Position numbers and translations under genes: made by a program
Notes under the pieces: generated by a model
Told to the model about the DNA's origin: nothing
Databases searched by the model: none
What the model saw: the letters and a program-made list of their open reading frames with translations, nothing else
Part shown: piece after piece, positions 1-64,000 of the stretch
Layout of the letters: every line of letters begins with the position of its first letter
How positions within the stretch are numbered: the stretch's first letter is position 1
Origin: an uncultured Candidatus Saccharibacteria bacterium
GTDB taxonomy: Bacteria; Patescibacteriota; Minisyncoccia; Phycocordibacterales; UBA9973
Length of the DNA stretch: 64,000 nucleotides
Reading direction: 5' to 3'
Assembly: GCA_964474435.1 (NCBI GenBank)
Contig: CAYYSI010000001.1
Span: 270,835 to 334,834 of the forward strand

Positions 1-739
1 TAATCGAGTCCATGTGAATTGGACCAAGTGTGTGTTCAGCACTTCCAACAAGCATCAGATCGTCTTCGGGAAACATGTAGTGATCTTCTGGTGTTAAAAA
101 TCGTGCCATTCTGTTTTGCACAGCCGGTCGCACAAACACTGGTGGAATAACTGGAATAAATTCTTTTACAGAAACAGTAACACTTGCCTTTTCTGCGATC
201 GATTGGAGTAATGTTGCATCAGTCAAAATTTTGAAACAATATTGTATGAGCGCAAACTGCATCAACGCAAGATCCCCTTTCAGGTATGCAAAACGTGAGC
301 CAGCAACAGTTGCAGCAGTTTCTGTATCAATAATGCCAAGCGCCACCCCAATTTCGTGGTGATCTTTTGGCGTAAAATCAAACACTGGCTTCTCTCCCCA
401 TGATCGTATGACCACATTTCCAGATTCATCTGGTCCAACTGGAGTATCAAGAGATGGAATATTTGGAACCTTAATCATCAAATCAACAAACTGCTTATCA
501 ATAGTAGTAAAGCGTGACTCTACCTCTTCAAGTGTTTTCTTGAGTTCAGTTCCAGCTACTGCGTCCCGATTTGCAGCAGCAGTATTTCGCTTTGCATTAA
601 TTTCATCAATTTCTTGACGTATTACCTTGCGCTCTTCGGATAGACGAATAAGCTCATCAATATTGACGTTGCGGTTTTTATTTTTACAAGCAGCCTCAAC
701 AACCTCCTTGTTTTCCTTGATGAATTTGATGTCTAACAT
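1..739 (-). CDS. serS: Seryl-tRNA synthetase, N-terminal part (gene continues past the window start)
   Basis: The minus-strand translation from the ATG at 739 reads MLDIKFIKEN...coiled-coil...FDFTPKDHHEIG..GSRFAYLKGDLALMQFAL. This is typical of the SerRS N-terminal arm and core start. The ORF runs off the window edge. Confidence 0.8.
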   Translation of the reverse strand, partial: MLDIKFIKENKEVVEAACKNKNRNVNIDELIRLSEERKVIRQEIDEINAKRNTAAANRDAVAGTELKKTLEEVESRFTTIDKQFVDLMIKVPNIPSLDTPVGPDESGNVVIRSWGEKPVFDFTPKDHHEIGVALGIIDTETAATVAGSRFAYLKGDLALMQFALIQYCFKILTDATLLQSIAEKASVTVSVKEFIPVIPPVFVRPAVQNRMARFLTPEDHYMFPEDDLMLVGSAEHTLGPIHMDSI

Positions 740-781
740 GATCCATAAAATATACCTTATTTTTGGAATTTGTACATAAAT

Positions 782-813
782 AAAAAAGGCTTCACTGAAA
801 TTATGTGAAGCCT
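782..813 (-). terminator. Rho-independent terminator (stem AGGCTTCAC/GTGAAGCCT followed by a T-run on the minus strand)
   Basis: A 9-bp perfect stem with a 9-nt loop, followed by TTTTTT on the minus strand, sits just 3' of the small minus-strand ORF. Confidence 0.5.
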
Positions 814-1001
814 TCTAATGCAGCACGACGTCTTGCCGAATAAGATGCAATAACACCCATAGGTACTTGACCATTATATTGTCTTTTCAAACTATCGAGC
901 TGATTATCGAAGAATTTTTCCATTTCCCCTTTTTTATTAGCTTTTATAGTCCTTGATTTATTAAATGATAAGCCAAGCTGACTAAGTGGTATCTTTGGCA
1001 T
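801..1001 (-). CDS. Hypothetical small basic protein (66 aa)
   Basis: An ORF-track ORF ending in a terminator hairpin. I could not recognise a family. Confidence 0.3.
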   Translation of the reverse strand: MPKIPLSQLGLSFNKSRTIKANKKGEMEKFFDNQLDSLKRQYNGQVPMGVIASYSARRRAALEGFT

Positions 1002-1068
1002 ACTTATATTTTTCTTCTTTATACCATATTTTTATATTTCCATTAACTTTTATTTGTACTATATATTC

Positions 1069-1938
1069 ATGCCCCGATTCCCTATTCACACCATTGATCC
1101 GCTCGAGCCCTTTCCTCAGCTCGCCGAGATTCCCGAGCCGCCCAAATCCTTTTTCATCCGCGGAAATCTTGATCGTATCACTGGCACCAAGCTCATCACG
1201 GTCGTAGGCTCGCGCCGCTATAGCAGCTATGGCAAAGGTGTGTGTGAATCCTTGATCAAAAGTCTCGCAGGGTATCCAGTAACTATTGTATCCGGGCTTG
1301 CACTTGGCATTGATTCGATCGCACATCGCGCCGCCCTTGATGCCGGACTTCCGACCATTGCATTCCCGGGTTCTGGACTTGATTGGAATGTTATCTATCC
1401 CGCTCAACACAAAAGCCTTGCCGAAGAAATCCTTGAAGCAGGCGGCGCGCTCATCTCGGAGTTTCCCAACAACACACGCGGTGCAAACTGGACATTCCCC
1501 CGGCGCAACCGCATCAAGGCCGGACTCTCTGACATGGTCATCATTATAGAAGCCGAAGAAAAGTCTGGCACACTCATCACTGCCCGCCTTGGTAATGAGT
1601 ACAACAAAATCGTCGGTGCAATCCCTGGCCCGATCACTGCGTCGACTTCCAAAGGCACCAACTGGCTGCTTCGTCTCGGTGCGACTCCGATCACCGAAGC
1701 GCGTGACATCCTCGAAGAGCTCGGTCTCGCCGAGAAACTCACTGCAGATATTTCCGAATACCTTATGTTAAATAGTGACGAAGAAAAAGTACTCGCCGCA
1801 CTCAATGAACCCAAAACAAAGGAGCAATTGATGAAAGAGCTCGATCTCGATCCTGTCACGGCAAACATTCTCTTTTCAACACTGGAGATCAAGGGTGCAA
1901 TTACCGAAACACTCGGCTTCGTTGAGCGCGTATTATAG
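1069..1938 (+). CDS. dprA: DNA-processing protein DprA (Smf)
   Basis: Motifs ITVVGSRRYSSYGKG, IVSGLALGIDSIAHRAAL and ISEFP..T.....F.RRNRIIAGLS match the DprA Rossmann-like domain. It lies immediately upstream of topA, the conserved smf-topA arrangement. Confidence 0.85.
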   Translation: MPRFPIHTIDPLEPFPQLAEIPEPPKSFFIRGNLDRITGTKLITVVGSRRYSSYGKGVCESLIKSLAGYPVTIVSGLALGIDSIAHRAALDAGLPTIAFPGSGLDWNVIYPAQHKSLAEEILEAGGALISEFPNNTRGANWTFPRRNRIKAGLSDMVIIIEAEEKSGTLITARLGNEYNKIVGAIPGPITASTSKGTNWLLRLGATPITEARDILEELGLAEKLTADISEYLMLNSDEEKVLAALNEPKTKEQLMKELDLDPVTANILFSTLEIKGAITETLGFVERVL

Positions 1939-1989
1939 TGCAAAAGTTTGCTAAATAAATCTCTCCATGGTACTACTGCTCTATCTCAT

Positions 1990-4278
1990 ATGAAATTATT
2001 AATTGTTGAATCCCCTTCAAAAGCAAAGACGATTGAGAAATATCTCGACGGCGCATATACCGTGCGTGCATCTGTCGGACACATTCGCGATTTGCCCAAA
2101 TCCAATAAAAAAGCCATCGACATTGCTGCAGGCTTTGTCCCACAATATGAAATTTCCAAAGGCAAGGAACATGTCGTCGACGAACTCCGTGGGCTCGCAC
2201 ACTCTGCAAAAGAAATTGTATTGGCTACTGACCCGGACCGCGAAGGAGAAGCAATCGCATGGCATATCGAAGAGCTCTTGAAGCAAGACAAAAAAGTCAC
2301 CGCACCCATTTCTCGCGTGACATTTAATGAGATCACCAAGGAAGCAATTACCGAAGCGTTGACGCATCCTCGCGATGTCGATACAAACCTCCGCAAAGCT
2401 CAAGAAGCGCGCCGCGTCCTCGATCGCCTCGTCGGATACGACCTCTCCGGTATCATTTGGAAAAAGGTGCGCTACGGTCTCTCTGCAGGTCGTGTGCAAT
2501 CCCCGGCTCTCCGCATCCTCGTCGAGCGTGAACGCGAGATCAAGGCATTCATTCCCGAAACATACTGGGCACTCCTTGGCAATTTCAAAACGCAGAAAAA
2601 TGTTGCAATCACACTCACCTGTACCGAAGAACCTCGTGACCGAAAAGAGGTTGAGCGTATCCTCGAGATTGGAAACAAAGAAGACTGGAAGGTCAAAGAT
2701 ATAAAGGAGAGTGAACAAAAGCGTTCTCCTCGCGCGCCATTTACGACGTCTACACTGCAGCAAGCAGCATCATCTCGCCTCGGCTTCTCTCCAAGTCGCA
2801 CGATGCAAGTCGCCCAGAAACTGTACGAAGCGGGACACATTTCATATATGCGTACTGACTCTACGACACTCTCTGCGGTTGCCGTTGCGGCCATCTCTAC
2901 TATTGTCGAGAAAAAGTATGGCAAGGAGTACCTCGAAAACCGCACATACAAAACCAAGGCAAAAAATGCCCAAGAAGCACACGAAGCAATCCGCCCAACG
3001 CATGTCGAAAAGATAAATGCCGGAAATAATGAAGAACAAAAGAAGCTCTATGCACTCATCTGGGAACGCACTGTTGCCTCACAAATGGCCGATGCCAAGC
3101 TTTTGAAGACTCGCATCGTTGCAAACGTCACTTCTGATTCCATTCCTGATTTCACTGTCACTGGCAGCCAAGTCCTCTTCCCAGGATGGCTCATTGCCGA
3201 CCCCGATGCGCGCGGTGAAGACGTCGAACTCCCTGCGGTTAGCCAAGGCGAAGCATTGCAATTGATCGACCTCGTCGATACCGAAAAGCAAACTGAGCCA
3301 CCAAATCGTTATTCTGAAGCAGGCCTTGTGAAAGAGCTTGAGGCTCGCGGCATTGGTCGCCCATCCACCTACGCTGCCATCATCCGCACGATCGAAGAGC
3401 GCGGCTATATCGAAAAGCTCGGCCGGTCTCTAAAGCCTACCGACACTGGTGAAGTCGTCTCTACATTCCTCGAACAAAATTTCATGGAATATATTTCTGA
3501 TACCTTCACCGCCGAAATGGAAAACAACCTCGACGATATCGCATCTGGTGACAAAGAGTACGTAAAGACGCTCAAAGATTTCTACGGACCATTTAGCAAA
3601 GAAGTAAAAGAAAAAGACAAGCTCGACAAAGCAACAGTGCTCGAAGTCGCCGACGCAAAGTTCAAATGTCCAAAGTGTGGCTCTGGCATGCTCGTCAAAC
3701 TCGGTCGTGGTGGCAAATTCCTCTCGTGCGACCGATACCCAGACTGTGATGGTGCACTCATGCTCGATGGTACTGAGATCAAAAAAGATGAGCCGATCGG
3801 AGTTGACCCAGAAACCAATCTCCCAATCTTTGTCCTCGTGGGACGGTTTGGTCCGTATGTCCAGCTCGGCGAACGCGCTGCCAAAAAAGTAGCAACCAAA
3901 GCTGCACGCGACAAAAACGGCAAACTCATCAAGAAAACTCCCGAAGAAAAACTCGCTGCAAAACTAGAAAAAGAAAAACAAAAAGCAATGTCCAAGCCAA
4001 AAATGGCAAGTATTCCAAAAGAAATTGATCCAAGCACGGTCACACTTGCTATGGCGCTCCATTATCTCGCACTTCCCCGCACACTCGGCACACATCCGAC
4101 AGACGGCAAACCTATCATCGCAAACATCGGACGCTTCGGCCCATACGTCGGCCACGAACGCAACTTCCGCTCTATCAAGAAACCGCTTGATCCCTACACC
4201 ATCACCCTCGACCAAGCACTTGAACTATTGGCACAAGAAAAGAAACCACGAGGATTCCAAAAGAAAAAGAAGGAATAG
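1990..4278 (+). CDS. topA: DNA topoisomerase I
   Basis: The N-terminus MKLLIVESPSKAKTIEKYL is a Toprim domain. The type IA core is present, as are C-terminal zinc ribbons (CPKCGSGMLVKLGRGGKFLSCDRYPDC) and repeated GRFGPYV motifs. Confidence 0.9.
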   Translation: MKLLIVESPSKAKTIEKYLDGAYTVRASVGHIRDLPKSNKKAIDIAAGFVPQYEISKGKEHVVDELRGLAHSAKEIVLATDPDREGEAIAWHIEELLKQDKKVTAPISRVTFNEITKEAITEALTHPRDVDTNLRKAQEARRVLDRLVGYDLSGIIWKKVRYGLSAGRVQSPALRILVEREREIKAFIPETYWALLGNFKTQKNVAITLTCTEEPRDRKEVERILEIGNKEDWKVKDIKESEQKRSPRAPFTTSTLQQAASSRLGFSPSRTMQVAQKLYEAGHISYMRTDSTTLSAVAVAAISTIVEKKYGKEYLENRTYKTKAKNAQEAHEAIRPTHVEKINAGNNEEQKKLYALIWERTVASQMADAKLLKTRIVANVTSDSIPDFTVTGSQVLFPGWLIADPDARGEDVELPAVSQGEALQLIDLVDTEKQTEPPNRYSEAGLVKELEARGIGRPSTYAAIIRTIEERGYIEKLGRSLKPTDTGEVVSTFLEQNFMEYISDTFTAEMENNLDDIASGDKEYVKTLKDFYGPFSKEVKEKDKLDKATVLEVADAKFKCPKCGSGMLVKLGRGGKFLSCDRYPDCDGALMLDGTEIKKDEPIGVDPETNLPIFVLVGRFGPYVQLGERAAKKVATKAARDKNGKLIKKTPEEKLAAKLEKEKQKAMSKPKMASIPKEIDPSTVTLAMALHYLALPRTLGTHPTDGKPIIANIGRFGPYVGHERNFRSIKKPLDPYTITLDQALELLAQEKKPRGFQKKKKE

Positions 4279-4309
4279 AAAAAATCAGGAAATACTGTAG
4301 TATGAGATT

Positions 4310-5770
4310 ATGGACCTCAATTCCCTTTTCTCTCTCATTCAATACCCTCTTTCTCCGGAGGACAAAGCCCTCATTACAACTGCGTTTGAATTCTCACAAA
4401 AAAAGCATGATGGGCAGACACGCAACTCTGGTGAGCCATACATGACACACGCGCTTGCCGTCGCCCAAAACTGTGCAATCTTTGGGATGGATGTCGAAAC
4501 GATTGTGGGGGGACTACTCCATGACGTTCTCGAGGACACGGACACAACTGAGGCAGAGATCGAAGAACTCTTTGGTGCGCAAATTTTGTTCCTAGTCAAA
4601 GGTGTCACCAAACTCGGCAAGGTCAAATACCGTGGCCAAGAACGCCACGTCGAAAGTATGCGCAAATTCTTTGTGGCGATGGCCGAAGACATCCGCGTCC
4701 TCATCATCAAACTCGCCGATCGCCTGCACAATGTATCTACTCTCGAACACGTGCGCCCTGATAAACAAAAGCGTATCGCACTCGAAACCATCGAAGTCCA
4801 TGCGGCACTTGCAGGCCGCATGGGTATGGAGAAACTGAAGGGCCAGCTCGAAGACCTGTCTTTCCCCTTTGCGTTCCCCAAAGAATACGCTGCCACCAAA
4901 AAGATCATGGACTCCATCGTCCCCGAATCCCAAAAAGTAATCGAGCAAGTGCACACCGTTGTCGAAAAGACACTTGCTGATTTCAATCTCACTTCATCAT
5001 CCGTGAGCTCTCGTATCAAACACACGTACAGCACGTACCGCAAACTTGTGAAATATAATATGAACCCCGAGCAGGTCTACGATATCGTCGCGCTTCGCGT
5101 GATCACACCAACTGTCACTGACTGCTATCAAATCCTCGGACTCATCCACATGCTCTGGAAACCAATCCCAAAACGTATCAAGGACTTCATCGCGCTCCCC
5201 AAAACCAATGGCTACCAATCCCTCCACACCACTGTCATCACTGATGAAGGTATTGTTGAAATACAAATTCGTACTGAGCAAATGCATCATGAAGCAGAGC
5301 TCGGTATTGCGTCCCACTTTTTGTACAAAGAAAATACTGCAGGCAAAGGCCCGATCCCTAGCAAAAAGCTCGCCTGGCTCGACGAACTCAAAGAGCTCCA
5401 TACTGTTGTGCAAAATCCAAGTCGCTTTATCGAGCAACTGCGGATGGATTTCTTCAAGGACCGTATCTTTGTCTTTTCTCCCAAAGGTGATGTGATCGAG
5501 CTCCCGGATGATGCATGTCCGATCGACTTTGCATTTGCTATTCACTCAGACATCGGTAGTAGTACGAGCTCTGCACGCATCAATGGCAAGATGGCGCCAC
5601 TCCATGCCAAGCTCAGCAACGGCGACGTCGTCGAGATCCTCACGAGCAAGACTGCAAAGCCAAGCAGCAAGTGGCTCGACTATGCCAAGACATCATTTGC
5701 CCGCAAAAAAATCCGCCACTACATCGAAGAGCACGGCGGACTATTGCAGAAATTCTTATTGAAGGAGTAA
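4310..5770 (+). CDS. rel: Short RelA/SpoT homolog, a (p)ppGpp synthetase/hydrolase (HD + synthetase + TGS, with no ACT domain)
   Basis: There is an HD-domain motif (HDVLEDT), the RelA_SpoT synthetase core (YQSLHTTVI..EIQIRT) and a TGS-like C-terminus (IFVFSPKGDVIELP). At 486 aa it is a reduced-genome short form. Confidence 0.8.
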   Translation: MDLNSLFSLIQYPLSPEDKALITTAFEFSQKKHDGQTRNSGEPYMTHALAVAQNCAIFGMDVETIVGGLLHDVLEDTDTTEAEIEELFGAQILFLVKGVTKLGKVKYRGQERHVESMRKFFVAMAEDIRVLIIKLADRLHNVSTLEHVRPDKQKRIALETIEVHAALAGRMGMEKLKGQLEDLSFPFAFPKEYAATKKIMDSIVPESQKVIEQVHTVVEKTLADFNLTSSSVSSRIKHTYSTYRKLVKYNMNPEQVYDIVALRVITPTVTDCYQILGLIHMLWKPIPKRIKDFIALPKTNGYQSLHTTVITDEGIVEIQIRTEQMHHEAELGIASHFLYKENTAGKGPIPSKKLAWLDELKELHTVVQNPSRFIEQLRMDFFKDRIFVFSPKGDVIELPDDACPIDFAFAIHSDIGSSTSSARINGKMAPLHAKLSNGDVVEILTSKTAKPSSKWLDYAKTSFARKKIRHYIEEHGGLLQKFLLKE

Positions 5771-5885
5771 GTGGACGGACAAAAGAAATGAGAAAAGCCT
5801 GGGGAGGAGCGGTCTGGCGACGGACCGAGAAATTTTTCAGCAGGAAAATTTCGTGCTTTTCGAGTTCTTTTGGCCGGAAACGTAT

Positions 5886-6842
5886 CTATAAAGAAAAGTT
5901 TTTGATATTGTACAAATCCTCAATATCTTCTTCGGATTGCACAACTTCTTGTTTGTCTCTGTCATCGAGCATGTTTACCTCTTCTTTAGTTACTGCAACA
6001 GGGATAGGAGTCTCGCTTATTTGCATACTGAGCACTTGCATGATCGTATCGAGATCAGATGGAGAAAAATAGTCGATGGTGATCTTGCCTCCCTGCTCAC
6101 GCGGCTCGATGTGCACGCGCGTCCCGAGGGACTCCTGCAGCTTTTGTTCGAACTCCTTGAGTTCGCCATCAGGTAGCAACTCTTTCTTGCGGACTTTGTC
6201 CACGGCAATACGTCGTGCAATACGCTCTGCTTCTCGGACAGAGATCTTGCGCACGGTGATTTCTTTGAACAATGTTGTTTGTTCTTCTGGTCTATCTTTC
6301 AACATCATCAGCGGTCGAGTGTGGCCTTCGTTGATCTGACCAGCAGAGAGAGCGTTGAGGATATCTTCGGGAAGCATGAGTATGCGAATGGTATTTGCCA
6401 CAAACTCACGACTCTTGCCCACCTTGTGCCCGATCTGTGTATGGGTCAGTTTAAATTCTTCCATCAGTCTCTGAAATGCTCGCGCACGCTCAACTGCATT
6501 GATGTCTTCGCGTTGGAGGTTCTCGATGATGGCAAGTTCGAGCTTCATGAGTGCATCGTCTCCGGTACGAATGAGGGCTGGCACTTGTGAGAGCCCAGCG
6601 AGTTTCGATGCGCGCAGTCGGCGCTCTCCGGCAATGAGTTCGTATTCTGTTACAAGACCACCATCAGGTGTTTCCTTTTCGATACGTGATACTACGAGCG
6701 GCTGAAGGATGCCGTATTGGCGAATGGACTCTGCGAGGTCGCGCAGTGGTGCTTCTTCGAACTCACGACGCGTTTGGTATGGATTGGGAGCAATCTTGTC
6801 GACATCGATAAAGAAAATGGAGTTGGTGATCACTTCTGACAT
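5886..6842 (-). CDS. parB: Chromosome partitioning protein ParB/Spo0J
   Basis: The ParB box (IAPNPYQTRREF..GILQPLVV..YELIAGERRLRA) and an HTH region are present. Confidence 0.85.
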   Translation of the reverse strand: MSEVITNSIFFIDVDKIAPNPYQTRREFEEAPLRDLAESIRQYGILQPLVVSRIEKETPDGGLVTEYELIAGERRLRASKLAGLSQVPALIRTGDDALMKLELAIIENLQREDINAVERARAFQRLMEEFKLTHTQIGHKVGKSREFVANTIRILMLPEDILNALSAGQINEGHTRPLMMLKDRPEEQTTLFKEITVRKISVREAERIARRIAVDKVRKKELLPDGELKEFEQKLQESLGTRVHIEPREQGGKITIDYFSPSDLDTIMQVLSMQISETPIPVAVTKEEVNMLDDRDKQEVVQSEEDIEDLYNIKNFSL

Positions 6843-6918
6843 GCAACGATTTTAGCACAGAACACAATCTCAACGAAAATTGATTTATTCCCTTTTTTGA
6901 CGTACGATAACGAAATTG

Positions 6919-7002
6919 CCGGTGTGGCGGAATGGTAGACGCGTTCGACTCAAAATCGAATATTCGCAAGGATGTGGAGGTTCGAGTCCTCTCTCCGGCA
7001 CA
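6919..7002 (+). tRNA. tRNA-Leu (anticodon CAA), class II with a long variable arm
   Basis: Cloverleaf drawn by eye: acceptor GCCGGTG/CTCCGGC with one mismatch, anticodon stem-loop TTCGA-CTCAAAA-TCGAA, T-arm GGAGG-TTCGAGT-CCTCT. CCA is not encoded. Confidence 0.8.
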
Positions 7003-7007
7003 ATTGT

Positions 7008-7829
7008 ATGCAAAAAATCATCGTCGTATGTGGCCCCACTGCAACGGGCAAATCTGATTATGCAGTCGCACTCGCCCAAAAAATAAATGGTGAGATTGTT
7101 TCTGCTGACTCACGACAAGTCTACACGGGACTTGATATTGGTTCTGGCAAAATCACACAGCGTGAGATGAAGCGTATCCCCCACCATCTCCTCGACGTCG
7201 CAAACCCCAAGCGCGTATTTTCTGTCGCTCAGTACAAACGCCTCGCAGACAAAGCAATCAAAGATATGTTGAAACGCGGCAAGACACCGATCGTTTGTGG
7301 TGGCACAGGTTTCTACATCGATGCGATTGTCTATGATCAAAACCTGCCCGAAGTGAAACCAGATTATGCATTACGGAAACAACTCGAGAAACTTTCAACC
7401 GAAGAACTTGCAAACAAATTGGAGATTCTTGATGTAGAACGATTTGAGACGATCGATACGAAAAATAGAGTACGTCTCATCCGTGCCATGGAGATCGCAA
7501 CCGCACTTGGCAAGGTTCCTAAAACTACGCGTATCAAAAAGTATGACGTCGAATGGCATTATCTGGACTTCCCTGACGACGTATTAAAAAAGAGGATCCA
7601 TGATCGCCTCCTCAAACGTATGAAAGATGGCATGGTTGCTGAAGTAAAACGATTGCATGCAGAAGGAATCTCTTGGAAACGACTCGAATCCCTTGGACTT
7701 GAATATCGCTACCTCGCACTCTATGTGCAAAACAAACTTTCTAAGGCCGACATGCTCACCCAACTCGAACTCGCCATTTGGCACTATGCGAAGCGCCAGC
7801 GCACATGGTTCAAGAAATATGCCGTATAA
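7008..7829 (+). CDS. miaA: tRNA dimethylallyltransferase
   Basis: The P-loop MQKIIVVCGPTATGKS is present, with a SADSRQVY..GLDIG motif. The start at 7008 is chosen to avoid overlap with the tRNA. Confidence 0.85.
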   Translation: MQKIIVVCGPTATGKSDYAVALAQKINGEIVSADSRQVYTGLDIGSGKITQREMKRIPHHLLDVANPKRVFSVAQYKRLADKAIKDMLKRGKTPIVCGGTGFYIDAIVYDQNLPEVKPDYALRKQLEKLSTEELANKLEILDVERFETIDTKNRVRLIRAMEIATALGKVPKTTRIKKYDVEWHYLDFPDDVLKKRIHDRLLKRMKDGMVAEVKRLHAEGISWKRLESLGLEYRYLALYVQNKLSKADMLTQLELAIWHYAKRQRTWFKKYAV

Positions 7830-8340
7830 AAAAGTCCCAACAACATTTTTTAACCGCTCGGCAGTTATTGTCGCAAAGGAGTTGATTGGGTGTGTACTCG
7901 TCAGAAAGTCTGGTGCACAAGTAGAAAGATATGTGATCACGGAAACAGAAGCCTACGAAGGTCCCTATGACCAAGCAAGTCACGCATTTCGAGGACGCAC
8001 ACCACGCAGCGAAGTCATGTTTGGCAAACCTGGCATCATCTATGTGTATTTGATATACGGCATGCACTACATGCTCAACATCGTGACGGGCAAGAAGGAC
8101 CACCCTGGAGCTGTGCTCATTCGCGGAGTCAGCGGGTATGCCGGGCCCGGCAAAGTGACCAAGCTCTTACATATCGACAAAACATTGAATACGAAGCCTC
8201 TCGGTACTACAACCCATCTCTGGATTGAATTCCCTCCTACACCATTCTCTCAAAAAATACTCCGCACTCCCCGCATCGGTATCGACTACGCAGGAGACGT
8301 CTGGAAAAACAAAAAATATAGGTTTGCGCTTTCTCAATAG
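7819..8340 (+). CDS. mpg: DNA-3-methyladenine glycosylase (Mpg/AAG family)
   Basis: FFNRSAVIVAKELIGCVL...ITETEAYEGPYDQASHA..GRTPR...IYVYLIYGMHYMLNIV matches the AAG-family fold consensus. It overlaps the end of miaA by 11 nt. Confidence 0.75.
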   Translation: MPYKKVPTTFFNRSAVIVAKELIGCVLVRKSGAQVERYVITETEAYEGPYDQASHAFRGRTPRSEVMFGKPGIIYVYLIYGMHYMLNIVTGKKDHPGAVLIRGVSGYAGPGKVTKLLHIDKTLNTKPLGTTTHLWIEFPPTPFSQKILRTPRIGIDYAGDVWKNKKYRFALSQ

Positions 8341-8369
8341 TACCTTCTTGTGTTTCTATATAAAATCGG

Positions 8370-8440
8370 CGGGCGATGAAGGAATCGAACCCTCACCAAA
8401 GGTTTTGGAGACCTTCGTTCTACCACTAAACTAATCGCCC
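8370..8440 (-). tRNA. tRNA-Trp (anticodon CCA)
   Basis: The reverse complement is GGGCGATTAGTTTAGTGGTAGAACGAAGGTCTCCAAAACCTTTGGTGAGGGTTCGATTCCTTCATCGCCCG. It gives a full cloverleaf, with an anticodon loop CTCCAAA. Confidence 0.85.
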
Positions 8441-8470
8441 TTTTAAAATCGAACTTCCACACTATACCAA

Positions 8471-8493
8471 AATAGCCCCGATTGGGCTATTTG
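8471..8493 (-). terminator. Hairpin ATAGCCC-CGATT-GGGCTAT followed by a T-run on the minus strand, just downstream of rpmG
   Basis: Seen directly in the sequence, 3' of the rpmG stop. Confidence 0.4.
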
Positions 8494-8496
8494 TCT

Positions 8497-8653
8497 TATT
8501 TCTTTGATTCCTTAAAGGTGATGACCTTGCGGAGCTTCTTTGAGTACTTCTTGAATTCAAGCTTGATACCAGCAAGCTTTTTCTTGTTCTTGCTTGACCA
8601 GTATGTTTCGCCGGTTTCCTTATTGGTTAATTTTACGAGATTTTGTTGTGGCA
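8497..8653 (-). CDS. rpmG: 50S ribosomal protein L33 (Cys-less form, 52 aa)
   Basis: The minus-strand translation is MPQQNLVKLTNKETGETYWSSKNKKKLAGIKLEFKKYSKKLRKVITFKESKK. It follows the L33 pattern (..K...TG..Y.T.KNK......L.L.KY.....K...ET). It is below the ORF-track length cutoff and sits next to tRNA-Trp, as in many bacteria. Confidence 0.65.
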
Positions 8654-8767
8654 TAGTGCGGAAACTGTATCACGGAGAGGGTTTTTTGGCAATTCCCTAT
8701 TTATTGACTTTATTGTTAAATATGCTATAGTAATTAAAAATCAATATTAACCTCAAAACAAACTATC

Positions 8768-9208
8768 ATGTTTCAGCCGTTCTTTTTATCCAGAAATAAA
8801 CTTCACAAAATTGCAGAGCTTTTCTCCGAAGAGCCTTACAAAAGTGCGAAAGCAGAATTCTTTCCCGGAGTTTTAGCTATCGATTTTATAGAACCGGAAT
8901 TATTAGAATTAATTCCCTGTAAAAGACCCCTTACTGTATTTGAGAATGTGATTCCTTTTGATGTGCAGTCATTATCTTCTGCGCTTACTCGTCATGCAAA
9001 TGTGAGGAAATATATCTTCACACTTGCACATGAGTACCATGGAAATCCGATTACACTTTTTTGTAGCGGGAGTAAAATACTAGGAGAAATCCCATTTCTT
9101 AAGCTACCTCCCACTACCATGAGTACTACTCAGATCGGATTGATCGATAATGATTACGATGGATCAATGGAGAATACCTTTCAACTGGTATATAGAATTG
9201 CTTCATAG
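8768..9208 (+). CDS. Hypothetical protein (146 aa)
   Basis: An ORF-track ORF preceded by a TTGACT-N16-TATAGT promoter. No family recognised. Confidence 0.4.
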   Translation: MFQPFFLSRNKLHKIAELFSEEPYKSAKAEFFPGVLAIDFIEPELLELIPCKRPLTVFENVIPFDVQSLSSALTRHANVRKYIFTLAHEYHGNPITLFCSGSKILGEIPFLKLPPTTMSTTQIGLIDNDYDGSMENTFQLVYRIAS

Positions 9209-9287
9209 GTTACAAAAGAAAGTTCCCTGATAATAATCAGGGACTTTTTATTTGCCCATACCATCACTATCGTGTTACAACATACAC

Positions 9288-9686
9288 ATGAAAGACTCTA
9301 TGGAACGCAATAAAATAAAACTCGAGCGCGGGGCAGCTGTTGCAACCAAGTGGATTGGCTCTACCGCTTCCCTGGTGACGCATACCGTATTGTTTGTCGC
9401 TGCATTCATTGTACCGATCTTTGGTGTGCCATTTGACCGCGTATTGCTCGTACTCACGACTGTCGTTTCGCTTGAGGCAATATATCTCTCTATTTTTATA
9501 CAAATGTCCGTGAACAAAAACACGCAGGATATCGAAATCATCCAAGAAGATGTTGAAGAGATTCAGGAAGACGTGGAAGAAATCGAAAAAGACGTTGATG
9601 AGATCCAAAAGGATGTGGACGAGATTCAGGAAGACGTTGATGAGATCCAGGAAGATATCGAAGAAATTGAGGAATTGAAGAAATAA
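9288..9686 (+). CDS. DUF1003-like two-TM membrane protein with an acidic heptad-repeat C-terminal tail
   Basis: It has two hydrophobic helices flanking PFDRVLLVLTTVVSLEAIYLSIFIQMS. The C-terminus is (E/Q)(D)(V/I)(E/D)EI(Q/E/K) x7. Confidence 0.5.
   Translation: MKDSMERNKIKLERGAAVATKWIGSTASLVTHTVLFVAAFIVPIFGVPFDRVLLVLTTVVSLEAIYLSIFIQMSVNKNTQDIEIIQEDVEEIQEDVEEIEKDVDEIQKDVDEIQEDVDEIQEDIEEIEELKK
9525..9671 (+). repeat. Seven tandem 21-bp coding repeats (consensus GAAGA(C/T)GTTGA(A/T)GAGAT(C/T)CAG)
   Basis: Direct repeats with a 21-nt period are read from the sequence. They encode EDV(E/D)EIQ heptads. Confidence 0.85.
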
Positions 9687-9736
9687 AAAACTCCGAATGA
9701 ATATCGAAGTTTAATGGGCGATTGTGCTTGCGGAGG

Positions 9737-9961
9737 TTATTTAATTTGCATCCATAGTTCTTTGGCTTTTCTTAAACTATAGCTTTGCCAATTTATTGCC
9801 AGTGGATACAACATAAAACGAAATACCACTATCATTGCAACAATAGCAAGGAAAAGTTTCCAAACATCTGTTGTGAAAAATAATGCTGGAGATCCACATA
9901 TAGTGCATCCAAACATCATTACTGAAAATATCGCAGCGATAACAGAAAGTACTTTTTTCAT
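9737..9961 (-). CDS. Hypothetical small membrane protein (74 aa)
   Basis: The ORF has two predicted hydrophobic helices. Confidence 0.3.
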   Translation of the reverse strand: MKKVLSVIAAIFSVMMFGCTICGSPALFFTTDVWKLFLAIVAMIVVFRFMLYPLAINWQSYSLRKAKELWMQIK

Positions 9962-10068
9962 ATTATTGATTTTTGAGGTTTATGAAAGAACTCCATATAC
10001 TATAGCACCTTTTGTACTACTTGTCAAATACTATTTTTGTGTTGCTATATAAGCTTAGATTTTAAATT

Positions 10069-10581
10069 CTATAGCGCTACTATCTTCATATCTTGCACAA
10101 TTTCGGACCCCCTAGTGATAATTCTTTCTCCAATCTGACCCCAATAAAAATATTTTTTGTAATCTTTTGGATCAATAAGTTTAATTTCAGTTACTGTTCC
10201 AGCTGGGTCAGACTCGAAATCTCCTAGAGGTTCCACTATACAGGCATATCGAAGTTGGTAGATAAAGCTTTGGTCTTTAAGGTTAATTACTTTTTGATAA
10301 CCTATTGGTTTAAAAGAAATTATTTTCATATTTGATTCTTCTTGAACCTCTCTTCGAAGGGTTTGTTCAAAAGTTTCATTTTTTTCAATTCTTCCTCCTA
10401 TCAAACCCCAACTTTTACCATTACCGCCAAAATACCCAAAAGCAACAATCAGTTTGTCTTTGTAAAAACAAACTCCGTATGTTTGCTTGCATTTCTCATA
10501 TTCAAGATTGTCGAAATTATCAGCATCTTGATACTCAAATACATATTCTGGTTCAGCTCTAAATGGTTCAGTTATCTTCAT
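10069..10581 (-). CDS. NUDIX hydrolase
   Basis: Nudix box GGRIEKNETFEQTLRREVQEESN (G.5E.7REUXEEXGU). Confidence 0.7.
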   Translation of the reverse strand: MKITEPFRAEPEYVFEYQDADNFDNLEYEKCKQTYGVCFYKDKLIVAFGYFGGNGKSWGLIGGRIEKNETFEQTLRREVQEESNMKIISFKPIGYQKVINLKDQSFIYQLRYACIVEPLGDFESDPAGTVTEIKLIDPKDYKKYFYWGQIGERIITRGSEIVQDMKIVAL

Positions 10582-10590
10582 AGTTATTGC

Positions 10591-11580
10591 TTAGATCCTG
10601 AATTCAATCACATCCCCGTCCGTCACGATATATTCTTTGCCTTCTGTGCGGACTTTGCCGCGGGACTTTGCTTCGGCATAGCTTCCTGACTCGATGAGAT
10701 CAGTGTATGCAACGACTTCGGCGCGGATGAATTTATCTTTGAAGTCTGTATGGATCGCAGTACCAGCGATCGGCGCAGTGCTGCCTACCTGTATCGTCCA
10801 CGCGCGACTCTCGTCTGCCCCAGTCGTAAAGAATGTTTCAAGTCCGAGAAGTTTGTACGCCTCGACGATCAGATCATCAAATCCTTTTTCAAATACACTA
10901 TCGATCCTTACAAACGGACCAGGTACTGCGAACTCCACATTTTCATTTGCTTCAGACGTGTTGAGCACATAGAGCATTGGTTTGAGCGTGAGGAGGTTGA
11001 GTGATTTGATCTTGAACTTTTCTTCATCAGTGAGCCCGACCGTGCTTGCGAGCTGCCCTGCTTCGAGAGCGGTATTTATTTTTTGCACGATAGAGTCTTC
11101 GTAGATTGCATCCTTATCGCCTTTCTTTACGTCCTTGGCGAGTGTTCCAATACGTTTGGATATAATCTCCATATCAGAGAGAATGAGCTCAAGGTTGATG
11201 ACGTCGATGTCAGAGAGTGGATTGATAGCATTTGCAACATGGATCACTGATGGGTCTTGGAAGACACGCACGACGTGTGCGATCGCATCAACTTCACGGA
11301 TGTTGGTGAGGAATTTATTGCCCAAACCTTCGCCCTTCGACGCTCCTGCCACCAGTCCTGCAATGTCGACGAACTCAATCGCTGCAGGAATCGTCTTGGC
11401 ACTCTGTGAAAAGTCTGAGAGCTTTTGCAAACGCTCATCTGGTACTGGCACGATACCCACACTTGGATCGATCGTACAAAATGGATAGTTCTCTGCCGGC
11501 ACTGACTTCTTGGTCAACGCATTAAACAACGTCGATTTGCCGACGTTTGGAAGCCCGACGATGCCTATAGATAAACTCAT
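10591..11580 (-). CDS. ychF: Ribosome-binding ATPase YchF (Obg-family GTPase)
   Basis: G1 motif GIVGLPNVGKSTLFNALT, then the YchF coiled-coil insert and a C-terminal TGS domain (EAKSRGKVRTEGKEYIVTDGDVIEFRI). Confidence 0.9.
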   Translation of the reverse strand: MSLSIGIVGLPNVGKSTLFNALTKKSVPAENYPFCTIDPSVGIVPVPDERLQKLSDFSQSAKTIPAAIEFVDIAGLVAGASKGEGLGNKFLTNIREVDAIAHVVRVFQDPSVIHVANAINPLSDIDVINLELILSDMEIISKRIGTLAKDVKKGDKDAIYEDSIVQKINTALEAGQLASTVGLTDEEKFKIKSLNLLTLKPMLYVLNTSEANENVEFAVPGPFVRIDSVFEKGFDDLIVEAYKLLGLETFFTTGADESRAWTIQVGSTAPIAGTAIHTDFKDKFIRAEVVAYTDLIESGSYAEAKSRGKVRTEGKEYIVTDGDVIEFRI

Positions 11581-11611
11581 AGGTTTGGATAATACCAGAT
11601 TTGGGCAAATA

Positions 11612-11640
11612 AAAAAACCGCCTTTTTATCAGCGGTTAAT
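11612..11640 (-). terminator. Rho-independent terminator (AACCGC-loop-GCGGTT + T7 on the minus strand)
   Basis: Located 3' of the 11662-12117 minus-strand gene. Confidence 0.5.
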
Positions 11641-11661
11641 TTCATAATAATTCTAACACTG

Positions 11662-12117
11662 TTAGACACCCAGTTGAGATTCGAAGAAATTCTCTTTTAC
11701 CTTTTCTTTTTCATCGCCGTCAATTTCATTAAATAACCAAAAAAATGTTTTCTTTCTACCAGGCACGTTGGCATAGTGCTTTTTTGTAATTTCACGATCC
11801 CGAATGGTTGCATGTCCATCAAAGTAAAGATCAATCAACTTCATCTTACCTCTATGATAGTAGCAAAAAATATTATGTCCTATTTGCAAAGAACAATGCA
11901 TCCTTGGCTCTTCTCCAAAATATTCCCTAACCTCACGAAATACTCGTTTGGTTATTTTTTTGGAGTCAGTGAGGTTTTTGTCATCCGAAAGAAGTTGATT
12001 GATCCACTTTTGAACCAATCGCCTTCCTTTAAACATATAGAGGGAATATTGTGCTGAGAATTCTGGACTTCCTTTTAAAAATAAAGCCCATAACTTGCCT
12101 TTTGTTTTTATAAGCAT
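11662..12117 (-). CDS. Hypothetical protein (151 aa) with a possible HEPN-like R-x5-H motif
   Basis: The only basis is the IRDREITKKH motif, which is weak. It sits in an AT-rich block. Confidence 0.35.
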   Translation of the reverse strand: MLIKTKGKLWALFLKGSPEFSAQYSLYMFKGRRLVQKWINQLLSDDKNLTDSKKITKRVFREVREYFGEEPRMHCSLQIGHNIFCYYHRGKMKLIDLYFDGHATIRDREITKKHYANVPGRKKTFFWLFNEIDGDEKEKVKENFFESQLGV

Positions 12118-12236
12118 AAAGAACTGTTTTAGGTTTTTATAGTACCATATTAAGCTTGACTAGTCAATACATTTGTGCTATACTACATTAAACCAAAAAC
12201 TGGGAGGAGCTGACCCAGAGACAAACAGCAAGTACT

Positions 12237-12620
12237 ATGGCAAATGAATTAATAATCAGGGTTTCAAAGAAAAGAACAGTAAACAATAACTTTTCTTTTA
12301 ATTTCGACACCAACCTTCCCTCTAACGCTCACAGTGTTCAGTTGCCTGAATCTGGGATACTTCCAGAAACAGAAAGTGTAGAACGTGAGGTTATCGAGCA
12401 GCAAGTGAAAAGTACGCTTGATGTGATATTTTGTTTAGCAAAAAGTCATTTCAATGCAACAGGTGCAATGAGGTTTAAATTACTATTTAGTGATAAATAT
12501 GTTGGAACTGGTCTCATTGCTGTTGGTGAACAAAGGATTGAAACCCATAGAGAAATATCAATTCCAATGTTAGGAACAGAAGCATCATTTATATTTTGCT
12601 GTATGCCTAATCGTTGTTAA
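12237..12620 (+). CDS. Hypothetical protein (127 aa)
   Basis: An ORF preceded by a TTGACT..TATACT promoter. No family recognised. Confidence 0.35.
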   Translation: MANELIIRVSKKRTVNNNFSFNFDTNLPSNAHSVQLPESGILPETESVEREVIEQQVKSTLDVIFCLAKSHFNATGAMRFKLLFSDKYVGTGLIAVGEQRIETHREISIPMLGTEASFIFCCMPNRC

Positions 12621-12729
12621 AGTGATAAATAAGGGATGTGAACAATAGTAGCATCCCTTCATTATTCAGTTCATAACTTCGGTTATGGGTTGATTGTGAA
12701 ATACATTCGTTCATTCAAAAGTCTAAATA

Positions 12730-13257
12730 ATGGAGCAAATATTCAAATTCTGTTACCACAACTGGTACATATTCTTCACTGGAATTATCTTCACTTACCT
12801 TGCAGTATTCCCTTTTTTAAGATCAAGAATACCGCAAATAAGATTACTGGGACTTATTGCGATGCTTTGGCCGCTCGGTAAAGTTTTGCAGTACACGCAC
12901 TTTGGGAGTACCCTTATTAGAAGCTACATATCAGATATTGGGTTTGCAACAGCTCTAGGACTTTTTATCGCCTACAGATTTCTTGCTGAAATAAAATCCT
13001 ATTCGTCCAATCGGTATGAATTCAGGGTAAACCTTAAGTTGAGTCTACTATACGGCATAAGCATAGGTTTCTTCTTTGCGGTATTGATAGAAGGGGCTCA
13101 GATGATAATGGACTATTTCAACTACCAGAAGGTTGGACATCTATCTCAGGGAGCACGTGGAGACATAAACGACATGGTTGTATATCTCCTTTCCACTATG
13201 GTTTCCATAGTGATAGTGCAACATATCGATGTATGTCCGAGATTGAAGCAAGCTTAG
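12730..13257 (+). CDS. VanZ-like membrane protein
   Basis: It has four hydrophobic helices and a C-terminal ARGDINDMVVYLLS motif resembling the VanZ family GxxDDxxxNxxG. Confidence 0.4.
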   Translation: MEQIFKFCYHNWYIFFTGIIFTYLAVFPFLRSRIPQIRLLGLIAMLWPLGKVLQYTHFGSTLIRSYISDIGFATALGLFIAYRFLAEIKSYSSNRYEFRVNLKLSLLYGISIGFFFAVLIEGAQMIMDYFNYQKVGHLSQGARGDINDMVVYLLSTMVSIVIVQHIDVCPRLKQA

Positions 13258-13279
13258 CAGAAAATACCAGGACAAAAAA

Positions 13280-13308
13280 TTTAAAGCCAACCAGAAACGG
13301 TTGGCTTT
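13280..13308. terminator. Bidirectional terminator between convergent genes (AAGCCAACC-loop-GGTTGGCTT)
   Basis: A 9-bp stem flanked by an A-run and a T-run. Confidence 0.5.
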
Positions 13309-13309
13309 T

Positions 13310-13612
13310 TTACTTCCCCATCAACTTCATCAGCGGTGCAAGCTCATCGCGATATTTTGCGATTTCTGCCTTATGCTTTTCCATGACGGATACTGCGGCG
13401 TACATTTCTGCCATACCTCCTTTTTTCTTTTCTTCGATTTCTTTTTGGATCGTTTCAAAGAGTGCTTTGACTTCTGTATTGGATTCAAGGGCCTTTAAAC
13501 TTGCGGCAAGTTCAGGATTTTCTGAGAGCTGCTGTGCAATAGCCTCAGCCTGATCTTTCGGGACCCCCTTCATTTGGAGGGTTTTTTTGATGAAAAATGA
13601 TTTGATTCCCAT
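13310..13612 (-). CDS. Hypothetical helical protein (100 aa)
   Basis: ORF-track ORF with no family recognised. Confidence 0.4.
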   Translation of the reverse strand: MGIKSFFIKKTLQMKGVPKDQAEAIAQQLSENPELAASLKALESNTEVKALFETIQKEIEEKKKGGMAEMYAAVSVMEKHKAEIAKYRDELAPLMKLMGK

Positions 13613-13686
13613 AGAGCCTTACTATACCCCGCCGGTATGTTTTTATCAAACCTGGCGGGCGGGCAAAAAAGGGCTATACTCACACT

Positions 13687-14265
13687 ATGACCCCATCCGA
13701 AGGACTCCTAGAGCTCCATGAACACTGGGCCGCACTCAATACTTGTGAACTAAAGGCGACAGCAAGCCGTGCAGTCTTTGGCAATGGGAACGCTCAAGCA
13801 GATGTCGTATTCATCGGCGAAGCACCTGGCAAGAAAGAAGATGAAACTGGGATACCATTCGTCGGTGCTGCAGGCAAGTTCCTAAATGAAATGCTCGAAA
13901 GTATCGGCATGGTCCGCGACGACATCTATATCACCAACATCGTCAAATACCGCCCACCCAACAACCGCGATCCAGAGCCCGCAGAAAAAGAGGCTTGCAA
14001 GGAATGGCTCCATGCTGAGCTCGACTTCATCAACCCCAAACTCATAGTGTTTCTCGGGCGACACTCGATGAATCATTTCTTTCCCACTGAAAAGATATCT
14101 GATGTGCACGGCAAATTACTCGTGAAGAAATTCCCCGGTATCACTACCACTCATTTCCTGCCGCTGTATCACCCCGCAGCCGCACTCTACAATGGCGGCC
14201 TCCGCGACGAACTTATGCATGATTTCAAAAAGATACCGTTGGCATTGAAGAAAATTGGGGAATAA
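13687..14265 (+). CDS. udg: Uracil-DNA glycosylase, family 4
   Basis: [27 protein letters not shown] and [13 protein letters not shown] match family-4 UDG motifs. Confidence 0.8.
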
Positions 14266-14302
14266 AAAATGTGGAAATGAATTTCATTTCCACATCATTA
14301 AT

Positions 14303-15082
14303 CTACTTTACTTCGAAAGAACTGTACACTTCATCTCTTTTTCTTGCTCTGCGCTCTGGACTGGTTGCATTCAACACTCTTTGCCAACTGAGCACAAGGC
14401 GTTGGCGCAAAGGAGCTTTCACTACCTTTTTCTTTACCCGTGGTATTTGTTCAACCGGATAAAATGTTCCCTTACTAGGAGTCTTTTCTGGTAACCCATT
14501 AGGAAACGCACTTTCTCTGTTGGAGGGGATTGTTTTCGTACGCAAGAATCCTGCGGTTGGTATTAATTTCTCACGCACACCTGAAGTGCTTTGATAAAAA
14601 ATCACTCCCTGTGAGGACTGTTCTTCTTCCTGATGTTTAAGTTCTTCTTTTTTTAGGAAAACTTTTTCAAACCCAGCAGATTCTTTTGAGACTGATACTT
14701 CCATAGAATCAAAAAGTTTTTTTACTTCCTTCATTGACTGTGTCTTCCCTATGGTACGAGTACCATCAGGTCCGGTGATATCAAGCTCTTCAACCTGCAG
14801 TTCTGCTTTATAAAACTCAACAGCATCATATTTTGCAATGAAGTTACCATTTCTTTTTATAAAGATAATCTGATCAATTGGAGGGAGCCCTTTGCCTTTG
14901 ATATCAGCACATTGAATAAATTCAACACTCTTTCGTGGCGTAAATGTCACAAAGGTAAGTTCGTCTTTTTCAACTATGGTAATATCAAATTTCTTTAGCG
15001 ATGCTCTCAGTGAAAGTAAGGTGTAGTAATACAGAAATAGGCCAGAGACTGACGAAAGTTCTTTTTGTTGTTCAATTATCAT
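14303..15082 (-). CDS. Hypothetical N-terminally anchored membrane protein with a basic C-terminal tail
   Basis: ORF with an N-terminal TM segment. No confident family. Confidence 0.4.
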   Translation of the reverse strand: MIIEQQKELSSVSGLFLYYYTLLSLRASLKKFDITIVEKDELTFVTFTPRKSVEFIQCADIKGKGLPPIDQIIFIKRNGNFIAKYDAVEFYKAELQVEELDITGPDGTRTIGKTQSMKEVKKLFDSMEVSVSKESAGFEKVFLKKEELKHQEEEQSSQGVIFYQSTSGVREKLIPTAGFLRTKTIPSNRESAFPNGLPEKTPSKGTFYPVEQIPRVKKKVVKAPLRQRLVLSWQRVLNATSPERRARKRDEVYSSFEVK

Positions 15083-15132
15083 AGTGCTTAGTTTTTCAGC
15101 ATTATACTGAAACGCACCAAATAGTCAATACA

Positions 15133-15900
15133 CTACAGCTTCTTGAGTTCCAGTGCCAAAAACATTGGGAATTCTTTGCGGGCAGTGTCTTCGGCGGCCT
15201 GTTTGGGGCCTGGTTGTGATTTCTTGTGCGAAATCCATTCTTCCATTCCAGTTATAACGAATCCGGCGGCCTTAAACGCCTTGGCATACCATTGGAGCGA
15301 GCGATGAAAAGTGGTTGTCGTATCCTTTTTGGCACCTTTGAAGGGTGAGAGCTCGATAGGTATAGATATTTCTGAAAGGTACTTTTCTACTTTGCGATAT
15401 TGCACCGCCTTTTTGCTGTCATAGCCCCAGTCAGAGTGCTGTGGGATGCGAAATGCTGGATGAAGCATGACAAGGACAAACTTCCCTTCCTTTTTCAAAG
15501 CACTTGCGACTCCAGTGAGCACTGCGCCAATATTTTTTATATTTTCAAATGCGAGAACGCTATATGCAGTATCAAACGATTTCAATTTCAATGCATCGAT
15601 CTTTTCTGCATTGCCGACGACGTACGTTTCGTCCTCCCCTTTTCGTTCAATTGCTTTTGCAATGAGCTCTGCCGATTGATCAAACCCCACAACACTCGCA
15701 CCTATTTTTGCAACAAGACGTGCAAAATACCCTTGTCCACAGGCAACATCAAGGACTCGGTCGCCTGATTTCAACGCGAGCATACGCATGAGGTTGGGTG
15801 CAATGACTTTTTCTTGGTAGGTATCACTTCCATTTTCGAGATAGCCGTCATACCAACTCGCGACATTGTCCCAGTGCGTGTTATTCATACGTAGATCCAT
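15133..15900 (-). CDS. Class I SAM-dependent methyltransferase
   Basis: Motif I VLDVACGQGYF, with later SAM-MTase blocks. The start is chosen at MDLRMNNTHWDNVASWYD. Confidence 0.7.
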   Translation of the reverse strand: MDLRMNNTHWDNVASWYDGYLENGSDTYQEKVIAPNLMRMLALKSGDRVLDVACGQGYFARLVAKIGASVVGFDQSAELIAKAIERKGEDETYVVGNAEKIDALKLKSFDTAYSVLAFENIKNIGAVLTGVASALKKEGKFVLVMLHPAFRIPQHSDWGYDSKKAVQYRKVEKYLSEISIPIELSPFKGAKKDTTTTFHRSLQWYAKAFKAAGFVITGMEEWISHKKSQPGPKQAAEDTARKEFPMFLALELKKL

Positions 15901-17149
15901 TATCGAGCGCGCATCCACCTTTGATCTTGCGATACTTCTTTCCTTTTTGAAATACTGCAAAGACATGTCGCAGTGGCACAATGTGTGTGAAGTATCTAAA
16001 GTCGATCATACTGCGCAGTATCCATGGGATCCATCCAGTCATCACGAAATTTTTGTAGTTCACAATCGCCCAGTTCACGCCGATCGGGATCACAAATGTC
16101 GGACGCTCAGGAATATATATTGGCGTTTTCTTCCCTTTGATGAGTCGATGAATGACTCGAGCGATGAATGCACCGTGTGTGATAGCTGTTTGTGCGAGAC
16201 CGCTGTACATCGTTGCAGCGCCGTCTCCTGCGATAAATATGTGATTGTCTGATGGAAGCGAGAGGTCACTCGATACAACAACTCGCTTGCGCTCATCAAA
16301 TGTTGCCCCAGGAATGGTTGTGTATGCAGTGTTGATACGTGTGCCCGCAGTCCAGACGACCGTGTGAGACGACATCGACATGTCTTTGAGTATGACTTCT
16401 TCGACTTCTTGGGATGCGAGTGCGCGATTGACGAAGATGTTGACACCCATTTTACGCAGACGTGCTTCGGCCTTTTCAGAAACTTTGGGAGGAAGTGTCG
16501 GAAGTACGCGGTTATTCGCTTCGATAAGGTCGATCGTCACGAGGCTTGGATCAACGTTGAAGTCGGTCGCTACACGCGTGAGGTATGATCGCAAATCTCC
16601 AGCAAGCTCAACCCCTGATGGACCACCTCCGACAATGAGCACGTGCAGCATTGAAACCAACTCATCCTTAGTCAGATCTTTTGCATGTGCAAAGAGTTCA
16701 CAAAAATGTGCTTTTAGTTTAAGTGCAGCAGAAACAGATTTGAAACTGTATGAAAGCTCGGGCAAGCCTTTGATATTGAAAAAGTTGGTTTCGCTCCCAA
16801 GTGCGAGCACGAGATAATCGTACTTCACTTCACTCGTCATTCCTGCAGCATCTTTGGTCATGATGACTTGTCGAGTTTGGTCAACACCAGTGTACTCGGC
16901 TTCAATGATTTGAAACTTCTTTGCAGTATTTTTTTGTGGGAAGATAACGTCTAATGGAACTGAAACTTCGATTGGGAGTGCTCCGGTCACGAGCTTGTAC
17001 AGCGCGGGATAGTATTCAAAAAGCGGCTTTTTTGTAACGAGAACAATCTCGACGGGCGTATGGGATTCTTGGAGTGTTTTGATCAGTTCAATACCTGCAA
17101 ATCCGCTTCCAACAACGACGACTCTGGCCCGACTTTCTGGTGATTTCAT
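15881..17149 (-). CDS. ndh: FAD-dependent pyridine nucleotide-disulfide oxidoreductase, type II NADH dehydrogenase-like (NDH-2)
   Basis: Two Rossmann motifs (RVVVVGSGFAGIEL and VLIVGGGPSGVELAGDL) fit the NDH-2 architecture. The start is chosen at MKSPESRA. Confidence 0.7.
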   Translation of the reverse strand: MKSPESRARVVVVGSGFAGIELIKTLQESHTPVEIVLVTKKPLFEYYPALYKLVTGALPIEVSVPLDVIFPQKNTAKKFQIIEAEYTGVDQTRQVIMTKDAAGMTSEVKYDYLVLALGSETNFFNIKGLPELSYSFKSVSAALKLKAHFCELFAHAKDLTKDELVSMLHVLIVGGGPSGVELAGDLRSYLTRVATDFNVDPSLVTIDLIEANNRVLPTLPPKVSEKAEARLRKMGVNIFVNRALASQEVEEVILKDMSMSSHTVVWTAGTRINTAYTTIPGATFDERKRVVVSSDLSLPSDNHIFIAGDGAATMYSGLAQTAITHGAFIARVIHRLIKGKKTPIYIPERPTFVIPIGVNWAIVNYKNFVMTGWIPWILRSMIDFRYFTHIVPLRHVFAVFQKGKKYRKIKGGCALDNGSTYE

Positions 17150-17178
17150 GACCTCTAGTATAGCCTGCGAGCCCGATC

Positions 17179-17742
17179 GTGTATACTTGTAAGGTGGAAC
17201 GCTCCCAATCGTCACAAGAGAAGACTGATCCAAGACAACAAGATCTCGACAAGGAAGCGTTATTTTTGGGGTTTATCAAGGACTTCCAAGACGCAATCTT
17301 CCGATTTGTATACTTTCGGGTAGGTACTCGTGCTGTCGCAGTCGACATCACCCAAGACACCTTTACCAAGGTCTGGAGCTATCTAGCTTCGGGCAAGGAT
17401 ATACAGTATCCGGAGGCATTTTTATACCGAGCGGCGAAAAACGCGCTTGTCGATTATTACAAAAAGGCTAAAAGCGGTTCGCTCGACACCATGCTCGAGG
17501 GAGGGTTTGATCCGGCATCTCACAAAGATACCGACGAGATCCTCCGAGAAGACGACATCCAAAGCATTCGGACAATCCTCGAAGACCTGGATGAAGAAAG
17601 TCGTCAAATCATCTTTCTCCGATATACCGAAGAAAAGCCGATCGAAGAAATCGCGGATCTCTATGGCAAAAGCGTGAATGCCATGACGGTGCAGATACAT
17701 CGCATCATCAAAAAACTCCGTACCCAATACAATGAAGTATAA
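17179..17742 (+). CDS. ECF-type RNA polymerase sigma factor (sigma-70 family regions 2 and 4); start uncertain, GTG in the ORF track
   Basis: Region 2 (FLGFIKDFQDAIFRFVYFRVG..AVDITQDTF) and region 4 (ESRQIIFLRYTEEKPIEEIADLYGKSVNAMTVQIHRIIKKLR) are present. Confidence 0.7.
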   Translation: MYTCKVERSQSSQEKTDPRQQDLDKEALFLGFIKDFQDAIFRFVYFRVGTRAVAVDITQDTFTKVWSYLASGKDIQYPEAFLYRAAKNALVDYYKKAKSGSLDTMLEGGFDPASHKDTDEILREDDIQSIRTILEDLDEESRQIIFLRYTEEKPIEEIADLYGKSVNAMTVQIHRIIKKLRTQYNEV

Positions 17743-18466
17743 TTTTGAACAATTGAACAGACTCAAATCCCTCACCCTAAGCGAGGAAGAAAAAGGGCGT
17801 ATTCGATCGCACGCCGCATTTGTGATCATGAACACTCCGGCATCATCTCGTGCAGTACGCCCGCTCTTTCAGCGTGGGATGTATCACGGACTGCGCATTG
17901 CTCTTTCGAGCTTTGCATTCTTTCTTTTTGTGGGCGGATCAGTGTCAGCAGTCGCAGATAGTGCACTTCCTGGAGACTCACTCTACCCAGTCAAGATCGC
18001 GTTTAATGAACGTGTAAAAGAAATGTTCCAAAAGACACCCGAAGAAAAAGTGGCATATGGCACAAAGCGAGTTGAAAACCGCGTCAATGAAATCAAAACC
18101 CTTGCTGCATCAAAGACATTGACCAAAGCAAAGCAAGAAACAGTACAAAAAGCTCTTGATAGTCATATCAAAGATCTCTCGACTGATCTCAATGCACTTA
18201 GTACAACTGCACCAACTGCCGCGCTCACTGCAACAACAAACCTCGAAGAAAGTCTCAAGGCAAGTAAGGCTATCTTGGAAAAGAGTGAAGACCTCGCAGG
18301 TAAAGAAGAAGCTCTCCTCGCCGTTGATGGCACACTCCAAAAAGTTTCTGACCAAGAAGTAAAAATTATTTCAAAAGAAATCGACAGTATTGCAACTGAT
18401 GTAAACACGACAACTGTTGGCACAACCACTACAGCTCCTGCTCCGAGTACTCCTGTCGGGCCGTAA
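17732..18466 (+). CDS. Putative anti-sigma factor / DUF5667-like membrane protein
   Basis: It overlaps the end of the sigma factor. It has one TM helix and an LPGDSLYPVK motif resembling DUF5667, then a long helical domain and a Thr-rich tail. Confidence 0.45.
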   Translation: MKYNFEQLNRLKSLTLSEEEKGRIRSHAAFVIMNTPASSRAVRPLFQRGMYHGLRIALSSFAFFLFVGGSVSAVADSALPGDSLYPVKIAFNERVKEMFQKTPEEKVAYGTKRVENRVNEIKTLAASKTLTKAKQETVQKALDSHIKDLSTDLNALSTTAPTAALTATTNLEESLKASKAILEKSEDLAGKEEALLAVDGTLQKVSDQEVKIISKEIDSIATDVNTTTVGTTTTAPAPSTPVGP

Positions 18467-19790
18467 TACGCTCAAGGAGTATCGACAAGCCGATAACGAA
18501 AAGCGCAACCGCACCAAATATATATGTTTTGGTGCGGTTTCGTATTGGAGTACTTTCACCTGTGCGTGCGTCGCTTGCGTTTGCAACGAGATCATCTGCT
18601 GCCACACCTGCATCAATCGGATCGTACTCAATCGTTTCAGTATTATCAGATATAGTTTTCACCACCTCCGTATTCTGATCACTTCGCGCAACTATTGAGC
18701 CTGACGGGTCAACAAGTGATGCGGTAGCAATAGACGAAATACCAAACGCAGATACGGGTATCACGACCGTTGCCTTCTCTGCGACGATTGTCATGTCAGG
18801 GATCGCAAGTTGTTTGCCGGGCACAACGACCTTCCAGCCCGTAAGGTCGACTGCAGTCGATGACGTATTTTTTATCTGGAGCGCAGTTTTGTCGAGGATG
18901 CCAAGCGATATTGCAGGTGCACTCACGACGATTTTCTTACTACCCTTCAGTGGTGCATTTTTATTGATAGCATCACTATATGCATATGATACGGTGTACG
19001 TGCCCGGATATGTATACGTGTGCGTGATGGGCGCGACAGTACGCTGCGAGATAGTCGTCCCGTCCCCCATGTTCCAATAGATACTGCCTTCGTTGAGCTG
19101 ATAGTTGTATTCAAGCAGTGGCCTTGCGTCAAATTCGTAGCTTACACCACGATATATCGTAGATGGAACAATAAATGCAATACCTGGTTTGTTGGGCGAT
19201 ACTTTGGGGATAGGATACGGATCTTCAGGGACTTCTTCTTCAGACGCATCAGGCTCATCAGAAGTGCTGGTGCCCGTAGCCTCTCCTGCCGCAGCTTTTG
19301 GCGTTGCAGCTCCCGTGATCCATTTGTCGCCATTCCATTGCATGGTGTGTTTGCTCGTTGCATCCCCTGCTGGCCAACCACCCAGATAGTTGAGTTCTTC
19401 GGCTGTAGCACCACTCGCGTCTTTGAGCACGAGGTCTTCTCCAGTGTTCGCAAACCCTCCGCCACCAAATGATCCTGATTCGTCATTGATGCCAGGTACT
19501 GCATCCGGTGCGCTTGCAGTTGTGCGCTCAAGCAAGAGATAGCTATTTGCAGCAATGCTTTTGGTAAACGTAAAGACAAGTGCGCCACCATCACCTTCGT
19601 AGAGTTTCCACCCGGCGAGGTTCACTGAACTCTGCCCATCGTTATAGAGCTCGATCCATTCACTATACTGACTACTCGCAGTGCCCATCCATGCGACTTC
19701 GGTAATCTGTACATCTGCATGTACTAGTTGAGGTACCAAAACGATACAACATGCCAAGAGAAAATATCTCATACCGAAAAAGTATGACAT
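18429..19790 (-). CDS. Lamin-tail-domain (LTD) secreted or surface protein with a C-terminal TM anchor
   Basis: It has a signal peptide and two LTD-like modules (ITEVAWMG...SEWIELYNDGQSSVNLAGWKL, plus a second LTD-like module), an acidic linker and a C-terminal hydrophobic helix. Confidence 0.6.
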   Translation of the reverse strand: MSYFFGMRYFLLACCIVLVPQLVHADVQITEVAWMGTASSQYSEWIELYNDGQSSVNLAGWKLYEGDGGALVFTFTKSIAANSYLLLERTTASAPDAVPGINDESGSFGGGGFANTGEDLVLKDASGATAEELNYLGGWPAGDATSKHTMQWNGDKWITGAATPKAAAGEATGTSTSDEPDASEEEVPEDPYPIPKVSPNKPGIAFIVPSTIYRGVSYEFDARPLLEYNYQLNEGSIYWNMGDGTTISQRTVAPITHTYTYPGTYTVSYAYSDAINKNAPLKGSKKIVVSAPAISLGILDKTALQIKNTSSTAVDLTGWKVVVPGKQLAIPDMTIVAEKATVVIPVSAFGISSIATASLVDPSGSIVARSDQNTEVVKTISDNTETIEYDPIDAGVAADDLVANASDARTGESTPIRNRTKTYIFGAVALFVIGLSILLERITARQEYSEQEL

Positions 19791-19802
19791 ATTGTCTTAA
19801 AA

Positions 19803-21767
19803 TTATTCTAAAATCTTTTTGAGGTCATCAGAAGAAATCTCTTGAATTTCCGGCGAAGGAGTAGGCACTGGAATTTCTGCAGGGCTTTCCGGCTTTGGAA
19901 TTGGTGGTGTTGGAGTTACAGGTTTTGTAGCTGACGCTGTATCACCCATGGCCTTTTGTAATGCCATTTTTAATATGTCGCGATTTTTCTCTGTGGGACC
20001 ACGCTCGGCATGTTTGACGGGCAACACTGTTTCGCGAAGTGGTTTCTCATCAGTAAACGGCGCGCCACCCTTTTCATGGATTGTTGCAGTGAGCGTCTCG
20101 GTTTTCTTTTCGACAATGATGTCTTTGGTTGGTGAACCATCGATCGCATCAAGCAAATGCTTGAGTTCAGACGATGCGGCAATTGGCTTTTCTGGTACTG
20201 CGTGTACTTGCACTGGAGTTTCAGTTGGGGCTGATTCTGTCGCAACCTTTTTGATCAATGCCTTTGCAAAGGGTTTGTGCATAGGTGCGGGATCCTTTGG
20301 TTTGAACATACGTGGAAGAATACCCTGCGCAGGAGAAGCAGTGTTTGGAGCTGATATTTTGGGTGGATTGTATGGAGCCGATGCACCAGGCTTTGTAGGA
20401 CTGGATTGGTATGCTCGATTGGGGTCTTCCCACTTCTTTTTAACTTTTTCTTCGGGTACGTCATTTGGATCCGGTGCAAACCAGTCAGCGATATTTTTCT
20501 CAACAGTTTCTTTGGGATTGGCATAGGCTGCGCGCGATGCTTCGATCGCATCGTTGCGGAATGTAATCGCAGGACGTGCAAGTGGTGGCAATGTCTTTGC
20601 AGAAAATGGCTGGGAGCCGATATCATTGATCATGAGCGACAGATAGATCTCTGCCATACCGAGGTTGATGATGTCGTTTGCGGTAAACTGTGGTGCAAAC
20701 ACTTTTTCAAGAAGCTCTGCATCAAGCGGCCCTACACGGAAACTCACTGTCGTCCCCACGTTGCCAAACACGGCATCACGCACCTTTTCTTCCATTTGTG
20801 CGACGTACTGGTGTGCAATGATGAGCGCGAGTTTGTATTTGCGCGCCTCTGCCAAAATGTCAGCAAATGTTTCGTTTGCAAATGATTGGAATTCGTCGAC
20901 ATAGAAATAAAAGTTTGAAAGTCCGCCCATTTGGTTTTGAGAGAGCTCTGCGCGACTCATTGCGGCAAGGTAGATCTTGGTGATGATCATTGATCCAAGG
21001 AGTGAAGTGTTGGTGTCCCCAATGCGTCCTTTGGAAAGGTTGATGATGAGGATCTTTTGTTCGTCCATCACCTTGCGAATATCAAAGGTGGACTTGGATT
21101 GGCCAATGATGTTGCGTACAAGTGGGTTTGCGGTGAATTGTCCGATCTTGTTTTGGATCGCAGGTACGGCTTCTGCGGCCATACGTTCGGTATAGTTTGC
21201 AAATTCTTCGGTCCAAAATGCTTTGACTGCAGCGTCAGTGATGTTGTCCACCACTTTTTTGCGGAAATTCTTTTCAGAAAGCATGCGGTTTACTCCAAGC
21301 AATGTCGCACCTGGGTACTCAAGAAGTGCCAAAAGTGTGTTCGTGAGGATGTACTCCATTCGAGCAGACCATGCATCAACCCAAATCTTCTTGAATGTAC
21401 TCATAAGTCCAGAGACCACGAGGTGGCGACGATCAGGACCGACGTCTTCGAGGACGTTGAATGAAATAGGATTCTCTGTATCAAACGGCGCAAAGTACAC
21501 GACGTCCTTGATACGATGCTCCGGGATGTACTCAAGCATCTTTTCGGCAAATGAGCCGTGTGGATCGAGTACTGCCACACCTTCACCGTGGTTGATGTCC
21601 TGGATCGCCATGTTTTCAAGCAAGGTAGATTTACCAACACCTGATTTACCGATCACGTACATGTGTCGTGTGCGGTCGCGGCTTTTGATACCAAACTTGA
21701 TGCGTTGTCCACGCGCATCAGTCTCTGCGAAATACGTAATGTGCTCGGGATCGTATGGAACGGTCAT
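19803..21767 (-). CDS. P-loop ATPase of the TraD/VirD4/TrwB type-IV-coupling-protein family (no TM helices) with a long Pro/Thr-rich disordered C-terminal tail
   Basis: HMYVIGKSGVGKSTLL...VAVLDPHGSF is a TrwB-like Walker A / DPxG block. There is also a hhhhDE Walker B (FYFYVDEFQ) and IIAHQ. The last ~230 aa are low-complexity P/T/A/K-rich. Confidence 0.5.
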   Translation of the reverse strand: MTVPYDPEHITYFAETDARGQRIKFGIKSRDRTRHMYVIGKSGVGKSTLLENMAIQDINHGEGVAVLDPHGSFAEKMLEYIPEHRIKDVVYFAPFDTENPISFNVLEDVGPDRRHLVVSGLMSTFKKIWVDAWSARMEYILTNTLLALLEYPGATLLGVNRMLSEKNFRKKVVDNITDAAVKAFWTEEFANYTERMAAEAVPAIQNKIGQFTANPLVRNIIGQSKSTFDIRKVMDEQKILIINLSKGRIGDTNTSLLGSMIITKIYLAAMSRAELSQNQMGGLSNFYFYVDEFQSFANETFADILAEARKYKLALIIAHQYVAQMEEKVRDAVFGNVGTTVSFRVGPLDAELLEKVFAPQFTANDIINLGMAEIYLSLMINDIGSQPFSAKTLPPLARPAITFRNDAIEASRAAYANPKETVEKNIADWFAPDPNDVPEEKVKKKWEDPNRAYQSSPTKPGASAPYNPPKISAPNTASPAQGILPRMFKPKDPAPMHKPFAKALIKKVATESAPTETPVQVHAVPEKPIAASSELKHLLDAIDGSPTKDIIVEKKTETLTATIHEKGGAPFTDEKPLRETVLPVKHAERGPTEKNRDILKMALQKAMGDTASATKPVTPTPPIPKPESPAEIPVPTPSPEIQEISSDDLKKILE

Positions 21768-21869
21768 AGGTATCTGTAGTATAGCAGTAATATTTTTAAT
21801 TTACCCAATAGGAGAAACGCATCATTTGACATTTTATACATTTAATAGTATTTTACTTAAAAAATTATC

Positions 21870-22316
21870 ATGAAAAAAAATAAAATATGGGAAAATGCTC
21901 GGTTGTTCGTAGAAAAGGCGTCGGACAAACTCGGAACAGGTATTGATGAAAATATTAAGGATCTAACAATTACGATGAGGGCATTCGGTTTTAATACCTC
22001 ACAATCTTGTGAAGGACATATTGATCATGGTTACCCTTATCCTTGGATTGAAATACGAAACGAAGATCCCGATAAAAGTCTCTTGGAAGAACTACGTATG
22101 ACGAACTTTGTCGAGGAATTTTATGAAAAAAGAATTTCATATAAGTATGCCCGCATCGTAGTCTTTCACTACAAAAATAGATTTCGGGTTCAGACATACG
22201 TAAAAGAAGCATTCCAAAAGATTGCAAATTCTGAGGATTATAATCTTTTCAAAGAAAATTGCTCACGTGAAATGAAAGATTTTGCGGAGTTCTTAAGAGT
22301 AAAATTCTGGAATTAA
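21870..22316 (+). CDS. Hypothetical protein (148 aa) in an AT-rich block
   Basis: ORF ending in a terminator. No family recognised. Confidence 0.4.
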   Translation: MKKNKIWENARLFVEKASDKLGTGIDENIKDLTITMRAFGFNTSQSCEGHIDHGYPYPWIEIRNEDPDKSLLEELRMTNFVEEFYEKRISYKYARIVVFHYKNRFRVQTYVKEAFQKIANSEDYNLFKENCSREMKDFAEFLRVKFWN

Positions 22317-22319
22317 AAG

Positions 22320-22350
22320 AAGCCGCTCAATGAGCGGCTTTGTTTTTGGA
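22320..22350 (+). terminator. Rho-independent terminator (AAGCCGCTCA-ATG-AGCGGCTT + TGTTTTTGG)
   Basis: A stem followed by a T-run, seen directly in the sequence. Confidence 0.55.
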
Positions 22351-22360
22351 ATTTTTTACC

Positions 22361-23041
22361 TTAATTAACACGAGGGACATTTTTATCAGCTCTTTTTTTA
22401 CGAAGTGTTTTGATAACCTTTCCTTCACTTTTTGCTTTTTCCATTCTTTTTGTAAATGGTTCAAACATATTATTGAGAAAGAGCTTTGTCTTATCACTAA
22501 CTGGAATGTCGAGAAAATATATTTCCTCTCTTCTGTTTCGGTGAATATGTCCACGCTTTTTTGTCTTACATGTAAACTTTCGTACATGCATAACACCCGG
22601 AATTATTTCAAATCCCATAAAATGATCACAGTCAGGATCAATGGGCCAATGATCAACCATGTCTTTGAAAGCTCGTGCGCACTCCTTGATTTTGTTTGGA
22701 AACCCTTCAGTAAACAAGATGTCTGGTGAACTCAGGTATGTACCTGATGATATATGCTCAAGTCGAGCATATGCCCATTTCGTCTCATCGACGCGACCAG
22801 TTGCTCCGCTGACATTAAGAAATATCCGAGCACGTACTGTTTGGTTCCTGTACGTTCGCTCACATACATATTGAATCTTAAATCCGGATCTCCCACGTTT
22901 TTGTGGAGTTGTTGAAATGTCGTTTTTCGACTTCATTTCTTCAACGATTTCCTCGATATTTAATCGACGCCACGTCATTGATTCTAATTCATCAAAAATG
23001 TTTTTCCATACCCAATCTGTTGGTAATACTTTGTACGCCAT
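22361..23041 (-). CDS. Hypothetical protein (226 aa) in an AT-rich block
   Basis: ORF-track ORF with no family recognised. Confidence 0.4.
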   Translation of the reverse strand: MAYKVLPTDWVWKNIFDELESMTWRRLNIEEIVEEMKSKNDISTTPQKRGRSGFKIQYVCERTYRNQTVRARIFLNVSGATGRVDETKWAYARLEHISSGTYLSSPDILFTEGFPNKIKECARAFKDMVDHWPIDPDCDHFMGFEIIPGVMHVRKFTCKTKKRGHIHRNRREEIYFLDIPVSDKTKLFLNNMFEPFTKRMEKAKSEGKVIKTLRKKRADKNVPRVN

Positions 23042-23106
23042 AATTCCCTCCTTTTGTTTTATTGTTTAAGAATCTATTTCTTTCCCACAATACCACAAAT
23101 CACACA

Positions 23107-23140
23107 AAAAGAAAGACCGCTTGCGCGGTCATCTTTTTGA
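23107..23140 (-). terminator. Terminator hairpin (GACCGC-TTGC-GCGGTC) with a T-run on the minus strand, 3' of the helicase gene
   Basis: Seen directly in the sequence. Confidence 0.45.
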
Positions 23141-23246
23141 AACTATTTTGCTGCTTTTTTTGGTTTCTTTACTTCTTTTCGTTGTCTATTGTCTCCTTTT
23201 CCCATAGTGTTGTTGATTATACTTGTATGTAGATAGTATACGTCGC

Positions 23247-24929
23247 TTATTCTTTTGCTTCAAGTACCATCATCATACGCGCAATGCGAATCTCATCATA
23301 CGAATACCTGTCTCCGAGCGCTTCGCGTATCGGCGCGAGCTTGGTCGTGTCGGCAGATTGAAATGCGCGTTTGATCTCTGGGTACCCTTTGCGGATCTTG
23401 TCCGTGATCAGATAGTCGATGTCATCATATGAGAGACGACCGTTCATGACGAGCTTTTCTAGATGGCCAAATATTGTCACTGGTACGAGGCCGCGCTCTT
23501 TGCCGATCACACTAATCGGTTTACCTTGGAGGACGAGCATGAGAGTGGTTTCAAGTGTGTCGCCTTTTTCCTTCTTCACCTTTGGAGATTTTTTGGTCAC
23601 CGTGCCGCCATTGGCCAAGATGAAGTTGTGATGCATTGTTTCAATGTCGTCTGCACGCATATCACCGAATGTCAGTGCTGCAGACTCTGACTGCTGCGCA
23701 AACTTTCCATCGACTTCGAGAATACGCGGGTGGACCTGGAATGTTCGCTGGTTCCACCCAAGCAAGTGCAGGCCATCAAGTGTGCGCACACGAGAGAGCG
23801 CCACGTACCCTTGTCCGTATTCAAATACTTCGCGCAAGTCCATCACTGCGGCGTCCATACTCATCCCCTGACTTTTGTGGATCGTTATCGCCCACGCGAG
23901 CCTCAGTGGGATTTGTTGGATCATTGCCTTTTGTTTCCCATTTTCCTCCACGACCCATTCAGTCGGCTCGACAACAATACGCTCGCCTTTGTGCGTCTCG
24001 ATGATCGGATACTTCGTCCCCTGTTCAAATCCAGTGACCGTTCCGAGTGTGCCGTTCACATATCCTTTTTGACTATTATTTTTTGTACACATGACAATTG
24101 CGCCAACCTTGAGGACAAGTCGTTCTGGTGAAAGGCATCCCTTTTGCAAACTTGCAACCAGACTGTCCTTGCCTTTAGTCTGCATTGAAAAAATGTTCGG
24201 AAGTGTGGTGAGTTTTTCGAGCTCACGCGTATTGATATCGTCGACGTCGACGTTGTGTGCAAAGAGCCGTGTCACACTACTTTCGTGATCGAGTGCGTGC
24301 TCGGCAGATATCTGTCTCTTTTGCAAATGATCATGATGCATCTGGTCATATTCATTTTTGCGAATGGCAGAAAGGATGGAGAGGAAGTTGGTATCGCTTT
24401 GACGGTGTTGTTCAGTCAGGTAGCACATCACCGGTCGCATCCGTTTCCATGCGTCTGACTCAAATGCAAACTGCGCCTGATCTCCTCCTTTGGTGACTGG
24501 CGGAAGTTGAAAGAAATCTCCGACAAGTATCACCTGCATGCCACCAAATGCTTCGTCGCTATGTCGCACCTCGCGACAAACCATGTCGACCATATCGAGC
24601 GTGCGTGCATCGATCATCGATACTTCATCGAGTATCAACACTTTGGTACCTTGAATACGGCGTACGAGATATTCAGTTGTTGTGATGTGATCAAGGTCGT
24701 ATGGTGCAAGACTTCGTCTGATACCAATACCGCTCCATGAGTGGATCGTCTGTCCATGAATGTGTGTTGCTGCAATACCTGTCGATGCGGTGATCGCAGG
24801 CTCGATGCCATGCTCGCGCAGGTATGCGACGTACTGATTGATGGTATGCGTTTTGCCCGCGCCTGGCTCTCCGGTGAGGAACACATTTGCTCCCGTTTTG
24901 AGTATGGTGAGTGCTTCGGCTTGGGTCAT
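23247..24929 (-). CDS. Pif1/RecD-family ATP-dependent DNA helicase
   Basis: Walker A is FLTGEPGAGKTHTI and Walker B is VLILDEVSMID. The motifs VILVGDFFQLPPV and LAWAITIHKSQGMSMD are present, with a ~150-aa C-terminal extension. The start is at MTQAEAL; the upstream ORF extension is not coding. Confidence 0.7.
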   Translation of the reverse strand: MTQAEALTILKTGANVFLTGEPGAGKTHTINQYVAYLREHGIEPAITASTGIAATHIHGQTIHSWSGIGIRRSLAPYDLDHITTTEYLVRRIQGTKVLILDEVSMIDARTLDMVDMVCREVRHSDEAFGGMQVILVGDFFQLPPVTKGGDQAQFAFESDAWKRMRPVMCYLTEQHRQSDTNFLSILSAIRKNEYDQMHHDHLQKRQISAEHALDHESSVTRLFAHNVDVDDINTRELEKLTTLPNIFSMQTKGKDSLVASLQKGCLSPERLVLKVGAIVMCTKNNSQKGYVNGTLGTVTGFEQGTKYPIIETHKGERIVVEPTEWVVEENGKQKAMIQQIPLRLAWAITIHKSQGMSMDAAVMDLREVFEYGQGYVALSRVRTLDGLHLLGWNQRTFQVHPRILEVDGKFAQQSESAALTFGDMRADDIETMHHNFILANGGTVTKKSPKVKKEKGDTLETTLMLVLQGKPISVIGKERGLVPVTIFGHLEKLVMNGRLSYDDIDYLITDKIRKGYPEIKRAFQSADTTKLAPIREALGDRYSYDEIRIARMMMVLEAKE

Positions 24930-24995
24930 AGGTGAAGCATATTTTACTACAAATGAGAGGTATACGTGAATATATAAAAAAGGTAGAATGCATGT

Positions 24996-25940
24996 ATGAA
25001 ATCTCGCAAACACAAAAAAAGCGCAACAATCATCCTCGTATGCGTGTTTGCAGTCGGCATTGGACTCTTTGTGCTCTATAGAAACAAGGCGAGTATTCCG
25101 ACGAATCCCGCACAAGCAACGATCCCTACACCAGATACCGTCCCAACATCCGTCACTGAGCCACTTACGCCTTCGACCTCGATTCCGACCTATCACGTAC
25201 TCACAACGACGACGAGTACTCCGGGGGCTGAGCTCGCCAAAGAAGTTGGTATGAAAAATGTCCCGTTTACACTCGCGCTTAACCGCCTCGATGTAAAACA
25301 CATCCCACAAGATGCCAAGCTCATCATTCCTGATTCATTTGCAGACACCGACATCTATGCTCCATTTCCTGAAACCATTTCCTCGGCACAAGATATTCCA
25401 AAATTATTTATTGTCTCAAAACGCGTCCAAGCATTTGCTGCATACGAGAACGGCAAGCGCGTACGCTGGGGCACAGTCAGTACTGGAAAAAGTACGACTC
25501 CAACTCCCAGCCGCCTCTATGCAACCAACTGGAAAGGTAAACTTGTGACGAGCACACTTGAGGACGCATATCAGTTGCCTTGGTATTTCAACCTCGACAG
25601 CCTCGAAGGTATCTCGATGCACCAGTTTGATCTCCCAGGCTATCCTGCAAGTCATTCATGCATTCGCCTCTCCGAAGAAGACGCGATGTGGATCTATGAA
25701 TGGGCAGAACAATGGGTGCTCGCCGCTGATGGACAAACAATGCTCGCAAACGGTACTCCAGTGATTATCTTTGGTGACTATGCCTATGGCAAAACTGCTC
25801 CTTGGAAAAAACTCGCCGAAGATCCGACTGCAACCACACTCTCTACTGATGAGTTACGCGACATTGTTGAGAAGTATCATACTGAAATACAAGAGCGAGC
25901 TGCAGAACGAGAAAAAGTATTACATCCATCTGCACAATAA
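24996..25940 (+). CDS. L,D-transpeptidase (YkuD domain), N-terminally anchored
   Basis: An N-terminal TM helix and a Pro/Thr linker are present. The catalytic motif is ISMHQFDLPGYPASHSCIRLSEEDAMWIYEW (H...SHGC). Confidence 0.7.
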   Translation: MKSRKHKKSATIILVCVFAVGIGLFVLYRNKASIPTNPAQATIPTPDTVPTSVTEPLTPSTSIPTYHVLTTTTSTPGAELAKEVGMKNVPFTLALNRLDVKHIPQDAKLIIPDSFADTDIYAPFPETISSAQDIPKLFIVSKRVQAFAAYENGKRVRWGTVSTGKSTTPTPSRLYATNWKGKLVTSTLEDAYQLPWYFNLDSLEGISMHQFDLPGYPASHSCIRLSEEDAMWIYEWAEQWVLAADGQTMLANGTPVIIFGDYAYGKTAPWKKLAEDPTATTLSTDELRDIVEKYHTEIQERAAEREKVLHPSAQ

Positions 25941-25942
25941 AA

Positions 25943-25975
25943 AATCCCGATATACTCGGGATTTTTTATTTATCT
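25943..25975. terminator. Bidirectional terminator (ATCCCGA-TATACT-TCGGGAT flanked by A6 and T6)
   Basis: Between the convergent L,D-transpeptidase gene and the DoxX gene. Confidence 0.6.
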
Positions 25976-25979
25976 ATAT

Positions 25980-26342
25980 TTACCCAATCGAGATCAAGAG
26001 GAGGAGTGCGCCGATGAGCGCGATGTTCTTGGTGAAGTTGATGCGTTCTGACATACGAGCCATCATGTCTGATTCCTTCCAAAACTTGTGCATGATGATG
26101 GTCGTTGGCACAAGCATGAGCACCACGAGACACATACCGAGGATTGCAAATTTGTTTGCAAGGATTGCGAGACCGCCGAGCGCAAGCATTGCACCACTAA
26201 TGATCACTGCTGCCTTTGCGAGTGGTACGCCTTTCATTTTGGCATAGCCTGCCATATGATTGACGTTTTTGAAGTGGTTGTAACCACTATAGACAAAGTA
26301 GCCACCAAGAAGAATTCGTCCGATTAAAAATATTACTTGCAT
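25980..26342 (-). CDS. DoxX-family membrane protein
   Basis: Four TM helices, with LLGGYFVYSGYNHF typical of DoxX. Confidence 0.6.
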   Translation of the reverse strand: MQVIFLIGRILLGGYFVYSGYNHFKNVNHMAGYAKMKGVPLAKAAVIISGAMLALGGLAILANKFAILGMCLVVLMLVPTTIIMHKFWKESDMMARMSERINFTKNIALIGALLLLISIG

Positions 26343-26387
26343 ACGATAAATGATGTAGTTATTTGCTAATACTCCTCAAGTATACAC

Positions 26388-26753
26388 TTATTGTGCCTTT
26401 GTGAAAGTATTGACGGTGACCTCTTTTGAAGTCGAATCATAGGTATAGCTGAGCGTGCCCTTGCCCGCAATGTGTCCATCTTCGTAGGAAATAGCTGCAG
26501 TATCCGTCTGTGGATCAACCACTACCTCTGTCGTGTAGAGTGTGCCACCAAGTACTGCTTCTTCGCCAACAAGTGCTGCGAGATCGGCATTCTTGATATA
26601 AAGCTCTACTGCAGCGACTTCGTCTGCGTCACTCACCGGAGATGTAGTATCTGCAGGAGATGTCGTCGTTGGTGCATTCGTTTTAACTAGTCCGACAACG
26701 AACCAGATAAGTACAAGTATGGCAAAGACGATAACAATTCGTTTTGTAGTCAT
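26388..26753 (-). CDS. Hypothetical secreted or anchored protein
   Basis: Signal-anchor MTTKRIVIVFAILVLIWFVVGLV. It is in an operon with the downstream DUF45 gene. Confidence 0.4.
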   Translation of the reverse strand: MTTKRIVIVFAILVLIWFVVGLVKTNAPTTTSPADTTSPVSDADEVAAVELYIKNADLAALVGEEAVLGGTLYTTEVVVDPQTDTAAISYEDGHIAGKGTLSYTYDSTSKEVTVNTFTKAQ

Positions 26754-26777
26754 ACACCAAGTATACACCCGACGCGA

Positions 26778-27161
26778 TCAATCAATATGTCGCATCGTTG
26801 TGCGAATACGCTCGTAGTCAGGTATTTGTTGCGCCACAAGGTCCCAGAAAGATTCTCCATGATTGAACTCCTGGAGATGGCAGAGCTCGTGTACGATGAG
26901 GTAGTCTTGGGACTCGGGTGGCAGAGTTATGATCTTCCAATTGAAGTTGAGGTTGCGATTGCTCGAACAGCTCCCCCACCGTGTGCGCTGATTTTTGATA
27001 AAGACTTTGTTGTATGAAAAGTTGTAAAACTGATTGAAATGCGCAAGTCTCGCATGTACAAGTGTGCGAGCTGCTTCGCGATCGATAGCATTCACCTTTC
27101 GTTTGTGATATCGCCGTTTAGGTGGTCGCGTACCAAAGAGTATTTTGAAAAACGTATGCAT
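26778..27161 (-). CDS. YgjP-like (DUF45 / WLM-like) zinc metallopeptidase
   Basis: HELCHLQEFNHGESFW carries HExxH and a C-terminal E/H. Confidence 0.6.
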   Translation of the reverse strand: MHTFFKILFGTRPPKRRYHKRKVNAIDREAARTLVHARLAHFNQFYNFSYNKVFIKNQRTRWGSCSSNRNLNFNWKIITLPPESQDYLIVHELCHLQEFNHGESFWDLVAQQIPDYERIRTTMRHID

Positions 27162-27209
27162 GAGCCCTTATCATAGCCAATATTCCCTCTGCCTGCTATG
27201 CTCTCTGGT

Positions 27210-27782
27210 ATGAATATCAAAAGTGCTACATTTGTCCGATCCGTCGTCGATGACAACAGCATGGTCGAGGATACTTTGCCACAAGTAGCCTTTATTGGGC
27301 GTTCCAACGTCGGCAAATCAAGCGTCATCAATGCACTGACTGAGAAACGTGACCTTGCTCGATCAAGTAGCGCACCAGGGCATACCAAGGAGCTCAATTT
27401 CTTTTTGATCAACAACAAGTTCTATCTCGTCGACCTCCCCGGCTATGGCTATGCCAAAGGTTCGCATGCAAACCAAGAAACACTTCGCAACCGCATCCTC
27501 TGGTACTTTGGCAGCAAAAACATCAAACAACACAAAGTCATCCTCATCATCGATGCCAAAGTTGGTCCAACACGAGATGATGAAGACATGCTCGAGTACC
27601 TCATGGAACAAAAGAAAGATGTCATCATCATTGCCAACAAAATAGATAAACTCAAAGCAAATGATGTAAAAAAGAGTCTTGCAAATATAACCAAGATCCT
27701 CGGTCCTCACACCCTCATCCCCTTTTCTGCTGAAAAGAAAGTTGGTATTGGATTGCTTGCCGAAGCGATTGAGCCCAGATAA
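27210..27782 (+). CDS. engB: Ribosome biogenesis GTP-binding protein EngB (YsxC/YihA)
   Basis: VAFIGRSNVGKSSVINAL (G1), DLPGYG (G3) and ANKIDK (G4). Confidence 0.8.
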   Translation: MNIKSATFVRSVVDDNSMVEDTLPQVAFIGRSNVGKSSVINALTEKRDLARSSSAPGHTKELNFFLINNKFYLVDLPGYGYAKGSHANQETLRNRILWYFGSKNIKQHKVILIIDAKVGPTRDDEDMLEYLMEQKKDVIIIANKIDKLKANDVKKSLANITKILGPHTLIPFSAEKKVGIGLLAEAIEPR

Positions 27783-27862
27783 ACCCAAAGTATGTTACAA
27801 ATTAGAAATAAGTAACTGTACTAGACCTTTACACACTTCCTCTAATATTATATAAATCTGAT

Positions 27863-28114
27863 ATGAGAAACAGCAGAATGGCGTACCCTATAACTTTTGC
27901 ATTAATCCTTTTTGCTCTCTGGGAGACAATCCCTGTTCTGTCAGCAAAGAAAAATTGGCAGGAACAACCCTACTTACTTATTCCTTCGATATTGATCTTA
28001 GTCTTCACGGGAATTATTATCTATGCATTTTTAAAACGTCTAAGACGGAAAGATTCCTCAGTCACTGGAAATACAAAAATAAGGATTAACAATGAACCTC
28101 TTTCAAAAGAGTAG
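27863..28114 (+). CDS. Hypothetical two-TM small protein
   Basis: ORF only. Confidence 0.3.
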   Translation: MRNSRMAYPITFALILFALWETIPVLSAKKNWQEQPYLLIPSILILVFTGIIIYAFLKRLRRKDSSVTGNTKIRINNEPLSKE

Positions 28115-28121
28115 CGTCTCG

Positions 28122-29357
28122 CTAAGCATTCATCCCCGCAACATACCCTGTCGTCCAACAGAGTTGGAGTGAGTAGCCGCCGGATGGACGTGTGATGTTC
28201 AGGAGATCACCAGTGACAAAGAGATTTGACATCTTTTTACTTCGCATAGTCTTGGTATCAATTTCCTCAAGTGTCACTCCCCCATCTGCAACAACTGCAC
28301 GGTCATAGCCCATGAGGTTCGTGATCGTGAGTGGCAACGCCTTTAATGCAATCACGATTTTTTTGCGGTCTTCTTTGCTCAAGCTATGCACCTTCGTTTC
28401 AAAATTAATTTCCTTTTCAAGCAATAATTGAATACCGGGCGCCATACCTTCGGGCACGATTGTTGCGAGCACATTTTTGAGCATTTTGTTTTTGCTTTGA
28501 TCAAGCGTCTTGATGATCTTGTCTTCAAGTGGTCCAAGGTCAGTGTCAGGATATGCATCGATCGTTGCAGTCACTTTTAACCCTTCTTGGAACATATCTG
28601 CAACCTTGCCCGCACTGTTGAGGATAAGTGGTCCGGAGAGGCCGAAGTGTGTAAAGAGAACCTTCCCAGTTTTGGTAAATGCCTTTTTGCCATCTGCAAA
28701 GAATGTGATCTTCATAAACGAAAGCGACGTACCCGAGAGTACCTTGGACCATGCTTCCTTTGTTGCCAGCGGCACGATCGTTGGCGTCGAAGCTTTCACA
28801 CTATGACCGAGATTGGTGAGCCATTTGAATCCGTCTCCCGTAGATCCTGTTTCTGGATGCGACATACCACCCGTCGATACGATATAAGACGTCGCCGTAT
28901 AGATATCTTTGCCGACTTGCACACCAGTGATCAGGTTATTTTCTGTCACAATCTTTTGCACTGCAGTATTGGTGAGTACGGTGCAGCCCCCCACACACCC
29001 CCTCATGACGTTGCACACATCTGGCGCGCGTTCGGTGTGTGGGAATGCGCGTTTGCGAGCTTGCACTACGAGCGGTAGTCCGCGTGACTCAAAAAATGCA
29101 AATGTATCCTTCACCCCAAATTGCGAAAATGCAGAATACAAGAAATGCTCGGCTTTGCCATAGTGTTTGAGTAGTGCACGCACGTCGTCTTCGGCATTGG
29201 TGACATTGCATCTGCCGCCACCAGTGATGTTGAGCTTCTGACCGAGTGCTTTATTTTTCTCAAGTATGAGTACTCGTTTGCCGCGTGCGCGAGCCGTGCC
29301 CGCAGCCATCATGCCACTTGCGCCACCTCCAATCACTATCACGTCGTAGTGTTCCAT
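28122..29357 (-). CDS. FAD-binding oxidoreductase of the HI0933/YhiN (aminoacetone-oxidase-like) family
   Basis: N-terminal dinucleotide-binding motif YDVIVIGGGASGMMAA, GGGRCNVTN, and GGMS..TGSTGDG fit the HI0933 family. Confidence 0.7.
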   Translation of the reverse strand: MEHYDVIVIGGGASGMMAAGTARARGKRVLILEKNKALGQKLNITGGGRCNVTNAEDDVRALLKHYGKAEHFLYSAFSQFGVKDTFAFFESRGLPLVVQARKRAFPHTERAPDVCNVMRGCVGGCTVLTNTAVQKIVTENNLITGVQVGKDIYTATSYIVSTGGMSHPETGSTGDGFKWLTNLGHSVKASTPTIVPLATKEAWSKVLSGTSLSFMKITFFADGKKAFTKTGKVLFTHFGLSGPLILNSAGKVADMFQEGLKVTATIDAYPDTDLGPLEDKIIKTLDQSKNKMLKNVLATIVPEGMAPGIQLLLEKEINFETKVHSLSKEDRKKIVIALKALPLTITNLMGYDRAVVADGGVTLEEIDTKTMRSKKMSNLFVTGDLLNITRPSGGYSLQLCWTTGYVAGMNA

Positions 29358-29447
29358 GTTCGCGATTGTACCAAACGTTTTCCCCTTTACCTATTGTCTA
29401 TATATTGGTATAATGAATTCCTATCAGATTAATATGAGATACATCGT

Positions 29448-29575
29448 ATGGAAGAAGATAACAAGTGTCCAAATTGCGGTGAAACGATGGTAGAAAAGGA
29501 TGGTGTTATGGTTTGCGAAAACTGCGAATCAAAAAAAGCAGCATCTGAAGCTCCTGCCGAAGAAGCAGCAATGTA
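29448..29575 (+). CDS. Small zinc-ribbon protein (42 aa, CPNCG...CENC)
   Basis: MEEDNKCPNCGETMVEKDGVMVCENCESKK... It is preceded by an extended -10 (TGGTATAAT) and followed by a strong terminator. It is below the ORF-track cutoff. Confidence 0.4.
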
Positions 29576-29602
29576 ATTGAGATAGACAAGGTTAACGATA
29601 AA

Positions 29603-29635
29603 AACCCCTCAGCAATGAGGGGGTTTTTATTTTTC
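29603..29635. terminator. Bidirectional terminator (CCCCTCA-GCAA-TGAGGGG + T-run)
   Basis: Between the zinc-ribbon gene (+) and gltX (-). Confidence 0.55.
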
Positions 29636-31093
29636 TTAGATAACCTTTTGTATTCGCACAAGCGTGGCGTCTTTGCCCAGGATCGATGCGAGCTCAAACG
29701 GGTCTGGAGACTTCTCTCGCCCAGATAATGCGACACGGAGTGGCCACAATACATTTCCTTTCCCAATTTCTTCGGCATACGGCGTCAGCTGTGCCTTGAT
29801 ACCATCGACTGTCCAGTCAGTCACGCCATCGAGTATTTCTTTTGTCTTTGTGAGATGGATTTTTGCATTCTCGAGTGTGTCTGTTTTCCATACGAGCATC
29901 TTTTCATCGATGACTGGTTCTTTGAAAAAATAATCAAACTCGCCCACCGTTGATCCATCAGCTCGCCCAAAGAAAAGTTGCATATCAGAGAACTTCACCA
30001 TGCGCTCACGAATAAGAGGTTCAAGTTTCTTGAGAATTTCGTGATTCTCCGGAACATTTTCAACAATACTTCCAAACAGTCCGTGGTGTGCGTACTCCCA
30101 AAATTCTGCTTGAGAGAGTTTTTTCATGTGCTCTCGATTGAACCAATCAAGCTTTGCAACATTAAACCCACCTCCACTGCGATGAATACGCGCAATATCA
30201 AATGCATCGATAAATTCTTGTGCAGTCATGACTTCTTGTTCAGTACCCGGATTCCAACCGATAAATACAAGGAAGTTCAACATTGCCTGTGGCAGATATC
30301 CTTCAGCCTTATAGTCGAGTATGTCTTTTGCGCCATCACGCTTGCCGAGTTTTTTCTTTCCATCTGGTGCCATGATCGGCGGAAGCGTTGCCATCAATGG
30401 TGGAGTTATCTCGAGTGCTTCATAGAGAGCAAGAAACTTTGGTGTTGAAGCGATAAATTCATCTGCTCGCATGATATGCGTCACCCCCATTTCCAGATCA
30501 TCAATAATATGTGAGAGATTGTAGGTTGGATACCCATCACTCTTTATCAGAATAAAATCATCCAGTGCCTCAGGTCCGGCCGAAAGATCTCCGTAGACCA
30601 GATCATTCCACTCTGTTGTTTTTATATCAGTGACTTTGAAACGAAGCGGCTGCGTACCATCCCATACAGGAGGATTCTCGGGACGATGATCGCGAAAGAG
30701 AAATGGTCGCTTTTCTGTCTGTGCTTTTAAGCGAAATGCTTCAACCTCTTCAGGAGTATAGGGGTCAGCATATGCAAGTCCTTTGTCGACAAGTTGCTGT
30801 GCGTATTTTTTGTATGAAGCAAGACGTTCTGATTGCAGGTACGGTGCATGGGGCCCGCCGATATCCACACCTTCATCCCACGTGATACCAACCCATCGCA
30901 ATGAATCAATAATATGCTGAATTGAACCTTCTACTTCGCGAGCCTTGTCGGTATCTTCGATACGTAAAATAAATGTTCCGCCCTGCTGTCGTGCAAATGC
31001 CCACGCAAATAATGCGGTACGAACTCCTCCAATATGAAGAAACCCTGTCGGGCTCGGTGCAAAGCGTGTGACGACTTTTTGAAGAGATTGCAT
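29636..31093 (-). CDS. gltX: Glutamyl-tRNA synthetase
   Basis: VTRFAPSPTGFLHIGGVRTALF carries HIGH; class I GluRS core; KLGKR (KMSKS). Confidence 0.9.
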   Translation of the reverse strand: MQSLQKVVTRFAPSPTGFLHIGGVRTALFAWAFARQQGGTFILRIEDTDKAREVEGSIQHIIDSLRWVGITWDEGVDIGGPHAPYLQSERLASYKKYAQQLVDKGLAYADPYTPEEVEAFRLKAQTEKRPFLFRDHRPENPPVWDGTQPLRFKVTDIKTTEWNDLVYGDLSAGPEALDDFILIKSDGYPTYNLSHIIDDLEMGVTHIMRADEFIASTPKFLALYEALEITPPLMATLPPIMAPDGKKKLGKRDGAKDILDYKAEGYLPQAMLNFLVFIGWNPGTEQEVMTAQEFIDAFDIARIHRSGGGFNVAKLDWFNREHMKKLSQAEFWEYAHHGLFGSIVENVPENHEILKKLEPLIRERMVKFSDMQLFFGRADGSTVGEFDYFFKEPVIDEKMLVWKTDTLENAKIHLTKTKEILDGVTDWTVDGIKAQLTPYAEEIGKGNVLWPLRVALSGREKSPDPFELASILGKDATLVRIQKVI

Positions 31094-31166
31094 GCATGCA
31101 TCCTAGCAAAAAAACCCTTTGTTGACAAAGGATTGATTTGTTATAGGATTCGTTAAAACAGTCAGT

Positions 31167-31430
31167 ATGGTAGCACTCGTTACATATCTTCTCGGTCTTT
31201 GCTTTCTGATAAATGCAGCATATGAGGGTGGTATAACAATACTCTTTAGGGGTAAAGAATTGGGTCAACGTTTTGATATAGCTATATCTCTCCTTCTCGC
31301 CTCTTCAGGTTTTGTTATTACATACATATATGGATTTCATTATTTTCATAACGAAATATTTCCTGCAACATTTTTTCTTTACTCAGTGACTGCTGTGTAC
31401 AGCGGAACAAGAAATTACTTTGCCAGATAG
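31167..31430 (+). CDS. Hypothetical small membrane protein
   Basis: ORF only. Confidence 0.3.
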   Translation: MVALVTYLLGLCFLINAAYEGGITILFRGKELGQRFDIAISLLLASSGFVITYIYGFHYFHNEIFPATFFLYSVTAVYSGTRNYFAR

Positions 31431-31460
31431 CAATCGCATGCAAACCCAGCATGCGATTTT

Positions 31461-32198
31461 TTATTTCCCCCTACTCCACTCATACATCACCACTGATGTC
31501 GCAACAGAGGCATTCAATGATTCGCATCCTGGCTGCATTGGGATCGAGAGTGTGACGTCGCAGAGCTCGAGTGTCTTTTCACGAATACCAGTGGACTCGT
31601 TACCAACCACAAAAAGTGTTGGCGTATCAAAAACCGTTTCCTTGAGCACTTGCGTGCCTTCCATCACGAGTCCGTACACCCACATGCGCTTTTCTTTGAA
31701 CGTTCTGATCGTTTGGTTCACATTCCCAATACGCACGATAGGTATACGAAATGCCATACCGGCAGAAGTCTTGATGACGGTACCAGTGATTGGAGATTGG
31801 TTGTGCTCAGGCATGAGGATTGCACTTGCACCAAATGCAGCTGCGGAGCGAATAATCGCACCGACATTGTGCGGATCTTGGAGCTCGTCGAGCAATACAA
31901 AACATGGATTTGTATCACCATCGAGCAGACCGATCACTTCATCAAAATCCGTATACAGCTTCTCAGGATTGATGACACCTATCACCCCTTGGTGGACTGC
32001 ATCATCCCCCACTTTCTTGCCAGCATCCGCGGTTTTCATACTACTCACCCCAATATTATTTTTCTTCAATAGTTCTGTAAGCTCATTATCAGCAGATGCA
32101 TTGGCATCCAAGAACACCTTTGACACTGCACTCGGACGCGCCAAAAGCGCCTCCCGGAGGGCGTGTTTGCCGTATAAGTAAATCTTGTCTTCTTTCAT
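31461..32198 (-). CDS. rlmB: SpoU/TrmH-family 2'-O-ribose RNA methyltransferase (RlmB-like)
   Basis: The N-terminal substrate-binding domain has YGKHALREAL. SPOUT motifs DPHNVGAIIRSAAAFG, LVVGNESTGI and SLNASVATSV are present. Confidence 0.75.
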   Translation of the reverse strand: MKEDKIYLYGKHALREALLARPSAVSKVFLDANASADNELTELLKKNNIGVSSMKTADAGKKVGDDAVHQGVIGVINPEKLYTDFDEVIGLLDGDTNPCFVLLDELQDPHNVGAIIRSAAAFGASAILMPEHNQSPITGTVIKTSAGMAFRIPIVRIGNVNQTIRTFKEKRMWVYGLVMEGTQVLKETVFDTPTLFVVGNESTGIREKTLELCDVTLSIPMQPGCESLNASVATSVVMYEWSRGK

Positions 32199-32299
32199 AG
32201 TTTTCAAAATACCACGTTTTGACCATTCAGTAAAGTATGCTATCCTCTGCTTAGTACAGAAATGTACTAAATTAATCATAACCATTACATCAAAACCAT

Positions 32300-32821
32300 A
32301 TGAATCAATTTATTTTAATTATTAATGGCCCTATGGTAGGAGGTAAAACTTCTGCTGTCGAAGTCATTATGAACCAGTACAAAAAGATCTTTCGAGTCTC
32401 ACCCAACAAGATCAAATTTTTAATATCAGATTATACACCGGATCGCGATCGCCTACTTGTCCATACTTCTACCCTACTCGTTGCAGAAAAGATGCTTGAG
32501 GGAGGAATGTCTCTCCTAATTGAAGGAGGTTCAGTGATGCAAGGTAGCCTCAATGATGAAATCAAAAAGCTTGGAGAAAAGCGCGGTATAAAAGTAACTA
32601 CCGTCAATATTGAAGCTCCTCTAGAAGCACTCAAGAAACGATTTGATGAAAGAGTGATGAATTCGATCACTCGCGGAACAAAGATTTCAGTGACCGATGA
32701 AGAAGACTTTATGAAGCGATATGATGCGTATCTCAAAATACGTGATCAAGCAGAAAAAACATTCGACTCAAATACTCAAAACCCTGGTGACATCGCAAAA
32801 CAAATCATGACGCTCGTATAA
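32300..32821 (+). CDS. P-loop NTPase / small kinase-like protein
   Basis: Walker A ILIINGPMVGGKTS. No confident subfamily. Confidence 0.45.
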   Translation: MNQFILIINGPMVGGKTSAVEVIMNQYKKIFRVSPNKIKFLISDYTPDRDRLLVHTSTLLVAEKMLEGGMSLLIEGGSVMQGSLNDEIKKLGEKRGIKVTTVNIEAPLEALKKRFDERVMNSITRGTKISVTDEEDFMKRYDAYLKIRDQAEKTFDSNTQNPGDIAKQIMTLV

Positions 32822-32823
32822 AA

Positions 32824-32855
32824 AAATCTCCCCAGTTGGGGAGATTTTTAATCAG
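32824..32855. terminator. Bidirectional terminator (ATCTCCCC-AGTT-GGGGAGAT)
   Basis: Between convergent genes. Confidence 0.55.
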
Positions 32856-33748
32856 ACGGTAATACCTAATCCTTTTAATATTCTTTCAACAATTTCAGGC
32901 GGAACTTCAAGATCACCAAGTTTTTCAAGATAAAAAGGAAGATACAATTCTTTGAGTTTTGGGCCAGTCTTTGAGAGACATCCATGCCAATCACTACCTG
33001 CTGAAATCAAAAGATTGTATTTTTCTACCAGCGTAAGTGCAAACTCTGTATCTTCTGGTGAATGACCTGTTCCATAACACTCAATCCCATCCATTCCCTG
33101 GTGTTTAAATTCAGCAATTATTTTCTCCTGTTCTTCTTTGTCAGGAGATATAACTTTTAGAGAAATCAACGGAGCAAGAGGGTGACTAAAGAACGCCTTG
33201 CCACCTGCCTTATGGATGACTGCAAATGCATCCTTGGGTTCAATCGTTGGTGCTGCATCCGGAAGACCACGAAGATAGACAAATCCATCATTTCTTCCTT
33301 CTACAATTCCCTCTTCGTGTAAGAAAAGTGCTATTCCAGGAATGCTGTAGTATTTAGGATCCTTGTCTGTAAAATGCTCAGGGATAATTTCTGATTTTCC
33401 ATCAGCGATCAGAATTCCATTAATCTCAGGAATGAGACTTGTGAAATGCTTTTTGCGATATTCATTAATTCCATCAAGAAAAGTTGTCAGCTCTTTGTTG
33501 GTGGGATTAATATTGTACCCAAGAATATGGATTGGTTGACCGCGATATCCGGTACTAATCTCAACTCCCGGAATAACTCTTATGGCAACTTTTTCAGCTT
33601 CAGTCGTAGCTATAGGTATAGCTGAAACAATGTCATGATCGGTAACAGAGATAATATCTAAATCCCCCGCTTTTGCATCAAGAATTATTTGTTTTGGTGT
33701 CTCACGTCCATCTGAATGGTCTGTGTGAATTTGTAGATCAATTTTCAT
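32852..33748 (-). CDS. PHP-domain phosphoesterase
   Basis: IDLQIHTDHSDG..ISVTDHD..GVEIS is typical of PHP His/Asp metal-binding motifs. Confidence 0.7.
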   Translation of the reverse strand: MKIDLQIHTDHSDGRETPKQIILDAKAGDLDIISVTDHDIVSAIPIATTEAEKVAIRVIPGVEISTGYRGQPIHILGYNINPTNKELTTFLDGINEYRKKHFTSLIPEINGILIADGKSEIIPEHFTDKDPKYYSIPGIALFLHEEGIVEGRNDGFVYLRGLPDAAPTIEPKDAFAVIHKAGGKAFFSHPLAPLISLKVISPDKEEQEKIIAEFKHQGMDGIECYGTGHSPEDTEFALTLVEKYNLLISAGSDWHGCLSKTGPKLKELYLPFYLEKLGDLEVPPEIVERILKGLGITV

Positions 33749-33966
33749 ATTGTTTATTTTTGTTGAGACTTTACTATAAAAATAGATTCTGTAAATAGAT
33801 ATTCCTTATTTCTGAATATCAGTAATGTCCTGCATGATACCAGAAAATCTGGTTACTACGCCTGCCATAATGCTCCTTATACACCAAAAGTCCTTTCACC
33901 GAATGACGCTTCCTATTATATATGGTAGCACAAAGCAAAAATCCCCGTGAAGGGATTTTTGCTTTG

Positions 33967-34049
33967 TGCGCCGGGCAGGATTTGAACCTGCGTAGCCCGA
34001 AGGCGTCAGATTTACAGTCTGATGTAATTGACCACTCTACCACCGACGC
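33967..34049 (-). tRNA. tRNA-Tyr (anticodon GUA), long variable arm
   Basis: Reverse complement GCGTCGGTGGTAGAGTGGTCAATTACATCAGACTGTAAATCTGACGCCTTCGGGCTACGCAGGTTCAAATCCTGCCCGGCGCA. The cloverleaf has anticodon loop CTGTAAA, a variable hairpin GCC-TTCG-GGC and T-arm GCAGG-TTCAAAT-CCTGC. Confidence 0.75.
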
Positions 34050-34080
34050 GTGCCTCCCCTAAGGGAGGTTGTGAAGCAGA

Positions 34081-36774
34081 TTAGGAAATAATTTTTTCTT
34101 TCTTCTGCCCCGTAAAAGAACTGATGCGCTTCTTTTTTGATGTGGTGGTAATGACAACGTCATCCCCATTCATCGAAACGCCCACACTATCACCTTCCCC
34201 GATTGTTCGAGCGATGATTCGTGTTGCAATCGGATTCAAGATCTTTGTCTGAATGAGCCGATTGAGGGGCCGAGCCCCGTAGTGTGGATTATATCCGACA
34301 CGTGCCAGATATGAAAGCGCATCATCTCCAATTGTTACCGTAATACCCTTGTCTTGTAGACGAGCAAGGACAATATCGGTACGCAATCGGACGATATCTT
34401 TGATAACTGCCTGGGACAGAATATCAAACACTACGATTTCGTCAATGCGGTTGAGGAACTCTGGCCTGAAATAATCCTTGAGCGCTCCCTCTACTTTTTC
34501 TTTCATGTGCGTATATTCGCCTTCTTCGGTGTGCGTGTGAAATCCTATTGTCTCCATCTTTTCGATAAATTGGGATCCAATATTTGACGTCATGATGATG
34601 ACGGTATTTTTGAAGTTCACAAGTCTGCCCTTTGCATCGCGCAAGTGACCTTCATCGAGTACTTGGAGCAATACATTGAACACTTCTGGATGCGCCTTTT
34701 CAACTTCATCAAAGAGTACCACCGAGTATGGTCGGTGACGCACACTTTCGGTGAGCTGTCCTGCTTCGTCATGTCCGACATAGCCTGGAGGTGAACCGAT
34801 AAGTTTGGATACACTGTGACGTTCCATGTATTCACTCATGTCGACGCGGATCAATGCCTTGTCATCGTTGAACATAAACTCGGCGAGCGTTTTGGTGAGC
34901 TCAGTTTTCCCAACACCTGTTGGTCCAAGGAAAAGGAATGAGCCAATCGGACGATTCGGGTCTCCGATACCTGCACGATTGCGACGGATGACATTTGCAA
35001 TCTTTTCGATTGCTTCGTTTTGTCCGACGACACGCTTGTTGAGTTCTGCTTCCATGTGCACCAGCTTTTCTCGTTCTTCTTCGAGCATTTTGGTGAGTGG
35101 CACCCCAGTCCATCGCGCGACAACTTCAGCAATGTCTTCTTGAGTAATTTCTTCTTTGAGCACGCGGCGGATTCTTTGGAGTTTCTTGAGCTTCGCAGCC
35201 TTTGTTTCAAGTTCTTTTTGAAGCATTGGGATATGTCCGTATCTGATCTCTGCAGCTCGTCCGAGGTCTGCACGGTTCTCAGCTCCTTCTGCTTCGAGGC
35301 GAAGTGTCTCAAGGTCTTTTTTGATCTTGCCGATATCTTGGAGTGTTGATTTCTCGCCTTTCCATTTCATCTCGAGTTCCTTTGTCTTTTCATTCACATT
35401 GGCAATCTCGAGTTCAATATCTTTGATACGATCTTTGGCAACTTTGACACCACTTTCGGCTTCGATATCTTTGCGAAGTGCTTCGCGCTCGATCTCGAGT
35501 CGCATGATTTTGCGATGCGCCTCTTCGAGTACTGCAGGCTTGTTTTCAAGTGTCATGCGAAGTGCAGAGGATGCTTCATCGAGGAGGTCGATCGCCTTGT
35601 CCGGAAGGAATCGGTTGGTGATGTAGCGAGTCGAGAGTGTGACTGCTGCAACGATTGCATCATCAGTGATGTGCACTCCGTGATAGAGCTCATACTTTTC
35701 TTTGAGTCCGCGCAGTATTGCGATCGTGTCTTCGGGTGTTGGTTCTTCGACAAACACTGGTTGGAAACGTCGCGCGAGTGCTGCATCTTTTTCAATATAC
35801 TTTTGGTATTCCTTGAGTGTCGTTGCACCGATCGCACGGAGCTCTCCACGAGCGAGTGCAGGCTTGAGTAGTTGTGCGAAGTCTCCCACACCTTCGTTTG
35901 CGCCAGCTCCAACGATGTTGTGAATCTCATCGATAAAGAGAATTATTTTTCCTTCTGCGCGTTCAACTTCCTTGAGAATATTTTTGACACGCTCTTCGAA
36001 CTCTCCACGGTACTTCGTCCCCGCAAGGAGCGAGCCAATGTCGAGTGAGACGATTTCTTTGTCCTTGAGGCTCTCTGATACATCGCCTTTGGCAATACGG
36101 TTTGCGAGTCCTTCGATGACTGCAGTCTTGCCCGTACCTGGTTCTCCGAGCAATATCGGATTGTTCTTGGTGCGACGTGAGAGGATCTGCATGATGCGCA
36201 TGATTTCGCTATCGCGCCCAATCACTGGGTCGAGTTTGTCTTCGCGTGCGAGCGTTGTGAGGTTGCGTGTGAACTTTGCAATCATCCGCATTTTTTTGTT
36301 CGCCCCCGTGTCACTCGTTTTGTTGGTGCGGTATTCGAGTACTGCAGTGATGAGTGCTTCGCGATCGATCTTGAAACGGTTGAGGAGCTCAGTTGCCTGA
36401 TTGTTCACATCAAAGAGCGCAATAAAGAGGTGTTCTGTTGAAACGAAATTATCTTTCATTTCTGCGGCAACCTTGAGTGAGATCTCGATCACTTGCGCGA
36501 GATCGGCAGTGAGGAACATCTGGTACGACGGTGCAACAGTTGTTGACCCTTCTGCGCTTTCAATCCCTTCGAGGACTGAGTCCGTCAAAAGCATGGTGTC
36601 GACATCGAGTCGCTCCAGCAATGTAATAATATTTGATTCTTCTTGGACGAGGAGTGCAGTCAGCAAGTGGAGCGAGCTCACACTGTTTTGACCACGTTCG
36701 ATCGCAAGCTCATGGGCACGCTTGATCGTCTCCTTGGCCTTGGTGGTGAATTGGTTGAGTGGTGGGATTTGCAT
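34081..36774 (-). CDS. clpB: ATP-dependent chaperone ClpB
   Basis: A Clp_N domain and two AAA+ modules ([15 protein letters not shown]; [15 protein letters not shown]) are present, with a long coiled-coil middle domain between them. Length is 897 aa. Confidence 0.9.
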
Positions 36775-36981
36775 TATAAAACGTAAACTAAATTACAATA
36801 AAAGACGAGAAGTTCAGCCAAGCAGCGTGGTCGGAAATCAGAAGGTCTGTAGTAATACCACTATAGCATAAAAGTCAACCCGGCAGTAGATCTTGACAGG
36901 AGTCAAGGCTCACTGCCGGGTCAAGGGTTTTCTAATATAAAAAACCTCGACAAAAGCCGGGGTTTTAATTTTTTAATTCAT

Positions 36982-37320
36982 TTACAACAAGAAGTTTTGA
37001 AAAGATCTAATGACATTTTCAATTGATTCGTTAAGTACAGAATAACTTTGATTGCATTCAATTTTTTGTATTGCAATATGGGATTGAATCTCTGTAAACT
37101 CCCCTAAAAATTTTTTAAGCTCTGACTGATCTACTTCAAGTATGTTTTCTGAACAAAACTTATTTGATAAATCACGAGCCTTCTGTCGTATATCTTTCTT
37201 GTTGATTATAAACGAGCGTATATCACCACCAATCTTTTTTGAGTGATATGAGATTCTGTCGAGATGCATATGAATATCTACCCATATAGCATCCTTATCT
37301 ATAATTTTTTCTCCGAGCAT
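36982..37320 (-). CDS. Hypothetical protein (112 aa) in an AT-rich segment
   Basis: ORF only. Confidence 0.3.
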   Translation of the reverse strand: MLGEKIIDKDAIWVDIHMHLDRISYHSKKIGGDIRSFIINKKDIRQKARDLSNKFCSENILEVDQSELKKFLGEFTEIQSHIAIQKIECNQSYSVLNESIENVIRSFQNFLL

Positions 37321-37349
37321 AACTTTTAATTTTGTTTGCTCAAATAATA

Positions 37350-38549
37350 CTATATTAATTTATATTTGTCAATTATTTTCTTCAAAGCCCTTACCGCTTT
37401 ATCCAAATCTCCACTCTTAGTGTGTCTCCCAAATGAAAACCGCACTGCTCCCCAGCCTTTGCCATACATACTTTCTACGATCTGGAATTCTTGATCTTCC
37501 TCATTTTTGCATGCGCTTTTTGCTGACACGGCGATTCCCTTTGCATCCAGTTCGATCACGAGCAGTTCACTATCGAAATCTTTGATGGCAACGTGTGTTA
37601 TATGTGGCGTGCGTTCTTGATCACGAGATGTAATGATTGCTTCGGGAATTTCTTTTTCTATTGCTTCTTCAAAATACTTTTGCAATTCTTTTACTCGTTC
37701 TGTTTCCTTTATGTCTTGTGCGTATTTCAGGGCGTGTGCGAATGCATGTATGAGTTCAAGTGACTCAGTCCCCGGACGCAATCCAAATTCTTGTCCCCCA
37801 CCTCGCATGAGCGGTAGTAGTGTGACGCCTCTCTTTTTATAGAGCATTCCAACACCTTTGTGCGTATAGAGTTTCGTCGCACCCAGTGTCATAAGGTCGA
37901 CTCCGAGCTGATCTACACGCAAGTTGAAATAAAGCGGTGCTTGTGTCGCGTCAGTATGAAAAATGATTTTTACTTCTGGATTATCTTTCCTGAGTTTGCG
38001 AATGCGTTTTGCAATTTCTTTGATTGGCTGCACGGTGCCGATCTCATTGTTCACATACATGATCGAGACGATCACTACTTTTGCATTCTCAGGAATCATG
38101 ATGAGTTTGGGATCAATGACTCCGGTGTCTGTTGGGATGGTCACGGTGAATATTCCTGCGTCTCTATACGCTGCTATGGACTCAATCACTGCCGCATGCT
38201 CGAGACTACTTGTCACAACTGCGATTTCTTCGGGCGCAATACCGTCTGCAACAAATGCACTGATCAACCCTTGGATCGCGAGGTTGTCGCTCTCCGTCGC
38301 ACCACTTGTAAAAATGACTTCGTCAGTCTGTGCATGGAGTATTGACGCAACCATTGCACGATTTTTATTCAATACCTGCCGCGCTTCGACTCCTTCTTTG
38401 TGTAATGCGCTTGGATTTGCGGCAAGTATACGTCTACTGATCCGAGGGAGCGATTTCAGCATGTTTGTATCAAGCGGTGTGCTCGAAGCATAGTCCAAAT
38501 AGACTCTGTGGCGATTTTTGAGATACGTCTTGAAATGCTTGAAAAACAT
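37350..38549 (-). CDS. iscS: Cysteine desulfurase (class V aminotransferase, IscS/NifS-like)
   Basis: RVYLDYASSTP, FTSGATESDNLAIQGL and the PLP-lysine region ...TLGATKLYTHKGVGMLY. Confidence 0.8.
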   Translation of the reverse strand: MFFKHFKTYLKNRHRVYLDYASSTPLDTNMLKSLPRISRRILAANPSALHKEGVEARQVLNKNRAMVASILHAQTDEVIFTSGATESDNLAIQGLISAFVADGIAPEEIAVVTSSLEHAAVIESIAAYRDAGIFTVTIPTDTGVIDPKLIMIPENAKVVIVSIMYVNNEIGTVQPIKEIAKRIRKLRKDNPEVKIIFHTDATQAPLYFNLRVDQLGVDLMTLGATKLYTHKGVGMLYKKRGVTLLPLMRGGGQEFGLRPGTESLELIHAFAHALKYAQDIKETERVKELQKYFEEAIEKEIPEAIITSRDQERTPHITHVAIKDFDSELLVIELDAKGIAVSAKSACKNEEDQEFQIVESMYGKGWGAVRFSFGRHTKSGDLDKAVRALKKIIDKYKLI

Positions 38550-38569
38550 AGAAAAATCAGTATAATAGC

Positions 38570-39046
38570 GTGATGCTAGGAAGTATACCACCCATTCTCC
38601 TTATCATTATCGCAGCCCTCTTGGTCACTTGTATTTGTAGTGTTGTCGCAATCGTTCGCATCCAGCAGAAGCTCCGGGCATTCATGAAAGGTAAAGACGG
38701 TGCATCCCTTGAGGCTACCCTTGCCTGGCTCACGCAGAAATCCGCAACAGTCGACATGACTCTCGAAGCACACAAAGAAGCCCTCGAGATGATCGACGCG
38801 CGGGTCAAACGAAGTATCCGCGGATACTCATTGGTGCGATACGATGCATACGAGAGCGCTGGTGGCGAACAAAGCTTTGCATCAGGACTGATCGACGAAC
38901 ACGAGGATGGCTACATTCTTTCTGTCATCACCAACCGCAGCCACATTGGTGTCTATGCCAAGAAAATAAATCGCGGCATTCCCGAAGTATCGCTCACAAC
39001 ACAAGAAACCGACGCACTCAACGCCGCAAAGAAATCCCTAAAATAA
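38570..39046 (+). CDS. DUF4446-like N-terminally anchored membrane protein
   Basis: An N-terminal TM helix followed by a coiled-coil and an alpha/beta region. Confidence 0.4.
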   Translation: MMLGSIPPILLIIIAALLVTCICSVVAIVRIQQKLRAFMKGKDGASLEATLAWLTQKSATVDMTLEAHKEALEMIDARVKRSIRGYSLVRYDAYESAGGEQSFASGLIDEHEDGYILSVITNRSHIGVYAKKINRGIPEVSLTTQETDALNAAKKSLK

Positions 39047-39061
39047 ATTTAGATACACCTT

Positions 39062-40540
39062 ATGTCTACACCAACCCCTTCATCTCCAATCGTTGCCGTC
39101 ATGGGTCACATCGACCACGGCAAGTCCACGCTCCTGGATTATATCCGCAAGGCAAATGTCGCGGGCGGTGAAGCTGGTGGTATCACCCAGCACCTCTCGG
39201 CCTACGAGATCACTATTCCCTATCAAAACACCGAGCGTTCGATCACCTTCCTCGATACACCAGGACATGCGGCATTTACCGGTATGCGCGAGCGCGGCGC
39301 AGTAGCAGCTGATATTGCAATCCTCGTCGTTTCTGCCGAAGACGGTGTGAAGGCTCAGACAATCGAAGCACTCAACACGATCCGGACTGCAAACATCCCC
39401 TATATCGTCGCCATCAATAAGGTTGACCGTCCAGAAGCAAACATCGAACGCACCAAACAAATGCTCGCCGAACAAGAAGTCCTCGTCGAAGGCTATGGTG
39501 GTACGATCCCGTGGGTTGCAGTTTCTGCAATCAAAGGCACTGGCGTGACCGACCTCCTCGACACTGTGTTGCTCGTTGCCGATCTTGAAGGTATGGAAAG
39601 TGATGCAACTGCACCTATCAATGCAGTCGTCATCGAGAGCCACCTCGATGCCAAGCGTGGTATCACTGGTACACTTGTTATGAAAAGTGGCACACTTACC
39701 CAAGGTGAATTCGTCGTCGCAGGCACAGCGCTCGCCACAACGCGCATGATGGAAAATTTCCTTGGCAAACCTATCAAGTCTGCTGGACCTGGGACCCCTG
39801 TGCACCTCGTCGGCTTCGACCAGGCACCTGCAGTCGGTTCACACATTGTTGTATTTGAAAAAAAACGCGATGCAGAAAAGTATATCGAGTCGCTCGACAA
39901 AGTAGGAGCCGCGGATGCAACCATGATCGGCTCTGCCCAAAAGGTCGTCCCCCTCATTATCAAGACTGACGTATACGGCACCGCCGAAGCAATCGAACGA
40001 GAGATTTCAAAAATCGCTGTCGAAGGACTCTATGTCAAAATCATCCAAAAAGGTGTGGGTGTGATCAGCGAGAGCGACATCCGCATGGCACAGTCTGACA
40101 AGGACTCCATCATTCTTGGATTCAATGTCGGCATGGACAGTCGTGCGCGTGACCTCAATGAACAAGTGGGTGCAACTGTTGAAACATTCGACATCATCTA
40201 CAAACTCACTGAATGGCTCGCCATCGAACTCGAAAAGCGTCGCCCACGTGTAGAGACTCGCACCATCATCGGCACTGCCAAGGTACTCAAAGTATTTTCA
40301 AAGACTAAAGATAAGCAAGTGATCGGCTGTCGTATCGACAGTGGCACGATCACGAGTGGTGCAAAGGTTAGCATCATTCGTCGCGACTTTGCGATCACGA
40401 GCGGGACGATCATCGAGATCCAACAAGCCAAGCAAAAGGTCAAAGAAATCACAGACGGCGAATGTGGCATGCTCGTCGAGTGTAAAAACGATATTGCCCA
40501 AGGTGACATCCTCGAAGCATTTGTGATGATGACCGTATAA
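39062..40540 (+). CDS. infB: Translation initiation factor IF-2 (short form: G domain + C-terminal domains only)
   Basis: [32 protein letters not shown], and an IF-2 C-terminal beta-barrel. It is followed by rbfA. Confidence 0.85.
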
Positions 40541-40544
40541 CCCT

Positions 40545-40889
40545 ATGACATACGAGATGGACAGCGAGCGCAATCGCAAAATAGCAGAGCAAATCAAGGA
40601 AATCGCCGCAACATTTATTGAGCGCGAGAGCAACAAGAGCGCACTACTCACGATAACCAAAGTCGAGATTGGGGACCGTGGTCGTTCTGCGATGATCTAT
40701 TTGTCAGTGATGCCCGAAAGTGGTGAAGACTCTGCGATCAACTTCCTCAAACGCAAACGTGCCGACATGCGCGAAGCCATAAAGAAAGGTATGAAGATCC
40801 GTACGATCCCCTTTATCGATGTCCAAATTGACAAAGGGCAAAAAGCGCTCCACACTATAGAAGCTCTGCTGAAAGAAGGAGAAAAATAA
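40545..40889 (+). CDS. rbfA: Ribosome-binding factor A
   Basis: KH-like RbfA fold motifs (LLTITKVEI..D...A.IYLSV) in the conserved infB-rbfA order. Confidence 0.8.
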   Translation: MTYEMDSERNRKIAEQIKEIAATFIERESNKSALLTITKVEIGDRGRSAMIYLSVMPESGEDSAINFLKRKRADMREAIKKGMKIRTIPFIDVQIDKGQKALHTIEALLKEGEK

Positions 40890-40906
40890 GCTGTATACAA
40901 ATTTTT

Positions 40907-40977
40907 GACCTGGTGGCCAAGTGGTAAGGCGGTTCTCTGCAAAAGAACTATACGCGAGTTCGATTCTCGCCCAGGTC
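40907..40977 (+). tRNA. tRNA-Cys (GCA)
   Basis: GACCTGG..anticodon loop CTGCAAA..T-arm GCGAG-TTCGATT-CTCGC..CCAGGTC with U73. Confidence 0.85.
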
Positions 40978-41007
40978 TCCCCACCGTTTAACAACACAAT
41001 ATATTTT

Positions 41008-41090
41008 GCCCGGGTGATGGAATGGTAGACATAGAGGACTTAAAATCCTCAGACAGAAATGTCGTGTGGGTTCGAGTCCCACCCCGGGCA
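41008..41090 (+). tRNA. tRNA-Leu (UAA)
   Basis: GCCCGGG..anticodon loop CTTAAAA..long variable arm..GTGGG-TTCGAGT-CCCAC-CCCGGGC-A. Confidence 0.85.
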
Positions 41091-41152
41091 CACCGAGATA
41101 ATGCTTGAAAGAGTCTGGTATATACGGTATTATTGGCACCAGTACCTAGCGT

Positions 41153-41234
41153 GCTGGAGTGGCGGAATTGGTATACGCGCTGGTCTTAGGAACCAGTGCC
41201 GCAAGGCTTAGGAGTTCAAGTCTCCTCTCCAGCA
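41153..41234 (+). tRNA. tRNA-Leu (UAG)
   Basis: GCTGGAG..anticodon stem CTGGT-CTTAGGA-ACCAG..variable arm..AGGAG-TTCAAGT-CTCCT-CTCCAGC-A. Confidence 0.8.
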
Positions 41235-41260
41235 CCCTGGGTATTCATTCAAAACTAATT

Positions 41261-41333
41261 GCCCCTATAGCTCAGTTGGTAGAGCAGCTCCCTCTTAAGG
41301 AGACGGTCGTAGGTTCGAATCCTACTGGGGGCA
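41261..41333 (+). tRNA. tRNA-Lys (CUU)
   Basis: GCCCCTA-TA-GCTC-AGTTGGTA-GAGC..anticodon loop CTCTTAA..GTAGG-TTCGAAT-CCTAC-TGGGGGC-A. Confidence 0.85.
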
Positions 41334-41344
41334 CACGACGAGAA

Positions 41345-41372
41345 ATATCCCACCTACGTGGGATATTTTCGT
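41345..41372 (+). terminator. Hairpin ATATCCCAC-CTA-GTGGGATAT + TTTCGT after the tRNA cluster
   Basis: A 9-bp stem followed by a T-run. Confidence 0.5.
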
Positions 41373-41515
41373 ACGTGTGCCGGCCGGAGCTATGCCTTTA
41401 GGCAAGCGAGGCGGGGTCGCGACATTTTCCGGAGGAAAATAGTTGTGACCACAGTACAAGAAAATACACCAAAAAAGCCCTCAAAATAGGACTTTTTTGC
41501 TGCGTTATACATATA

Positions 41516-41545
41516 TTGACAATTATATATTTATATGCTATTATA
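41516..41545 (+). promoter_or_regulatory. Strong sigma70-type promoter (TTGACA-N18-TATTAT) for the secreted-protein gene
   Basis: Read directly. It is near-identical to the promoter at 42096. Confidence 0.5.
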
Positions 41546-41569
41546 TATACAAATCAAAAAACTACAGTC

Positions 41570-42025
41570 ATGAAAAAAACATTGTTCCTTATCAGCTTTA
41601 TAGGTATTACTACTGCTTTATTTGCACAACGCGATTGGACTCCCTCTACCTGGCCTGGACAAGAGTTTGTGAAAAACGGCTTGCCCAACAACCCAAAACT
41701 TGGAGATCATGATGAAACAACCGGCTTTCTGTTTGAGAACCCTGTTTCAAAAGATAAAAATGGTGTTATCGACTTCCCTATGGCAATCGGCATAAACGTG
41801 ATCCAGCTTAACCTTTGGTTTTATGAATCAGGTGTATGGCGCCAAAAAAATGTACGCCTCCTCAATGCCCCAAAAGATGTTGATGGATGGCTCCGTGCAT
41901 GTGTCAACAGGAAAAGAATTGGCTCTGATGGCAACTATGATATCCCCGTACAACTAAACCTTTCTCGGGATATTGTTCAACAGCAAAATGGTGGATCAGC
42001 CCCAGATTATTACTGCATGTTCTAA
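41570..42025 (+). CDS. Hypothetical secreted protein (signal peptide MKKTLFLISFIGITTALFAQ)
   Basis: ORF with an N-terminal signal peptide, in an AT-rich accessory block. Confidence 0.45.
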   Translation: MKKTLFLISFIGITTALFAQRDWTPSTWPGQEFVKNGLPNNPKLGDHDETTGFLFENPVSKDKNGVIDFPMAIGINVIQLNLWFYESGVWRQKNVRLLNAPKDVDGWLRACVNRKRIGSDGNYDIPVQLNLSRDIVQQQNGGSAPDYYCMF

Positions 42026-42035
42026 GTAGCTAAAA

Positions 42036-42075
42036 AGCATTAAATCACAACGCCCTTTCGGTACAACGAAAGGGT
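42036..42075 (+). terminator. Rho-independent terminator (CCCTTTCG-loop-CGAAAGGG + T6)
   Basis: Seen directly in the sequence. Confidence 0.5.
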
Positions 42076-42095
42076 GTTTTTTATTGCCCAAATGA

Positions 42096-42125
42096 TTGAC
42101 ATTTATATGATTTAATGCTATAATA
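42096..42125 (+). promoter_or_regulatory. Strong sigma70-type promoter (TTGACA-N17-TATAAT), a paralog of the 41516 promoter
   Basis: TTGACAtttatatgatttaatgcTATAATacatacaaat versus TTGACAattatatatttatatgcTATTATatatacaaat. Confidence 0.5.
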
Positions 42126-42173
42126 CATACAAATAAAACGAAACAATTTCTTTAACAAAATAAATCTGAAATT

Positions 42174-43274
42174 ATGACAAGTTTAATCTTTCTTATTTTT
42201 GGGCTAAGCCTATTAATATGGATATTGATCGGTTATTCAAAAAGCCGGCGCCTCAACTTAAAATTAGCAGAATATTTCTGCATCGGAATTGGTGATCGTA
42301 TTCTCATTATCATTGATGGAGACCATGTCCCATGGATATTTAGTGTAGTACCAATACCTCCTGGTTTTAAACATATTTGGCCAAAATTAAAATGGTGGGA
42401 ATGGGTTGACGGAAAAGGTAAAATGAACGAAAAAATCATTAACCATCAAACCGGTAAGGAAGAGGCAAAGTATAAAGAAATCAAAACCTTTCCTAGTGCG
42501 CCCGATGGGTTCATGGGGCAACGAGAAGAATTTGTTCCATCTATTCGGAAGTTTGAACCAACTGGATATAATATCGAGGTTCGTACACTCGATGGATATT
42601 TGGTAAACATTATTCTTCCCCTTGTATACTGTGTCTTTGATCCTTACAAAGTTGTTCGTTATGCGTTATTCAAAATGGTTGGCGAACTCGAAGCCAATAA
42701 TGCAATTCGTACATGGGCAGCCGTTAAAACCGTACAGGAAATCCAGAAAACAAATATCAATGAAGTCTCTGCGATATCTGTAAAAAATCCTGATACCACT
42801 AAGCCGGATATGGATTTAGAAACGTACCTTGATGAAGTTCACTTCAAAAAGCTCGGTTTCGAAATCGACAAAAAAGGACTGGTTATTATCTTGAGCGCTG
42901 AAGCAAAAGAATTCTTTGATTTGGTTAATAAAAATAAAGTTATCCAACAAGAAGGAGAAAATGCTAAGGCAAAATTAGTAGCTCGAACAGAAGAACTGAA
43001 AGTTGAGCTCGCAGAGGAGACACAGGAAACCAATCTATTTGAAGCAAGAATTACTGCTGTTGGAAAAGGTTTTGAAGAAATTGTTGATAAGATTTACAAG
43101 GGAAAAGCTCTTGTTGCCGCTCAACATCCATGGACATTAGTCGAAGTAAAACACGAAGAAGATGAAATTGGAGAAAAACTTGTAGAAGGTTTTCTTTCTA
43201 AAATTCCTAGCGTTGAATCAACCATATTCAAGAAAAAAAACAAAAAGGAGGCTCCGGATGAAGAAACTGCGTAA
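42174..43274 (+). CDS. SPFH/band-7 (flotillin/stomatin-like) membrane protein with a C-terminal coiled coil
   Basis: N-terminal TM helix. The SPFH-like core is EVRTLDGYLVNIILPLVYCVFDPYKVVRYALFKMVGELEANNAIRTWAAVKTVQEIQKTNINEV. It is followed by a Glu/Lys-rich coiled coil. Confidence 0.5.
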   Translation: MTSLIFLIFGLSLLIWILIGYSKSRRLNLKLAEYFCIGIGDRILIIIDGDHVPWIFSVVPIPPGFKHIWPKLKWWEWVDGKGKMNEKIINHQTGKEEAKYKEIKTFPSAPDGFMGQREEFVPSIRKFEPTGYNIEVRTLDGYLVNIILPLVYCVFDPYKVVRYALFKMVGELEANNAIRTWAAVKTVQEIQKTNINEVSAISVKNPDTTKPDMDLETYLDEVHFKKLGFEIDKKGLVIILSAEAKEFFDLVNKNKVIQQEGENAKAKLVARTEELKVELAEETQETNLFEARITAVGKGFEEIVDKIYKGKALVAAQHPWTLVEVKHEEDEIGEKLVEGFLSKIPSVESTIFKKKNKKEAPDEETA

Positions 43275-44205
43275 TTTCAAAAAAGAGTTTTTAATTCAAC
43301 TCTCCAAAGCAAAGCTAGAATGCGATGCAGCCTGGAAGAAAATTAAAAAGATTTCTACACCTTACATTGTGTCTACAAAGGCATGGTATAAAAAACAGAA
43401 CAAGTTTTTGCTCTTACTTTCTGGATTATTTATCACTGCGATAGTGCTTACTTTTGTAGGTATTCGTGGAGTTTATACTGATGTATCAAGTAAAGTTGTA
43501 GATATTTCTTCTGAAAATGAAGAAGAGTCTACAATATTCAACGACGTCATTTTTATCCTTAAAAATCCACGATTCTGGGCAGTACTTATTGTCATCATCG
43601 GTGCATTACTTCTAATGCGATGGGTGTGGCGTAAAAAGGCAACACCAGTAGTAGTTACTTCACCTGAAAAAACAGATGAGGAGAAAAAGGCAGACAAGAA
43701 AAAAGAAGCCTTAAAGCCTATCACTCCAAAATCCTTCTCGTGGCGTATTAAAAATTTCGCTTCGATAGTGTTTATCTGTGCTCTTGCTCTAGGAGGAATC
43801 TTTTGGGCAAATAGCATGGGCATCAATCTCAAGCGAGACTTTAGTTACCACGGACCCGATCCCTATGCACAACGTCCTAAAGTAGAGGCTGCACCAGGTA
43901 TCACCTATAGTAACAATTTACCGTTACAAAAAGGCGTTCCGTTCACAGTGTACTGGAAGAATTCAGCAGGATCATTTGCTCCTGTATTATACGGGACAAT
44001 AACCATTCGGTTTATCAAAGAACATGATCCCACAGATAACTTTGATTTGCGTATCACTCGTACTCCGTACGAATTGCGCACTGAATGGGCTATCAGCGAA
44101 GGAGACCATGAGAATGGTAACTATACAGCTACGCTTTTAAGCGAAAGCACAACTGTAGAATACCGGGAGCAACAAACCGTACCATTGTTACACTTTGCAC
44201 AATAA
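43258..44205 (+). CDS. Hypothetical multi-TM membrane protein with a C-terminal beta-rich domain (possible NfeD-like partner of the SPFH protein)
   Basis: It overlaps the end of the SPFH gene. It has three hydrophobic helices, then a beta-rich C-terminal domain. The NfeD assignment is an inference from its operon context. Confidence 0.35.
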   Translation: MKKLRNFKKEFLIQLSKAKLECDAAWKKIKKISTPYIVSTKAWYKKQNKFLLLLSGLFITAIVLTFVGIRGVYTDVSSKVVDISSENEEESTIFNDVIFILKNPRFWAVLIVIIGALLLMRWVWRKKATPVVVTSPEKTDEEKKADKKKEALKPITPKSFSWRIKNFASIVFICALALGGIFWANSMGINLKRDFSYHGPDPYAQRPKVEAAPGITYSNNLPLQKGVPFTVYWKNSAGSFAPVLYGTITIRFIKEHDPTDNFDLRITRTPYELRTEWAISEGDHENGNYTATLLSESTTVEYREQQTVPLLHFAQ

Positions 44206-44258
44206 TCAAATAGCGACAAACACAAAGCCAGATCATGATGATCTGGCTTTTTATGTTC

Positions 44259-44594
44259 TTAGTTGGGATATTTGAGTTGTTGGATCGGGGGTGGAGTAAA
44301 TGTTTGTTGTTCGGTAGTGATCGTTGCACCCTGGATACCAAAGGTACGGGTGAGTATAGTGATAATCCCAAAGACCCCAAACATAATCACAAATCCGACG
44401 ACACCCCACAGCATATGCTCTCTCCCCTTTTTGCGGTCTTCTTGGTTGTTGGCACCACGGATGTATTGCATCACACCCCAGAGAAAGACCACGAGCGCAA
44501 TAATAAATGCAAACTCGATAACAGGATTGATGACCTTGGCATTCAGTTTGAACAGCAAATCATCGACAGAGTCAGCGTATGCGATCCACGTCAT
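44259..44594 (-). CDS. Pilin-like paralog 1 (two-helix VirB2/TrbC-like domain; 111 aa)
   Basis: FAFIIALVVFLWGVMQYIRGANNQEDRKKGREHMLWGVVGFVIMFGVFGIITIL is helix, then a charged loop, then helix. It is shared with the four upstream paralogs. Confidence 0.5.
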   Translation of the reverse strand: MTWIAYADSVDDLLFKLNAKVINPVIEFAFIIALVVFLWGVMQYIRGANNQEDRKKGREHMLWGVVGFVIMFGVFGIITILTRTFGIQGATITTEQQTFTPPPIQQLKYPN

Positions 44595-44597
44595 AGA

Positions 44598-44975
44598 TTA
44601 GTAACAGACGCTACCGTGAGCAACTGTACCTGGAGGACAAGTCAAATCATACTGTGGAGCTTCATTTGTACCCAAGACATTACCAGCGATACGGATGATA
44701 CCCCAAACTGATACAGCAACAAAGAGACCGATGAGGCCGTTGAGCATGACCTTGCGCTTGTCTGCAAGCTTACCTGGATCCTTTTCTGCGATGTATCGGA
44801 ATACGCCGATGAGGAACCAAAGTGTCATGAGTGCCATGATCACTGTGATCGCGGTGACCAACCAACTTTGTCCGCTACTGATGACTTGGTTAACATAGGT
44901 TGGTCGAAAGTTTTGTGCAAGTGCCAATGTTGGGATAAATGCACTACCGAACGAAATGAGAGCTATTTTTTTCAT
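44598..44975 (-). CDS. Pilin-like paralog 2 (signal peptide + conserved two-helix C-domain + Cys-containing tail)
   Basis: ITVIMALMTLWFLIGVFRYIAEKDPGKLADKRKVMLNGLIGLFVAVSVWGIIRIAG. Confidence 0.5.
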   Translation of the reverse strand: MKKIALISFGSAFIPTLALAQNFRPTYVNQVISSGQSWLVTAITVIMALMTLWFLIGVFRYIAEKDPGKLADKRKVMLNGLIGLFVAVSVWGIIRIAGNVLGTNEAPQYDLTCPPGTVAHGSVCY

Positions 44976-45054
44976 GTTATAAAAATTATATTAATAACCT
45001 GGTAATTATGCTAAACAGGTATCCAAAGTATAGCATATATCACGAGAGCTTTGG

Positions 45055-45843
45055 CTACTTTTTGAGATAGGTGGTTTGAAGCAGTGGTACTGCAGAGCCC
45101 GTACCGAGCGTTGTACTCACAATATTGATGATGCCCCAGAGACTCGTCATCACAAAGAGACCGATGAGACCCGCTACGATGAACTTCTTGCCCTCTTCTT
45201 TCTTGGCGGAGTCTGATGCAGCAATAAACTTGAACACTCCCCAGAGGAAGAACATAAGCGCAAGTGCAAAGATAATCGGGATGATTGCAACAAGGATAAT
45301 ACACTTGACCCAAATCAGGATATCGAGGAGTGAGAGGAACTTGATCGCACTACAGCGCGCAAGCTCGGCTGAGCTTGACTGGGGCGCGGACCCAATGGCG
45401 GTGTTTTGACTACTATCGGTGCCGTTATATATAGTCGTCGCTGGTACCCCGCTACCGAGCGTCCCAGGGGTGTAGTATCCATGATCATATGCATCACATT
45501 TGACCTTGTTTTGTGCGTAGTAGGTGATGCAACACTCTGTATGGTTGAATCCTTGAATATCGTTACACTGCCCTGCTGAGTTTGTCGTGGTTGGAGGAGT
45601 AAGGTCTCCGCCGCCATTTTGATAAAGCGAGCATGCAGCCGCATTAGCATTTTGAGACCCAACACCGCAGCAACCAGGATAATTGCTTGCAGTAACTGGA
45701 GAACACGATGTACCTGTATCTACTACCGTTTCTGGCGCATTATCCCCTCCTCTATTTACTGACTGCTTGCTTTCAGCAAACACCATAGTGCTCACACCTA
45801 TAGAGAGAGTCAGGAGAAATAGTATTGAGAAAATCTTTTTCAT
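45055..45843 (-). CDS. Pilin-like paralog 3 (signal peptide, Cys-rich variable N-domain, conserved two-helix C-domain)
   Basis: IIFALALMFFLWGVFKFIAASDSAKKEEGKKFIVAGLIGLFVMTSLWGIINIV. Confidence 0.5.
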   Translation of the reverse strand: MKKIFSILFLLTLSIGVSTMVFAESKQSVNRGGDNAPETVVDTGTSCSPVTASNYPGCCGVGSQNANAAACSLYQNGGGDLTPPTTTNSAGQCNDIQGFNHTECCITYYAQNKVKCDAYDHGYYTPGTLGSGVPATTIYNGTDSSQNTAIGSAPQSSSAELARCSAIKFLSLLDILIWVKCIILVAIIPIIFALALMFFLWGVFKFIAASDSAKKEEGKKFIVAGLIGLFVMTSLWGIINIVSTTLGTGSAVPLLQTTYLKK

Positions 45844-45846
45844 AGA

Positions 45847-46632
45847 CTAGTTTGTGATAGAGTTAACGGTTCCAATAATAGCATTGGTGATGGTCCAGGC
45901 CCCAAGGATAAGGAGTGTGCCGATGATCGTATACCAAAACATCTGCTTGGCCTCCTTGATCTTTTCTGGTTTTCCTTGTGCAAGAATGAACTTGAGTCCT
46001 GCCCAAAGAAAAAATATGACAATAAACGGGATCGCGATCTTGAGCAGTGTGTCGACGAAAAACTTCACCGCATCCTGGATAGTGTTTACCTTGAGAGGGT
46101 TTTGAAGTCTGACATCGAGCTGAAATCCGCTTGCTTGACCAGAATTGTTGGTCGTAGAGTTAGGATTTTGCTGGGCGGTAAAGACTCCTCCGCCTGTTGT
46201 CTGTGTGCCGGTCGTAGTTGTGGTCGTTGTAGGAGGGTTTTGTGTTGTTGTCGTAGTACCCTTGGTCGTAAAGCTGGTAGTGCCTTCATATTCCTTTGTT
46301 GTCGTAGCATCTTTGGCAGAGATGCGCACAGTATAGGTAGTACCAGGCGTAAGGTTATCTGCATCACAGGGAGCAGATACTATTCCTGACGGAAAATCAA
46401 CGCCGTTACAAAAACTCACCGTGCTCCCACCGTTTTTCAAAATAAAGATGTCTCCTTTTATTGGCACAGGTACAATTGAAGTTGCAACAATGCGCGCAGT
46501 TGTTGTTTGAGGAGTGACAGTGATCGGTTTAAAGGAGTTTGGTTGTACTTGCGCCCCTACCGTACTAAACAGAAAAAGAGAAAGGATCAGTACTGCAGCA
46601 AAAGTGTATTGGAAACGCAATTTCATAGTCAT
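45847..46632 (-). CDS. Pilin-like paralog 4 (signal peptide, Ig/FN3-like and poly-Thr variable region, conserved two-helix C-domain)
   Basis: IPFIVIFFLWAGLKFILAQGKPEKIKEAKQMFWYTIIGTLLILGAWTITNAI. There is a TTTTTQNPPTTTTTTTGTQTTGGG low-complexity linker. Confidence 0.5.
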   Translation of the reverse strand: MTMKLRFQYTFAAVLILSLFLFSTVGAQVQPNSFKPITVTPQTTTARIVATSIVPVPIKGDIFILKNGGSTVSFCNGVDFPSGIVSAPCDADNLTPGTTYTVRISAKDATTTKEYEGTTSFTTKGTTTTTQNPPTTTTTTTGTQTTGGGVFTAQQNPNSTTNNSGQASGFQLDVRLQNPLKVNTIQDAVKFFVDTLLKIAIPFIVIFFLWAGLKFILAQGKPEKIKEAKQMFWYTIIGTLLILGAWTITNAIIGTVNSITN

Positions 46633-46641
46633 AGTATAGCG

Positions 46642-47277
46642 CTACTCTCCGAGAAACTCTACTCCACTCTTTTTAAAGTCATCATTAAGGAGTGCGTTCA
46701 TGATAGTCCGCACGATGAGCCATGAGCATAAGATAATAATAATACCGAGGACGACATTACCAATTATTTTTTTCAAGTTCGCAATCTTGCTTGGATTACC
46801 TTCGGCAGTAATATATTTGAATCCTGCATACATGAGGATTGTGATAAATATTGGTATAAGGAGCGTTGTTATAAAAAACGTCAACAAGTTGTTAAGGAGT
46901 CGGAATACATCGGTAAAGGTGCACTTGTCCGTACATGGAATGATCGTACTCACCACATCATCACCTTTTTCGGTTGTTGCATTTGGTGAAAAGCAGCTTG
47001 GATCAGGCTCCATATCAATGACCCCATCACCTTTGCCTGTATTGGGATCAATCGTATCAACACCATAATGGTCAGCTTTGTGGTCGCCATTGCCAATGCC
47101 ATATCCATAATTTTTGCCGTCGCCAACCTGATTGTCTTTGCCATCATCACACTCTGTTGCGGCGAGTTGTGTTGTAGCAGGGATTATAGCGGTAGGATTT
47201 ACTTGTGCATCACTGATCATGGGTACAAAAAGTATCATCAGGAGTGAGGCGACAATAATGTGTTTCTTTGTATGCAT
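46642..47277 (-). CDS. Pilin-like paralog 5 (signal peptide, Asp/Gly-rich variable region, conserved two-helix C-domain)
   Basis: IPIFITILMYAGFKYITAEGNPSKIANLKKIIGNVVLGIIIILCSWLIV. Confidence 0.5.
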   Translation of the reverse strand: MHTKKHIIVASLLMILFVPMISDAQVNPTAIIPATTQLAATECDDGKDNQVGDGKNYGYGIGNGDHKADHYGVDTIDPNTGKGDGVIDMEPDPSCFSPNATTEKGDDVVSTIIPCTDKCTFTDVFRLLNNLLTFFITTLLIPIFITILMYAGFKYITAEGNPSKIANLKKIIGNVVLGIIIILCSWLIVRTIMNALLNDDFKKSGVEFLGE

Positions 47278-47284
47278 AGTATTA

Positions 47285-48595
47285 TTATCGAGTGATTGAT
47301 TGGAGATCGCGAGTAGTGTCATATATTGCAGTCGTAGCTTCACTTTTACCACTCGTTACTGCCGTAATCATATCACGAAATAGTGACTCACTCTTTGCCG
47401 GATTTGGGTTAGGCCATGCAAATGCCGAGAGGGCTGCTTTGAAAAATACTGAAACATAGGGATTGTTTTGTTGAACCAACAGCAAATCTCGGCGAACTGG
47501 TGGGAGCGAGAGGGACTTTGATAGTCCGTCGATACTTGGACTGCTTGCGATATATGTTGCAGCTGCATATGCGGCAACTGGGTTCGGCGCAGCCTTTAAC
47601 ATACCCACACCGATAAACGAGCCGAATGTTACTGGTCGAGCAGCAGGATCTGTCTGGAATACTTCTGCAACATCAAAGTTGAGGTTTGGATTTCGTGACT
47701 GGATCGTAAAGAGTTCACTCGCACGTCCTATATAAAACGCTGATTTGCCTGACAAAAATTGCTCTATACTCATCGGCAGCGCATTGTTCCATGAATAGTT
47801 TACATTGGTTGGATTTGAAAAACTTGTGAAGTACTCGAGTGCTTGGGCCGTTGGTGGCACTGAGCTTCCTGCTGGAGCATTGCCGAGCATCACTTGATTG
47901 GTATTACTTGCCCCATCATATCCAATGATACTGTTCCCTGTCTGCATAAAGAGTGTCGAGAGAATATCGGTAACATTGTTTACATTTGCCGCAGTACCAA
48001 GGGCGACAGCTGATTGAGTGATGTTGTTTCGTGCATCCCGCTTTGTCAAAATGGGGACTGATTGCTGGAGATTGCTCCATGTCTTTGGTGGAATAACAAA
48101 GCTTGCTTGTGCAAGAATATCCTTGTTGTAATAGACGACAATAGGGTCAACCACGAGCGGCAGTCCTACAATACCTTCCTTGGTCAAAAATATTTGAGAT
48201 CCATCAATGTTCGCGTCACGATAGTCACGCTCACTGTATGCTGCATAGGGTATCACGTAGAGCTTATCTTTAAATTGTGAGAAAATTTCTGAAGAAAAAA
48301 TGACGAGATCAGGGGGGGTTCCGTCTGCGAGAGCAACAATGAGCTCTTGTGGCATCGTATTGGGATCGTGCTCTGAATACGTGATCGTATATCCATTGCC
48401 TCCTATGTTAAAAGTATCTAGATAGCCTTGCATGAGACTCTGTGGAATAACACCCCATACAACGACGGTGCCTTGAGGAGTAGTTGTTGCTGCTTTTTTG
48501 GTGCCGAATGAAATAAGTCCTGAGAACACAAGTACGGCCCCAGCAAATACTACAACAAAAATAATGACGAGAATTGTTTGAAATGATGATTTCAT
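47285..48595 (-). CDS. Extracellular solute-binding-protein family-1 (MalE-like) homolog with an N-terminal TM anchor; orphan (no ABC permease or ATPase adjacent)
   Basis: GTVVVWGVIP, TPPDLVIFSSE and GLPLVVDPIVVYYNKDILAQA..IPPKTWSNL parallel the MalE blocks (ITVW.., GPDIIFWAHD, ALPIAVEALSLIYNKDL..PPKTWEE). Confidence 0.5.
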   Translation of the reverse strand: MKSSFQTILVIIFVVVFAGAVLVFSGLISFGTKKAATTTPQGTVVVWGVIPQSLMQGYLDTFNIGGNGYTITYSEHDPNTMPQELIVALADGTPPDLVIFSSEIFSQFKDKLYVIPYAAYSERDYRDANIDGSQIFLTKEGIVGLPLVVDPIVVYYNKDILAQASFVIPPKTWSNLQQSVPILTKRDARNNITQSAVALGTAANVNNVTDILSTLFMQTGNSIIGYDGASNTNQVMLGNAPAGSSVPPTAQALEYFTSFSNPTNVNYSWNNALPMSIEQFLSGKSAFYIGRASELFTIQSRNPNLNFDVAEVFQTDPAARPVTFGSFIGVGMLKAAPNPVAAYAAATYIASSPSIDGLSKSLSLPPVRRDLLLVQQNNPYVSVFFKAALSAFAWPNPNPAKSESLFRDMITAVTSGKSEATTAIYDTTRDLQSITR

Positions 48596-48598
48596 ACG

Positions 48599-49120
48599 TT
48601 ATGGTTTCCTAAAAAGTATAGCATAGTGATGCTCCCCTGCTTCGAGTTTGTCAGTCATGACAGTCAGTCCCATCTTTGCACACAATGCTTCGGCCTGCTC
48701 CTTGCGAAAGACTGACTCAGGTCGAGGCCCCATACCACCGAATGATTCACTCCAATCGACGACCAACATGCGACCGCCCGGCTTTAACACCCGAAGCGCT
48801 TCGTGCATACAGCCTTCTTTGTCCTCAAGTTGAAACAAAATGTTGGACATAATGACAAAGTCCATACTTGCGTCCCCAAGTTTTGATCCCCCATTGATTT
48901 CGATATCTCCCCAGAGTGGATGGAGGTTGCCAATATGCATTTCAGTTGCTTCACGTGTGAGTCGCGCAACAATGTCGCGATGAATTTCTATTGCAAAGAC
49001 ATTGCCTTGTGGCACGAGTGCCGCCGCCGCACGAGAAAGGAATCCTGATCCCGCACCAAAATCAGCAACACTGTCAGTTGATTGTAGATTGCATACGGCG
49101 AGCATCGCGGATGGCTCCAT
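48599..49120 (-). CDS. Class I SAM-dependent methyltransferase (small)
   Basis: Motif I VADFGAGSGFLS and post-I acidic IEI. It is the first gene of the minus-strand operon ahead of the SBP-like and pilin-like genes. Confidence 0.6.
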   Translation of the reverse strand: MEPSAMLAVCNLQSTDSVADFGAGSGFLSRAAAALVPQGNVFAIEIHRDIVARLTREATEMHIGNLHPLWGDIEINGGSKLGDASMDFVIMSNILFQLEDKEGCMHEALRVLKPGGRMLVVDWSESFGGMGPRPESVFRKEQAEALCAKMGLTVMTDKLEAGEHHYAILFRKP

Positions 49121-49150
49121 GAACATGCAATTAGTATAGCAAGTTCTCTC

Positions 49151-49255
49151 GCAAAAACTATTACATTCAATATAAAATAAACGCAGCACATCTCGAGTAC
49201 GCGCTCATCGTGTACTCGGAATGCAAGCTTTTATATTGAATGTAATAGTTTTTGC
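49151..49255. repeat. Long palindrome A: perfect 27-bp inverted arms (GCAAAAACTATTACATTCAATATAAAA) around a 51-bp spacer that has its own 7-bp inverted repeat (CGAGTAC/GTACTCG)
   Basis: Left arm 49151-49177 is the exact reverse complement of 49229-49255. Confidence 0.85.
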
Positions 49256-49272
49256 TCGCTTAAATAAAGAAA

Positions 49273-49380
49273 GACAGCACAAACATTCTTTTTGAAAGCT
49301 TGCACTAGTAGTCGCACGCTTGAGTAAAGCCGTGCGACATACTGTGCTGCGTGTATTTCAAAAAGAATGTTTGTGCTGTC
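49273..49380. repeat. Long palindrome B: perfect 25-bp inverted arms (GACAGCACAAACATTCTTTTTGAAA), plus a nested 8-bp inverted repeat (GTCGCACG/CGTGCGAC) in the 58-bp spacer
   Basis: Left arm 49273-49297 is the exact reverse complement of 49356-49380. Confidence 0.85.
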
Positions 49381-49386
49381 TAAAAC

Positions 49387-51852
49387 CTAGAGGCAAGTAA
49401 CCGAAGCAAGTGTATCCCCTGCTCTCAATTTCATAATAGTCACACCTTGTGTTTGGCGTCCTGATGATGGGATGGTTGCAAGGTCTACTCGGATGACCTG
49501 ACCTTTTTTGGACATTGCGACGAGCTCGGTACCATCGTGCACTACCATTGCTGCCATGATTGCACCAGTCTTTGCGGTAACTTTTGCAGTCTTGATGCCT
49601 GAGCCACCACGCTTTTGGACTTTGTATTCTGTGATCTCTGTTTTCTTGCCGATACCATTTGCACCAAGCGTGAGCATGTATGTGCCTTTTTCTTCGGCAA
49701 CGACGTTTGCGCCAACAATACTGTCTCCTTTGCCAAGTTTCATTGCACGCACGCCACCTGCAGTACGTCCCATTTCGCGAATATCTGATTCTTCAAATCG
49801 GATTGATTGTCCAAGGGTTGAACCGAGGATCACACTCTGCCCTTTTTGCACACGAAGCACTGCCTCAAGCTCATCTCCTGCATCCAAACGGATGGCGATG
49901 ATACCGCTGCGTCTGACGTCTTTGAAGCTATCGTACGTCACCTTCTTTGCGGTTCCCTTTTTCGTAATCAAAAAGAGTGATGCTTTTTCTTCTTTTGCTT
50001 TCTTTGGTACTGCAAGGATAGAGGTGACTTGTTCATCTCCTGCGAGTGAGAGGAAGTTCATGATCGATTTACCTTTTGTAGCACGCTTGCCTTCAGGGAT
50101 TTCGTACATCTTGATCTGGTATGCCTTTCCTTTGTTTGTAAAGAAGAGGAGGTCTGAATGAGTATCAGTTGTGAGAAGCATCGTGACAAAGTCTTCTTCT
50201 TTGGTTTCGAGGTCTATCACACCGACACCTCCACGTTTTTGCTGTTTGTATTCACTCGGATCAGTGCGCTTCACATAGCCACCTGCAGTGAGCACGAGTA
50301 CTGATTCTTTTTCAGGAATAAGGTCTTCGTCAGATATCATTTTTGTGCCACCACTCATAACCTTGGTCTTGCGTTCATCACCATATTTATCTTTGATTTC
50401 ACGAAGCTCATCTGCGATCACTTTGAAAATTTTCTTGGTACTTGCAAGCAAACTTTCGAGCTCTGCAATGAGATCCTGCTTTTCTTTGAGTTCATTTTCG
50501 ACTGCCTTGCGTTCAAGTCCTGCAAGTTTCTGAAGGCGCATTTCCAAGATCGCATCTGCTTGGAGATCTGAGAATTTGAATTCCTTGATCAAGTTGAGCT
50601 TTGCAAGAGCAGCATCTTTGGATGCACGAATAATTGAAATGACTTTGTCGATATGATCGAGTGCCTTTTTCAAGCCCAGCAAGATATGTTCACGATCCTT
50701 TGCCTTTTTGAGATCAAATGCAGTGCGTCGGCGCACGACAACTTCACGGTGTGCAATAAATGAAGTAAGAATTGATTTGATTGATAATGTCTCAGGTACA
50801 CCATCAACGAGGGCAACCATGTTGTAGTGAAATGTTTGTTCGAGTTGTGTGTGCTTATATAAATAGTTGAGGACTTTTTGGGGATTGATACCTGTTTTGA
50901 GAGTGATCACAACACGCATATCTGCCGCTGAGTGATCTTCGAGACCTTTGATGCCTTCGAGCTTTTTGTCTTGCACAAGAGATGCGATGGACTCAACAAA
51001 GTTTGACCGCACGACTTGGTATGGCAGCGACGTAACCGTAATGGTATACATACCACTCTTTGTTTCTCCAATCTCTGCCTCACCGCGACAGACAACTCCG
51101 CCACGACCGGTTGCAAATGCGTGTGCGATATCCGCTTTGTTAAAGACAATGCCGCCTGTTGGGAAGTCAGGGCCCTGCACGATCTCTGCGATGTCTTCGT
51201 TACTTGCACCATCGTTCTCGATCATGTAGAGCGCGGCGTCGACGATCTCGCCGAGGTTGTGAGGCGCAATGTTTGATGCCATACCCACTGCAATACCGAG
51301 CGTACCGTTGAGAAGCAAACTTGGGACAGCTGTTGGCATCACTGTTGGTTCGTTGATTGTTGCATCATAGTTGGGACGATAATCAATCGTATCCTTTTCG
51401 ATATCACGAATCATTTCCATTGCGAGCTTGCTCATACGCGCCTCGGTATAACGCATCGCAGCCTGACTATCCCCATCAACCGATCCAAAGTTTCCCTGTC
51501 CTTTGATAAGGGGGTATCTATACGCAAATTCTTGCGCCATCTTTACCATTGCATCATAGACTGACTGGTCGCCGTGCGGGTGGTATTTACCGAGCACGTC
51601 ACCGACAATCAATGCGCTTTTACGAAACTTTGCAGATGCAACAATACCGTTTTTATACATTGAGAATAAAATGCGTCGGTGTACAGGTTTGAGACCATCA
51701 CGCACGTCAGGCAATGCACGATCGGTAATGACCGACATCGCGTAGTCGATGAAGCTCGTACGCATTTCATTTGCAATGTTTACTTGCAACACACTCTGAC
51801 GAGGTGTTAGAGGAGTCTCTGGAGATGTTTCTGGAGGGGTCTTTTTGGCCAT
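49387..51852 (-). CDS. gyrA: DNA gyrase subunit A
   Basis: Active-site region [10 protein letters not shown] (Tyr), an N-terminal breakage-reunion domain, and a C-terminal beta-pinwheel with a GyrA box-like QxRGGxG motif ([10 protein letters not shown]). Length is 821 aa. Confidence 0.9.
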
Positions 51853-52092
51853 ACTATCGTGATTTTAGACCTATATTATAGCATTAATTTCCCCCAAAGT
51901 ATGATTGTCCAGTGCGCAAAATCGTGTTGTAAAAATTGGATAATGCACTCCCTGACCCATTGTCCACAGTCGCCTTTTTGTCACTGGTATAAATGAGGAT
52001 GAGAAGGGTGAAAAGGATGACTGCCACCCCCACGGTGATGCCGAGTGCGATCCGTCTTTTGATGTGAGGAGGATGCTGGTCAAGCATAATGG

Positions 52093-52704
52093 TTAGCCTT
52101 GTGGTGCAAGGACGATGATATGGCCTTCTTTGCCATCGAGGTCACGGCGTTTGAGGGTGAGTTTGTCTTGGACTTCATTTTTCTCCTGACCGCCTTCTTT
52201 GAGAAATCTCTTGAGTGACTCGTCAGTATAATCCATCGGAATGATGACATTGGGATCAAATGATGTCGCAGTCTTGTAGGCAAGTGTTGGGTCCTCACCA
52301 ATCGCAACAAATATCATATCTGCTTGTCCTGCGATTTCTTTGGCTTCACTTGAGAGTGTCTTTTCGTCATATGCAGCACCGAGAAAGGCGATCTTGATAC
52401 CGTCGAGCTCAAATCCATACACAGTATTTATAAAATCTTTCTTATCCACGTTTACAGTAGATCCAGCTCCAGTAAAAAAGAGTTCTTTGACTTCGTATGA
52501 GCCTGCAGAGTTGAGCACAAACGGTTCGCGGTCTCCCATCGTCACTGTTTCTGGATCGTTGTAATCGGCATGGTTGAGCGAGATGAGTGCGATGTCGGCA
52601 CCAAAGCGCGCTGGTTTTGAGGCCTTGGATGGTGGATTGGTCGCGATGGTGAGGTCACCAAGGGTGAGCTTGAAGTATTGTCGGCCGTAGTATGTGATAA
52701 CCAT
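52093..52704 (-). CDS. Metal-dependent hydrolase, MBL-fold (UPF0173-like)
   Basis: The general MBL-like beta-sandwich pattern (ITYYG....L.....I..NPP...) is present, but the HxHxDH motif is not clear, so the call is family-level only. Confidence 0.5.
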   Translation of the reverse strand: MVITYYGRQYFKLTLGDLTIATNPPSKASKPARFGADIALISLNHADYNDPETVTMGDREPFVLNSAGSYEVKELFFTGAGSTVNVDKKDFINTVYGFELDGIKIAFLGAAYDEKTLSSEAKEIAGQADMIFVAIGEDPTLAYKTATSFDPNVIIPMDYTDESLKRFLKEGGQEKNEVQDKLTLKRRDLDGKEGHIIVLAPQG

Positions 52705-52785
52705 AAAGCTATCCTAGCAAAAATTAGGCAATAAAAAAAGCGGTTCTTTTGGAACACGCTTTAATATTATTTAATTTCTCCATTC

Positions 52786-53037
52786 CTACATCTTAAAAAA
52801 CCTTTTCACTGAATTAAGGAAGTTAATCAGGGCGATCGATGCAACCAATGCACATATAATCATTTTATAAGCTTCATGATTAGTAAGCACTCCTACAATA
52901 CTTATGAAAATAATCCAGAAGTGTAAAATCACTTCGGCATATTTTTCCAGTCTTTCTATAAGAGATACCTCCTTATTTGGTTGGATTATGGGAGCGATTT
53001 TTCTCAACCTAGCTATCATTAGTAATGACTTTTTCAT
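52786..53037 (-). CDS. Hypothetical small membrane protein
   Basis: ORF only. Confidence 0.3.
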   Translation of the reverse strand: MKKSLLMIARLRKIAPIIQPNKEVSLIERLEKYAEVILHFWIIFISIVGVLTNHEAYKMIICALVASIALINFLNSVKRFFKM

Positions 53038-53296
53038 AACAAAGAACTTTTATTTTATATGATTAAATAATTGATTTCTTAAGTATATAATAGCATACAT
53101 TTACATATATGTCAATATCCCCATTTCCCCTCGTAAATGCTAGTATTTCCCTACTCGAAAGAGTTAACAATTAACCTAGCAGGAATAACCTCATTGGCGC
53201 ACGAAATGGCTCATGAAATCTTGGTAGGCAGTTCGGGAGCCCAAAACATAGGCTCATCCGGATCGCCACCTCTGTGGCAATTTTTTATTTAAAATT

Positions 53297-54442
53297 ATGG
53301 CAACACGAACAACAAAAAAGAATGACCTCGAAGAAATGCAGCCCCAAGCAGTCCCGACTGATGTGGTAGTCAACAATGACGACATGGGTCCTCACCGACC
53401 AATGATGGACGAGCTCGTCGAAGGTCCAGTGATCGGCGTCGAAAAGGCAGCGATCTACATCGACCTTGCACCATTTGGTACCGGTATCATCTACGGCCGC
53501 GAATACATCGCAGCACGGGACTTGATCAAGAAAACCAACATCGGCGACACGATCAAGGCAAAGGTTGTCGAAACTGAAAACGATGATGGATACATCGAAC
53601 TCTCACTCAAGGAAGCAAAGGCAGCAATGCTCTGGAGTGACGCTGAGAACGCGATCAAAGACAAGACGGTCTTTGAACTCACCATCAAGGATGCGAACAA
53701 AGGAGGTCTTATCATTGACTGGCAAGGTGTGTCAGGATTCCTTCCTGCAAGTCAGCTCAAGGCTGAGCACTATCCACGCGTCGAAGACTCTGACAAGGAC
53801 AAGATCCTACGCGAACTCAAGAAACTCACTGGCACCAAGCTCGCAGTGACGATGATCTCTGCAAATCCAAAGGATGGCAAACTCATCTTCTCTGAGAAGG
53901 ATAACAATCCCGAAGAACGTCAGGAAGTCGTTTCAAAATATGCAGTGGGCGATGAGCTCGACTGCGAAGTAACTGGTATTGTGGACTTCGGAGTATTCCT
54001 CAAGATTGAGGATGGTCTCGAAGGACTCGTACACATCAGTGAACTCGACTGGGGACTTGTTGAAGATCCTCGCTCAATGTTCAAATTGAAAGATAAGGTG
54101 AAAGCAAAGATCATCGACATCAAGGATGGCAAGATCTCACTTTCTATCAAGGCACTCAAGGACAACCCTTGGAAGGCATTTGAAGGATCTCTCAAGAAAG
54201 GCGACGTCGTCAAAGGTGTTGTGATCAAATACAACAAACACGGCGCACTCGTCTCTATCAAAGAAGGAGTTGCTGGACTCGTCCACCACTCAACATTTGG
54301 TTCTGAAGAAAAGCTTCGTGCAGAACTTCAGCTCGGCCGCACCTATCCATTCACCGTTACTCTCTTTGAACCAAAAGAACAGCGCATGACGCTCGTCTTT
54401 GGAGAACAGAAAGTAGAAGATGAAAAGGTAGAAGAGAAATAA
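53297..54442 (+). CDS. rpsA: 30S ribosomal protein S1 (four S1 domains)
   Basis: There are four repeated S1 OB-fold modules (GDTIKAKVVE.., GGLIIDWQGVSGFLPASQL, VDFGVFLKIEDGLEGLVHISEL, GALVSIKEGVAGLVHHS). It is preceded by a ~250-nt untranslated leader. Confidence 0.85.
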   Translation: MATRTTKKNDLEEMQPQAVPTDVVVNNDDMGPHRPMMDELVEGPVIGVEKAAIYIDLAPFGTGIIYGREYIAARDLIKKTNIGDTIKAKVVETENDDGYIELSLKEAKAAMLWSDAENAIKDKTVFELTIKDANKGGLIIDWQGVSGFLPASQLKAEHYPRVEDSDKDKILRELKKLTGTKLAVTMISANPKDGKLIFSEKDNNPEERQEVVSKYAVGDELDCEVTGIVDFGVFLKIEDGLEGLVHISELDWGLVEDPRSMFKLKDKVKAKIIDIKDGKISLSIKALKDNPWKAFEGSLKKGDVVKGVVIKYNKHGALVSIKEGVAGLVHHSTFGSEEKLRAELQLGRTYPFTVTLFEPKEQRMTLVFGEQKVEDEKVEEK

Positions 54443-54451
54443 TTATAGAAA

Positions 54452-54485
54452 TAAAAAATCCCTGATTTGATTCAGGGATTTTTTA
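54452..54485. terminator. Bidirectional terminator (ATCCCTGA-TTTGAT-TCAGGGAT flanked by A6 and T6)
   Basis: Between rpsA (+) and pth (-). Confidence 0.6.
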
Positions 54486-55064
54486 TTAGTTGTATTGATT
54501 CATCACCTCATCAAAACTCTTTGTTTTGAGCGCATCAATGATCTCTATTGCGCGATTAATCCCCTCTTGTTTCAACTCTTCTTCCATTGGAGCGAAATCT
54601 GAGAGGAGGAACTTTTCAAATCCATCGGGTGGAGCAATACGTGGGAGCAGCTCTTCGTGGACAGGTCTGACACCGATGCGAATACGAAAGAATTCTTTGG
54701 TACCCAAGTGATCGATGACACTTTGCACACCATTGTGTCCACCAGAACCGCGATCAAACGAGCACTTCACAAGGCCGATGTTTATATCGACATCATCATA
54801 GACCACAACGATCCCAGCATCATATTGTTTCGCAAGCATGCGTGCAGCCTTGCCCGAGTCATTCATAAACGTGTCAGGCTTTGCAAGGAGTTGCTGAGGG
54901 CCGTTTTGTGCAAGGTGTGCATGAAAGAGATCCTTTTCAACGAAGTGAAGTCCTTCCTTTGCTGCAATCGCATCAAGTGCCATAAAGCCGACATTGTGCC
55001 GATGGCCTGCGAATTTGTGTCCTGGATTCCCCAAGCCAATAATTATCTTTGTATCACTTTGCAT
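54486..55064 (-). CDS. pth: Peptidyl-tRNA hydrolase
   Basis: IIGLGNPGHKFAGHRHNVGF and the catalytic His/Asp region. Confidence 0.85.
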   Translation of the reverse strand: MQSDTKIIIGLGNPGHKFAGHRHNVGFMALDAIAAKEGLHFVEKDLFHAHLAQNGPQQLLAKPDTFMNDSGKAARMLAKQYDAGIVVVYDDVDINIGLVKCSFDRGSGGHNGVQSVIDHLGTKEFFRIRIGVRPVHEELLPRIAPPDGFEKFLLSDFAPMEEELKQEGINRAIEIIDALKTKSFDEVMNQYN

Positions 55065-55130
55065 CCACCTATTAAACTACAAAAATGCGTGGTTGTCCCG
55101 CGATGATAAATCGTTTATACTTACGCCATT

Positions 55131-55718
55131 ATGGATCCATTGCTCACTCCAGCACCAAGCGTGCCGTCACCAAAGAGTCGTTTTTGGATATTTATCGAAA
55201 ATATCTTGTACATTGGTGCAGCCATCGGACTCGCACTCCTCATCCAAGCATTCGTCGTGCGTCCTTTTATTGTCTCTGGCAACTCCATGGATCCTGATAT
55301 CAAAAATGGCCAGTACTTGATCATTGATGAAATCTCATACAAAGTGCGCGAACCAGTACGCGGCGAAGTGATTGTGTTCAAGGCACCACCAGAGCCAAGC
55401 AAGTACTACATCAAGCGCATCATCGGCCTTCCTGGTGACACTGTCGACATCAAGGGTTCTACGATCACTATTACAAATACAGCCCATCCCAAGGGACTTG
55501 TCCTGGATGAATCATTCATCACTCACAAGAGCAGTGACAATGTCCATATCACCGTTCCCGACGGCCAGTACTACGTCATGGGTGACAACCGCAGCGGCAG
55601 CTACGACTCACGCTCATGGGGTATGCTCCCCGAGGCGAACATTCGAGGACGAGCACTCCTCCGACTCCTTCCTATCAGTACTATTGATTATCTGCCAGCA
55701 CACGTAACGTATGAATAA
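55131..55718 (+). CDS. lepB: Signal peptidase I
   Basis: GNSMDP (Ser box), KRIIGLPGD (Lys box) and GDNRSGSYDSR. Confidence 0.8.
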   Translation: MDPLLTPAPSVPSPKSRFWIFIENILYIGAAIGLALLIQAFVVRPFIVSGNSMDPDIKNGQYLIIDEISYKVREPVRGEVIVFKAPPEPSKYYIKRIIGLPGDTVDIKGSTITITNTAHPKGLVLDESFITHKSSDNVHITVPDGQYYVMGDNRSGSYDSRSWGMLPEANIRGRALLRLLPISTIDYLPAHVTYE

Positions 55719-57006
55719 AGAACCTGTAAAAAAGACACAACAAGAACTCGCAAGCCCCAAAGGCATGCGCGACATTATCGGCGACGACTACTACAAGTTC
55801 CAAGGCTTCTTTGAAAAAGCGCAAGAAGTCGCCGTGTACTATGGATTCAAGCCAATCGAAACACCTATCCTTGAACACGAAGAAACATTTACCACTGCAG
55901 TAGGAGTGGGTACTGACATCGTCGATAAGGAAATGTACACCCTCAAGACCAAGGGTGGCGACCATCTCGCGATGCGTCCCGAACAAACTGCTGGCCTCAT
56001 GCGCGCATACATCCAACACGGCATGCAAAATCAACCGCAGCCAGTGCTGCTCTATCACTCAGGGCCAGTGTTTCGTCACGACAAACCTCAGCGCGGCCGA
56101 TATCGACAGTTCTATCAGTTTGATGTGGACTCAATCGGCAGCGAAAAAAGTATCGTTGATGCACTCGTGATCAAGACAATCTACACGATCCTCGAAGAAG
56201 CCGGGGCAAAAAATATCTGTGTGACGATCAACTCGATCGGCGACAAAGACTCTCGTCCTACCTATATCCGCGAACTCACCAACTACTACAAGAAGCATAT
56301 GGACGAGCTTCCCGAAATCGATCGCGAACGATTGAAAACAAACCCCCTTCGCATCCTTGATTCTAAAGAACCTGCAACTATTGCGATCAACGCAGGTGCA
56401 CCAGACTCAGTCAACTATCTCTCTGCTGCGGGCAAGAAACACTTCAAAGAAGTGCTCGAATACCTCGACCAGATGGAGATCCCATACCAGATCGACAAGA
56501 TGCTCGTGCGCGGCCTCTCATACTACACGCACACAGTGTTCGAGATCATCGAGACCAATGAAGAAGGTCAGAACATGACGATCGCAGGTGGTGGTCGCTA
56601 CGACTATCTTGGTAAACAACTTGGCAGCAAAAAGGACATCCCTGCAATGGGTGGCTCAATAGGCATCGATCGCATCATCGATCAACCATGGTTCAAGGAC
56701 CTCACCCCACGCATCATGAAAAAACCAAAGGTGTACTTCATCCAAGTCGGCATGGAGGCAAAGCTCAAGAGCCTCAACATCGTCGAAATCCTCCGCAAGG
56801 CTCACATCCCGATCATGCAATCCCTTTCCAAAGATTCTCTCGGCTCACAACTCGCCGTTGCAGAAAAGAGTGGGACTCCATACGTCATGATATTTGGCCA
56901 AATGGAAGCAGTGCACAACACTGTCATCGTGCGCAATATGGAAACGCGCTCACAGGACACCGTACCGATTGCAGAACTCGCGAGCTATATCAAGCATTTG
57001 AAGTAA
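55711..57006 (+). CDS. hisS: Histidyl-tRNA synthetase
   Basis: Class II motifs (GMRD.., FQFDVD, GGGRYD) and a C-terminal anticodon-binding domain. Confidence 0.9.
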   Translation: MNKEPVKKTQQELASPKGMRDIIGDDYYKFQGFFEKAQEVAVYYGFKPIETPILEHEETFTTAVGVGTDIVDKEMYTLKTKGGDHLAMRPEQTAGLMRAYIQHGMQNQPQPVLLYHSGPVFRHDKPQRGRYRQFYQFDVDSIGSEKSIVDALVIKTIYTILEEAGAKNICVTINSIGDKDSRPTYIRELTNYYKKHMDELPEIDRERLKTNPLRILDSKEPATIAINAGAPDSVNYLSAAGKKHFKEVLEYLDQMEIPYQIDKMLVRGLSYYTHTVFEIIETNEEGQNMTIAGGGRYDYLGKQLGSKKDIPAMGGSIGIDRIIDQPWFKDLTPRIMKKPKVYFIQVGMEAKLKSLNIVEILRKAHIPIMQSLSKDSLGSQLAVAEKSGTPYVMIFGQMEAVHNTVIVRNMETRSQDTVPIAELASYIKHLK

Positions 57007-57007
57007 C

Positions 57008-57499
57008 ATGGCAAAACAAATTGTCCAAGAACCAGATTCTGTATTGCGCGCAACCGCACAGGTAGTGCCAAAGGAGAGCATCACGACTCCAAAGATTCAA
57101 AAAATTATTAAGGATATGAAAGAGGCACTCAGCCTCGAAGCAGATGGTGTCGCAATCGCAGCTCCACAGATCGGACATAGCCTGCGCATATTCGTCGTCG
57201 CAGCACGCGCATCCAAATTGCTGAGCGATGACACAGTGTTCATCAACCCCGAAATCATTCGTATTGGGAAAAAGAAAGAAGACCTGTCGGAAGGCTGCCT
57301 CTCTGTCCGTTGGAAATATGGAGTCGTGAAGCGCTCAACGAGCTGTACTGTCCGAGCACTCAACGCAGAAGGTAACGAATTCGTCATCAGCGGCCGCGGC
57401 CTCCTTGCACAAATATTCCAACATGAGATTGATCATCTCAACGGCATTCTCTTCATCGATAAGGCAACCAATGTGCAGGATGTGCCACCGAGTAAATAG
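57008..57499 (+). CDS. def: Peptide deformylase
   Basis: GVAIAAPQIG, EGCLSV and HEIDHLNG metal-binding motifs. Confidence 0.85.
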   Translation: MAKQIVQEPDSVLRATAQVVPKESITTPKIQKIIKDMKEALSLEADGVAIAAPQIGHSLRIFVVAARASKLLSDDTVFINPEIIRIGKKKEDLSEGCLSVRWKYGVVKRSTSCTVRALNAEGNEFVISGRGLLAQIFQHEIDHLNGILFIDKATNVQDVPPSK

Positions 57500-57526
57500 G
57501 AGTGGCTCTGTGGTACAATCCTCAAT

Positions 57527-57976
57527 ATGAATAAAAAGAATATTCTTATAATTATACTTTTGCTTATTATTGCAGTTCTTGCTTACTTAAGATTCGAAAA
57601 AAAAGACATAGTTACTAGCCCAACTCATACAGAACCAAAAACTATTGACCCTGTTTCAAAACCAGTAGTTACCAAACCTTTTACTTCTAATAACAATGCC
57701 GCCCTAGAAAAAATAGCAATTTCTAAAGGAAATCGAAAAGGTGACAAAATGACAATTTATCAATGTAGTGTTGAAAGCAAAACGTATTTTGCTTCTGATG
57801 ATCGACCAGTTGATGGGTCTCTATCTATTTATGATACACAAGGTAACTTATCAGCAGATTGTGGTGGTGGCATGACTCTGCCTGATCCAAATAATCCACG
57901 GCCTGCTCCTGCACCAATATGTAGCAAGGTAGACGTGTATAGTAGTAGCTGTAAAAGTATTTCTTATACTCGATAA
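57527..57976 (+). CDS. Hypothetical N-terminally anchored protein inserted between def and fmt
   Basis: Signal-anchor MNKKNILIIILLLIIAVLAYL, with a Cys-containing C-terminal domain. Confidence 0.4.
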   Translation: MNKKNILIIILLLIIAVLAYLRFEKKDIVTSPTHTEPKTIDPVSKPVVTKPFTSNNNAALEKIAISKGNRKGDKMTIYQCSVESKTYFASDDRPVDGSLSIYDTQGNLSADCGGGMTLPDPNNPRPAPAPICSKVDVYSSSCKSISYTR

Positions 57977-57994
57977 TCTACACTATTAGAAATT

Positions 57995-58816
57995 ATGAAC
58001 ATAGCTTTTTTCGGCACCCCGCCATTTACGACTGACTTTCTCTATACCCTTGTGGCAAGCGGCTATCCCCCTTCTCTCGTCGTCACAGGCCCTGATCGCC
58101 CCTCTGGGCGCGGTATGACACTCGCGTCCCCTGCTCCCAAAGTGTGGGCAGATGAACACACTATCAAAGTACTCCAACCCGAGAAGCTCGACGATGCATT
58201 TTTTGCAGAGCTTTCACAAACACAGTGGGATCTCTTTGTTGTTGTCGCGTATGGCAAGATCATGCCGCAAAGAGTTATTGATTTACCAAAGTATGGAACA
58301 ATCAATGTGCATTATTCCCTGCTTCCCAAATATCGTGGCGCGACTCCGGCAGAGTCTGCAATCCTCAACGGTGATACAACAACAGGTGTAACTATCCAAC
58401 AAATGGTGTACAAGCTCGACGCTGGCAATATTTTATCTAAAAAAGAAATAGCTATTGATCCAATTGACACAACTCCAATACTGCGCGATAAATTAAACAC
58501 TGAAGCGCTCACCCTTCTTCCAGAAACCGTCAAAAAAATAATTGATGGAACCATTGCACCTACTGCGCAAGATGAATCCTTCGTCACGACATGCACCAAA
58601 ATTTCCAAAGAAGATGGCGAAATCAATCTACTCGATAATGCAATCACAAATGACCGCAAATACCGTGCATACTATGGCTGGCCGGGATCATATTTTTTCG
58701 ACAACGGAAAGCGGGTCAAAATAACAAAAGCTCATCTTGAGGCGCAGACTTTTGTGATCGATGAAGTGATACCCGAGAATGGCAAACGAATGCCATATAG
58801 TGTATTTCGATCTTAA
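57995..58816 (+). CDS. fmt: Methionyl-tRNA formyltransferase
   Basis: N-terminal formyltransferase fold (IAFFGTPPF), the motif NVHYSLLPKYRGATP, and a C-terminal domain. Confidence 0.85.
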   Translation: MNIAFFGTPPFTTDFLYTLVASGYPPSLVVTGPDRPSGRGMTLASPAPKVWADEHTIKVLQPEKLDDAFFAELSQTQWDLFVVVAYGKIMPQRVIDLPKYGTINVHYSLLPKYRGATPAESAILNGDTTTGVTIQQMVYKLDAGNILSKKEIAIDPIDTTPILRDKLNTEALTLLPETVKKIIDGTIAPTAQDESFVTTCTKISKEDGEINLLDNAITNDRKYRAYYGWPGSYFFDNGKRVKITKAHLEAQTFVIDEVIPENGKRMPYSVFRS

Positions 58817-59172
58817 CTTCGAAACCCTCGCAACATATTTTTCACTTTTTGTGCACCACGTCTAAAGAGTGTGGTCTTTTTGTCTTTGGCAGAGGTGAGC
58901 TCGCGGACGATTTCGCTGCGGACGTCGTCGATCGCTTCATACATGTCTGCTTTTTGTGAGGCTGCATGATACTGCTTGCCGAGCGGAGTCACGATATGCG
59001 CCTTGGCTTCAAATATTTCTCCTTTGTTGTGGTGGCCAGTTGTCTTGTCGAGATCTATGGTAACGGTAGGTTCGCTGCCCGTAAATTTGGCAAGACCCGA
59101 AAAGCGCTTTTCGACATATTCTTTTAATGCAGATGTCAGCTCTATACTGTGTGCGTTAATTGATATATTCAT
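58813..59172 (-). CDS. hpf: Ribosome hibernation-promoting factor (HPF/RaiA short form)
   Basis: MNISINAHSIELTSALKEYVEKRFSGLAKF matches the S30AE family N-terminus. Confidence 0.8.
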   Translation of the reverse strand: MNISINAHSIELTSALKEYVEKRFSGLAKFTGSEPTVTIDLDKTTGHHNKGEIFEAKAHIVTPLGKQYHAASQKADMYEAIDDVRSEIVRELTSAKDKKTTLFRRGAQKVKNMLRGFRS

Positions 59173-59189
59173 ATACTCCTAGTATAGCA

Positions 59190-60605
59190 CTATTCAACCG
59201 TGAGTATCATGAGCATGTTGGTGCTCCCAGTCACCCGAAATGGCACTCCCGCAGAGACAACGATATGATCTCCCTTGATTGCAACACCTTCCTTCTTAAG
59301 CGTTGTGTTCACCGTTGGTATAATCTCCGCGACATAGTGAAATGGCTTGATCTTGACCGGGTAGCAACCATAGACGAGGAGGAGCTGGCGCATGACGCTC
59401 TCGTGTGAGGTGAATGCAATGATTGGCTGCTGTGGTTTGTAACGAGCAATCATGCGCGGCGTTGAGCCGGTCTCAGTGAGCGCAACGATTGCCGTTGCGT
59501 GCACATCCTCTGCGTTGTGGACGACTGACGAAGAAATCGAATCAACAACATCACCTCCGTGTACTTTGTGTCGACGATGTGTACCAATCTCTGCTTCTGT
59601 TCGAACAGCAATATCACTCATCATGGTGACTGCTTCGAGCGGATACTTGCCGAGCGTTGTTTCTTCGGACAACATGACGGCATCTGCTCCATCAAAGATC
59701 GCATTGGCAACATCAGAGACTTCGGCACGTGTAGGCACTGGTGTCATGATCATACTTTCGAGCATTTGTGTCGCGACGATCACCGGTTTGCCGATGTCGT
59801 TACATTTCTTGATGATTTGTTTCTGCAGTGACGGCACTTTTTCGGGACCGACTTCGATCGCGAGATCTCCGCGCGCAACCATGACGATATCCGTTGCCGC
59901 AATGATCGCATCAATATTATCAATCGCCTCTTGTGTCTCTACCTTTGCCACGATCTGCGCGTCTGAGTTGTACTTTTTGAGAAGTTTGCGAAGGACCATG
60001 ATGTCATCTGCAGTACGGACAAACGACAGCGCCACAAAGTCCACTCCTTGTTCAAGTCCAAAGACGAGATCTTTTTTATCTTTGGCAGTCAGTGCATCGA
60101 TCGAGAGATATGCGCCAGGAATGTTCACGCCACGACGACTTTTGGTCGTACCCCCAATGACCACCTTGGTATATATTTCGACACCTTTCACCTTTATGAC
60201 TTCCAGTTTTTTCTTGCCATCATCGAGCATCAGTATCATGCCTGGTTTGATATCAGTCGCAATATGGGGATAGTTGAAATGCACACGCTGTGCGTTTCCC
60301 AATATCTTTTCTCCTGTGAGGATCAGTTCTTCGCCCGGCACGAGCTCGACAACACTCTCCGCAAAATCTCCAATGCGGATCTTGGGCCCTGCGAGATCCA
60401 GAAGTACTCCGAGTGTAAATCCTTCCTTTTTTGCGACAGCTTTGATCGTCTTTATTTTCTTGGACTGCTCGTCGTATGAGCCATGGCTCATATTGATGCG
60501 GGCAACGTTTACACCGGCGTTGAGGACCTTGGCGAACATCTCTTTGGTCTCGGTGACAGGTCCAATGGTTGCGACAATTTTGGTCTTTTTGGTGAAATGA
60601 TGCAT
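59190..60605 (-). CDS. pyk: Pyruvate kinase
   Basis: TKIVATIGP, ARINMSHG, MVARGDLAIE and a C-terminal domain. The start is chosen at MHHFTKKTKIV; the upstream ORF extension is not coding. Confidence 0.85.
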   Translation of the reverse strand: MHHFTKKTKIVATIGPVTETKEMFAKVLNAGVNVARINMSHGSYDEQSKKIKTIKAVAKKEGFTLGVLLDLAGPKIRIGDFAESVVELVPGEELILTGEKILGNAQRVHFNYPHIATDIKPGMILMLDDGKKKLEVIKVKGVEIYTKVVIGGTTKSRRGVNIPGAYLSIDALTAKDKKDLVFGLEQGVDFVALSFVRTADDIMVLRKLLKKYNSDAQIVAKVETQEAIDNIDAIIAATDIVMVARGDLAIEVGPEKVPSLQKQIIKKCNDIGKPVIVATQMLESMIMTPVPTRAEVSDVANAIFDGADAVMLSEETTLGKYPLEAVTMMSDIAVRTEAEIGTHRRHKVHGGDVVDSISSSVVHNAEDVHATAIVALTETGSTPRMIARYKPQQPIIAFTSHESVMRQLLLVYGCYPVKIKPFHYVAEIIPTVNTTLKKEGVAIKGDHIVVSAGVPFRVTGSTNMLMILTVE

Positions 60606-60663
60606 AGAAGTGGTATGGGTTGAATATTTGAAAATGCTAGGTAGTATAGCTCTGTATACAGAT

Positions 60664-60921
60664 ATGGGCAAAGTATTGGCAATAATTGGCGTCATCCTCC
60701 TCGTCTGGGTCATGTACCCACATGTTCGTGCGGGTGAATTCATCGCGCCTACCGCTATCGCCCCTGACACATGGATGTCAGACTATGTCTCAAGCCATGG
60801 GCAGGACTACCTCGCCACTCCTCCCCAGGGCTACGGCTGGTTCCGATTCGACTTTTGGAACAATCCGAGCCCCTATGGCCGCACCGTAGAAAAGGACGAC
60901 TTTCGGTTGACCGGGAAGTAG
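60664..60921 (+). CDS. Hypothetical small membrane protein
   Basis: ORF with one TM helix. The start is uncertain. Confidence 0.3.
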   Translation: MGKVLAIIGVILLVWVMYPHVRAGEFIAPTAIAPDTWMSDYVSSHGQDYLATPPQGYGWFRFDFWNNPSPYGRTVEKDDFRLTGK

Positions 60922-61109
60922 ATCTTGGGATCGCACTATATGGGCATGTAATAAAGCTACTATACCAAGGCTCACTTCCCGGTTGAAGTGGTAGGTGAAA
61001 AATGGTATAGTCTGCAAGTTCTTTTTAAAGAGCTCCTCATAGGTTCGAATCCTATTCGGGGAGCACAAATACAATCCCCTGTAGCTCAGCGGTAGAGCAG
61101 TCGCCTGTG

Positions 61110-61661
61110 GAAAGGTGTGGAATGGTATACTTTATTGAGTATGCCAGAAACCCGAACCTATGCCGATCGAGCCGCCTATATGCGCGAAGCTGTCAAAAAA
61201 CGAAGGATTAAACTTCGCGAAATGGCACGCGCATACAAAGGTGGCCGATGTGAAATTTGTGGATACGCTAAATGCAGCCGCGCACTTTCATTTCATCATC
61301 TTGATCCAAAACAAAAAAGCTTTGGGTTATCAGACAAAGGACTTACCCGTTCATGGGAAAAGACCAAGACTGAAATAGATAAATGTATTTTATTGTGTGC
61401 AAACTGTCATATGGAAATCCACGACGGTATTACGCAGCTTCCTGTCCGAAAGGCAGGTCGAAAAACGAAGTGAATTGCTGGAAGTCCTAAACACATAGGA
61501 TAATCAGCAGCCAAGCTTTTGTAGAAATACAATTGAAGGTTCAGAGACTATCCCTAACGGGAGTACTCCGACAATATGTCGGCGGAAGCGCTTCGCACCT
61601 TCCCTTTTTAAAAAGAATGGTGATGATATAGTCCATACCCGCAGTAATGCGAGAATAAATG
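61110..61661 (+). mobile_element. Group I self-splicing intron carrying an HNH homing-endonuclease ORF
   Basis: The conserved core elements are read directly: P-like AATTGCTGGAAG (61474), Q-like AATCAGCAGC (61503), R GTTCAGAGACTAT (61540-61552) and S GATATAGTCC (61624-61633). The intron ends in G before exon 2. Confidence 0.7.
61117..61473 (+). CDS. HNH homing endonuclease (intron-encoded)
   Basis: GGRCEICGYAKCSRALSFHHLDPKQK......CILLCANCHMEIH is the HNH motif with a C-C-C-C zinc scaffold. It lies entirely within the intron, upstream of the catalytic core. Confidence 0.65.
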   Translation: MEWYTLLSMPETRTYADRAAYMREAVKKRRIKLREMARAYKGGRCEICGYAKCSRALSFHHLDPKQKSFGLSDKGLTRSWEKTKTEIDKCILLCANCHMEIHDGITQLPVRKAGRKTK

Positions 61662-61724
61662 TAAGCGATTGGTCGTAGGTTCGATCCCTACCGGGGGAGC
61701 AAAAAATGTTATACTGTCTATAGT

Positions 61725-61910
61725 ATGACCTACCCAGAATTTGTAAAAGAACTTACAGAGCGTTTTGGTGAAGACCAGGGAGTATTTATGGCACTTCGAG
61801 CAGAGGTCGGTTTCCTGCGTAGGTACATGGAAAAACACAGTGGACCAGAGTTCGTACAAGAACAAGAAGTAATGATTGCAGATTTCCTTGAGCGTCATCC
61901 TACTAAATAA
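61725..61910 (+). CDS. Hypothetical small protein (61 aa)
   Basis: An ORF between an extended -10 promoter (TGTTATACT) and a strong terminator. Confidence 0.3.
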   Translation: MTYPEFVKELTERFGEDQGVFMALRAEVGFLRRYMEKHSGPEFVQEQEVMIADFLERHPTK

Positions 61911-61911
61911 C

Positions 61912-61945
61912 AAAAACACCTCCAATATGGAGGTGTTTTTGTATT
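61912..61945. terminator. Bidirectional terminator (ACACCTCC-AATAT-GGAGGTGT + T-run)
   Basis: Seen directly in the sequence. Confidence 0.55.
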
Positions 61946-61950
61946 AGACT

Positions 61951-62358
61951 TTATTTATTATACCAAGCCTTTTGCCATTGCTTCATCTCTCCAATTTCTT
62001 TGGTTTGGGCGGCAATAATCGCCGTTGCGAGGTCTTTAATTTCCTGATGCTTTGCATTGATGAGCGCAAGCTTTGCCATATCGATGGCTCCTTGATGGTG
62101 CACAATCATTTCTGCAAGAAATTCTTGGTCAAAGGCATCGCCTGTCTTTCCTTGAAGTCCTGCGTTCATGCTTGTCATCATCGAAGCCATACTTGTATTT
62201 CCGCCCATCATCGTGCCGTCTGGCATCATGTGGGCTGTACCACTATTTGTTTGAATTGCTTGCTGTTGTGGTGCGGTGTGTCCCCAAATGAGCCACCCGA
62301 TGAAGATACCTACTATGCCGACGATAACGATAGCTGTTACATTGTTTTTATTTTCCAT
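61951..62358 (-). CDS. DUF305-family protein (CopM-like), N-terminally anchored, with a Met-rich linker
   Basis: AFDQEFLAEMIVHHQGAIDMAKL is the DUF305 signature, preceded by a Met-rich segment HMMPDGTMMGGNTSMASMMTSM. Confidence 0.6.
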   Translation of the reverse strand: MENKNNVTAIVIVGIVGIFIGWLIWGHTAPQQQAIQTNSGTAHMMPDGTMMGGNTSMASMMTSMNAGLQGKTGDAFDQEFLAEMIVHHQGAIDMAKLALINAKHQEIKDLATAIIAAQTKEIGEMKQWQKAWYNK

Positions 62359-62402
62359 ATTTTTGATTGAGTTAATTAAATAATAAGAACGTCAATCAAT
62401 CT

Positions 62403-62771
62403 TTATGGTGCTTTGGGGTGAAGAATACCCTGAGAGAACAGTGCTGTGATAAAACTCTCTCGATGCGGTTTTTCAAAGAGTTTGCTACGGGCAAGATTTG
62501 GCGGACGGAGATATTGGAAGAAAAAGACGAAAACAAGTGGTACTAGAATGAGTAATTCTACAAGAGTGATTGTAGTGAGTGTATTCCATGTAGTGATATG
62601 TTCAGTAAAGTCCATTGTACAGAGTGAATGCTCGCCAACCATGAACGGGCAGTTATCCATTGAGGACATTGAGTGGTGATGCATTTCACCCATAGCAAGT
62701 AACCCAAATACAGATAGGAGTGTATACCCCAGAAGGGTTAGAGTGCCTATTACTTGTTTAAAGGCTTTCAT
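62403..62771 (-). CDS. Hypothetical membrane protein with a His/Met/Cys-rich periplasmic segment (MGEMHHHSMSSMDNCPFM)
   Basis: An ORF with two TM helices. It is the upstream neighbour of the DUF305 gene on the same strand. Confidence 0.4.
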   Translation of the reverse strand: MKAFKQVIGTLTLLGYTLLSVFGLLAMGEMHHHSMSSMDNCPFMVGEHSLCTMDFTEHITTWNTLTTITLVELLILVPLVFVFFFQYLRPPNLARSKLFEKPHRESFITALFSQGILHPKAP

Positions 62772-62871
62772 ACTTCTATTTTAGCAGATTTAGAGAAGTT
62801 CGAACATTCTCCAGGGTTCGGAGCAAATAAAACAACTTTATCAAATTACTTTAATTTGATATCGTTACGGT

Positions 62872-63300
62872 ATGACAACAATAAATCCTTGGATTAATTT
62901 CAACGGCAATGCGTTTGAAGCATTTACACTTTATAAATCAGTATTTGGCGGTGAGTTTACAAAGATCGTTCGGTTCAAAGATCTCGCGAGTGCAGAGTTC
63001 CAGGTACCAGCCACAGAAGCAGAGAAAATTATGATGATCGCCTTGCCGATCGGTACTGGGAGCGTACTCATGGGAAATGACGTGCCATCTTTTATGGGCA
63101 CTGTAAGCGAAAATGAAAATCGAAGTAAAATAGTCGTCAGGACTGAAAGCAAAGAAGAGACTGACAGAATATTTGCTGGCCTTTCAGCGGGCGGACAAGT
63201 AGAAGGTCCTATGGGCGATAGTCCTTGGGGTACGTATGCTGGAATGTTTCGAGATATATACGGTATTGAGTGGATAATTGAGTTTTCTGCTGCTAAATAA
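62872..63300 (+). CDS. VOC/glyoxalase-superfamily protein (PhnB-like)
   Basis: INPWINFNGNAFEAFTLYKSVFGGEF....IMMIALPIG...LMGND is typical of the PhnB/YjdN-like VOC fold. Confidence 0.55.
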   Translation: MTTINPWINFNGNAFEAFTLYKSVFGGEFTKIVRFKDLASAEFQVPATEAEKIMMIALPIGTGSVLMGNDVPSFMGTVSENENRSKIVVRTESKEETDRIFAGLSAGGQVEGPMGDSPWGTYAGMFRDIYGIEWIIEFSAAK

Positions 63301-63314
63301 GGTATAGTACCCTT

Positions 63315-63755
63315 ATGAAAAAATATCTTTGGATCATAGTACTTATTGTCGCGGCTCTGCTGTATTATGTATTCCATTCAGTAAAACCTGCTGCTCCTAC
63401 GCCTGCACCAAGCAATACTCCTGTTGGCACACCAATATTTTCTTGGCAATACACACCAGTCAATGATCGTGACTTCCCAAAGACACAGATTACCCTGACG
63501 GCAACATATCCTGACACTACTCGTATTTCAAAAGATATAGACACCCCTGATGGAAGCTGTAATGACTATGCGAACCCTGATGCCAACGTCTATCCCCGCT
63601 CCACCATGATCATTTGTTATGCGGCGGGACTTGGACACTATTACAAAGTGGTACAGGACAATGGACATTACCTCGTACAGCGCAAGACATTTGAAGAAGG
63701 TTCCCCAGAATACACTCCTCCGGAACTTCCGTTTGAAACTATCGAACGGTTTTAG
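63315..63755 (+). CDS. Hypothetical N-terminally anchored protein
   Basis: ORF with a signal-anchor. Confidence 0.35.
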   Translation: MKKYLWIIVLIVAALLYYVFHSVKPAAPTPAPSNTPVGTPIFSWQYTPVNDRDFPKTQITLTATYPDTTRISKDIDTPDGSCNDYANPDANVYPRSTMIICYAAGLGHYYKVVQDNGHYLVQRKTFEEGSPEYTPPELPFETIERF

Positions 63756-63802
63756 TATTGGGGTACATACGCATAGACAGCCCATCTTCTTTTTGCTTTA
63801 AT

Positions 63803-64000
63803 AATGCCAATATGCAAAAGAAACGAATTGTTCGCATGGCGAAAGTACTCGCACTCATACTGGTAATACCCGTAGTGCTAACCCTGTTCAAGGTGGGAGG
63901 GTGGCAATGGGGACCAGTGGATTTCTTGGTGATGTTTGCGCTCTTGTTTGGGGCAGGACTCGTCTATGAATTCCTCGCAAGCAAAGCAGAGAGCAAGGGT
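63803..64000 (+). CDS. Hypothetical membrane protein (partial; runs off the window end)
   Basis: MQKKRIVRMAKVLALILVIPVVL... is still an open frame at the window end. Confidence 0.3.

Follow-up and report, generated by a model that had tools for sequence, protein, structure and literature searches.

Do genes for a coupling-protein-like ATPase and a Pif1-family helicase, lying close together with two small AT-rich genes, mark a mobile element in a patescibacterial chromosome, or do they belong to the chromosome itself? For the 64,000-nucleotide stretch analysed here (the window), the original prediction was that five consecutive genes form an accessory block of conjugative or mobilisable origin. 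All five ORFs of 18429-24929 are present at the predicted positions, Pfam upholds the domain assignments (LTD and PKD, a TrwB/VirD4-like ATPase, and Pif1 with HTH_40), and the flanks are as claimed, with an ECF sigma factor/DUF5667 anti-sigma pair on one side and a YkuD gene on the other (Pfam; Table 1). The origin proposed for them did not hold. We consider it probable that the block belongs to the ordinary chromosome, inherited vertically, of a Paceibacteria-type lineage (Patescibacteria), and that it contains a 1.5-kb AT-rich gene-turnover hotspot framed by the Pif1, ATPase and LTD genes. Synteny is conserved, the three framing genes are broadly distributed, and swaps between near-identical backgrounds have sharp breakpoints at conserved regulatory sequences.

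Table 1. Features of the block and its sigma/anti-sigma flank, in window coordinates.
Feature	Position	Strand	Basis
ECF sigma factor	17179-17742	+	Pfam Sigma70_r2/r4
DUF5667 anti-sigma factor	17732-18466	+	Pfam DUF5667
LTD+PKD surface protein, 453 aa	18429-19790	-	Pfam LTD 76 bits, 3.4e-21; PKD 8e-7
TrwB/VirD4-like P-loop ATPase, 654 aa	19803-21767	-	Pfam TrwB_AAD_bind 44.7 bits, T4SS-DNA_transf 39.2 bits
Extended -10-like motif TGCTATACT, ~10 nt upstream of the ATPase ATG	21778..21786	-	sequence reading
Promoter-like site TTGACA-17-TATTTT, upstream of the 148-aa gene	21826..21854	+	promoter scan, 10/12 positions
Cassette B, 148-aa protein, antisense to its neighbours	21870-22316	+	
Bidirectional intrinsic terminator common to both small genes	22319-22341	both	10-bp stem, T-runs on both strands
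Cassette A, 226-aa basic cytoplasmic protein	22361-23041	-	family HMM
Intrinsic terminator 3' of the Pif1 gene	23115-23130	-	GACCGCGCAAGCGGTC then T-run
Pif1-family SF1B helicase, 560 aa	23247-24929	-	Pfam PIF1 123 bits, 1.3e-35; Pif1_2B; HTH_40 4.9e-16

The gene order EngB..DoxX-(YkuD)-Pif1-(slot)-ATPase-LTD-anti-sigma-sigma-NDH2 recurs in the relatives L003-L006, L083, L094 and L098, and its ATPase-to-NDH2 half is also found in L007-L015, L051 and L105-L110. The sigma and anti-sigma genes, which run convergent to the LTD gene and overlap its end, are syntenic with the ATPase-LTD pair in L003-L015, L051, L083, L094, L098 and L105-L110, and Pif1 adjoins the ATPase in closer relatives only (5 of 81 GTDB loci, plus L094, L098 and L187). 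Across the 81 loci the ATPase gene has a neighbourhood of cell-envelope biosynthesis, not of conjugation, its recurrent neighbours besides LTD being genes for a DUF4015 glycosidase, YkuD with an S11 peptidase, RsmI, GT1/GT2, MurC and CofD. No integrase, relaxase or VirB4 was found near the ATPase among clustered neighbours and large window ORFs, an indirect search as regards relaxase and VirB4; the large ORFs scanned encode housekeeping proteins (TopA, RelA/SpoT, ClpB, GyrA and IF-2). No repeats were found flanking the block, and no tRNA gene lies nearer to it than about 10 kb. These observations speak against an accessory block of conjugative origin: the LTD, ATPase and Pif1 genes are widely conserved lineage genes, 'core' here denoting breadth and synteny of homologues, and the 226-aa gene too is a positional orthologue of genes in relatives. 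Nor is the block a recognisable defence island, since the PADLOC matches reflect P-loops and helicases in general and no complete system was detected.

On the rival view, the block is, or descends from, an integrated conjugative or mobilisable element whose ATPase and helicase transport DNA, with the small proteins conferring specificity. This view is largely refuted by the conserved synteny, the envelope neighbourhood and the lack, within the searches described above, of an integrase, relaxase, VirB4, repeats or tRNA target, and we regard it as very improbable. It would fit the Pfam matches of the ATPase to TrwB_AAD_bind, T4SS-DNA_transf and TraG-D_C, a weak similarity of the helicase to TraA relaxase-helicase domains (NCBIfam), the AT-rich segment within the block, and the occurrence of ATPase homologues on plasmids (541 in all, of which 176 are conjugative or mobilisable); however, the other 365 plasmids are non-mobilizable, the ATPase has no membrane anchor at its N-terminus such as canonical coupling proteins possess, and sequence as well as gene order is kept across relatives. 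Moreover, published T4CP homologues of Patescibacteria lie mostly away from virB4, and relaxases are few: 5,713 VirD4-type homologues were reported from 2,918 genomes, 148 of them near virB4, and exaptation was suggested (PMC12102498, Microb Genom 2025). The ATPase described here resembles those orphan homologues in its TrwB/VirD4 nucleotide-binding domain, its chromosomal location, its phylum-wide distribution and its position away from virB4 with no relaxase nearby (PMC12102498). For its subfamily, the present analysis adds that the protein is soluble and TM-less, has an LTD-PKD partner in about half of the loci and cell-envelope neighbours, and carries conserved motif islands in a variable tail.

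The ATPase carries a Walker A motif, GKSGVGKST (aa 40-48), and a Walker B motif, FYFYVDEF (aa ~286-293), and its TrwB_AAD_bind and T4SS-DNA_transf scores both exceed the Pfam cut-offs. It shares with TrwB (R388), VirD4 and F TraD a P-loop nucleotide-binding domain with an all-alpha insertion region (Pfam 10-310 of 387), and shows a weak TraG-D_C match. Unlike these canonical coupling proteins, it is without T4SS or relaxase partners and without an N-terminal transmembrane domain, because Walker A begins at residue 40; no TM helix was detected by hydropathy (maximum KD19 1.19). Matches to NCBIfam were weak and sub-threshold, every conjugation model falling far below its cut-off, and in sequence comparison with the PDB the P-loop alone aligned to TrwB (E 0.008); the match to phrog_5156 in PHROG was strong (E 5.9e-57). 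There are at least 8,000 homologues, the best 120 of which are 60-81% identical and fall in Paceibacterota, Nomurabacteria, Minisyncoccia and related groups. Family members at 22-40% identity are found on plasmids and in phages of Bacillus and Microcystis, and a mobile ancestry at deep time is therefore possible. Whereas the core (aa 1-420) is strongly conserved, at 75-99% per residue, residues ~430-654 are poorly conserved. This is consistent with the predicted disordered tail, yet the tail also holds conserved islands at aa 575-600 and at the C-terminus, which ends in an acidic motif. The long C-terminal tail of TraD likewise ends in an acidic motif, and docks TraM.

The second framing gene, Pif1, starts at the ATG at 24929, not at the upstream TTG of a 687-aa ORF; its relatives have 555-560 aa and open with MTQAEAL or MTQAQAL. 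Like Bacteroides BaPif1 (PDB 5FHD) and human PIF1, which it matches in the PDB (1e-53 and 6.8e-76, respectively), it has a full SF1B core with the 2B/SH3 domain, to which it adds a C-terminal HTH_40 domain (aa 458-551). The helicase is conserved across Paceibacteria and has no mobile-element link here. The best 120 of at least 8,000 homologues are 55-82% identical over their full length and often share long Paceibacteria contigs with ATPase homologues, their identities tracking those of the ATPase.

The LTD protein carries its LTD and PKD domains between a signal-like N-terminus and a C-terminal TM helix, along with a second stretch of weak LTD similarity; hydrophobic segments lie at aa 1-29 and 420-445. 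Its gene starts 12 bp past the ATPase stop codon (2 bp in L094 and L098), and in 41 of 77 loci the gene that immediately follows the ATPase encodes an LTD homologue; of these 41 adjoining homologues, 38 have the N-terminal and 36 the C-terminal hydrophobic segment. Such a pair would be consistent with an exapted coupling-protein-like motor that acts at the cell envelope rather than in conjugation. A more far-reaching proposal, that the ATPase, the LTD-PKD protein and the variable basic protein together move DNA or protein across the envelope, with the basic protein as a nucleic-acid-binding adaptor or as a substrate recognised via its positively charged C-terminus, or else that the ATPase is an FtsK/HerA-type housekeeping motor, seems to us quite unlikely. 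The tight spacing and frequency of the ATPase-LTD pair, the conserved short motifs of the ATPase tail with its acidic C-terminus, and the resemblance of the N-terminal LTD region to its counterpart in ExeM, an extracellular nuclease (NCBIfam 4e-6), would suit it, as would the invariable location of the 226-aa family gene in the interval before the ATPase start and the net basic charge of all family members, each with a basic C-terminal stretch. However, a hairpin followed by a T-run lies 3' of the family gene in every relative examined, though weak in L094, and the ATPase has a conserved promoter-like motif of its own; the two would therefore be separate transcription units. In addition, unrelated cargo can intervene between them, L011 and probably L012-L014 lack the family gene whereas the ATPase is present throughout the lineage, an LTD protein with a single TM helix cannot form a channel by itself, and the Southlakia T4CP homologue was reported to be non-essential.

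What varies within this conserved frame appears from comparison of the relatives to be only 21.77-23.25 kb, comprising two cassettes. Uniform composition together with conserved synteny had been named in advance as the pattern that would speak against an accessory block; synteny is conserved, but composition is not uniform. The predicted AT-rich dip at 21780-23250 is real (GC 0.353 against a window mean of 0.448 +/- 0.035, with 0.1% of same-size windows as low), and this is indeed the variable part, its cassette contents differing among close relatives. The dinucleotide signature of the segment is ordinary (delta* 0.102 against 0.079 +/- 0.025, with 18% of windows at least as deviant), so that base composition alone is unusual. 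In every relative the GC content of the slot-A family gene is 3-14 points lower than that of the genes on either side, and low GC may be inherent to these fast-evolving genes, not a sign that they arrived recently from a foreign source. The window also holds three further AT-rich stretches.

Slot A holds what appears to be one member of a family of basic cytoplasmic proteins, here the 226-aa gene, and slot B, between the slot-A terminator and the putative conserved ATPase promoter, is empty or filled with unrelated small cargo depending on the relative. The two small genes are convergent as predicted, but rather than having terminators of their own they share one. Their description as orphans was right in that neither protein has a significant domain match (none at E <= 0.1 in Pfam, NCBIfam or PADLOC; sole PHROG matches at E 0.036 and 0.07, far from significant), but small families do exist. 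As first proposed, the two proteins may be specificity or effector components. It is almost inconceivable that the two ORFs are spurious and lie in a decaying or non-coding AT-rich spacer: the low GC, the lack of matches in these three databases and the very few homologues would allow it, but it is refuted by the conservation pattern. Both ORFs have homologues with conserved motifs in full-length alignments, dN/dS equals 0.10 both for the 226-aa gene compared with L093 and for the 148-aa gene compared with L083 (a pair with saturated dS), the AF2 models are confident (pLDDT 82 and 88), and each ORF has a promoter-like site and a terminator.

The 226-aa family comprises 16 cluster representatives among 1.84 billion. 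Its HMM, built without the syntenic relatives, identified members just upstream of the ATPase gene (E 8e-39 to 1e-11), with MsrA intervening in L009 and L010. Positional orthologues found with the family HMM are those of L003-L006, L008-L010, L083, L091, L093, L094, L098, L100 and L105. All members with usable context lie within the interval from DoxX/Pif1 to the ATPase. The proteins are of roughly 220-290 aa, and some pairs of alleles are just ~11% identical; the profiles of classes I and II nevertheless align in hhalign (93.7%, E 1.9e-7). Against L093, dN of the 226-aa gene is 4-8 times that of the flanking genes. L098 and L100 are 100% identical across 6,950 bp, yet their slot-A alleles have no BLASTP similarity, and the breakpoints lie at the start codon of the slot-A gene and 18 bp before the ATPase ATG. 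The 226-aa gene belongs to a hyper-divergent family fixed between Pif1/DoxX and the ATPase. Its protein has no recognisable enzymatic or sensor domain, and the AF2 model gave no convincing fold match.

Slot B is delimited by the bidirectional terminator and by the extended -10-like motif of the ATPase. Between the window and L093 the ATPase cores are >99% identical, yet in L093 an unrelated 136-aa ORF takes the place of the 148-aa gene and sits exactly between the conserved terminator and promoter. Identity breaks inside the terminator hairpin, the left-hand breakpoint of the swap, and resumes around the -10-like motif, the right-hand end of the variable segment. TGCTATACT probably acts as a promoter; TTTGCTATACTA also precedes the ATPase start in L003-L006, L094 and L100, and just GCTATACTA is retained in L098. 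The promoter-like site of the 148-aa gene is the best match in the region, and its TTGACA part is kept in L093 despite the different cassette. Other slot-B occupants in relatives are MsrA, a 412-aa gene with MsrA, a 124-aa ORF, or nothing, and the 148-aa gene is an optional antisense cassette. Its family numbers 7 proteins in a 5.8-billion collection plus three viral contigs, and it is also represented on a phage-like contig that bears an integrase. Invariant residues (D26, T43, S46-C47-E48-G49-H50, G54 and P58-W59) include the T..SCEGH motif.

The 148-aa protein is predicted by its AF2 model to have a TYW3/Taw3-like fold, although neither a Pfam TYW3 match nor a PDB sequence match was obtained, profile search included. 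Compared with TYW3/Taw3, SAM-dependent tRNA-wybutosine N4-methyltransferases (Currie et al., 2017, PMC5311493), an invariant His takes the place of the essential Arg, conservation does not extend to the first Ser of the SS pair, no equivalent of His73 was found, and the protein is ~40-60 residues shorter. The hosts of the family are bacteria and phages, which are not known to contain wybutosine.

The hotspot might instead be a conflict locus for anti-phage defence, immunity or anti-defence, with slot A encoding a specificity or immunity-type protein whose many ancient allele classes are kept by frequency-dependent selection and slot B collecting phage-derived accessory genes. Alleles replaced in identical backgrounds yet under purifying selection within an allele lineage, unrelated slot-B cargo that turns over, and the viral and phage-like contigs of the 148-aa family are what such a locus might display. 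We nevertheless hold it to be unlikely: neither small protein matches PADLOC, the slot-A protein has no domain suggestive of an enzyme or sensor, slot-B occupants include MsrA, a housekeeping repair enzyme, and no partner toxin was seen.

Under the gene-turnover hotspot that we favour, the breakpoints in the metagenome assemblies suggest that cassettes are exchanged by homologous recombination through conserved flanks, which DNA uptake from related strains would make plausible. Some part of the allele swaps may possibly reflect assembly chimerism, which would itself need co-existing strains with different alleles. As in known integration and defence hotspots, a fixed interval between core genes has variable contents and sharp breakpoints, here with low GC. 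The present interval differs from these in being very small (0.7-3 kb), with no integrase or att sites seen, in filling one slot with homologous but hyper-divergent alleles of one family and not with unrelated systems, and in having a conserved promoter and terminator as the limits of its swaps.

The block at 18429-24929 is best supported as a conserved chromosomal neighbourhood surrounding a miniature two-slot hotspot of gene turnover. All five ORFs of the original prediction were recovered at the same coordinates (see table), as was the AT-rich dip that it had described: GC is 0.353 in 21780-23250 against 0.448 +/- 0.035 for the window, which places this segment in the lowest 0.1% of windows of the same size. 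Its dinucleotide signature is unremarkable despite the low GC, and a repeat search around it turned up nothing beyond repeats at the level of chance and the palindrome of the terminator. The gene in slot A, the position of the 226-aa gene, lies 3-14 GC points under its flanking genes in every relative, which makes the AT-richness a lasting property of this locus. For slot A, recent horizontal transfer as the source of the low GC was rejected on the strength of this shared dip and the normal dinucleotide signature.

Features of the block, with positions in the window
Feature	Position	Strand	Description
LTD-PKD protein	18429-19790	-	453 aa; LTD 76 bits, PKD domain
TrwB/VirD4-like ATPase	19803-21767	-	654 aa; TrwB_AAD_bind and T4SS-DNA_transf above Pfam thresholds
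148-aa gene (slot B)	21870-22316, between ATPase and helicase genes	+	converges with the 226-aa gene
Bidirectional terminator	22319-22341		common to the convergent 148-aa and 226-aa genes
226-aa gene (slot A)	22361-23041, between ATPase and helicase genes	-	converges with the 148-aa gene
Second terminator	23115-23130		after the helicase gene
Pif1 helicase	23247-24929	-	560 aa; 2B domain, C-terminal HTH_40

The original prediction took the block for a conjugative, mobilisable or defence-type unit, a reading that synteny, the lack of mobile-element marks and the generic nature of the PADLOC matches fail to sustain. In the nearest GTDB relatives (loci L003-L006) the genes stand in the order EngB..DoxX-(YkuD)-Pif1-slot-ATPase-LTD-antisigma-sigma-NDH2; the half from the ATPase to NDH2 extends to L007-L015 and L051, and the conserved order is found again in metagenome contigs L083, L094, L098 and L105-L110. 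The block keeps this order among relatives whose ATPases are 72-80% identical overall. No integrase or relaxase, tRNA, repeat or VirB4 was found to accompany it in a repeat and tRNA search and a scan of the large window ORFs, the others of which encode TopA, RelA/SpoT, ClpB, GyrA and IF-2; the closest tRNA genes lie at 8.4 kb and 34 kb. The marks of an integrative/conjugative or mobilisable element, including presence or absence of the whole block among relatives, were likewise not found. PADLOC detected no complete anti-phage defence system and gave only generic P-loop and helicase similarities, to mad8 (1.2e-13) and HerA for the ATPase and to RecD-like proteins and PDC-S68 for the helicase. 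The 148-aa and 226-aa proteins matched nothing in Pfam, NCBIfam or PADLOC at E <= 0.1, and their sole PHROG matches had E-values of 0.036 and 0.07.

The originally predicted domain calls (LTD, TrwB/VirD4-like ATPase, Pif1) were upheld by Pfam. The helicase matches PF05970 (123.5 bits) and PF21530 (38.8 bits), and human PIF1 (6hpt) aligns with its residues 3-410 in the PDB (E 6.8e-76); with a PIF1 core, a 2B domain and similarity to solved Pif1 structures it belongs to the Pif1 family of SF1B helicases. Homologues of the helicase and of the ATPase each number at least 8,000, the best 120 being 55-82% identical to the helicase and, over essentially the full length, 60-81% identical to the ATPase. 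Named sources among the best 120 ATPase homologues are Paceibacterota, Nomurabacteria, Minisyncoccia and 'Patescibacteria group', and many of the helicase homologues among the best 120 share long contigs with ATPase homologues, with parallel identity values. We regard the ATPase and the helicase as probable lineage genes rather than accessory genes.

The ATPase carries the nucleotide-binding domain of type IV coupling proteins (VirD4/TrwB/TraD), with matches to PF10412 (44.7 bits, cut-off 20.5) and PF02534 (39.2 bits, cut-off 20.1), weaker ones to DUF87/HerA and TraG-D_C, and legible Walker A (GKSGVGKST) and Walker B (FYFYVDEF) motifs. Unlike coupling proteins it has no N-terminal transmembrane anchor: no 19-residue window exceeds a KD value of 1.19, and Walker A begins at residue 40. 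Having no TM helix at all, it fails a defining feature of canonical coupling proteins. The curated conjugation equivalog models of NCBIfam are far from reached, the best, conju_CD1115, scoring 53 bits where 250 are required, and the TraD models 21-47 bits where the cut-offs are 366-647. Neither a relaxase nor a VirB4-type T4SS component was found among the recurrent neighbour clusters of 81 ATPase loci or among the large window ORFs, an indirect test that is consistent with the description of thousands of VirD4-type homologues in Patescibacteria, nearly all away from virB4 and with few relaxases, for which exaptation was suggested (PMC12102498). We describe the protein as a soluble TrwB/VirD4-like ATPase and not as a T4CP. 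Among the best 120 of at least 8,000 homologues, residues 1-420 are conserved at 75-99%, and the Pro/Ala/Lys-rich tail (residues ~430-654; window 19803-20500, -) is variable except for two conserved islands, EKPLRETVLPVKHAERGPTEKNRDILK at aa 575-600 (conserved at 73% on average) and DDLKKILE at the C-terminus, which look like docking motifs for some partner. The extended -10-like motif TTTGCTATACTA (window 21778-21786, -) ends ~10 nt before the ATPase ATG, a position that implies an mRNA with a very short 5' leader or none; it is conserved before the ATPase start in nearly all relatives examined (L003-L006, L094, L100), with L098 retaining GCTATACTA only.

Phages and plasmids also hold such ATPases. 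The soluble ATPase is matched by phrog_5156 (E 6e-57), and homologues of 22-29% identity occur in the large Bacillus phages G (gp156), CP-51, JL and Shanette and in a Microcystis phage. Others lie on 541 plasmids, most of them non-mobilizable, and none of the phage or plasmid homologues has an assigned function. The best annotated plasmid homologue, from Sulfitobacter (40% identity), is a lone gene among transposases whose context is uninformative.

The 453-aa protein encoded downstream of the ATPase contains an LTD domain well above the Pfam threshold (PF00932, 76.1 bits, cut-off 34.3) and has hydrophobic segments at both ends, of which the N-terminal one is signal-like and the C-terminal one a TM helix, in keeping with a secreted or membrane-anchored LTD surface protein. 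When each GTDB species was represented by a single genome, a scan for the ATPase detected at least 579 stretches encoding it, from which 80 loci were kept. Across the 81 loci surveyed, the next gene downstream of the ATPase encodes an LTD homologue in 41 of 77 cases, and recurrent neighbours are a DUF4015 glycosyl hydrolase, YkuD with an S11 peptidase, RsmI, GT1/GT2 glycosyltransferases, MurC and CofD/YvcK. The neighbourhood of the ATPase is thus a cell-envelope neighbourhood.

The gene in slot A is held in place within this framework while its sequence diverges extremely. An exhaustive phmmer search of 1.84 billion proteins gave 16 cluster representatives of the 226-aa protein. An HMM built from them, syntenic relatives excluded, placed members immediately ahead of the ATPase in L004, L005, L008, L009 and L010 (E 8e-39 to 1e-11), an MsrA gene intervening in the last two, and iteration added L006 and L003. 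Members follow DoxX or Pif1 and precede the ATPase, sometimes with cargo between, in L091, L093, L094, L098, L100, L105 and L185-L188; L105 was the one further member from a metagenome scan with the ATPase core, which returned mostly distant relatives. A profile-profile test aligned the two most divergent classes over 183 columns (93.7% probability, E 1.9e-7, 11% identity). By this match and the fixed interval the 226-aa gene is a positional orthologue and not an inserted orphan, though an extraordinarily divergent one. Beside ATPase cores that are 92-100% identical, slot-A proteins are mostly ~20% identical or unalignable. The most telling pair is L098 and L100: downstream they are 100% identical across 6,950 bp, and the stretches of 49 bp and 18 bp that directly flank the slot-A gene match at 96-99%, yet the two slot-A proteins have no BLASTP similarity. 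Against L093, whose ATPase core is > 99% identical, the 226-aa gene is 88% identical with a dN/dS of 0.10, so that the gene is constrained within an allele lineage; its dN is 4-8x that of the flanking genes.

Every slot-A member has a net positive charge (+1 to +33) and a stretch of basic residues at its C-terminus. The 226-aa protein in the window has no TM segment, and its AF2 model (pLDDT 82) gave no convincing fold match. A zinc ribbon (CxxC...C...H) was rejected as a family hallmark, CxxC being present in only 11 of 28 members and some having 0-1 Cys. In all the relatives examined a terminator hairpin lies downstream of the family gene (a weak one in L094), on which ground a single operon of the 226-aa gene, the ATPase and the LTD gene was also rejected.

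Slot B, the interval between the slot-A terminator and the ATPase promoter, changes its content altogether. The 148-aa gene found here is absent from all 160 surveyed loci; contig L083 has a copy, 66% identical, whose position and orientation match. The DNA of the window and of L093 is near-identical as far as the terminator hairpin, has no similarity for ~500 bp, where L093 carries an antisense ORF of 136 aa that is unrelated and matches nothing in Pfam, and is again identical from the TTGACA promoter element into the ATPase gene. Elsewhere the slot holds MsrA, a 412-aa gene with MsrA or a 124-aa ORF, or is empty. The differing cassettes of such close relatives (L093, L098/L100) confirm the proposal that the AT-rich core is the variable part. 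The more distant relative L105 has a 152-aa ORF (1227-1685) ahead of its slot-A family gene, and a 412-aa ORF and MsrA between that gene and the ATPase (2564-4402), so that the interval can accommodate cargo of several kb.

Invariant residues of the 148-aa family are D26, T43, S46-C47-E48-G49-H50, G54 and P58-W59. The Taw3 signature is (S/T)xSSCxGR with an invariant Asp (Asp25) and His (H73) (PMC5311493), and the family shares its T43, S46, C47, G49 and D26 with this pattern. It differs in having an invariant His50 in place of the essential Arg, a variable first Ser and no His where H73 would fall. None of 7 members matched Pfam TYW3 at E <= 10, nor did the family profile match any PDB sequence at E <= 10. 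Given the Arg-to-His change, the missing His73 counterpart and the lack of a sequence-profile link, we call the 148-aa protein putatively TYW3-fold-like and not a TYW3/Taw3 family member. Distant relatives lie on three IMG/VR viral contigs and on a phage-like contig with an integrase. One, on the 435-kb viral contig L103 (4983-5426), is ~1.1 kb downstream of a NUDIX-box ORF, and another, in locus L087 (3036-3686), is within a SHMT-X-NUDIX-dNK-dUTPase cluster. Such neighbours hint that the family may act in nucleotide or nucleic-acid modification.

As to mechanism, cassette exchange appears to proceed via homologous recombination at the conserved regulatory flanks, with the slot-A terminator hairpin and the TTTGCTATACTA motif before the ATPase as the likely homology arms. 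Our working hypotheses are, in descending weight, that the ATPase-LTD pair has an envelope-associated role, that the hyper-variable basic slot-A protein serves in conflict or recognition, and that the TYW3-like cassette modifies nucleotides or nucleic acids. A more ambitious joint reading, to which we give little credence, would have the slot-A protein serve, as a variable adaptor or substrate, a minimal secretion or DNA-handling machine that is exapted and Paceibacteria-specific, composed of a soluble T4CP-like ATPase docked via its conserved tail motifs and the LTD-PKD membrane protein, with allele swaps as the trace of an arms race against host cells or phages. In a separate part of this reading, the TYW3/Taw3 methyltransferase fold would have its first bacterial or phage branch in the 148-aa cassette, with nucleotides or nucleic acids as substrates.

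The preferred reading, a turnover hotspot in a conserved neighbourhood, has several consequences. It removes a false lead: the ATPase and Pif1 are here conserved chromosomal genes, and conjugative elements should not be deduced from the presence of VirD4-like ATPases and Pif1 helicases in Patescibacteria. For the 'orphan T4CP' that abounds in this group it supplies a concrete, testable context, that of a TM-less protein with an LTD-PKD membrane partner, cell-envelope neighbours and conserved tail motifs. The hotspot itself is very small, a conserved promoter and terminator bracketing swappable coding cassettes, and indicates that reduced genomes still retain dedicated variable loci. In slot A, ancient hyper-divergent alleles appear to be exchanged between otherwise identical strains, a pattern that usually marks conflict or recognition genes, and in the 148-aa family there is a lead towards an enzyme of the TYW3 fold beyond archaea and eukaryotes.

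Elsewhere in the window, the AT-rich stretch 41300-44400 (GC <= 0.39) directly follows a cluster of tRNA genes (Cys-Leu-Leu-Lys, 40907-41334), and its dinucleotide signature deviates more than any other in the window. Neither of its two ORFs of > 300 aa (42174-43274 and 43213-44205, +) matches Pfam, and the stretch is a stronger candidate for an island than the block studied here. Two other AT-rich stretches include at least some housekeeping genes: 8300-13600, which adjoins tRNA-Trp (8368-8440) and holds YchF (10591-11580), and 32050-34020, which adjoins tRNA-Tyr (33966-34049) and holds a PHP-domain protein (32852-33748). A full-length group I catalytic intron lies at 61381-61654 (+; Rfam RF00028, 82 bits, E 2e-19), at which no tRNA or rRNA was called, and its 5' end is overlapped by a 118-aa ORF (61117-61473, +) with HNH-endonuclease-like Cys/His motifs (CEICGY...HHLDP...CANCH).

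Follow-up and report, generated by a model that had tools for sequence, protein, structure and literature searches.

The locus presented here is a VirB2-like (PF18895) pilin array on the chromosome of a patescibacterium of the Paceibacteria class, i.e. an ultra-small bacterium (CPR/Patescibacteria), in which five tightly packed minus-strand genes (44259-47277), P1 to P5, share a C-terminal helix-loop-helix module and are preceded on the same strand by genes for a membrane-anchored solute-binding protein (SBP) homologue and a small SAM methyltransferase. The observation of a five-gene array in the window, i.e. the whole 64-kb stretch of DNA analysed, is confirmed and the interpretation originally given to it is partly supported. 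With a probability of about 60%, we consider that this PF18895 array comprises five old, non-interchangeable paralogues assembled via a VirB4-type T4SS into a surface fibre or stub. From the methyltransferase gene through SBP, P5, P4, P3, P2 and P1, the gaps amount to 3, 7, 9, 3, 79 and 3 nt, and the features are as follows:

44224-44250, strand unassigned: hairpin with a 12-bp stem, terminator-like site on both strands
44259-44594, minus strand: P1 (array position 5), 111 aa, smallest pilin
44598-44975, minus strand: P2 (array position 4), 125 aa, small pilin
45055-45843, minus strand: P3 (array position 3), 262 aa, Cys-rich ectodomain
45847-46632, minus strand: P4 (array position 2), 261 aa, or 259 aa from the second ATG (46626)
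46642-47277, minus strand: P5 (array position 1), 211 aa, Asp/Gly-rich ectodomain
47285-48595, minus strand: SBP homologue, 436 aa, N-terminal TM anchor
48599-49126, minus strand: class I SAM-dependent methyltransferase, 175 aa from ATG 49126

P1 (stop at 44259) and an uncharacterised gene (ending at 44205) converge on the 12-bp-stem hairpin, a probable bidirectional terminator closing the cluster.

The C-terminal modules of P1-P5 align along an FLWGV..YI-type helix, a Lys-rich loop and a second helix, in agreement with the original prediction of five paralogues with a common two-helix module, and hydropathy gives two TM-like segments per protein; following the positive-inside rule, both termini should be extracytoplasmic and the loop cytoplasmic. 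All five match Pfam PF18895 (T4SS_pilin; curated cut-off of 26.6 bits), P1 (31.8 bits), P4 (38.2 bits) and P5 (36.4 bits) passing the cut-off, P2 (24.3 bits) and P3 (24.7 bits) falling just under it. When searched against 10,903 ORFs, an HMM of the five C-domains matched P1-P5 only within the window, as well as 4-9 ORFs directly 3' of the SBP gene in related loci. Leave-one-position-out HMMs recovered 49/49 left-out members each time (median E of 4e-9 to 5e-21, the best non-pilin ORF being at about 2e-3), with leave-one-out E values of 1.4e-17 for P3 and 8e-17 for P2; by this test, the similarity of the paralogues is beyond chance and beyond generic transmembrane composition. At the sequence level, these matches support membership of the module in the CPR 'T4SS pilin' family. 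As for the claim that such components escape standard annotation pipelines, it does not hold, since the orthologues already bear precomputed Pfam labels and the names 'pilin' at NCBI and 'Type IV secretion system pilin' at JGI.

Regarding the wider kinship to VirB2, also put forward originally, TrbC/VirB2 PF04956 is matched at sub-threshold level by P4 (21.8 bits, E 2e-4) and P5 (E 2e-3), none of the pilins here reaching the strict threshold, and among orthologues at position 2 a precomputed PF04956 label is common. With hhalign, the position-1 profile aligned to real VirB2 sequences with both helices colinear (probability 69%, E 4e-5), the pooled profile reached a probability of 23% (E 9e-4) and 4/6 comparisons stayed below 5%, i.e. 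a profile similarity that is weak yet colinear. Agrobacterium VirB2, RP4 TrbC and F TraA are likewise small helix-loop-helix membrane proteins with a leader peptide, a basic loop and a Gly-rich helix-2 motif (...GGIVIMFGA... in VirB2 against ...VGFVIMFGV... in P1), but P1 is leaderless and no virB1, virB3 or virB4 adjoins the array, whereas virB2 lies between virB1 and virB3 in the plasmid loci compared. To our knowledge, diderm VirB2/TrbC/TraA pilins bear no large N-terminal domains. Besides, P1 passes the NCBIfam model NF045849 (Mycoplasma ICE pilin-like; 40.8 bits vs. a cut-off of 40, over 69/80 model positions), P4 remaining under the cut-off (24.5 bits); this Mbov_0395 family also consists of small 2-TM proteins in a monoderm T4SS context, but the mycoplasma gene belongs to a mobile conjugative element and lies, by locus-tag numbering, near the VirB4 gene (Mbov_0397). 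From the locus-tag numbers, Mbov_0395 is presumably ICE gene CDS15. The latter has been called VirB3-like in the literature. Fold searches with the hairpin were non-discriminating, other hairpins scoring alike; the archaeal Ced/Ted DNA-import pilins (VirB2-like; PDB 8dfu), from a different domain of life, matched it no better than unrelated hairpins and gave no sequence-level match, and a profile search of PDB sequences matched no solved pilin.

The N-terminal parts differ as first described (Cys-rich, poly-Thr/Ig-like, Asp/Gly-rich or absent), with 10 Cys in P3, 47 Thr in P4, 18 Asp and 18 Gly in P5, and bare hairpins with short conserved tails in P1 and P2. A Sec-type signal-peptide-like segment opens P2-P5 (4/5) and is absent from P1. 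In P5, it precedes an Asp/Gly-rich ectodomain with a conserved Cys pair, of which a module of ~70 aa is kept among orthologues, and the pilin hairpin. In P4, it is followed by a predicted FN3-like β-sandwich (residues 35-125 of the AF2 model, pLDDT >90), a Thr-rich disordered linker (131-178, pLDDT <50) and the hairpin (helices 185-217 and 222-260); Foldseek matched the sandwich to FN3 domains (TM-score 0.65-0.70 normalised to the target), and P4 orthologues have 0-2 such modules. P3 comprises a signal peptide, a 10-Cys ectodomain with no Pfam match and the hairpin, while P2 exhibits a signal peptide with a conserved ALA-Q cleavage-like site, the hairpin and, in its C-terminal tail, two conserved Cys (C...C), the stretch before its C-domain having a median of 25 aa among orthologues with a single outlier of 130 aa. 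P1 consists of two long helices (3-46 and 51-84 in AF2) and a conserved C-terminal tail, its orthologues being 57-86% identical and 109-125 aa long. Ectodomains of highly variable size (tens to about 500 aa among orthologues), with low-complexity linkers, are confined to positions 1-3 (P5, P4, P3), positions 4-5 always being small, and the view of variable exposed domains on a conserved anchor is supported. Two observations run counter to a fibre: a VirB2-type helical lattice could hardly accommodate ectodomains of 100-500 aa on 3/5 of its subunits, except if these subunits were rare or located at the tip, and P1 has no leader peptide, which VirB2 typically has.

The gyrA-methyltransferase-SBP-pilin array layout was found in 77/80 species-level relatives, the contigs of the other three ending too early, i.e. 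in every related locus with room downstream; on the other side of the locus, rbfA-infB is also conserved where the contig reaches (about a third of loci). Median gaps from SBP through position 5 are -4/15/2/78/9 nt (48 species), and pilin genes number 4-9 in more distant relatives. In the 49 species whose arrays have five genes, C-domains share an identity of 0.43-0.58 at the same position vs. 0.17-0.35 at different positions, and the nearest neighbour in another genome is the same position in 242/245 cases; the paralogues are thus position-specific orthologues, hence old and non-redundant.

The SBP homologue and the methyltransferase, predicted as same-strand predecessors, turned out to be conserved neighbours in related loci. 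The former matches Pfam SBP_bac_8 (PF13416, 74 bits) and SBP_bac_1 (PF01547, 60 bits) well above cut-off and over most of its length, as expected of MalE/UgpB-type ABC SBPs, and its nearest solved relatives bind sugars (4r9f, E 1e-9; 4qrz; 1eu8), but it has a lone TM segment, N-terminal (residues 8-26), and its gene runs into a pilin gene. No ORF with Walker A plus LSGGQ was detected in the window or in 89 related loci, nor did the window, or the surrounding 8-10 kb in these loci, contain a permease or ATPase gene. Its 878 homologues, as far as named, all come from Paceibacteria-type MAGs. Identity across related loci is 33-70%, and with a median of 49% vs. 78% for GyrA the SBP is evolving faster than its housekeeping neighbours. 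The SBP gene always runs into the pilin gene in related loci (stop to position-1 start: median -4 nt, 48 species). It appears to share a transcript with the first pilin gene and to be coupled to it in translation; the adjacency could partly reflect the high general synteny of the clade, the gyrA and rbfA-infB flanks being conserved. The methyltransferase, a cytoplasmic protein with no TM segment by hydropathy, matches Pfam Methyltransf_31/11/25 above cut-off and gives weak NCBIfam matches alone (ArsM/UbiE-like). With phmmer (E<=1e-5), most of the 80 related loci show it ahead of the SBP gene, and six loci that have retained gyrA gave no match; it is a conserved upstream neighbour.

An extended -10-like motif, GCTATACT, occurs in 10 exact copies in the window, where 0.77 would be expected, each copy shortly preceding a gene start, including within the cluster:

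49133-49140, minus strand: GCTATACT, 6 nt ahead of the methyltransferase ATG, a spacing of leaderless type
48615-48622, minus strand: GCTATACT, within the 3' end of the methyltransferase gene and 19 nt ahead of the SBP ATG; candidate promoter for SBP and P5
46633-46640, minus strand: GCTATACT, directly before the P4 start and 6 nt before the second ATG (46626); candidate internal promoter
44976-45054, minus strand: P3-P2 intergenic region (79 nt) with GCTATACT at 45027-45034 and a short stem-loop ACCUG...CAGGU at ~44993-45023; candidates for an internal promoter and for a hairpin at the 5' end of the P2-P1 mRNA

Among 48 related loci, 24 have a related motif ahead of the methyltransferase gene, 26 a similar one ahead of the SBP gene and 9 the motif ahead of position 2. 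The position 3-position 4 gap (median 78 nt, always at least 51 nt; 48 species) contains TGnTATA(C/A)T followed by a stem-loop in 45/48; its folding energy is modestly below that of shuffles (mean z -0.83) and it has no Rfam match. Because of these internal promoter-like motifs, the genes may not form the single minus-strand operon first proposed.

In the reading we favour, which draws on VirB2/TraA pilins and the essential Southlakia epibionticum pilin series as analogues, the hairpins would be pulled out of the membrane by a VirB4-type T4SS whose genes lie elsewhere in the genome and would assemble into a surface fibre or stub, with P1/P2 forming the shaft and P3-P5 acting as minor subunits that display adhesion modules towards the host cell; the sugar-type SBP homologue, tethered to the membrane, may be a conserved extracytoplasmic partner, either a ligand/host-glycan binder or an assembly factor. 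It is by analogy that we infer pilus assembly by this array, a pilus being unseen for any patescibacterial T4SS and treated as a possibility in reviews. In Paceibacteria metatranscriptomes, T4SS pilins are among the most highly expressed signal-peptide genes (PMC10936435). It is rather unlikely that the hairpin merely anchors P3-P5 as adhesins, with P1/P2 as small partners, in a T4SS-independent envelope complex formed with the tethered SBP for host binding or ligand capture without any filament. Such a complex would agree with the lack of VirB4, VirB3, VirB6 and TrsD among the ORFs scanned in the 64-kb window and 10 kb beyond its right end, with the resemblance of big variable ectodomains on flexible linkers to surface-display proteins, with the TM anchor of the SBP, with five fixed orthologous positions suggestive of a defined complex and with the non-discriminating fold evidence; it is at odds with the profile kinship to TrbC/VirB2 and to Mbov_0395, whose locus tag is two away from the ICE VirB4 family Mbov_0397, with the location of a pilin gene near virB4 in 1135/1948 patescibacterial assemblies having both genes (PMC12102498) and with the PF18895 family being essential and inside the T4SS cluster in Saccharimonadia, strain ML1 (Southlakia epibionticum) having an essential pilin series there (PMC10633639). 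The VirD4-like ATPase (19803-21767), to which the original prediction tied the array, is separated from it by 22 kb, is surrounded by housekeeping genes and is devoid of TM helices, so this link is unsupported; such ATPases occur throughout Patescibacteria, seldom near virB4, and are dispensable in strain ML1 (PMC12102498).

Published Patescibacteria VirB2-like arrays (SEML1_0006-0019 of S. epibionticum ML1; 'Sec secreted array' of Nanosynbacter lyticus TM7x) have in common with this one PF18895, a monoderm CPR host, a chromosomal location, a gene number to which the present five conform (2-11 genes in 441 arrays; PMC12102498) and low inter-paralogue identity (published mean 25%, here 17-35%), but here the array stands outside a T4SS cluster, after gyrA, methyltransferase and SBP genes, with five position-specific orthologues and three members with sizeable ectodomains. 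Interchangeable major pilins serving antigenic/host-range variation, one or few being used at once, were suggested for Patescibacteria in PMC12102498 and seem very improbable here: the low identity, the very variable ectodomains and internal promoter-like motifs that could permit differential expression are outweighed by the same order of position-specific orthologues in 49 species (C-domains 43-58% identical within position) with no sign of recent duplication or gene conversion, by two positions that never bear an ectodomain, by a fixed gap pattern and by same-species contigs found 100% identical, with no population variation visible. Bartonella and Anaplasma also have tandem sets of divergent VirB2 genes, for which a part in surface variation has been discussed (PMC12102498), but these belong to diderm pathogens and lie within the virB operon or close to it, whereas the order and identity of each paralogue are kept across species here, which argues for distinct structural roles. 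Very improbable is an SBP-dependent uptake device in which the hairpin proteins would form a conduit or oligomeric pore importing host sugars or metabolites without ABC permease. The invariant, overlapping or near-overlapping SBP-pilin junction, the locally orphan SBP and the speculation of a T4SS review that Patescibacteria might use T4SS pili for uptake from their host speak for it, but no energising component was found, pilin gene number varies in more distant relatives, the SBP evolves faster than its neighbours and an ABC permease could simply be encoded elsewhere in the genome. Moreover, we know of no precedent for a 2-TM pilin acting as permease.

VirB2-like pilin arrays are already known in Patescibacteria and this array is of the described kind; the main text of PMC12102498 gives no match for solute-binding, substrate-binding or gyrA, and its N-terminal matches concern TrsD, VirB1 and VirB9, never pilins. 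What is added here is the recurrent gyrA-methyltransferase-SBP-pilin layout with its apparent coupling to an orphan sugar-type SBP homologue, together with position-specific orthology, variable ectodomains at the first three positions and a conserved ~78-nt motif-bearing gap.

The seven ORFs delineated by ORF calling on the minus strand between 44259 and 49126 are packed closely, with intergenic gaps of 3, 7, 9, 3, 79 and 3 nt, and comprise a methyltransferase gene, a gene for a membrane-anchored solute-binding-protein (SBP) homologue and five pilin-like genes, P5 to P1, which occupy array positions 1 to 5, respectively. The cluster and its surroundings are organised as follows:

49387-51852: gyrA, 260 nt upstream of the cluster
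48599-49126, minus strand: methyltransferase gene, 175 aa (the open frame extends to 196 aa if started at an upstream GTG)
47285-48595, minus strand: SBP homologue gene, 436 aa
46642-47277, minus strand: P5
45847-46632, minus strand: P4
45055-45843, minus strand: P3
44598-44975, minus strand: P2
44259-44594, minus strand: P1
44224-44250: hairpin with a 12-bp stem, between P1 and the convergent gene
43261-44205, plus strand: unmatched gene convergent on the array, 314 aa, three TM-like segments
42174-43274, plus strand: unmatched gene convergent on the array, 366 aa, N-terminal TM segment
41567-42025, plus strand: unmatched gene convergent on the array, 152 aa, signal-peptide-like start

From hydropathy, each of P1-P5 has two TM-like segments, P2-P5 have a signal-peptide-like N-terminus, a single TM segment lies at the N-terminus of the SBP homologue, and the methyltransferase lacks any. 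As the original prediction had it, the five tandem genes have a C-terminal two-helix module in common, since P1-P5 align over a helix, a Lys-rich loop and a second helix (the C-domain, or hairpin), and the Cys-rich, Thr-rich and Asp/Gly-rich character ascribed to the N-terminal parts (the ectodomains) agrees with the residue counts (Cys, 10 in P3; Thr, 47 in P4; Asp and Gly, 18 each in P5). A strain polymorphism considered for P4 (259 aa on Logan contigs vs. 261 aa) was discarded, as the contigs are 100% identical and differ only in the choice of start codon. The methyltransferase counts as a conserved neighbour only. Regarding the three convergent genes, no Pfam (E<=1 gave nothing usable), NCBIfam or PDB match was obtained, the PDB sequence search with the 366-aa protein returning nothing; equal-sized unannotated genes stand at the same place in related loci with gene calls, with sequence similarity detected in a minority of loci only.

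Related loci were drawn from 80 species-level genomes retrieved by SBP alignment, with SBP identities of 33-70% and labels including Nomura-, Zambryski-, Campbell-, Wolfe- and Kaiserbacteria, Paceibacter and others, and every homologue of the SBP and pilins that bears a name stems from MAGs of Candidatus Paceibacterota/Paceibacteria, Nomurabacteria or other Patescibacteria. Many of the closest related MAG contigs (loci L010-L089) bear the title 'uncultured Candidatus Saccharibacteria bacterium', although both gene content and homologues fit Paceibacteria/Nomurabacteria; such titles look like loose taxonomic labels. The SBP gene is followed by a pilin array in 77 of the 80 loci, namely all those with room 3' of it, and the array counts 4-9 pilins where the contig is long enough. 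Upstream, gyrA and a detectable methyltransferase gene are almost always present, and where the contig reaches beyond the array (about a third of the loci), convergent uncharacterised genes and then rbfA-infB are encountered.

An HMM built from the five C-domains matches only P1-P5 within the window and, in related loci, runs of 4-9 ORFs lying directly 3' of the SBP gene in all but one case, out of 10,903 six-frame ORFs. In the 49 arrays with exactly five genes, to which the orthology analysis was dedicated, leave-one-paralogue-out HMMs recovered the omitted group 49 times out of 49 each time (median E of 4e-9 to 5e-21), the window members scoring E of 5e-10 to 1e-21 (8e-17 for P2 and 1.4e-17 for P3) and the best unrelated ORF doing no better than about 2e-3. 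Such a recovery, together with the weakness of the best unrelated ORF, excludes generic TM composition as the cause of the C-domain similarity, so chance or compositional likeness is ruled out and the paralogy originally proposed holds. Besides, C-domain identity reaches 0.43-0.58 within a position vs. 0.17-0.35 between positions, and the nearest neighbour in another genome shares the position in 242 of 245 cases; judged by their sequences, the paralogues of five-gene arrays are position-specific orthologues.

The family to which these proteins belong is best approached through Pfam PF18895 (T4SS_pilin), whose gathering cut-off, applied to the whole-protein HMM score, is 26.6 bits. P1 (31.8 bits), P4 (38.2 bits) and P5 (36.4 bits) exceed it, and P2 (24.3 bits) and P3 (24.7 bits), about 2 bits short, are tied to the other paralogues via the leave-one-out HMMs. 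The two hydrophobic helices and short basic loop characteristic of PF18895 are present from hydropathy and in AF2 models of P1 (helices 3-46 and 51-84) and P4 (185-217 and 222-260), which are predicted to form the expected long hairpin. P1 also scores 40.8 bits, marginally over the curated cut-off of 40 bits, against NCBIfam NF045849, the Mbov_0395-family pilin-like conjugal transfer protein of Mycoplasma ICEs, P4 remaining under it with 24.5 bits. On these grounds, and as originally suggested, P1-P5 are established members of the CPR 'T4SS pilin' family, with PF18895 matches for all five, three of them over cut-off. The accompanying claim that such components escape standard annotation pipelines is incorrect, since orthologues carry precomputed Pfam labels as well as NCBI/JGI pilin names.

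The likeness to classical VirB2/TrbC is another matter. Against PF04956 (TrbC/VirB2; gathering cut-off of 27.9 bits), P4 (21.8 bits, E 2e-4) and P5 (18.7 bits, E 2e-3) are sub-threshold and P1-P3 gave no match, some position-2 orthologues carrying a precomputed PF04956 label. When compared by hhalign with six annotated VirB2/TrbC genes fetched from plasmids, the position-1 profile reached a probability of 69% (E 4e-5), colinear over both helices, the pooled 245-sequence profile 23% (E 9e-4) and the four remaining position-specific profiles less than 5% each; small pilin alignments (A3, 4%; A4, 0.5%) gave no useful score, the signal being limited to larger position-specific profiles. A pilin-alignment profile search of PDB sequences retrieved no pilin, its top match, PsaF (E 0.0065), being spurious. 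Thus, of the VirB2/TrbC-type assignment initially put forward, the helix-loop-helix architecture stands, whereas the PF04956 cut-off is missed and most hhalign probabilities lie below 5%, and homology of P1-P5 to classical VirB2 is plausible but weak.

In front of this common hairpin, the N-terminal part ranges from about 24 to 501 aa at positions 1-3 of the 49 five-gene arrays and has medians of 25 and 7 aa at positions 4 and 5, with a lone 130-aa outlier at position 4. Ectodomain modules are common to orthologues of closer relatives only and, occasionally, to positions 1 and 2. For P4, AF2 predicts a confident beta-sandwich (35-125), a disordered Thr-rich linker (131-178) and then the hairpin; with Foldseek, the sandwich aligns with FN3 domains at TM-scores of 0.65-0.70 normalised to the target, and P4 orthologues contain zero, one or two such FN3-like modules. 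The length span of positions 1-3 and the modelled FN3-like fold of P4 thus support the proposed variable N-domains on a common anchor. Pfam searches at E<=1 yielded nothing usable for the P3 and P5 ectodomains. The P5 N-domain (46903-47205, minus strand) contains an Asp/Gly-rich stretch, e.g. DTIDPNTGKGDGVID, resembling calcium-binding DxDxDG-type repeats; it is flanked by conserved cysteines and has no Pfam match, and a P5 module of about 70 aa shows 45-70% identity in position-1 orthologues of closer relatives.

Regarding expression, 10 copies of the octamer GCTATACT are present in the window vs. 0.77 expected, always on the coding strand and just upstream of gene starts:

12177 and 13673, plus strand: GCTATACT copies
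17157, 21778, 45027, 46633, 48615, 49133, 59181 and 60643, minus strand: GCTATACT copies

Four copies belong to the cluster, 6 nt from the methyltransferase ATG, 19 nt before the SBP gene, 0 or 6 nt before P4 and in the P3-P2 gap, respectively. From its sequence and placement, the octamer looks like an extended -10 promoter of the source organism, and the spacing of several copies, just 6-10 nt ahead of an ATG, implies mRNAs that are leaderless or nearly so. Across 48 species, the median gap is -4 nt between SBP and position 1, then 15, 2, 78 and 9 nt. The gap between positions 3 and 4 (44976-45054 in the window) is never shorter than 51 nt and, in 45 of the 48 species, displays TGnTATA(C/A)T with a short stem-loop after it. 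This stem-loop is mostly ACCUG...CAGGU, another stem occupying the same place in a few lineages, its folding energy is modestly below that of shuffled controls (mean z of -0.83), and an Rfam search of the P3-P2 gap matched no family. We read this arrangement as the SBP gene and P5 being probably co-transcribed and translationally coupled, and P2-P1 as being under their own putative promoter with a 5' hairpin, which would be consistent with, albeit no proof of, P1 and P2 being abundant subunits.

The best-supported reading of the locus is a T4SS-type pilin kit, of which we infer the steps from membrane insertion onward. The hairpins would enter the membrane via Sec, or via YidC or similar in the case of P1, the basic loop facing inwards and the two termini outwards; a VirB4 machine with genes elsewhere in the genome would then pull them out and build a fibre or stub, in which P1 and P2 would be the core and P3-P5 minor subunits with adhesion modules. 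A rival explanation is a T4SS-independent, membrane-anchored adhesin complex. Unlike the plasmid virB2 genes fetched for comparison, which lie between virB1 and virB3, the array here is not within a T4SS operon next to virB1/virB3/virB4 and neighbours the SBP and methyltransferase genes, gyrA and uncharacterised membrane proteins; patescibacterial pilin genes are often near virB4, yet the ORFs scanned in the 64-kb window and the 10 kb past its right end yielded no VirB4-, VirB6- or VirB3-type protein. In the literature, pilin genes lie within 20 CDS of virB4 in 1135 of 1948 assemblies, a proximity that is common and not obligatory (PMC12102498).

Nor does the VirD4/TrwB-like ATPase (19803-21767, minus strand; 654 aa), which the original prediction had tied to the array, provide such a context. 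Over cut-off for PF10412 (44.7 bits) and PF02534 (39.2 bits), it has all NCBIfam equivalog scores far under cut-off and no TM-like segment from hydropathy, and its gene, 22 kb away amid unrelated genes, shows no linkage to a T4SS or relaxase locus, which leaves the tie unsupported. Members of this VirD4-like class are ubiquitous in Patescibacteria, with 5,713 copies reported for 2,918 genomes; they seldom lie close to virB4, and strain ML1 can do without them (PMC12102498). The following genes were also located, the first three near the ATPase gene:

23247-25310, minus strand: PIF1-family helicase gene, 687 aa, C-terminal HTH_40, 1.5 kb from the ATPase gene
18429-19790, minus strand: LTD/PKD protein gene, secreted-looking, two lamin-tail domains plus a PKD domain, adjoining the ATPase gene
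17732-18466, plus strand: DUF5667 protein gene
5886-6842: parB
1054-4278: dprA-topA

The remaining window is ordinary chromosome (topA, relA/spoT, parB, miaA, clpB, infB, rbfA, gltX, hisS, pyk, dprA and others). A search for the exact topA sequence, aimed at reaching further left, retrieved no record. Over 1-64000, the cumulative GC skew declines steadily as far as a minimum near 58-60 kb and climbs afterwards, and this turning point could reflect an origin or terminus of replication not far from the pilin array.

Two further rivals bear on what the pilin kit would be for. The array could be a repertoire for surface variation, a reading to be set beside the mean identity of 25% inside published VirB2 arrays and their suggested role in host-strain adaptation (PMC12102498); the fixed position-specific orthology speaks against it. 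It could alternatively belong to an SBP-fed uptake device. The SBP homologue scores over cut-off against PF13416 (74.2 bits) and PF01547 (60.1 bits), but a cognate permease and ATPase, expected near the SBP of an ABC transporter, are missing from its vicinity in the window: Pfam scans of the window detected no ABC permease family, and the ABC ATPase signature is absent from every ORF of the window and of 89 related loci. That the SBP might be unusually conserved was rejected, its median identity across species being 49%, with GyrA at 78% and the pilin C-domains at 44-60%. A bolder proposal goes beyond the T4SS-type pilin kit and, at about one chance in ten, is improbable: the VirB2-like hairpins of Paceibacteria and the coupled transporter-less SBP might form one extracytoplasmic machine, a heteromeric fibre of five fixed subunit types with host-binding, swappable ectodomains and a tethered SBP that would capture sugars or glycans of the host at the foot of the fibre or escort them along it. 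The result would be a nutrient-acquisition organelle built on T4SS pilins, and not a device for conjugation or effectors.

Patescibacteria presumably live at the expense of host cells, and theirs, with its pilin series, is the one T4SS reported to be essential to the growth of its bearer. In S. epibionticum, the pilin series inside the T4SS cluster is essential (PMC10633639). A pilus and uptake from the host have been discussed as possibilities (PMC12857230), and T4SS pilins count among the signal-peptide genes with the highest expression in Paceibacteria (PMC10936435). A search with PF18895 and PF04956 uncovered VirB2-like pilins in 1,948 patescibacterial assemblies, and 441 arrays of 2-11 genes, an array being defined as at least two pilin genes in tandem or one non-pilin gene apart in a patescibacterial genome (PMC12102498). 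With five pilin genes in tandem and Patescibacteria-type homologues, the present locus falls under this definition. The main text of that study makes no mention of solute-binding, substrate-binding or gyrA, and its N-terminal mentions concern TrsD, VirB1 and VirB9 only. This kind of gene array is thus already published, and it is the locus-level features that merit follow-up. For the largest patescibacterial class, they add three testable points, namely a pilin set that forms a fixed kit of five parts and no variable repertoire, three of these parts as carriers of exchangeable adhesion-type domains, and a constant coupling of the kit to an orphan binding protein of the sugar type. If this coupling is mere synteny, the locus would be a further instance of the published array type; if it is functional, the SBP ligand and SBP-pilin contacts would offer a handle on the proposed uptake from the host.

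Follow-up and report, generated by a model that had tools for sequence, protein, structure and literature searches.

The intergenic spacer between gyrA and a downstream methyltransferase operon in the window (the whole stretch of 64,000 nucleotides analyzed here) contains two adjacent long palindromes, elements A and B, which represent a single lineage-specific hairpin module in two copies that have diverged and are oppositely oriented. With moderate confidence, we read them, from their sequence and setting, as duplicated terminator- or insulator-like hairpins of the gyrA transcript, which replication template switching would have kept perfect and flipped. The presence of two adjacent long palindromes between gyrA and the methyltransferase gene, reported in an earlier note on this DNA, was confirmed. 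The facts that add most to that description are the paralogy of A and B in opposite orientation, the inversion of a core between lineages, the Watson-Crick co-variation of the arms and the turnover of hairpin types at this site. The features of the locus, listed from gyrA toward the operon, are as follows.

49387-51852, minus strand: gyrA, 821 aa, with a TAG stop codon at 49387-49389
49272-49381, plus strand: element B, a 110-nt quasi-palindrome with its canonical orientation (AAAGCTTGCA ... TGTGCTGCGTGTATTT) on the plus strand, antisense to gyrA
49356-49381, no strand: right arm of B, 26 nt
49343-49358, plus strand: B copy of shared motif 2, TGTGCTGCGTGTATTT
49298-49355, plus strand: core of B, 58 nt, almost fully paired, with a 5-nt terminal loop and an asymmetric internal loop
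49311-49318 and 49331-49338: inner repeat of B, 8 nt, perfect
49295-49304, plus strand: B copy of shared motif 1, AAAGCTTGCA
49272-49297, no strand: left arm of B, 26 nt, 100% complementary to 49356-49381
49256-49271, minus strand: spacer between B and A, 16 nt; in the gyrA-sense reading TTCTTTATTTAAGCGA, a U-rich tail directly after B
49151-49255, minus strand: element A, a 105-nt quasi-palindrome with its canonical orientation on the minus strand, that is, gyrA sense
49229-49255, no strand: arm of A facing B, 27 nt
49222-49231, minus strand: A copy of shared motif 1, AAAGCTTGCA
49178-49228, minus strand: core of A, 51 nt, with the inner hairpin CCGAGTACACG-ATGAG-CGCGTACTCGAG, then UGUGCUGCGUUUAUUUU
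49189-49203 and 49209-49223: inner repeat of A, 15 nt at 80%, with the center CGAGTAC/GTACTCG
49175-49190, minus strand: A copy of shared motif 2, TGTGCTGCGTTTATTT
49151-49177, no strand: arm of A adjoining the methyltransferase promoter, 27 nt
49133-49141, minus strand: extended -10 element TGCTATACT, the putative promoter element of the methyltransferase-SBP-pilin operon, 6 nt upstream of the ATG at 49126
48599-49126, minus strand: class I SAM-dependent methyltransferase, 175 aa, the first gene of the downstream operon, starting at ATG 49126 in public gene calls

The neighborhood consists of gyrA, the gene for the small class I SAM-dependent methyltransferase, a solute-binding protein (SBP) gene and genes for several T4SS-pilin-domain proteins, and GyrA homologues point to the CPR group named Paceibacterota, Pacebacteria or Nomurabacteria. 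Element B begins 5 nt past the gyrA stop codon, which lies where it had been placed originally (49387). By contrast, the start of the operon, originally put at 49120, is at ATG 49126 in the public gene calls. The end of A is 9 nt from TGCTATACT and 24 nt from this ATG. The gap of 6 nt between TGCTATACT and the ATG suggests a leaderless mRNA, and the motif is kept in relatives with and without hairpins. A scan of ORFs within ~8 kb detected no transposase, recombinase, reverse transcriptase or Nop-domain protein.

A repeat search, run with two seed settings, returned A and B as the longest inverted repeats of the window. The arms of both are 100% complementary, with 51 nt between the 27-nt arms of A and 58 nt between the 26-nt arms of B. 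By our own estimate, a perfect 26-bp inverted repeat within 150 nt would be expected by chance ~1e-9 times in 64 kb of the same composition. On recount, the 27-nt arms of A proved exact, as the earlier note had stated; those of B, described there as 25 bp at 49273-49380, are perfect as well, although they actually measure 26 nt (49272-49381), one pair longer on each side. The nested inverted repeats described within the 51-58-nt inter-arm segments were also recovered, that of B being perfect over 8 nt and that of A being longer and imperfect (15 nt at 80%, CGAGTAC/GTACTCG). The elements end in GCAAAAAC...GTTTTTGC (A) and AGACAGC...GCTGTCT (B), and the spacer between them together with the end of the arm of B reads TGTGCTGTCTTTCTTT, which resembles motif 2. 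Furthermore, the whole 230 bp has a higher-order two-fold symmetry, with repeats I3 and I4 being 82% complementary.

Because each core is almost fully paired, each element amounts to a ~45-bp hairpin. In the predicted fold, each hairpin closes in a 5-nt terminal loop and is interrupted by a single asymmetric internal loop and by one or two bulges; the stems are A+T-rich in their outer part and carry internal loops. The folding check proposed at the outset gave -125 kcal/mol for the minus strand and -128 kcal/mol for the plus strand of the 280-nt spacer, compared with about -63 kcal/mol for shuffled sequences (z of about -13). As the spacer is identical in four independent public (Logan) assemblies of the strain, an artefact of assembly can be ruled out.

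The two palindromes had been taken to differ from each other in sequence, and this proved wrong. Local alignment of the minus strand of A with the plus strand of B gave z = 8.9, with 0 of 300 shuffles scoring as well, whereas the other relative orientation gave z = 1.0. Thus, A and B are diverged copies in opposite orientation. Four segments are common to both and follow each other in the same order, namely ACATTC, AAAGCTTGCA, TGTGCTGCGTNTATTT and GAATGT. The internal-loop motifs are the same in A, in B and in both alleles of the second lineage described below, and the arms vary with full compensation. This sharing of internal-loop motifs may reflect mere common descent.

Only one other lineage carrying the elements was found (L130, Logan DRR379884). 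Its GyrA protein is 99% identical to that of the window strain, and its gyrA DNA is ~92% identical on average in 100-nt windows. Element B is identical at 108 of 110 positions, including all 58 positions of the core, and the two differences are the two sides of a single base pair, A-T in the window strain and G-C in L130. The core of A together with 3 nt of each arm is likewise identical (57/57) and lies on the opposite strand relative to gyrA. The arms of A are only ~70% identical and still pair; they hold all 10 mismatches and both gap openings of the 103-nt alignment, and in L130 just one of their positions departs from Watson-Crick pairing, as a G-U on the gyrA-sense strand. Of 29 arm pairs compared over the four alleles, 13 have changed on both sides and none on one side only, and 99.2% of the cells are paired, which is above every shuffle and every slid control. 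The B-A spacer (12-16 nt) differs between the lineages, and the outer flanks and the promoter are nearly identical. Within the window strain, all five assemblies (the four from Logan and the window itself) have one and the same orientation.

Element B (108/110) and the core of A (57/57) are thus better conserved than gyrA DNA (~92%), which hints at a sequence-specific constraint beyond what a plain terminator would need. By our own arithmetic, 57 matches out of 57 at 92% identity have a probability of ~0.009, a figure that belongs to a comparison of two lineages in which some gyrA windows reach 99%.

In relatives with 86-91% GyrA protein identity, the gene order and the promoter motif are kept, A and B are absent, and the spacer is different every time. 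L127 has a 42-nt spacer with no hairpin. L125 carries a ~95-nt quasi-palindrome (H1) and a classical T-run terminator, and L128 has the same arrangement with a 68-nt module (M) inside the terminator loop, between 6-bp direct repeats. Two inverted copies of H1 form a 250-nt super-hairpin in L134 and L138. L142 has a 110-nt hairpin in which 27-nt arms enclose M, followed by TTTTTT, and L146 contains yet another mixture, which includes an inverted H1 with new arms. Local alignments of H1 with A and B gave z of at most 1.4 and do not support homology. Since the spacer differs every time, the site is a hotspot at which long hairpins arise, become duplicated in inverted orientation, flip and are replaced; L127 has no hairpin at all, so whatever function the hairpins may have can be dispensed with. 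A copy of module M lies between convergent genes at 5789-5864 in the window itself.

Read on the gyrA-sense (minus) strand, B runs straight into TTCTTTATTT (49271-49262), in which 8 of 10 letters are T. The earlier observation that neither palindrome is followed by a T-run is therefore correct for the plus strand only. The U-tract after B is weaker in the L130 allele (TTTTCCTG). On the same sense strand, the 3' arm of A ends in GTTTTTGC, so that the T-run is inside the stem, and A is followed by GAGAGAA. A terminator-like pattern in sense orientation was flagged in the core of A (49205-49185), where the scan sees the sub-hairpin only. Like intrinsic terminators, including bidirectional ones of the A-tract/hairpin/T-tract kind, A and B come immediately after a stop codon and before the next promoter, and form stable hairpins on the sense strand, with a U-rich sense-strand tail after B and A-tract/T-tract ends in A; relatives have ordinary T-run terminators in the same position. 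Unlike such terminators, they occur as two in tandem, with ~45-bp stems that contain a nested inner hairpin, they carry conserved internal-loop motifs, and the orientation of their core is not fixed. Classical intrinsic terminators have G+C-rich stems of ~5-14 bp with a 3-8-nt loop. The ordinary intergenic hairpins of the window are perfect 16-18-bp palindromes with A- and T-tracts, and A and B look like a lengthened form of this local terminator style.

The elements would most likely serve to terminate or insulate the gyrA transcript or to protect its 3' end, given the U-rich sense tail of B, the position, the ordinary terminators of relatives and the local terminator style. The hairpins would separate gyrA from the methyltransferase-SBP-pilin operon, which would be served by its own extended -10 promoter, and the best candidate terminator would be B with its UUCUUUAUUU tail. 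Four explanations had been offered without ranking, that is, mobile palindromes of the REP/MITE kind, a structured RNA or processing site that decouples gyrA from the operon, an operator and a cruciform. Decoupling is the one that the evidence favors, because the gyrA stop on one side and a conserved extended -10 promoter on the other enclose the hairpins, B has a U-rich sense tail and relatives have T-run terminators; the REP/MITE test was essentially negative (see below). Against the terminator or insulator reading, stems of ~45 bp far exceed those of classical intrinsic terminators. In addition, since the orientation of the A core differs between lineages and the canonical orientation of B is antisense, the asymmetric loop motifs cannot be required by a strand-specific terminator. 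Overall, A and B most likely belong to a known kind, being elaborate and lineage-specific terminator-like extragenic hairpins rather than a new molecular system.

The extreme length and perfection of the hairpins are best explained by the mechanics of mutation rather than by selection. If replication switched templates from one arm of a quasi-palindrome to the other, one arm would be copied onto its partner, yielding strictly Watson-Crick arms, and the segment between them could also become inverted, yielding a flipped yet identical core such as that of A. The same process would account for the lack of G-U intermediates and for the both-sided change in B between near-identical alleles. Homogenization of an imperfect ancestor in different directions could have produced the many differences in the arms of A through a single event or a small number of them. 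Arm homogenization and spacer inversion are among the template-switching outcomes described in two published accounts (PMC8604942, PMC8794818). A and B share with the quasi-palindromes of those descriptions the perfect arms despite divergence between copies and the inversion of the inter-arm segment between lineages; they differ in that template switching is a mutational mechanism rather than a functional class, and in that the process is read here from two alleles without an outgroup allele.

If this reading is true, the locus would be a clean natural example of template switching that builds, perfects and flips long hairpins at the 3' end of a gene. It would also caution that both-sided 'compensatory' changes in a hairpin need not imply selection at the RNA level. 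To our knowledge, intrinsic terminators and insulators have barely been studied in reduced CPR genomes, and the gyrA-methyltransferase spacer could be used for studying the birth and death of terminators.

To find further copies, we searched the window, relatives and public collections. The window has just two occurrences of the motif pair, those in A and B. R1, a covariance model based on the four alleles (A, B and their two L130 counterparts), found only A and B in the 64-kb window when run with filters off, with A scoring 114 bits on the minus strand versus 50 bits on the plus strand, and no members in 13 sources from relatives totaling 225 kb. The 25-base motif AAAGCTTGCA-N(20-50)-TGTGCTGCGTNTATTT had 0 matches in IMG/VR. 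A 22-base motif had only 3 identical chance matches in the JGI metagenomes, in a brine organism and without hairpin arms, and distant blastn searches of phage and plasmid collections gave no match. The loose pattern AAGCTTGCAN{20,50}TGTGCTGCG (18 specified bases) hit at least 120 chance loci in isolate and MAG contigs, and none of those listed had flanking inverted repeats, a result that says nothing about the absence of elements from these contigs. Logan contigs were retrieved through the SBP protein. In cluster look-ups of a 15-billion-protein collection, the neighboring proteins had only two sequence variants, so the A/B elements are known from two lineages only.

These searches bear on a different origin, in which A and B would be a MITE-, Correia- or REPIN-type mobile element, non-autonomous and low in copy number, that entered a permissive spacer by two insertions or by one insertion and an inverted duplication. 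Like MITE-like palindromes (Correia/NEMIS, RUP, ERIC) and REP/REPIN/BIME sequences, A and B are extragenic palindromes of ~100-110 bp with ~26-bp terminal repeats, occurring in both orientations, paired in inverted fashion like the H1 copies in L134, and patchily distributed; their size of 105-110 bp and terminal inverted repeats of 26-27 bp fall within the MITE/Correia range. Their presence varies among close relatives, down to the empty 42-nt spacer of L127, other hairpin families sit in the same spacer in relatives, and module M is found at an unrelated locus (5789-5864) as well. We nevertheless consider a mobile origin unlikely. The copy test suggested for REP/MITE-like palindromes was essentially negative, with two copies at one locus and none in the rest of the window, 225 kb of relatives, JGI metagenomes, IMG/VR or the phage and plasmid collections. 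The arms of A, of B and of the L130 allele of A have strongly diverged from each other (13 of 29 pairs changed); terminal repeats bound by a transposase are normally the conserved part. The flanks (GGTTTT-B-TTCTTT and AAGCGA-A-GAGAGA) share at most 1-2 nt, with no clear direct repeat and no convincing target-site duplication. No transposase or recombinase gene lies within ~8 kb, no partner transposase or RAYT was seen, and neither conserved terminal repeats matching an IS element nor dispersed copies (64-kb window, 225 kb of relatives) were found. REPs are imperfect palindromes of 20-40 bp, present in high copy number, with a GTAG or CGTC tag and a RAYT transposase. Assignment to REP/REPIN/BIME was rejected, as the units are 105-110 nt long and present in two copies, the window alleles do not end in a conserved GTAG/CGTC, and a Y1 transposase was not found among the scanned ORFs.

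The constancy of the loop motifs, together with arms that vary with full compensation, would also fit a sequence-specific structured RNA in the gyrA 3' UTR, either a site for RNase III or an RNA-binding protein or a 3'UTR-derived small RNA, in which the recognized feature would be the internal loop 5' UU / 3' GUNUA flanked by GC and GCAY/RUGC pairs. The very stable predicted folds, the conservation of B and of the A core above that of neighboring coding DNA and the G-U on the gyrA-sense strand as the sole non-Watson-Crick arm position in L130 point the same way. However, one-sided (G-U) changes are absent from all 29 arm pairs, which is unusual under RNA-level selection, the elements are missing from relatives at 86-91% GyrA identity, and no Rfam family was found even at E-values up to 10. 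Moreover, A and B are on opposite strands and the core is flipped between lineages, so that no single transcript can display an identical loop from every copy; we consider an RNA of this type decidedly unlikely. Orientation would not matter at a DNA-level site, that is, a cruciform-prone or protein-binding sequence overlapping the downstream -35 region, such as a gyrase or nucleoid-protein site or a supercoiling-sensitive element. The strictly Watson-Crick arms, the core conserved whatever its orientation, the promoter adjoining the arm of A and the two-fold symmetry over 230 bp (I3/I4, 82% complementary) agree with such a site, and REP/BIME palindromes are known gyrase-binding sites in E. coli. 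It is improbable all the same: the analysis yielded no candidate binding protein and no known motif, relatives without the sequences have retained the promoter and the genes on either side, and position is all that links the elements to gyrase.

As in invertons, inverted repeats in A flank a segment known in both orientations, and its core is 100% identical in the two. Element A could thus be a phase-variable switch in which the 51-57-nt core flips between the 27-bp arms and alters gyrA termination or the expression of the surface/pilin operon, whose promoter lies directly downstream. We regard this as highly improbable. The two orientations are found only between lineages ~8% apart in gyrA DNA and a single orientation in all five assemblies of the window strain, the core contains no convincing promoter (one weak match, no more than in shuffles), and the neighboring ORFs encode no invertase or recombinase domain. 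The segment is only 51 nt long in the window, and 51 nt is very short for inversion by a recombinase.

Set against the terminator/insulator reading, there is also a slim chance that the hairpins constitute a class of their own in relatives within the Paceibacteria, with a conserved, orientation-flipping core of ~50-60 nt and arms of ~27-30 nt that need only to pair. Its families (A/B, H1 and the M-containing hairpin) would colonize the gyrA 3' spacer and displace each other there, in many cases arranged as inverted pairs. Instead of mere terminators, they could be a new type of small hairpin element that is mobile or propagates itself, or could switch the pilin operon downstream.

Several known types of structured element were considered and rejected. 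Integron attC sites have R'' RYYYAAC ... R' GTTRRRY ends, extrahelical bases and an integron integrase; the ends of A and B do not fit, and no integrase is nearby. A retron was rejected as there is no reverse transcriptase gene in the neighborhood, and oriC and parS, considered from the anatomy, were rejected at a site without a GC-skew turn. The proposed Rfam check was run and no family matches: nothing at the locus reached the gathering score, and searches at E-values up to 10 returned only generic miRNA-precursor hairpin models, at 15-24 bits versus thresholds of 50-200, so that a 6S- or SRP-like RNA was rejected as well. In TIGR arrays, box C/D motifs flank dual spacers in the loop and a Nop-domain Tas protein is encoded adjacently (PMC12045711). 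A and B resemble TIGR-Tas arrays (PMC12045711) in occurring in CPR bacteria as tandem stem-loops with variable yet consistently palindromic stems, but have no box C or box D, no open dual-spacer loop and no Tas nearby; TIGR stem-loop arrays were thus rejected, the cores containing no CUGA or RUGAUGA pairs (box C/D) and the neighboring ORFs encoding no Nop-domain protein. After A and B, the next matches of the R1 model in the window are ordinary terminator hairpins of 30-50 nt.

The gyrA-methyltransferase spacer of several relatives carries a family of quasi-palindromes of about 95 nt, here called H1, at the following positions on the relatives' contigs (L-numbers):

L125 12467-12563, H1
L128 12474-12569, H1
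L134 4206-4305 and 4362-4463, H1, two copies
L146 about 8657-8721, H1

The arms of H1 are variable and its core is conserved. A spacer may hold one copy, a copy in inverted orientation, or two copies inverted relative to each other, which together form a 250-nt hairpin. In this behaviour H1 parallels A/B, the two diverged, inverted quasi-palindromes that occupy the same spacer in the window.

A second, structured and conserved element of about 68 nt, module M, was also found:

Window 5789-5864, plus strand, module M between convergent ORFs
L142 8483-8548, module M in the gyrA 3' spacer
L128 12612-12681, module M in the gyrA 3' spacer, inside a terminator loop

The module begins with GGAGGAGCG.CTGGCGACGGA..GAGAA; next comes an 8-bp hairpin whose pairs co-vary, and then TTTCGTGC. 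A-tract/T-tract arms flank the module on either side. Within the terminator loop, the L128 copy is bounded by 6-bp direct repeats, TTTTCG. In the window its locus is unrelated to the gyrA 3' spacer. Module M had no match in Rfam even at E-values up to 1. Candidate identities are a small RNA of CPR bacteria that has not been described before, a terminator motif or a small mobile module.

Downstream of gyrA, the start of the methyltransferase-SBP-pilin operon is marked by a conserved element:

Window 49133-49141, minus strand, TGCTATACT, an extended -10 motif; methyltransferase ATG at 49124-49126

Both in the window genome and in relatives, the distance from TGCTATACT to the ATG downstream of it is exactly 6 nt, a spacing which suggests that the operon would be transcribed as a leaderless mRNA.

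Two further hairpins in the window have a CCGG motif:

Window 36878-36921, hairpin with CCGG motif
Window 60910-60983, hairpin with CCGG motif and a longer insert

They share the motif CCGG(C/G)AAGTAGATCTTG ... CAAGGCTCAC(T)(G/T)CC(C)GG and may represent a repeated structured RNA motif; neither matched Rfam at the gathering score. A group I intron was detected both in the window, where no rRNA was reported, and in a relative:

Window 61381-61654, plus strand, group I intron (Rfam RF00028, 82 bits)
L125 41-355, minus strand, group I intron

The ordinary intergenic hairpins of the window genome are in the style of bidirectional terminators:

Window 33928-33969, 54450-54487, 41330-41381 and 61910-61942, ordinary intergenic hairpins

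These hairpins are 16-18-bp perfect palindromes, one being a 24-nt imperfect pair, and include paired A- and T-tracts; one of the four adjoins tRNA-Tyr. A tRNA gene cluster with four members (Cys, Leu-taa, Leu-tag and Lys-ctt), at window 40907-41334 on the plus strand, is located just past the end of the pilin-gene cluster.
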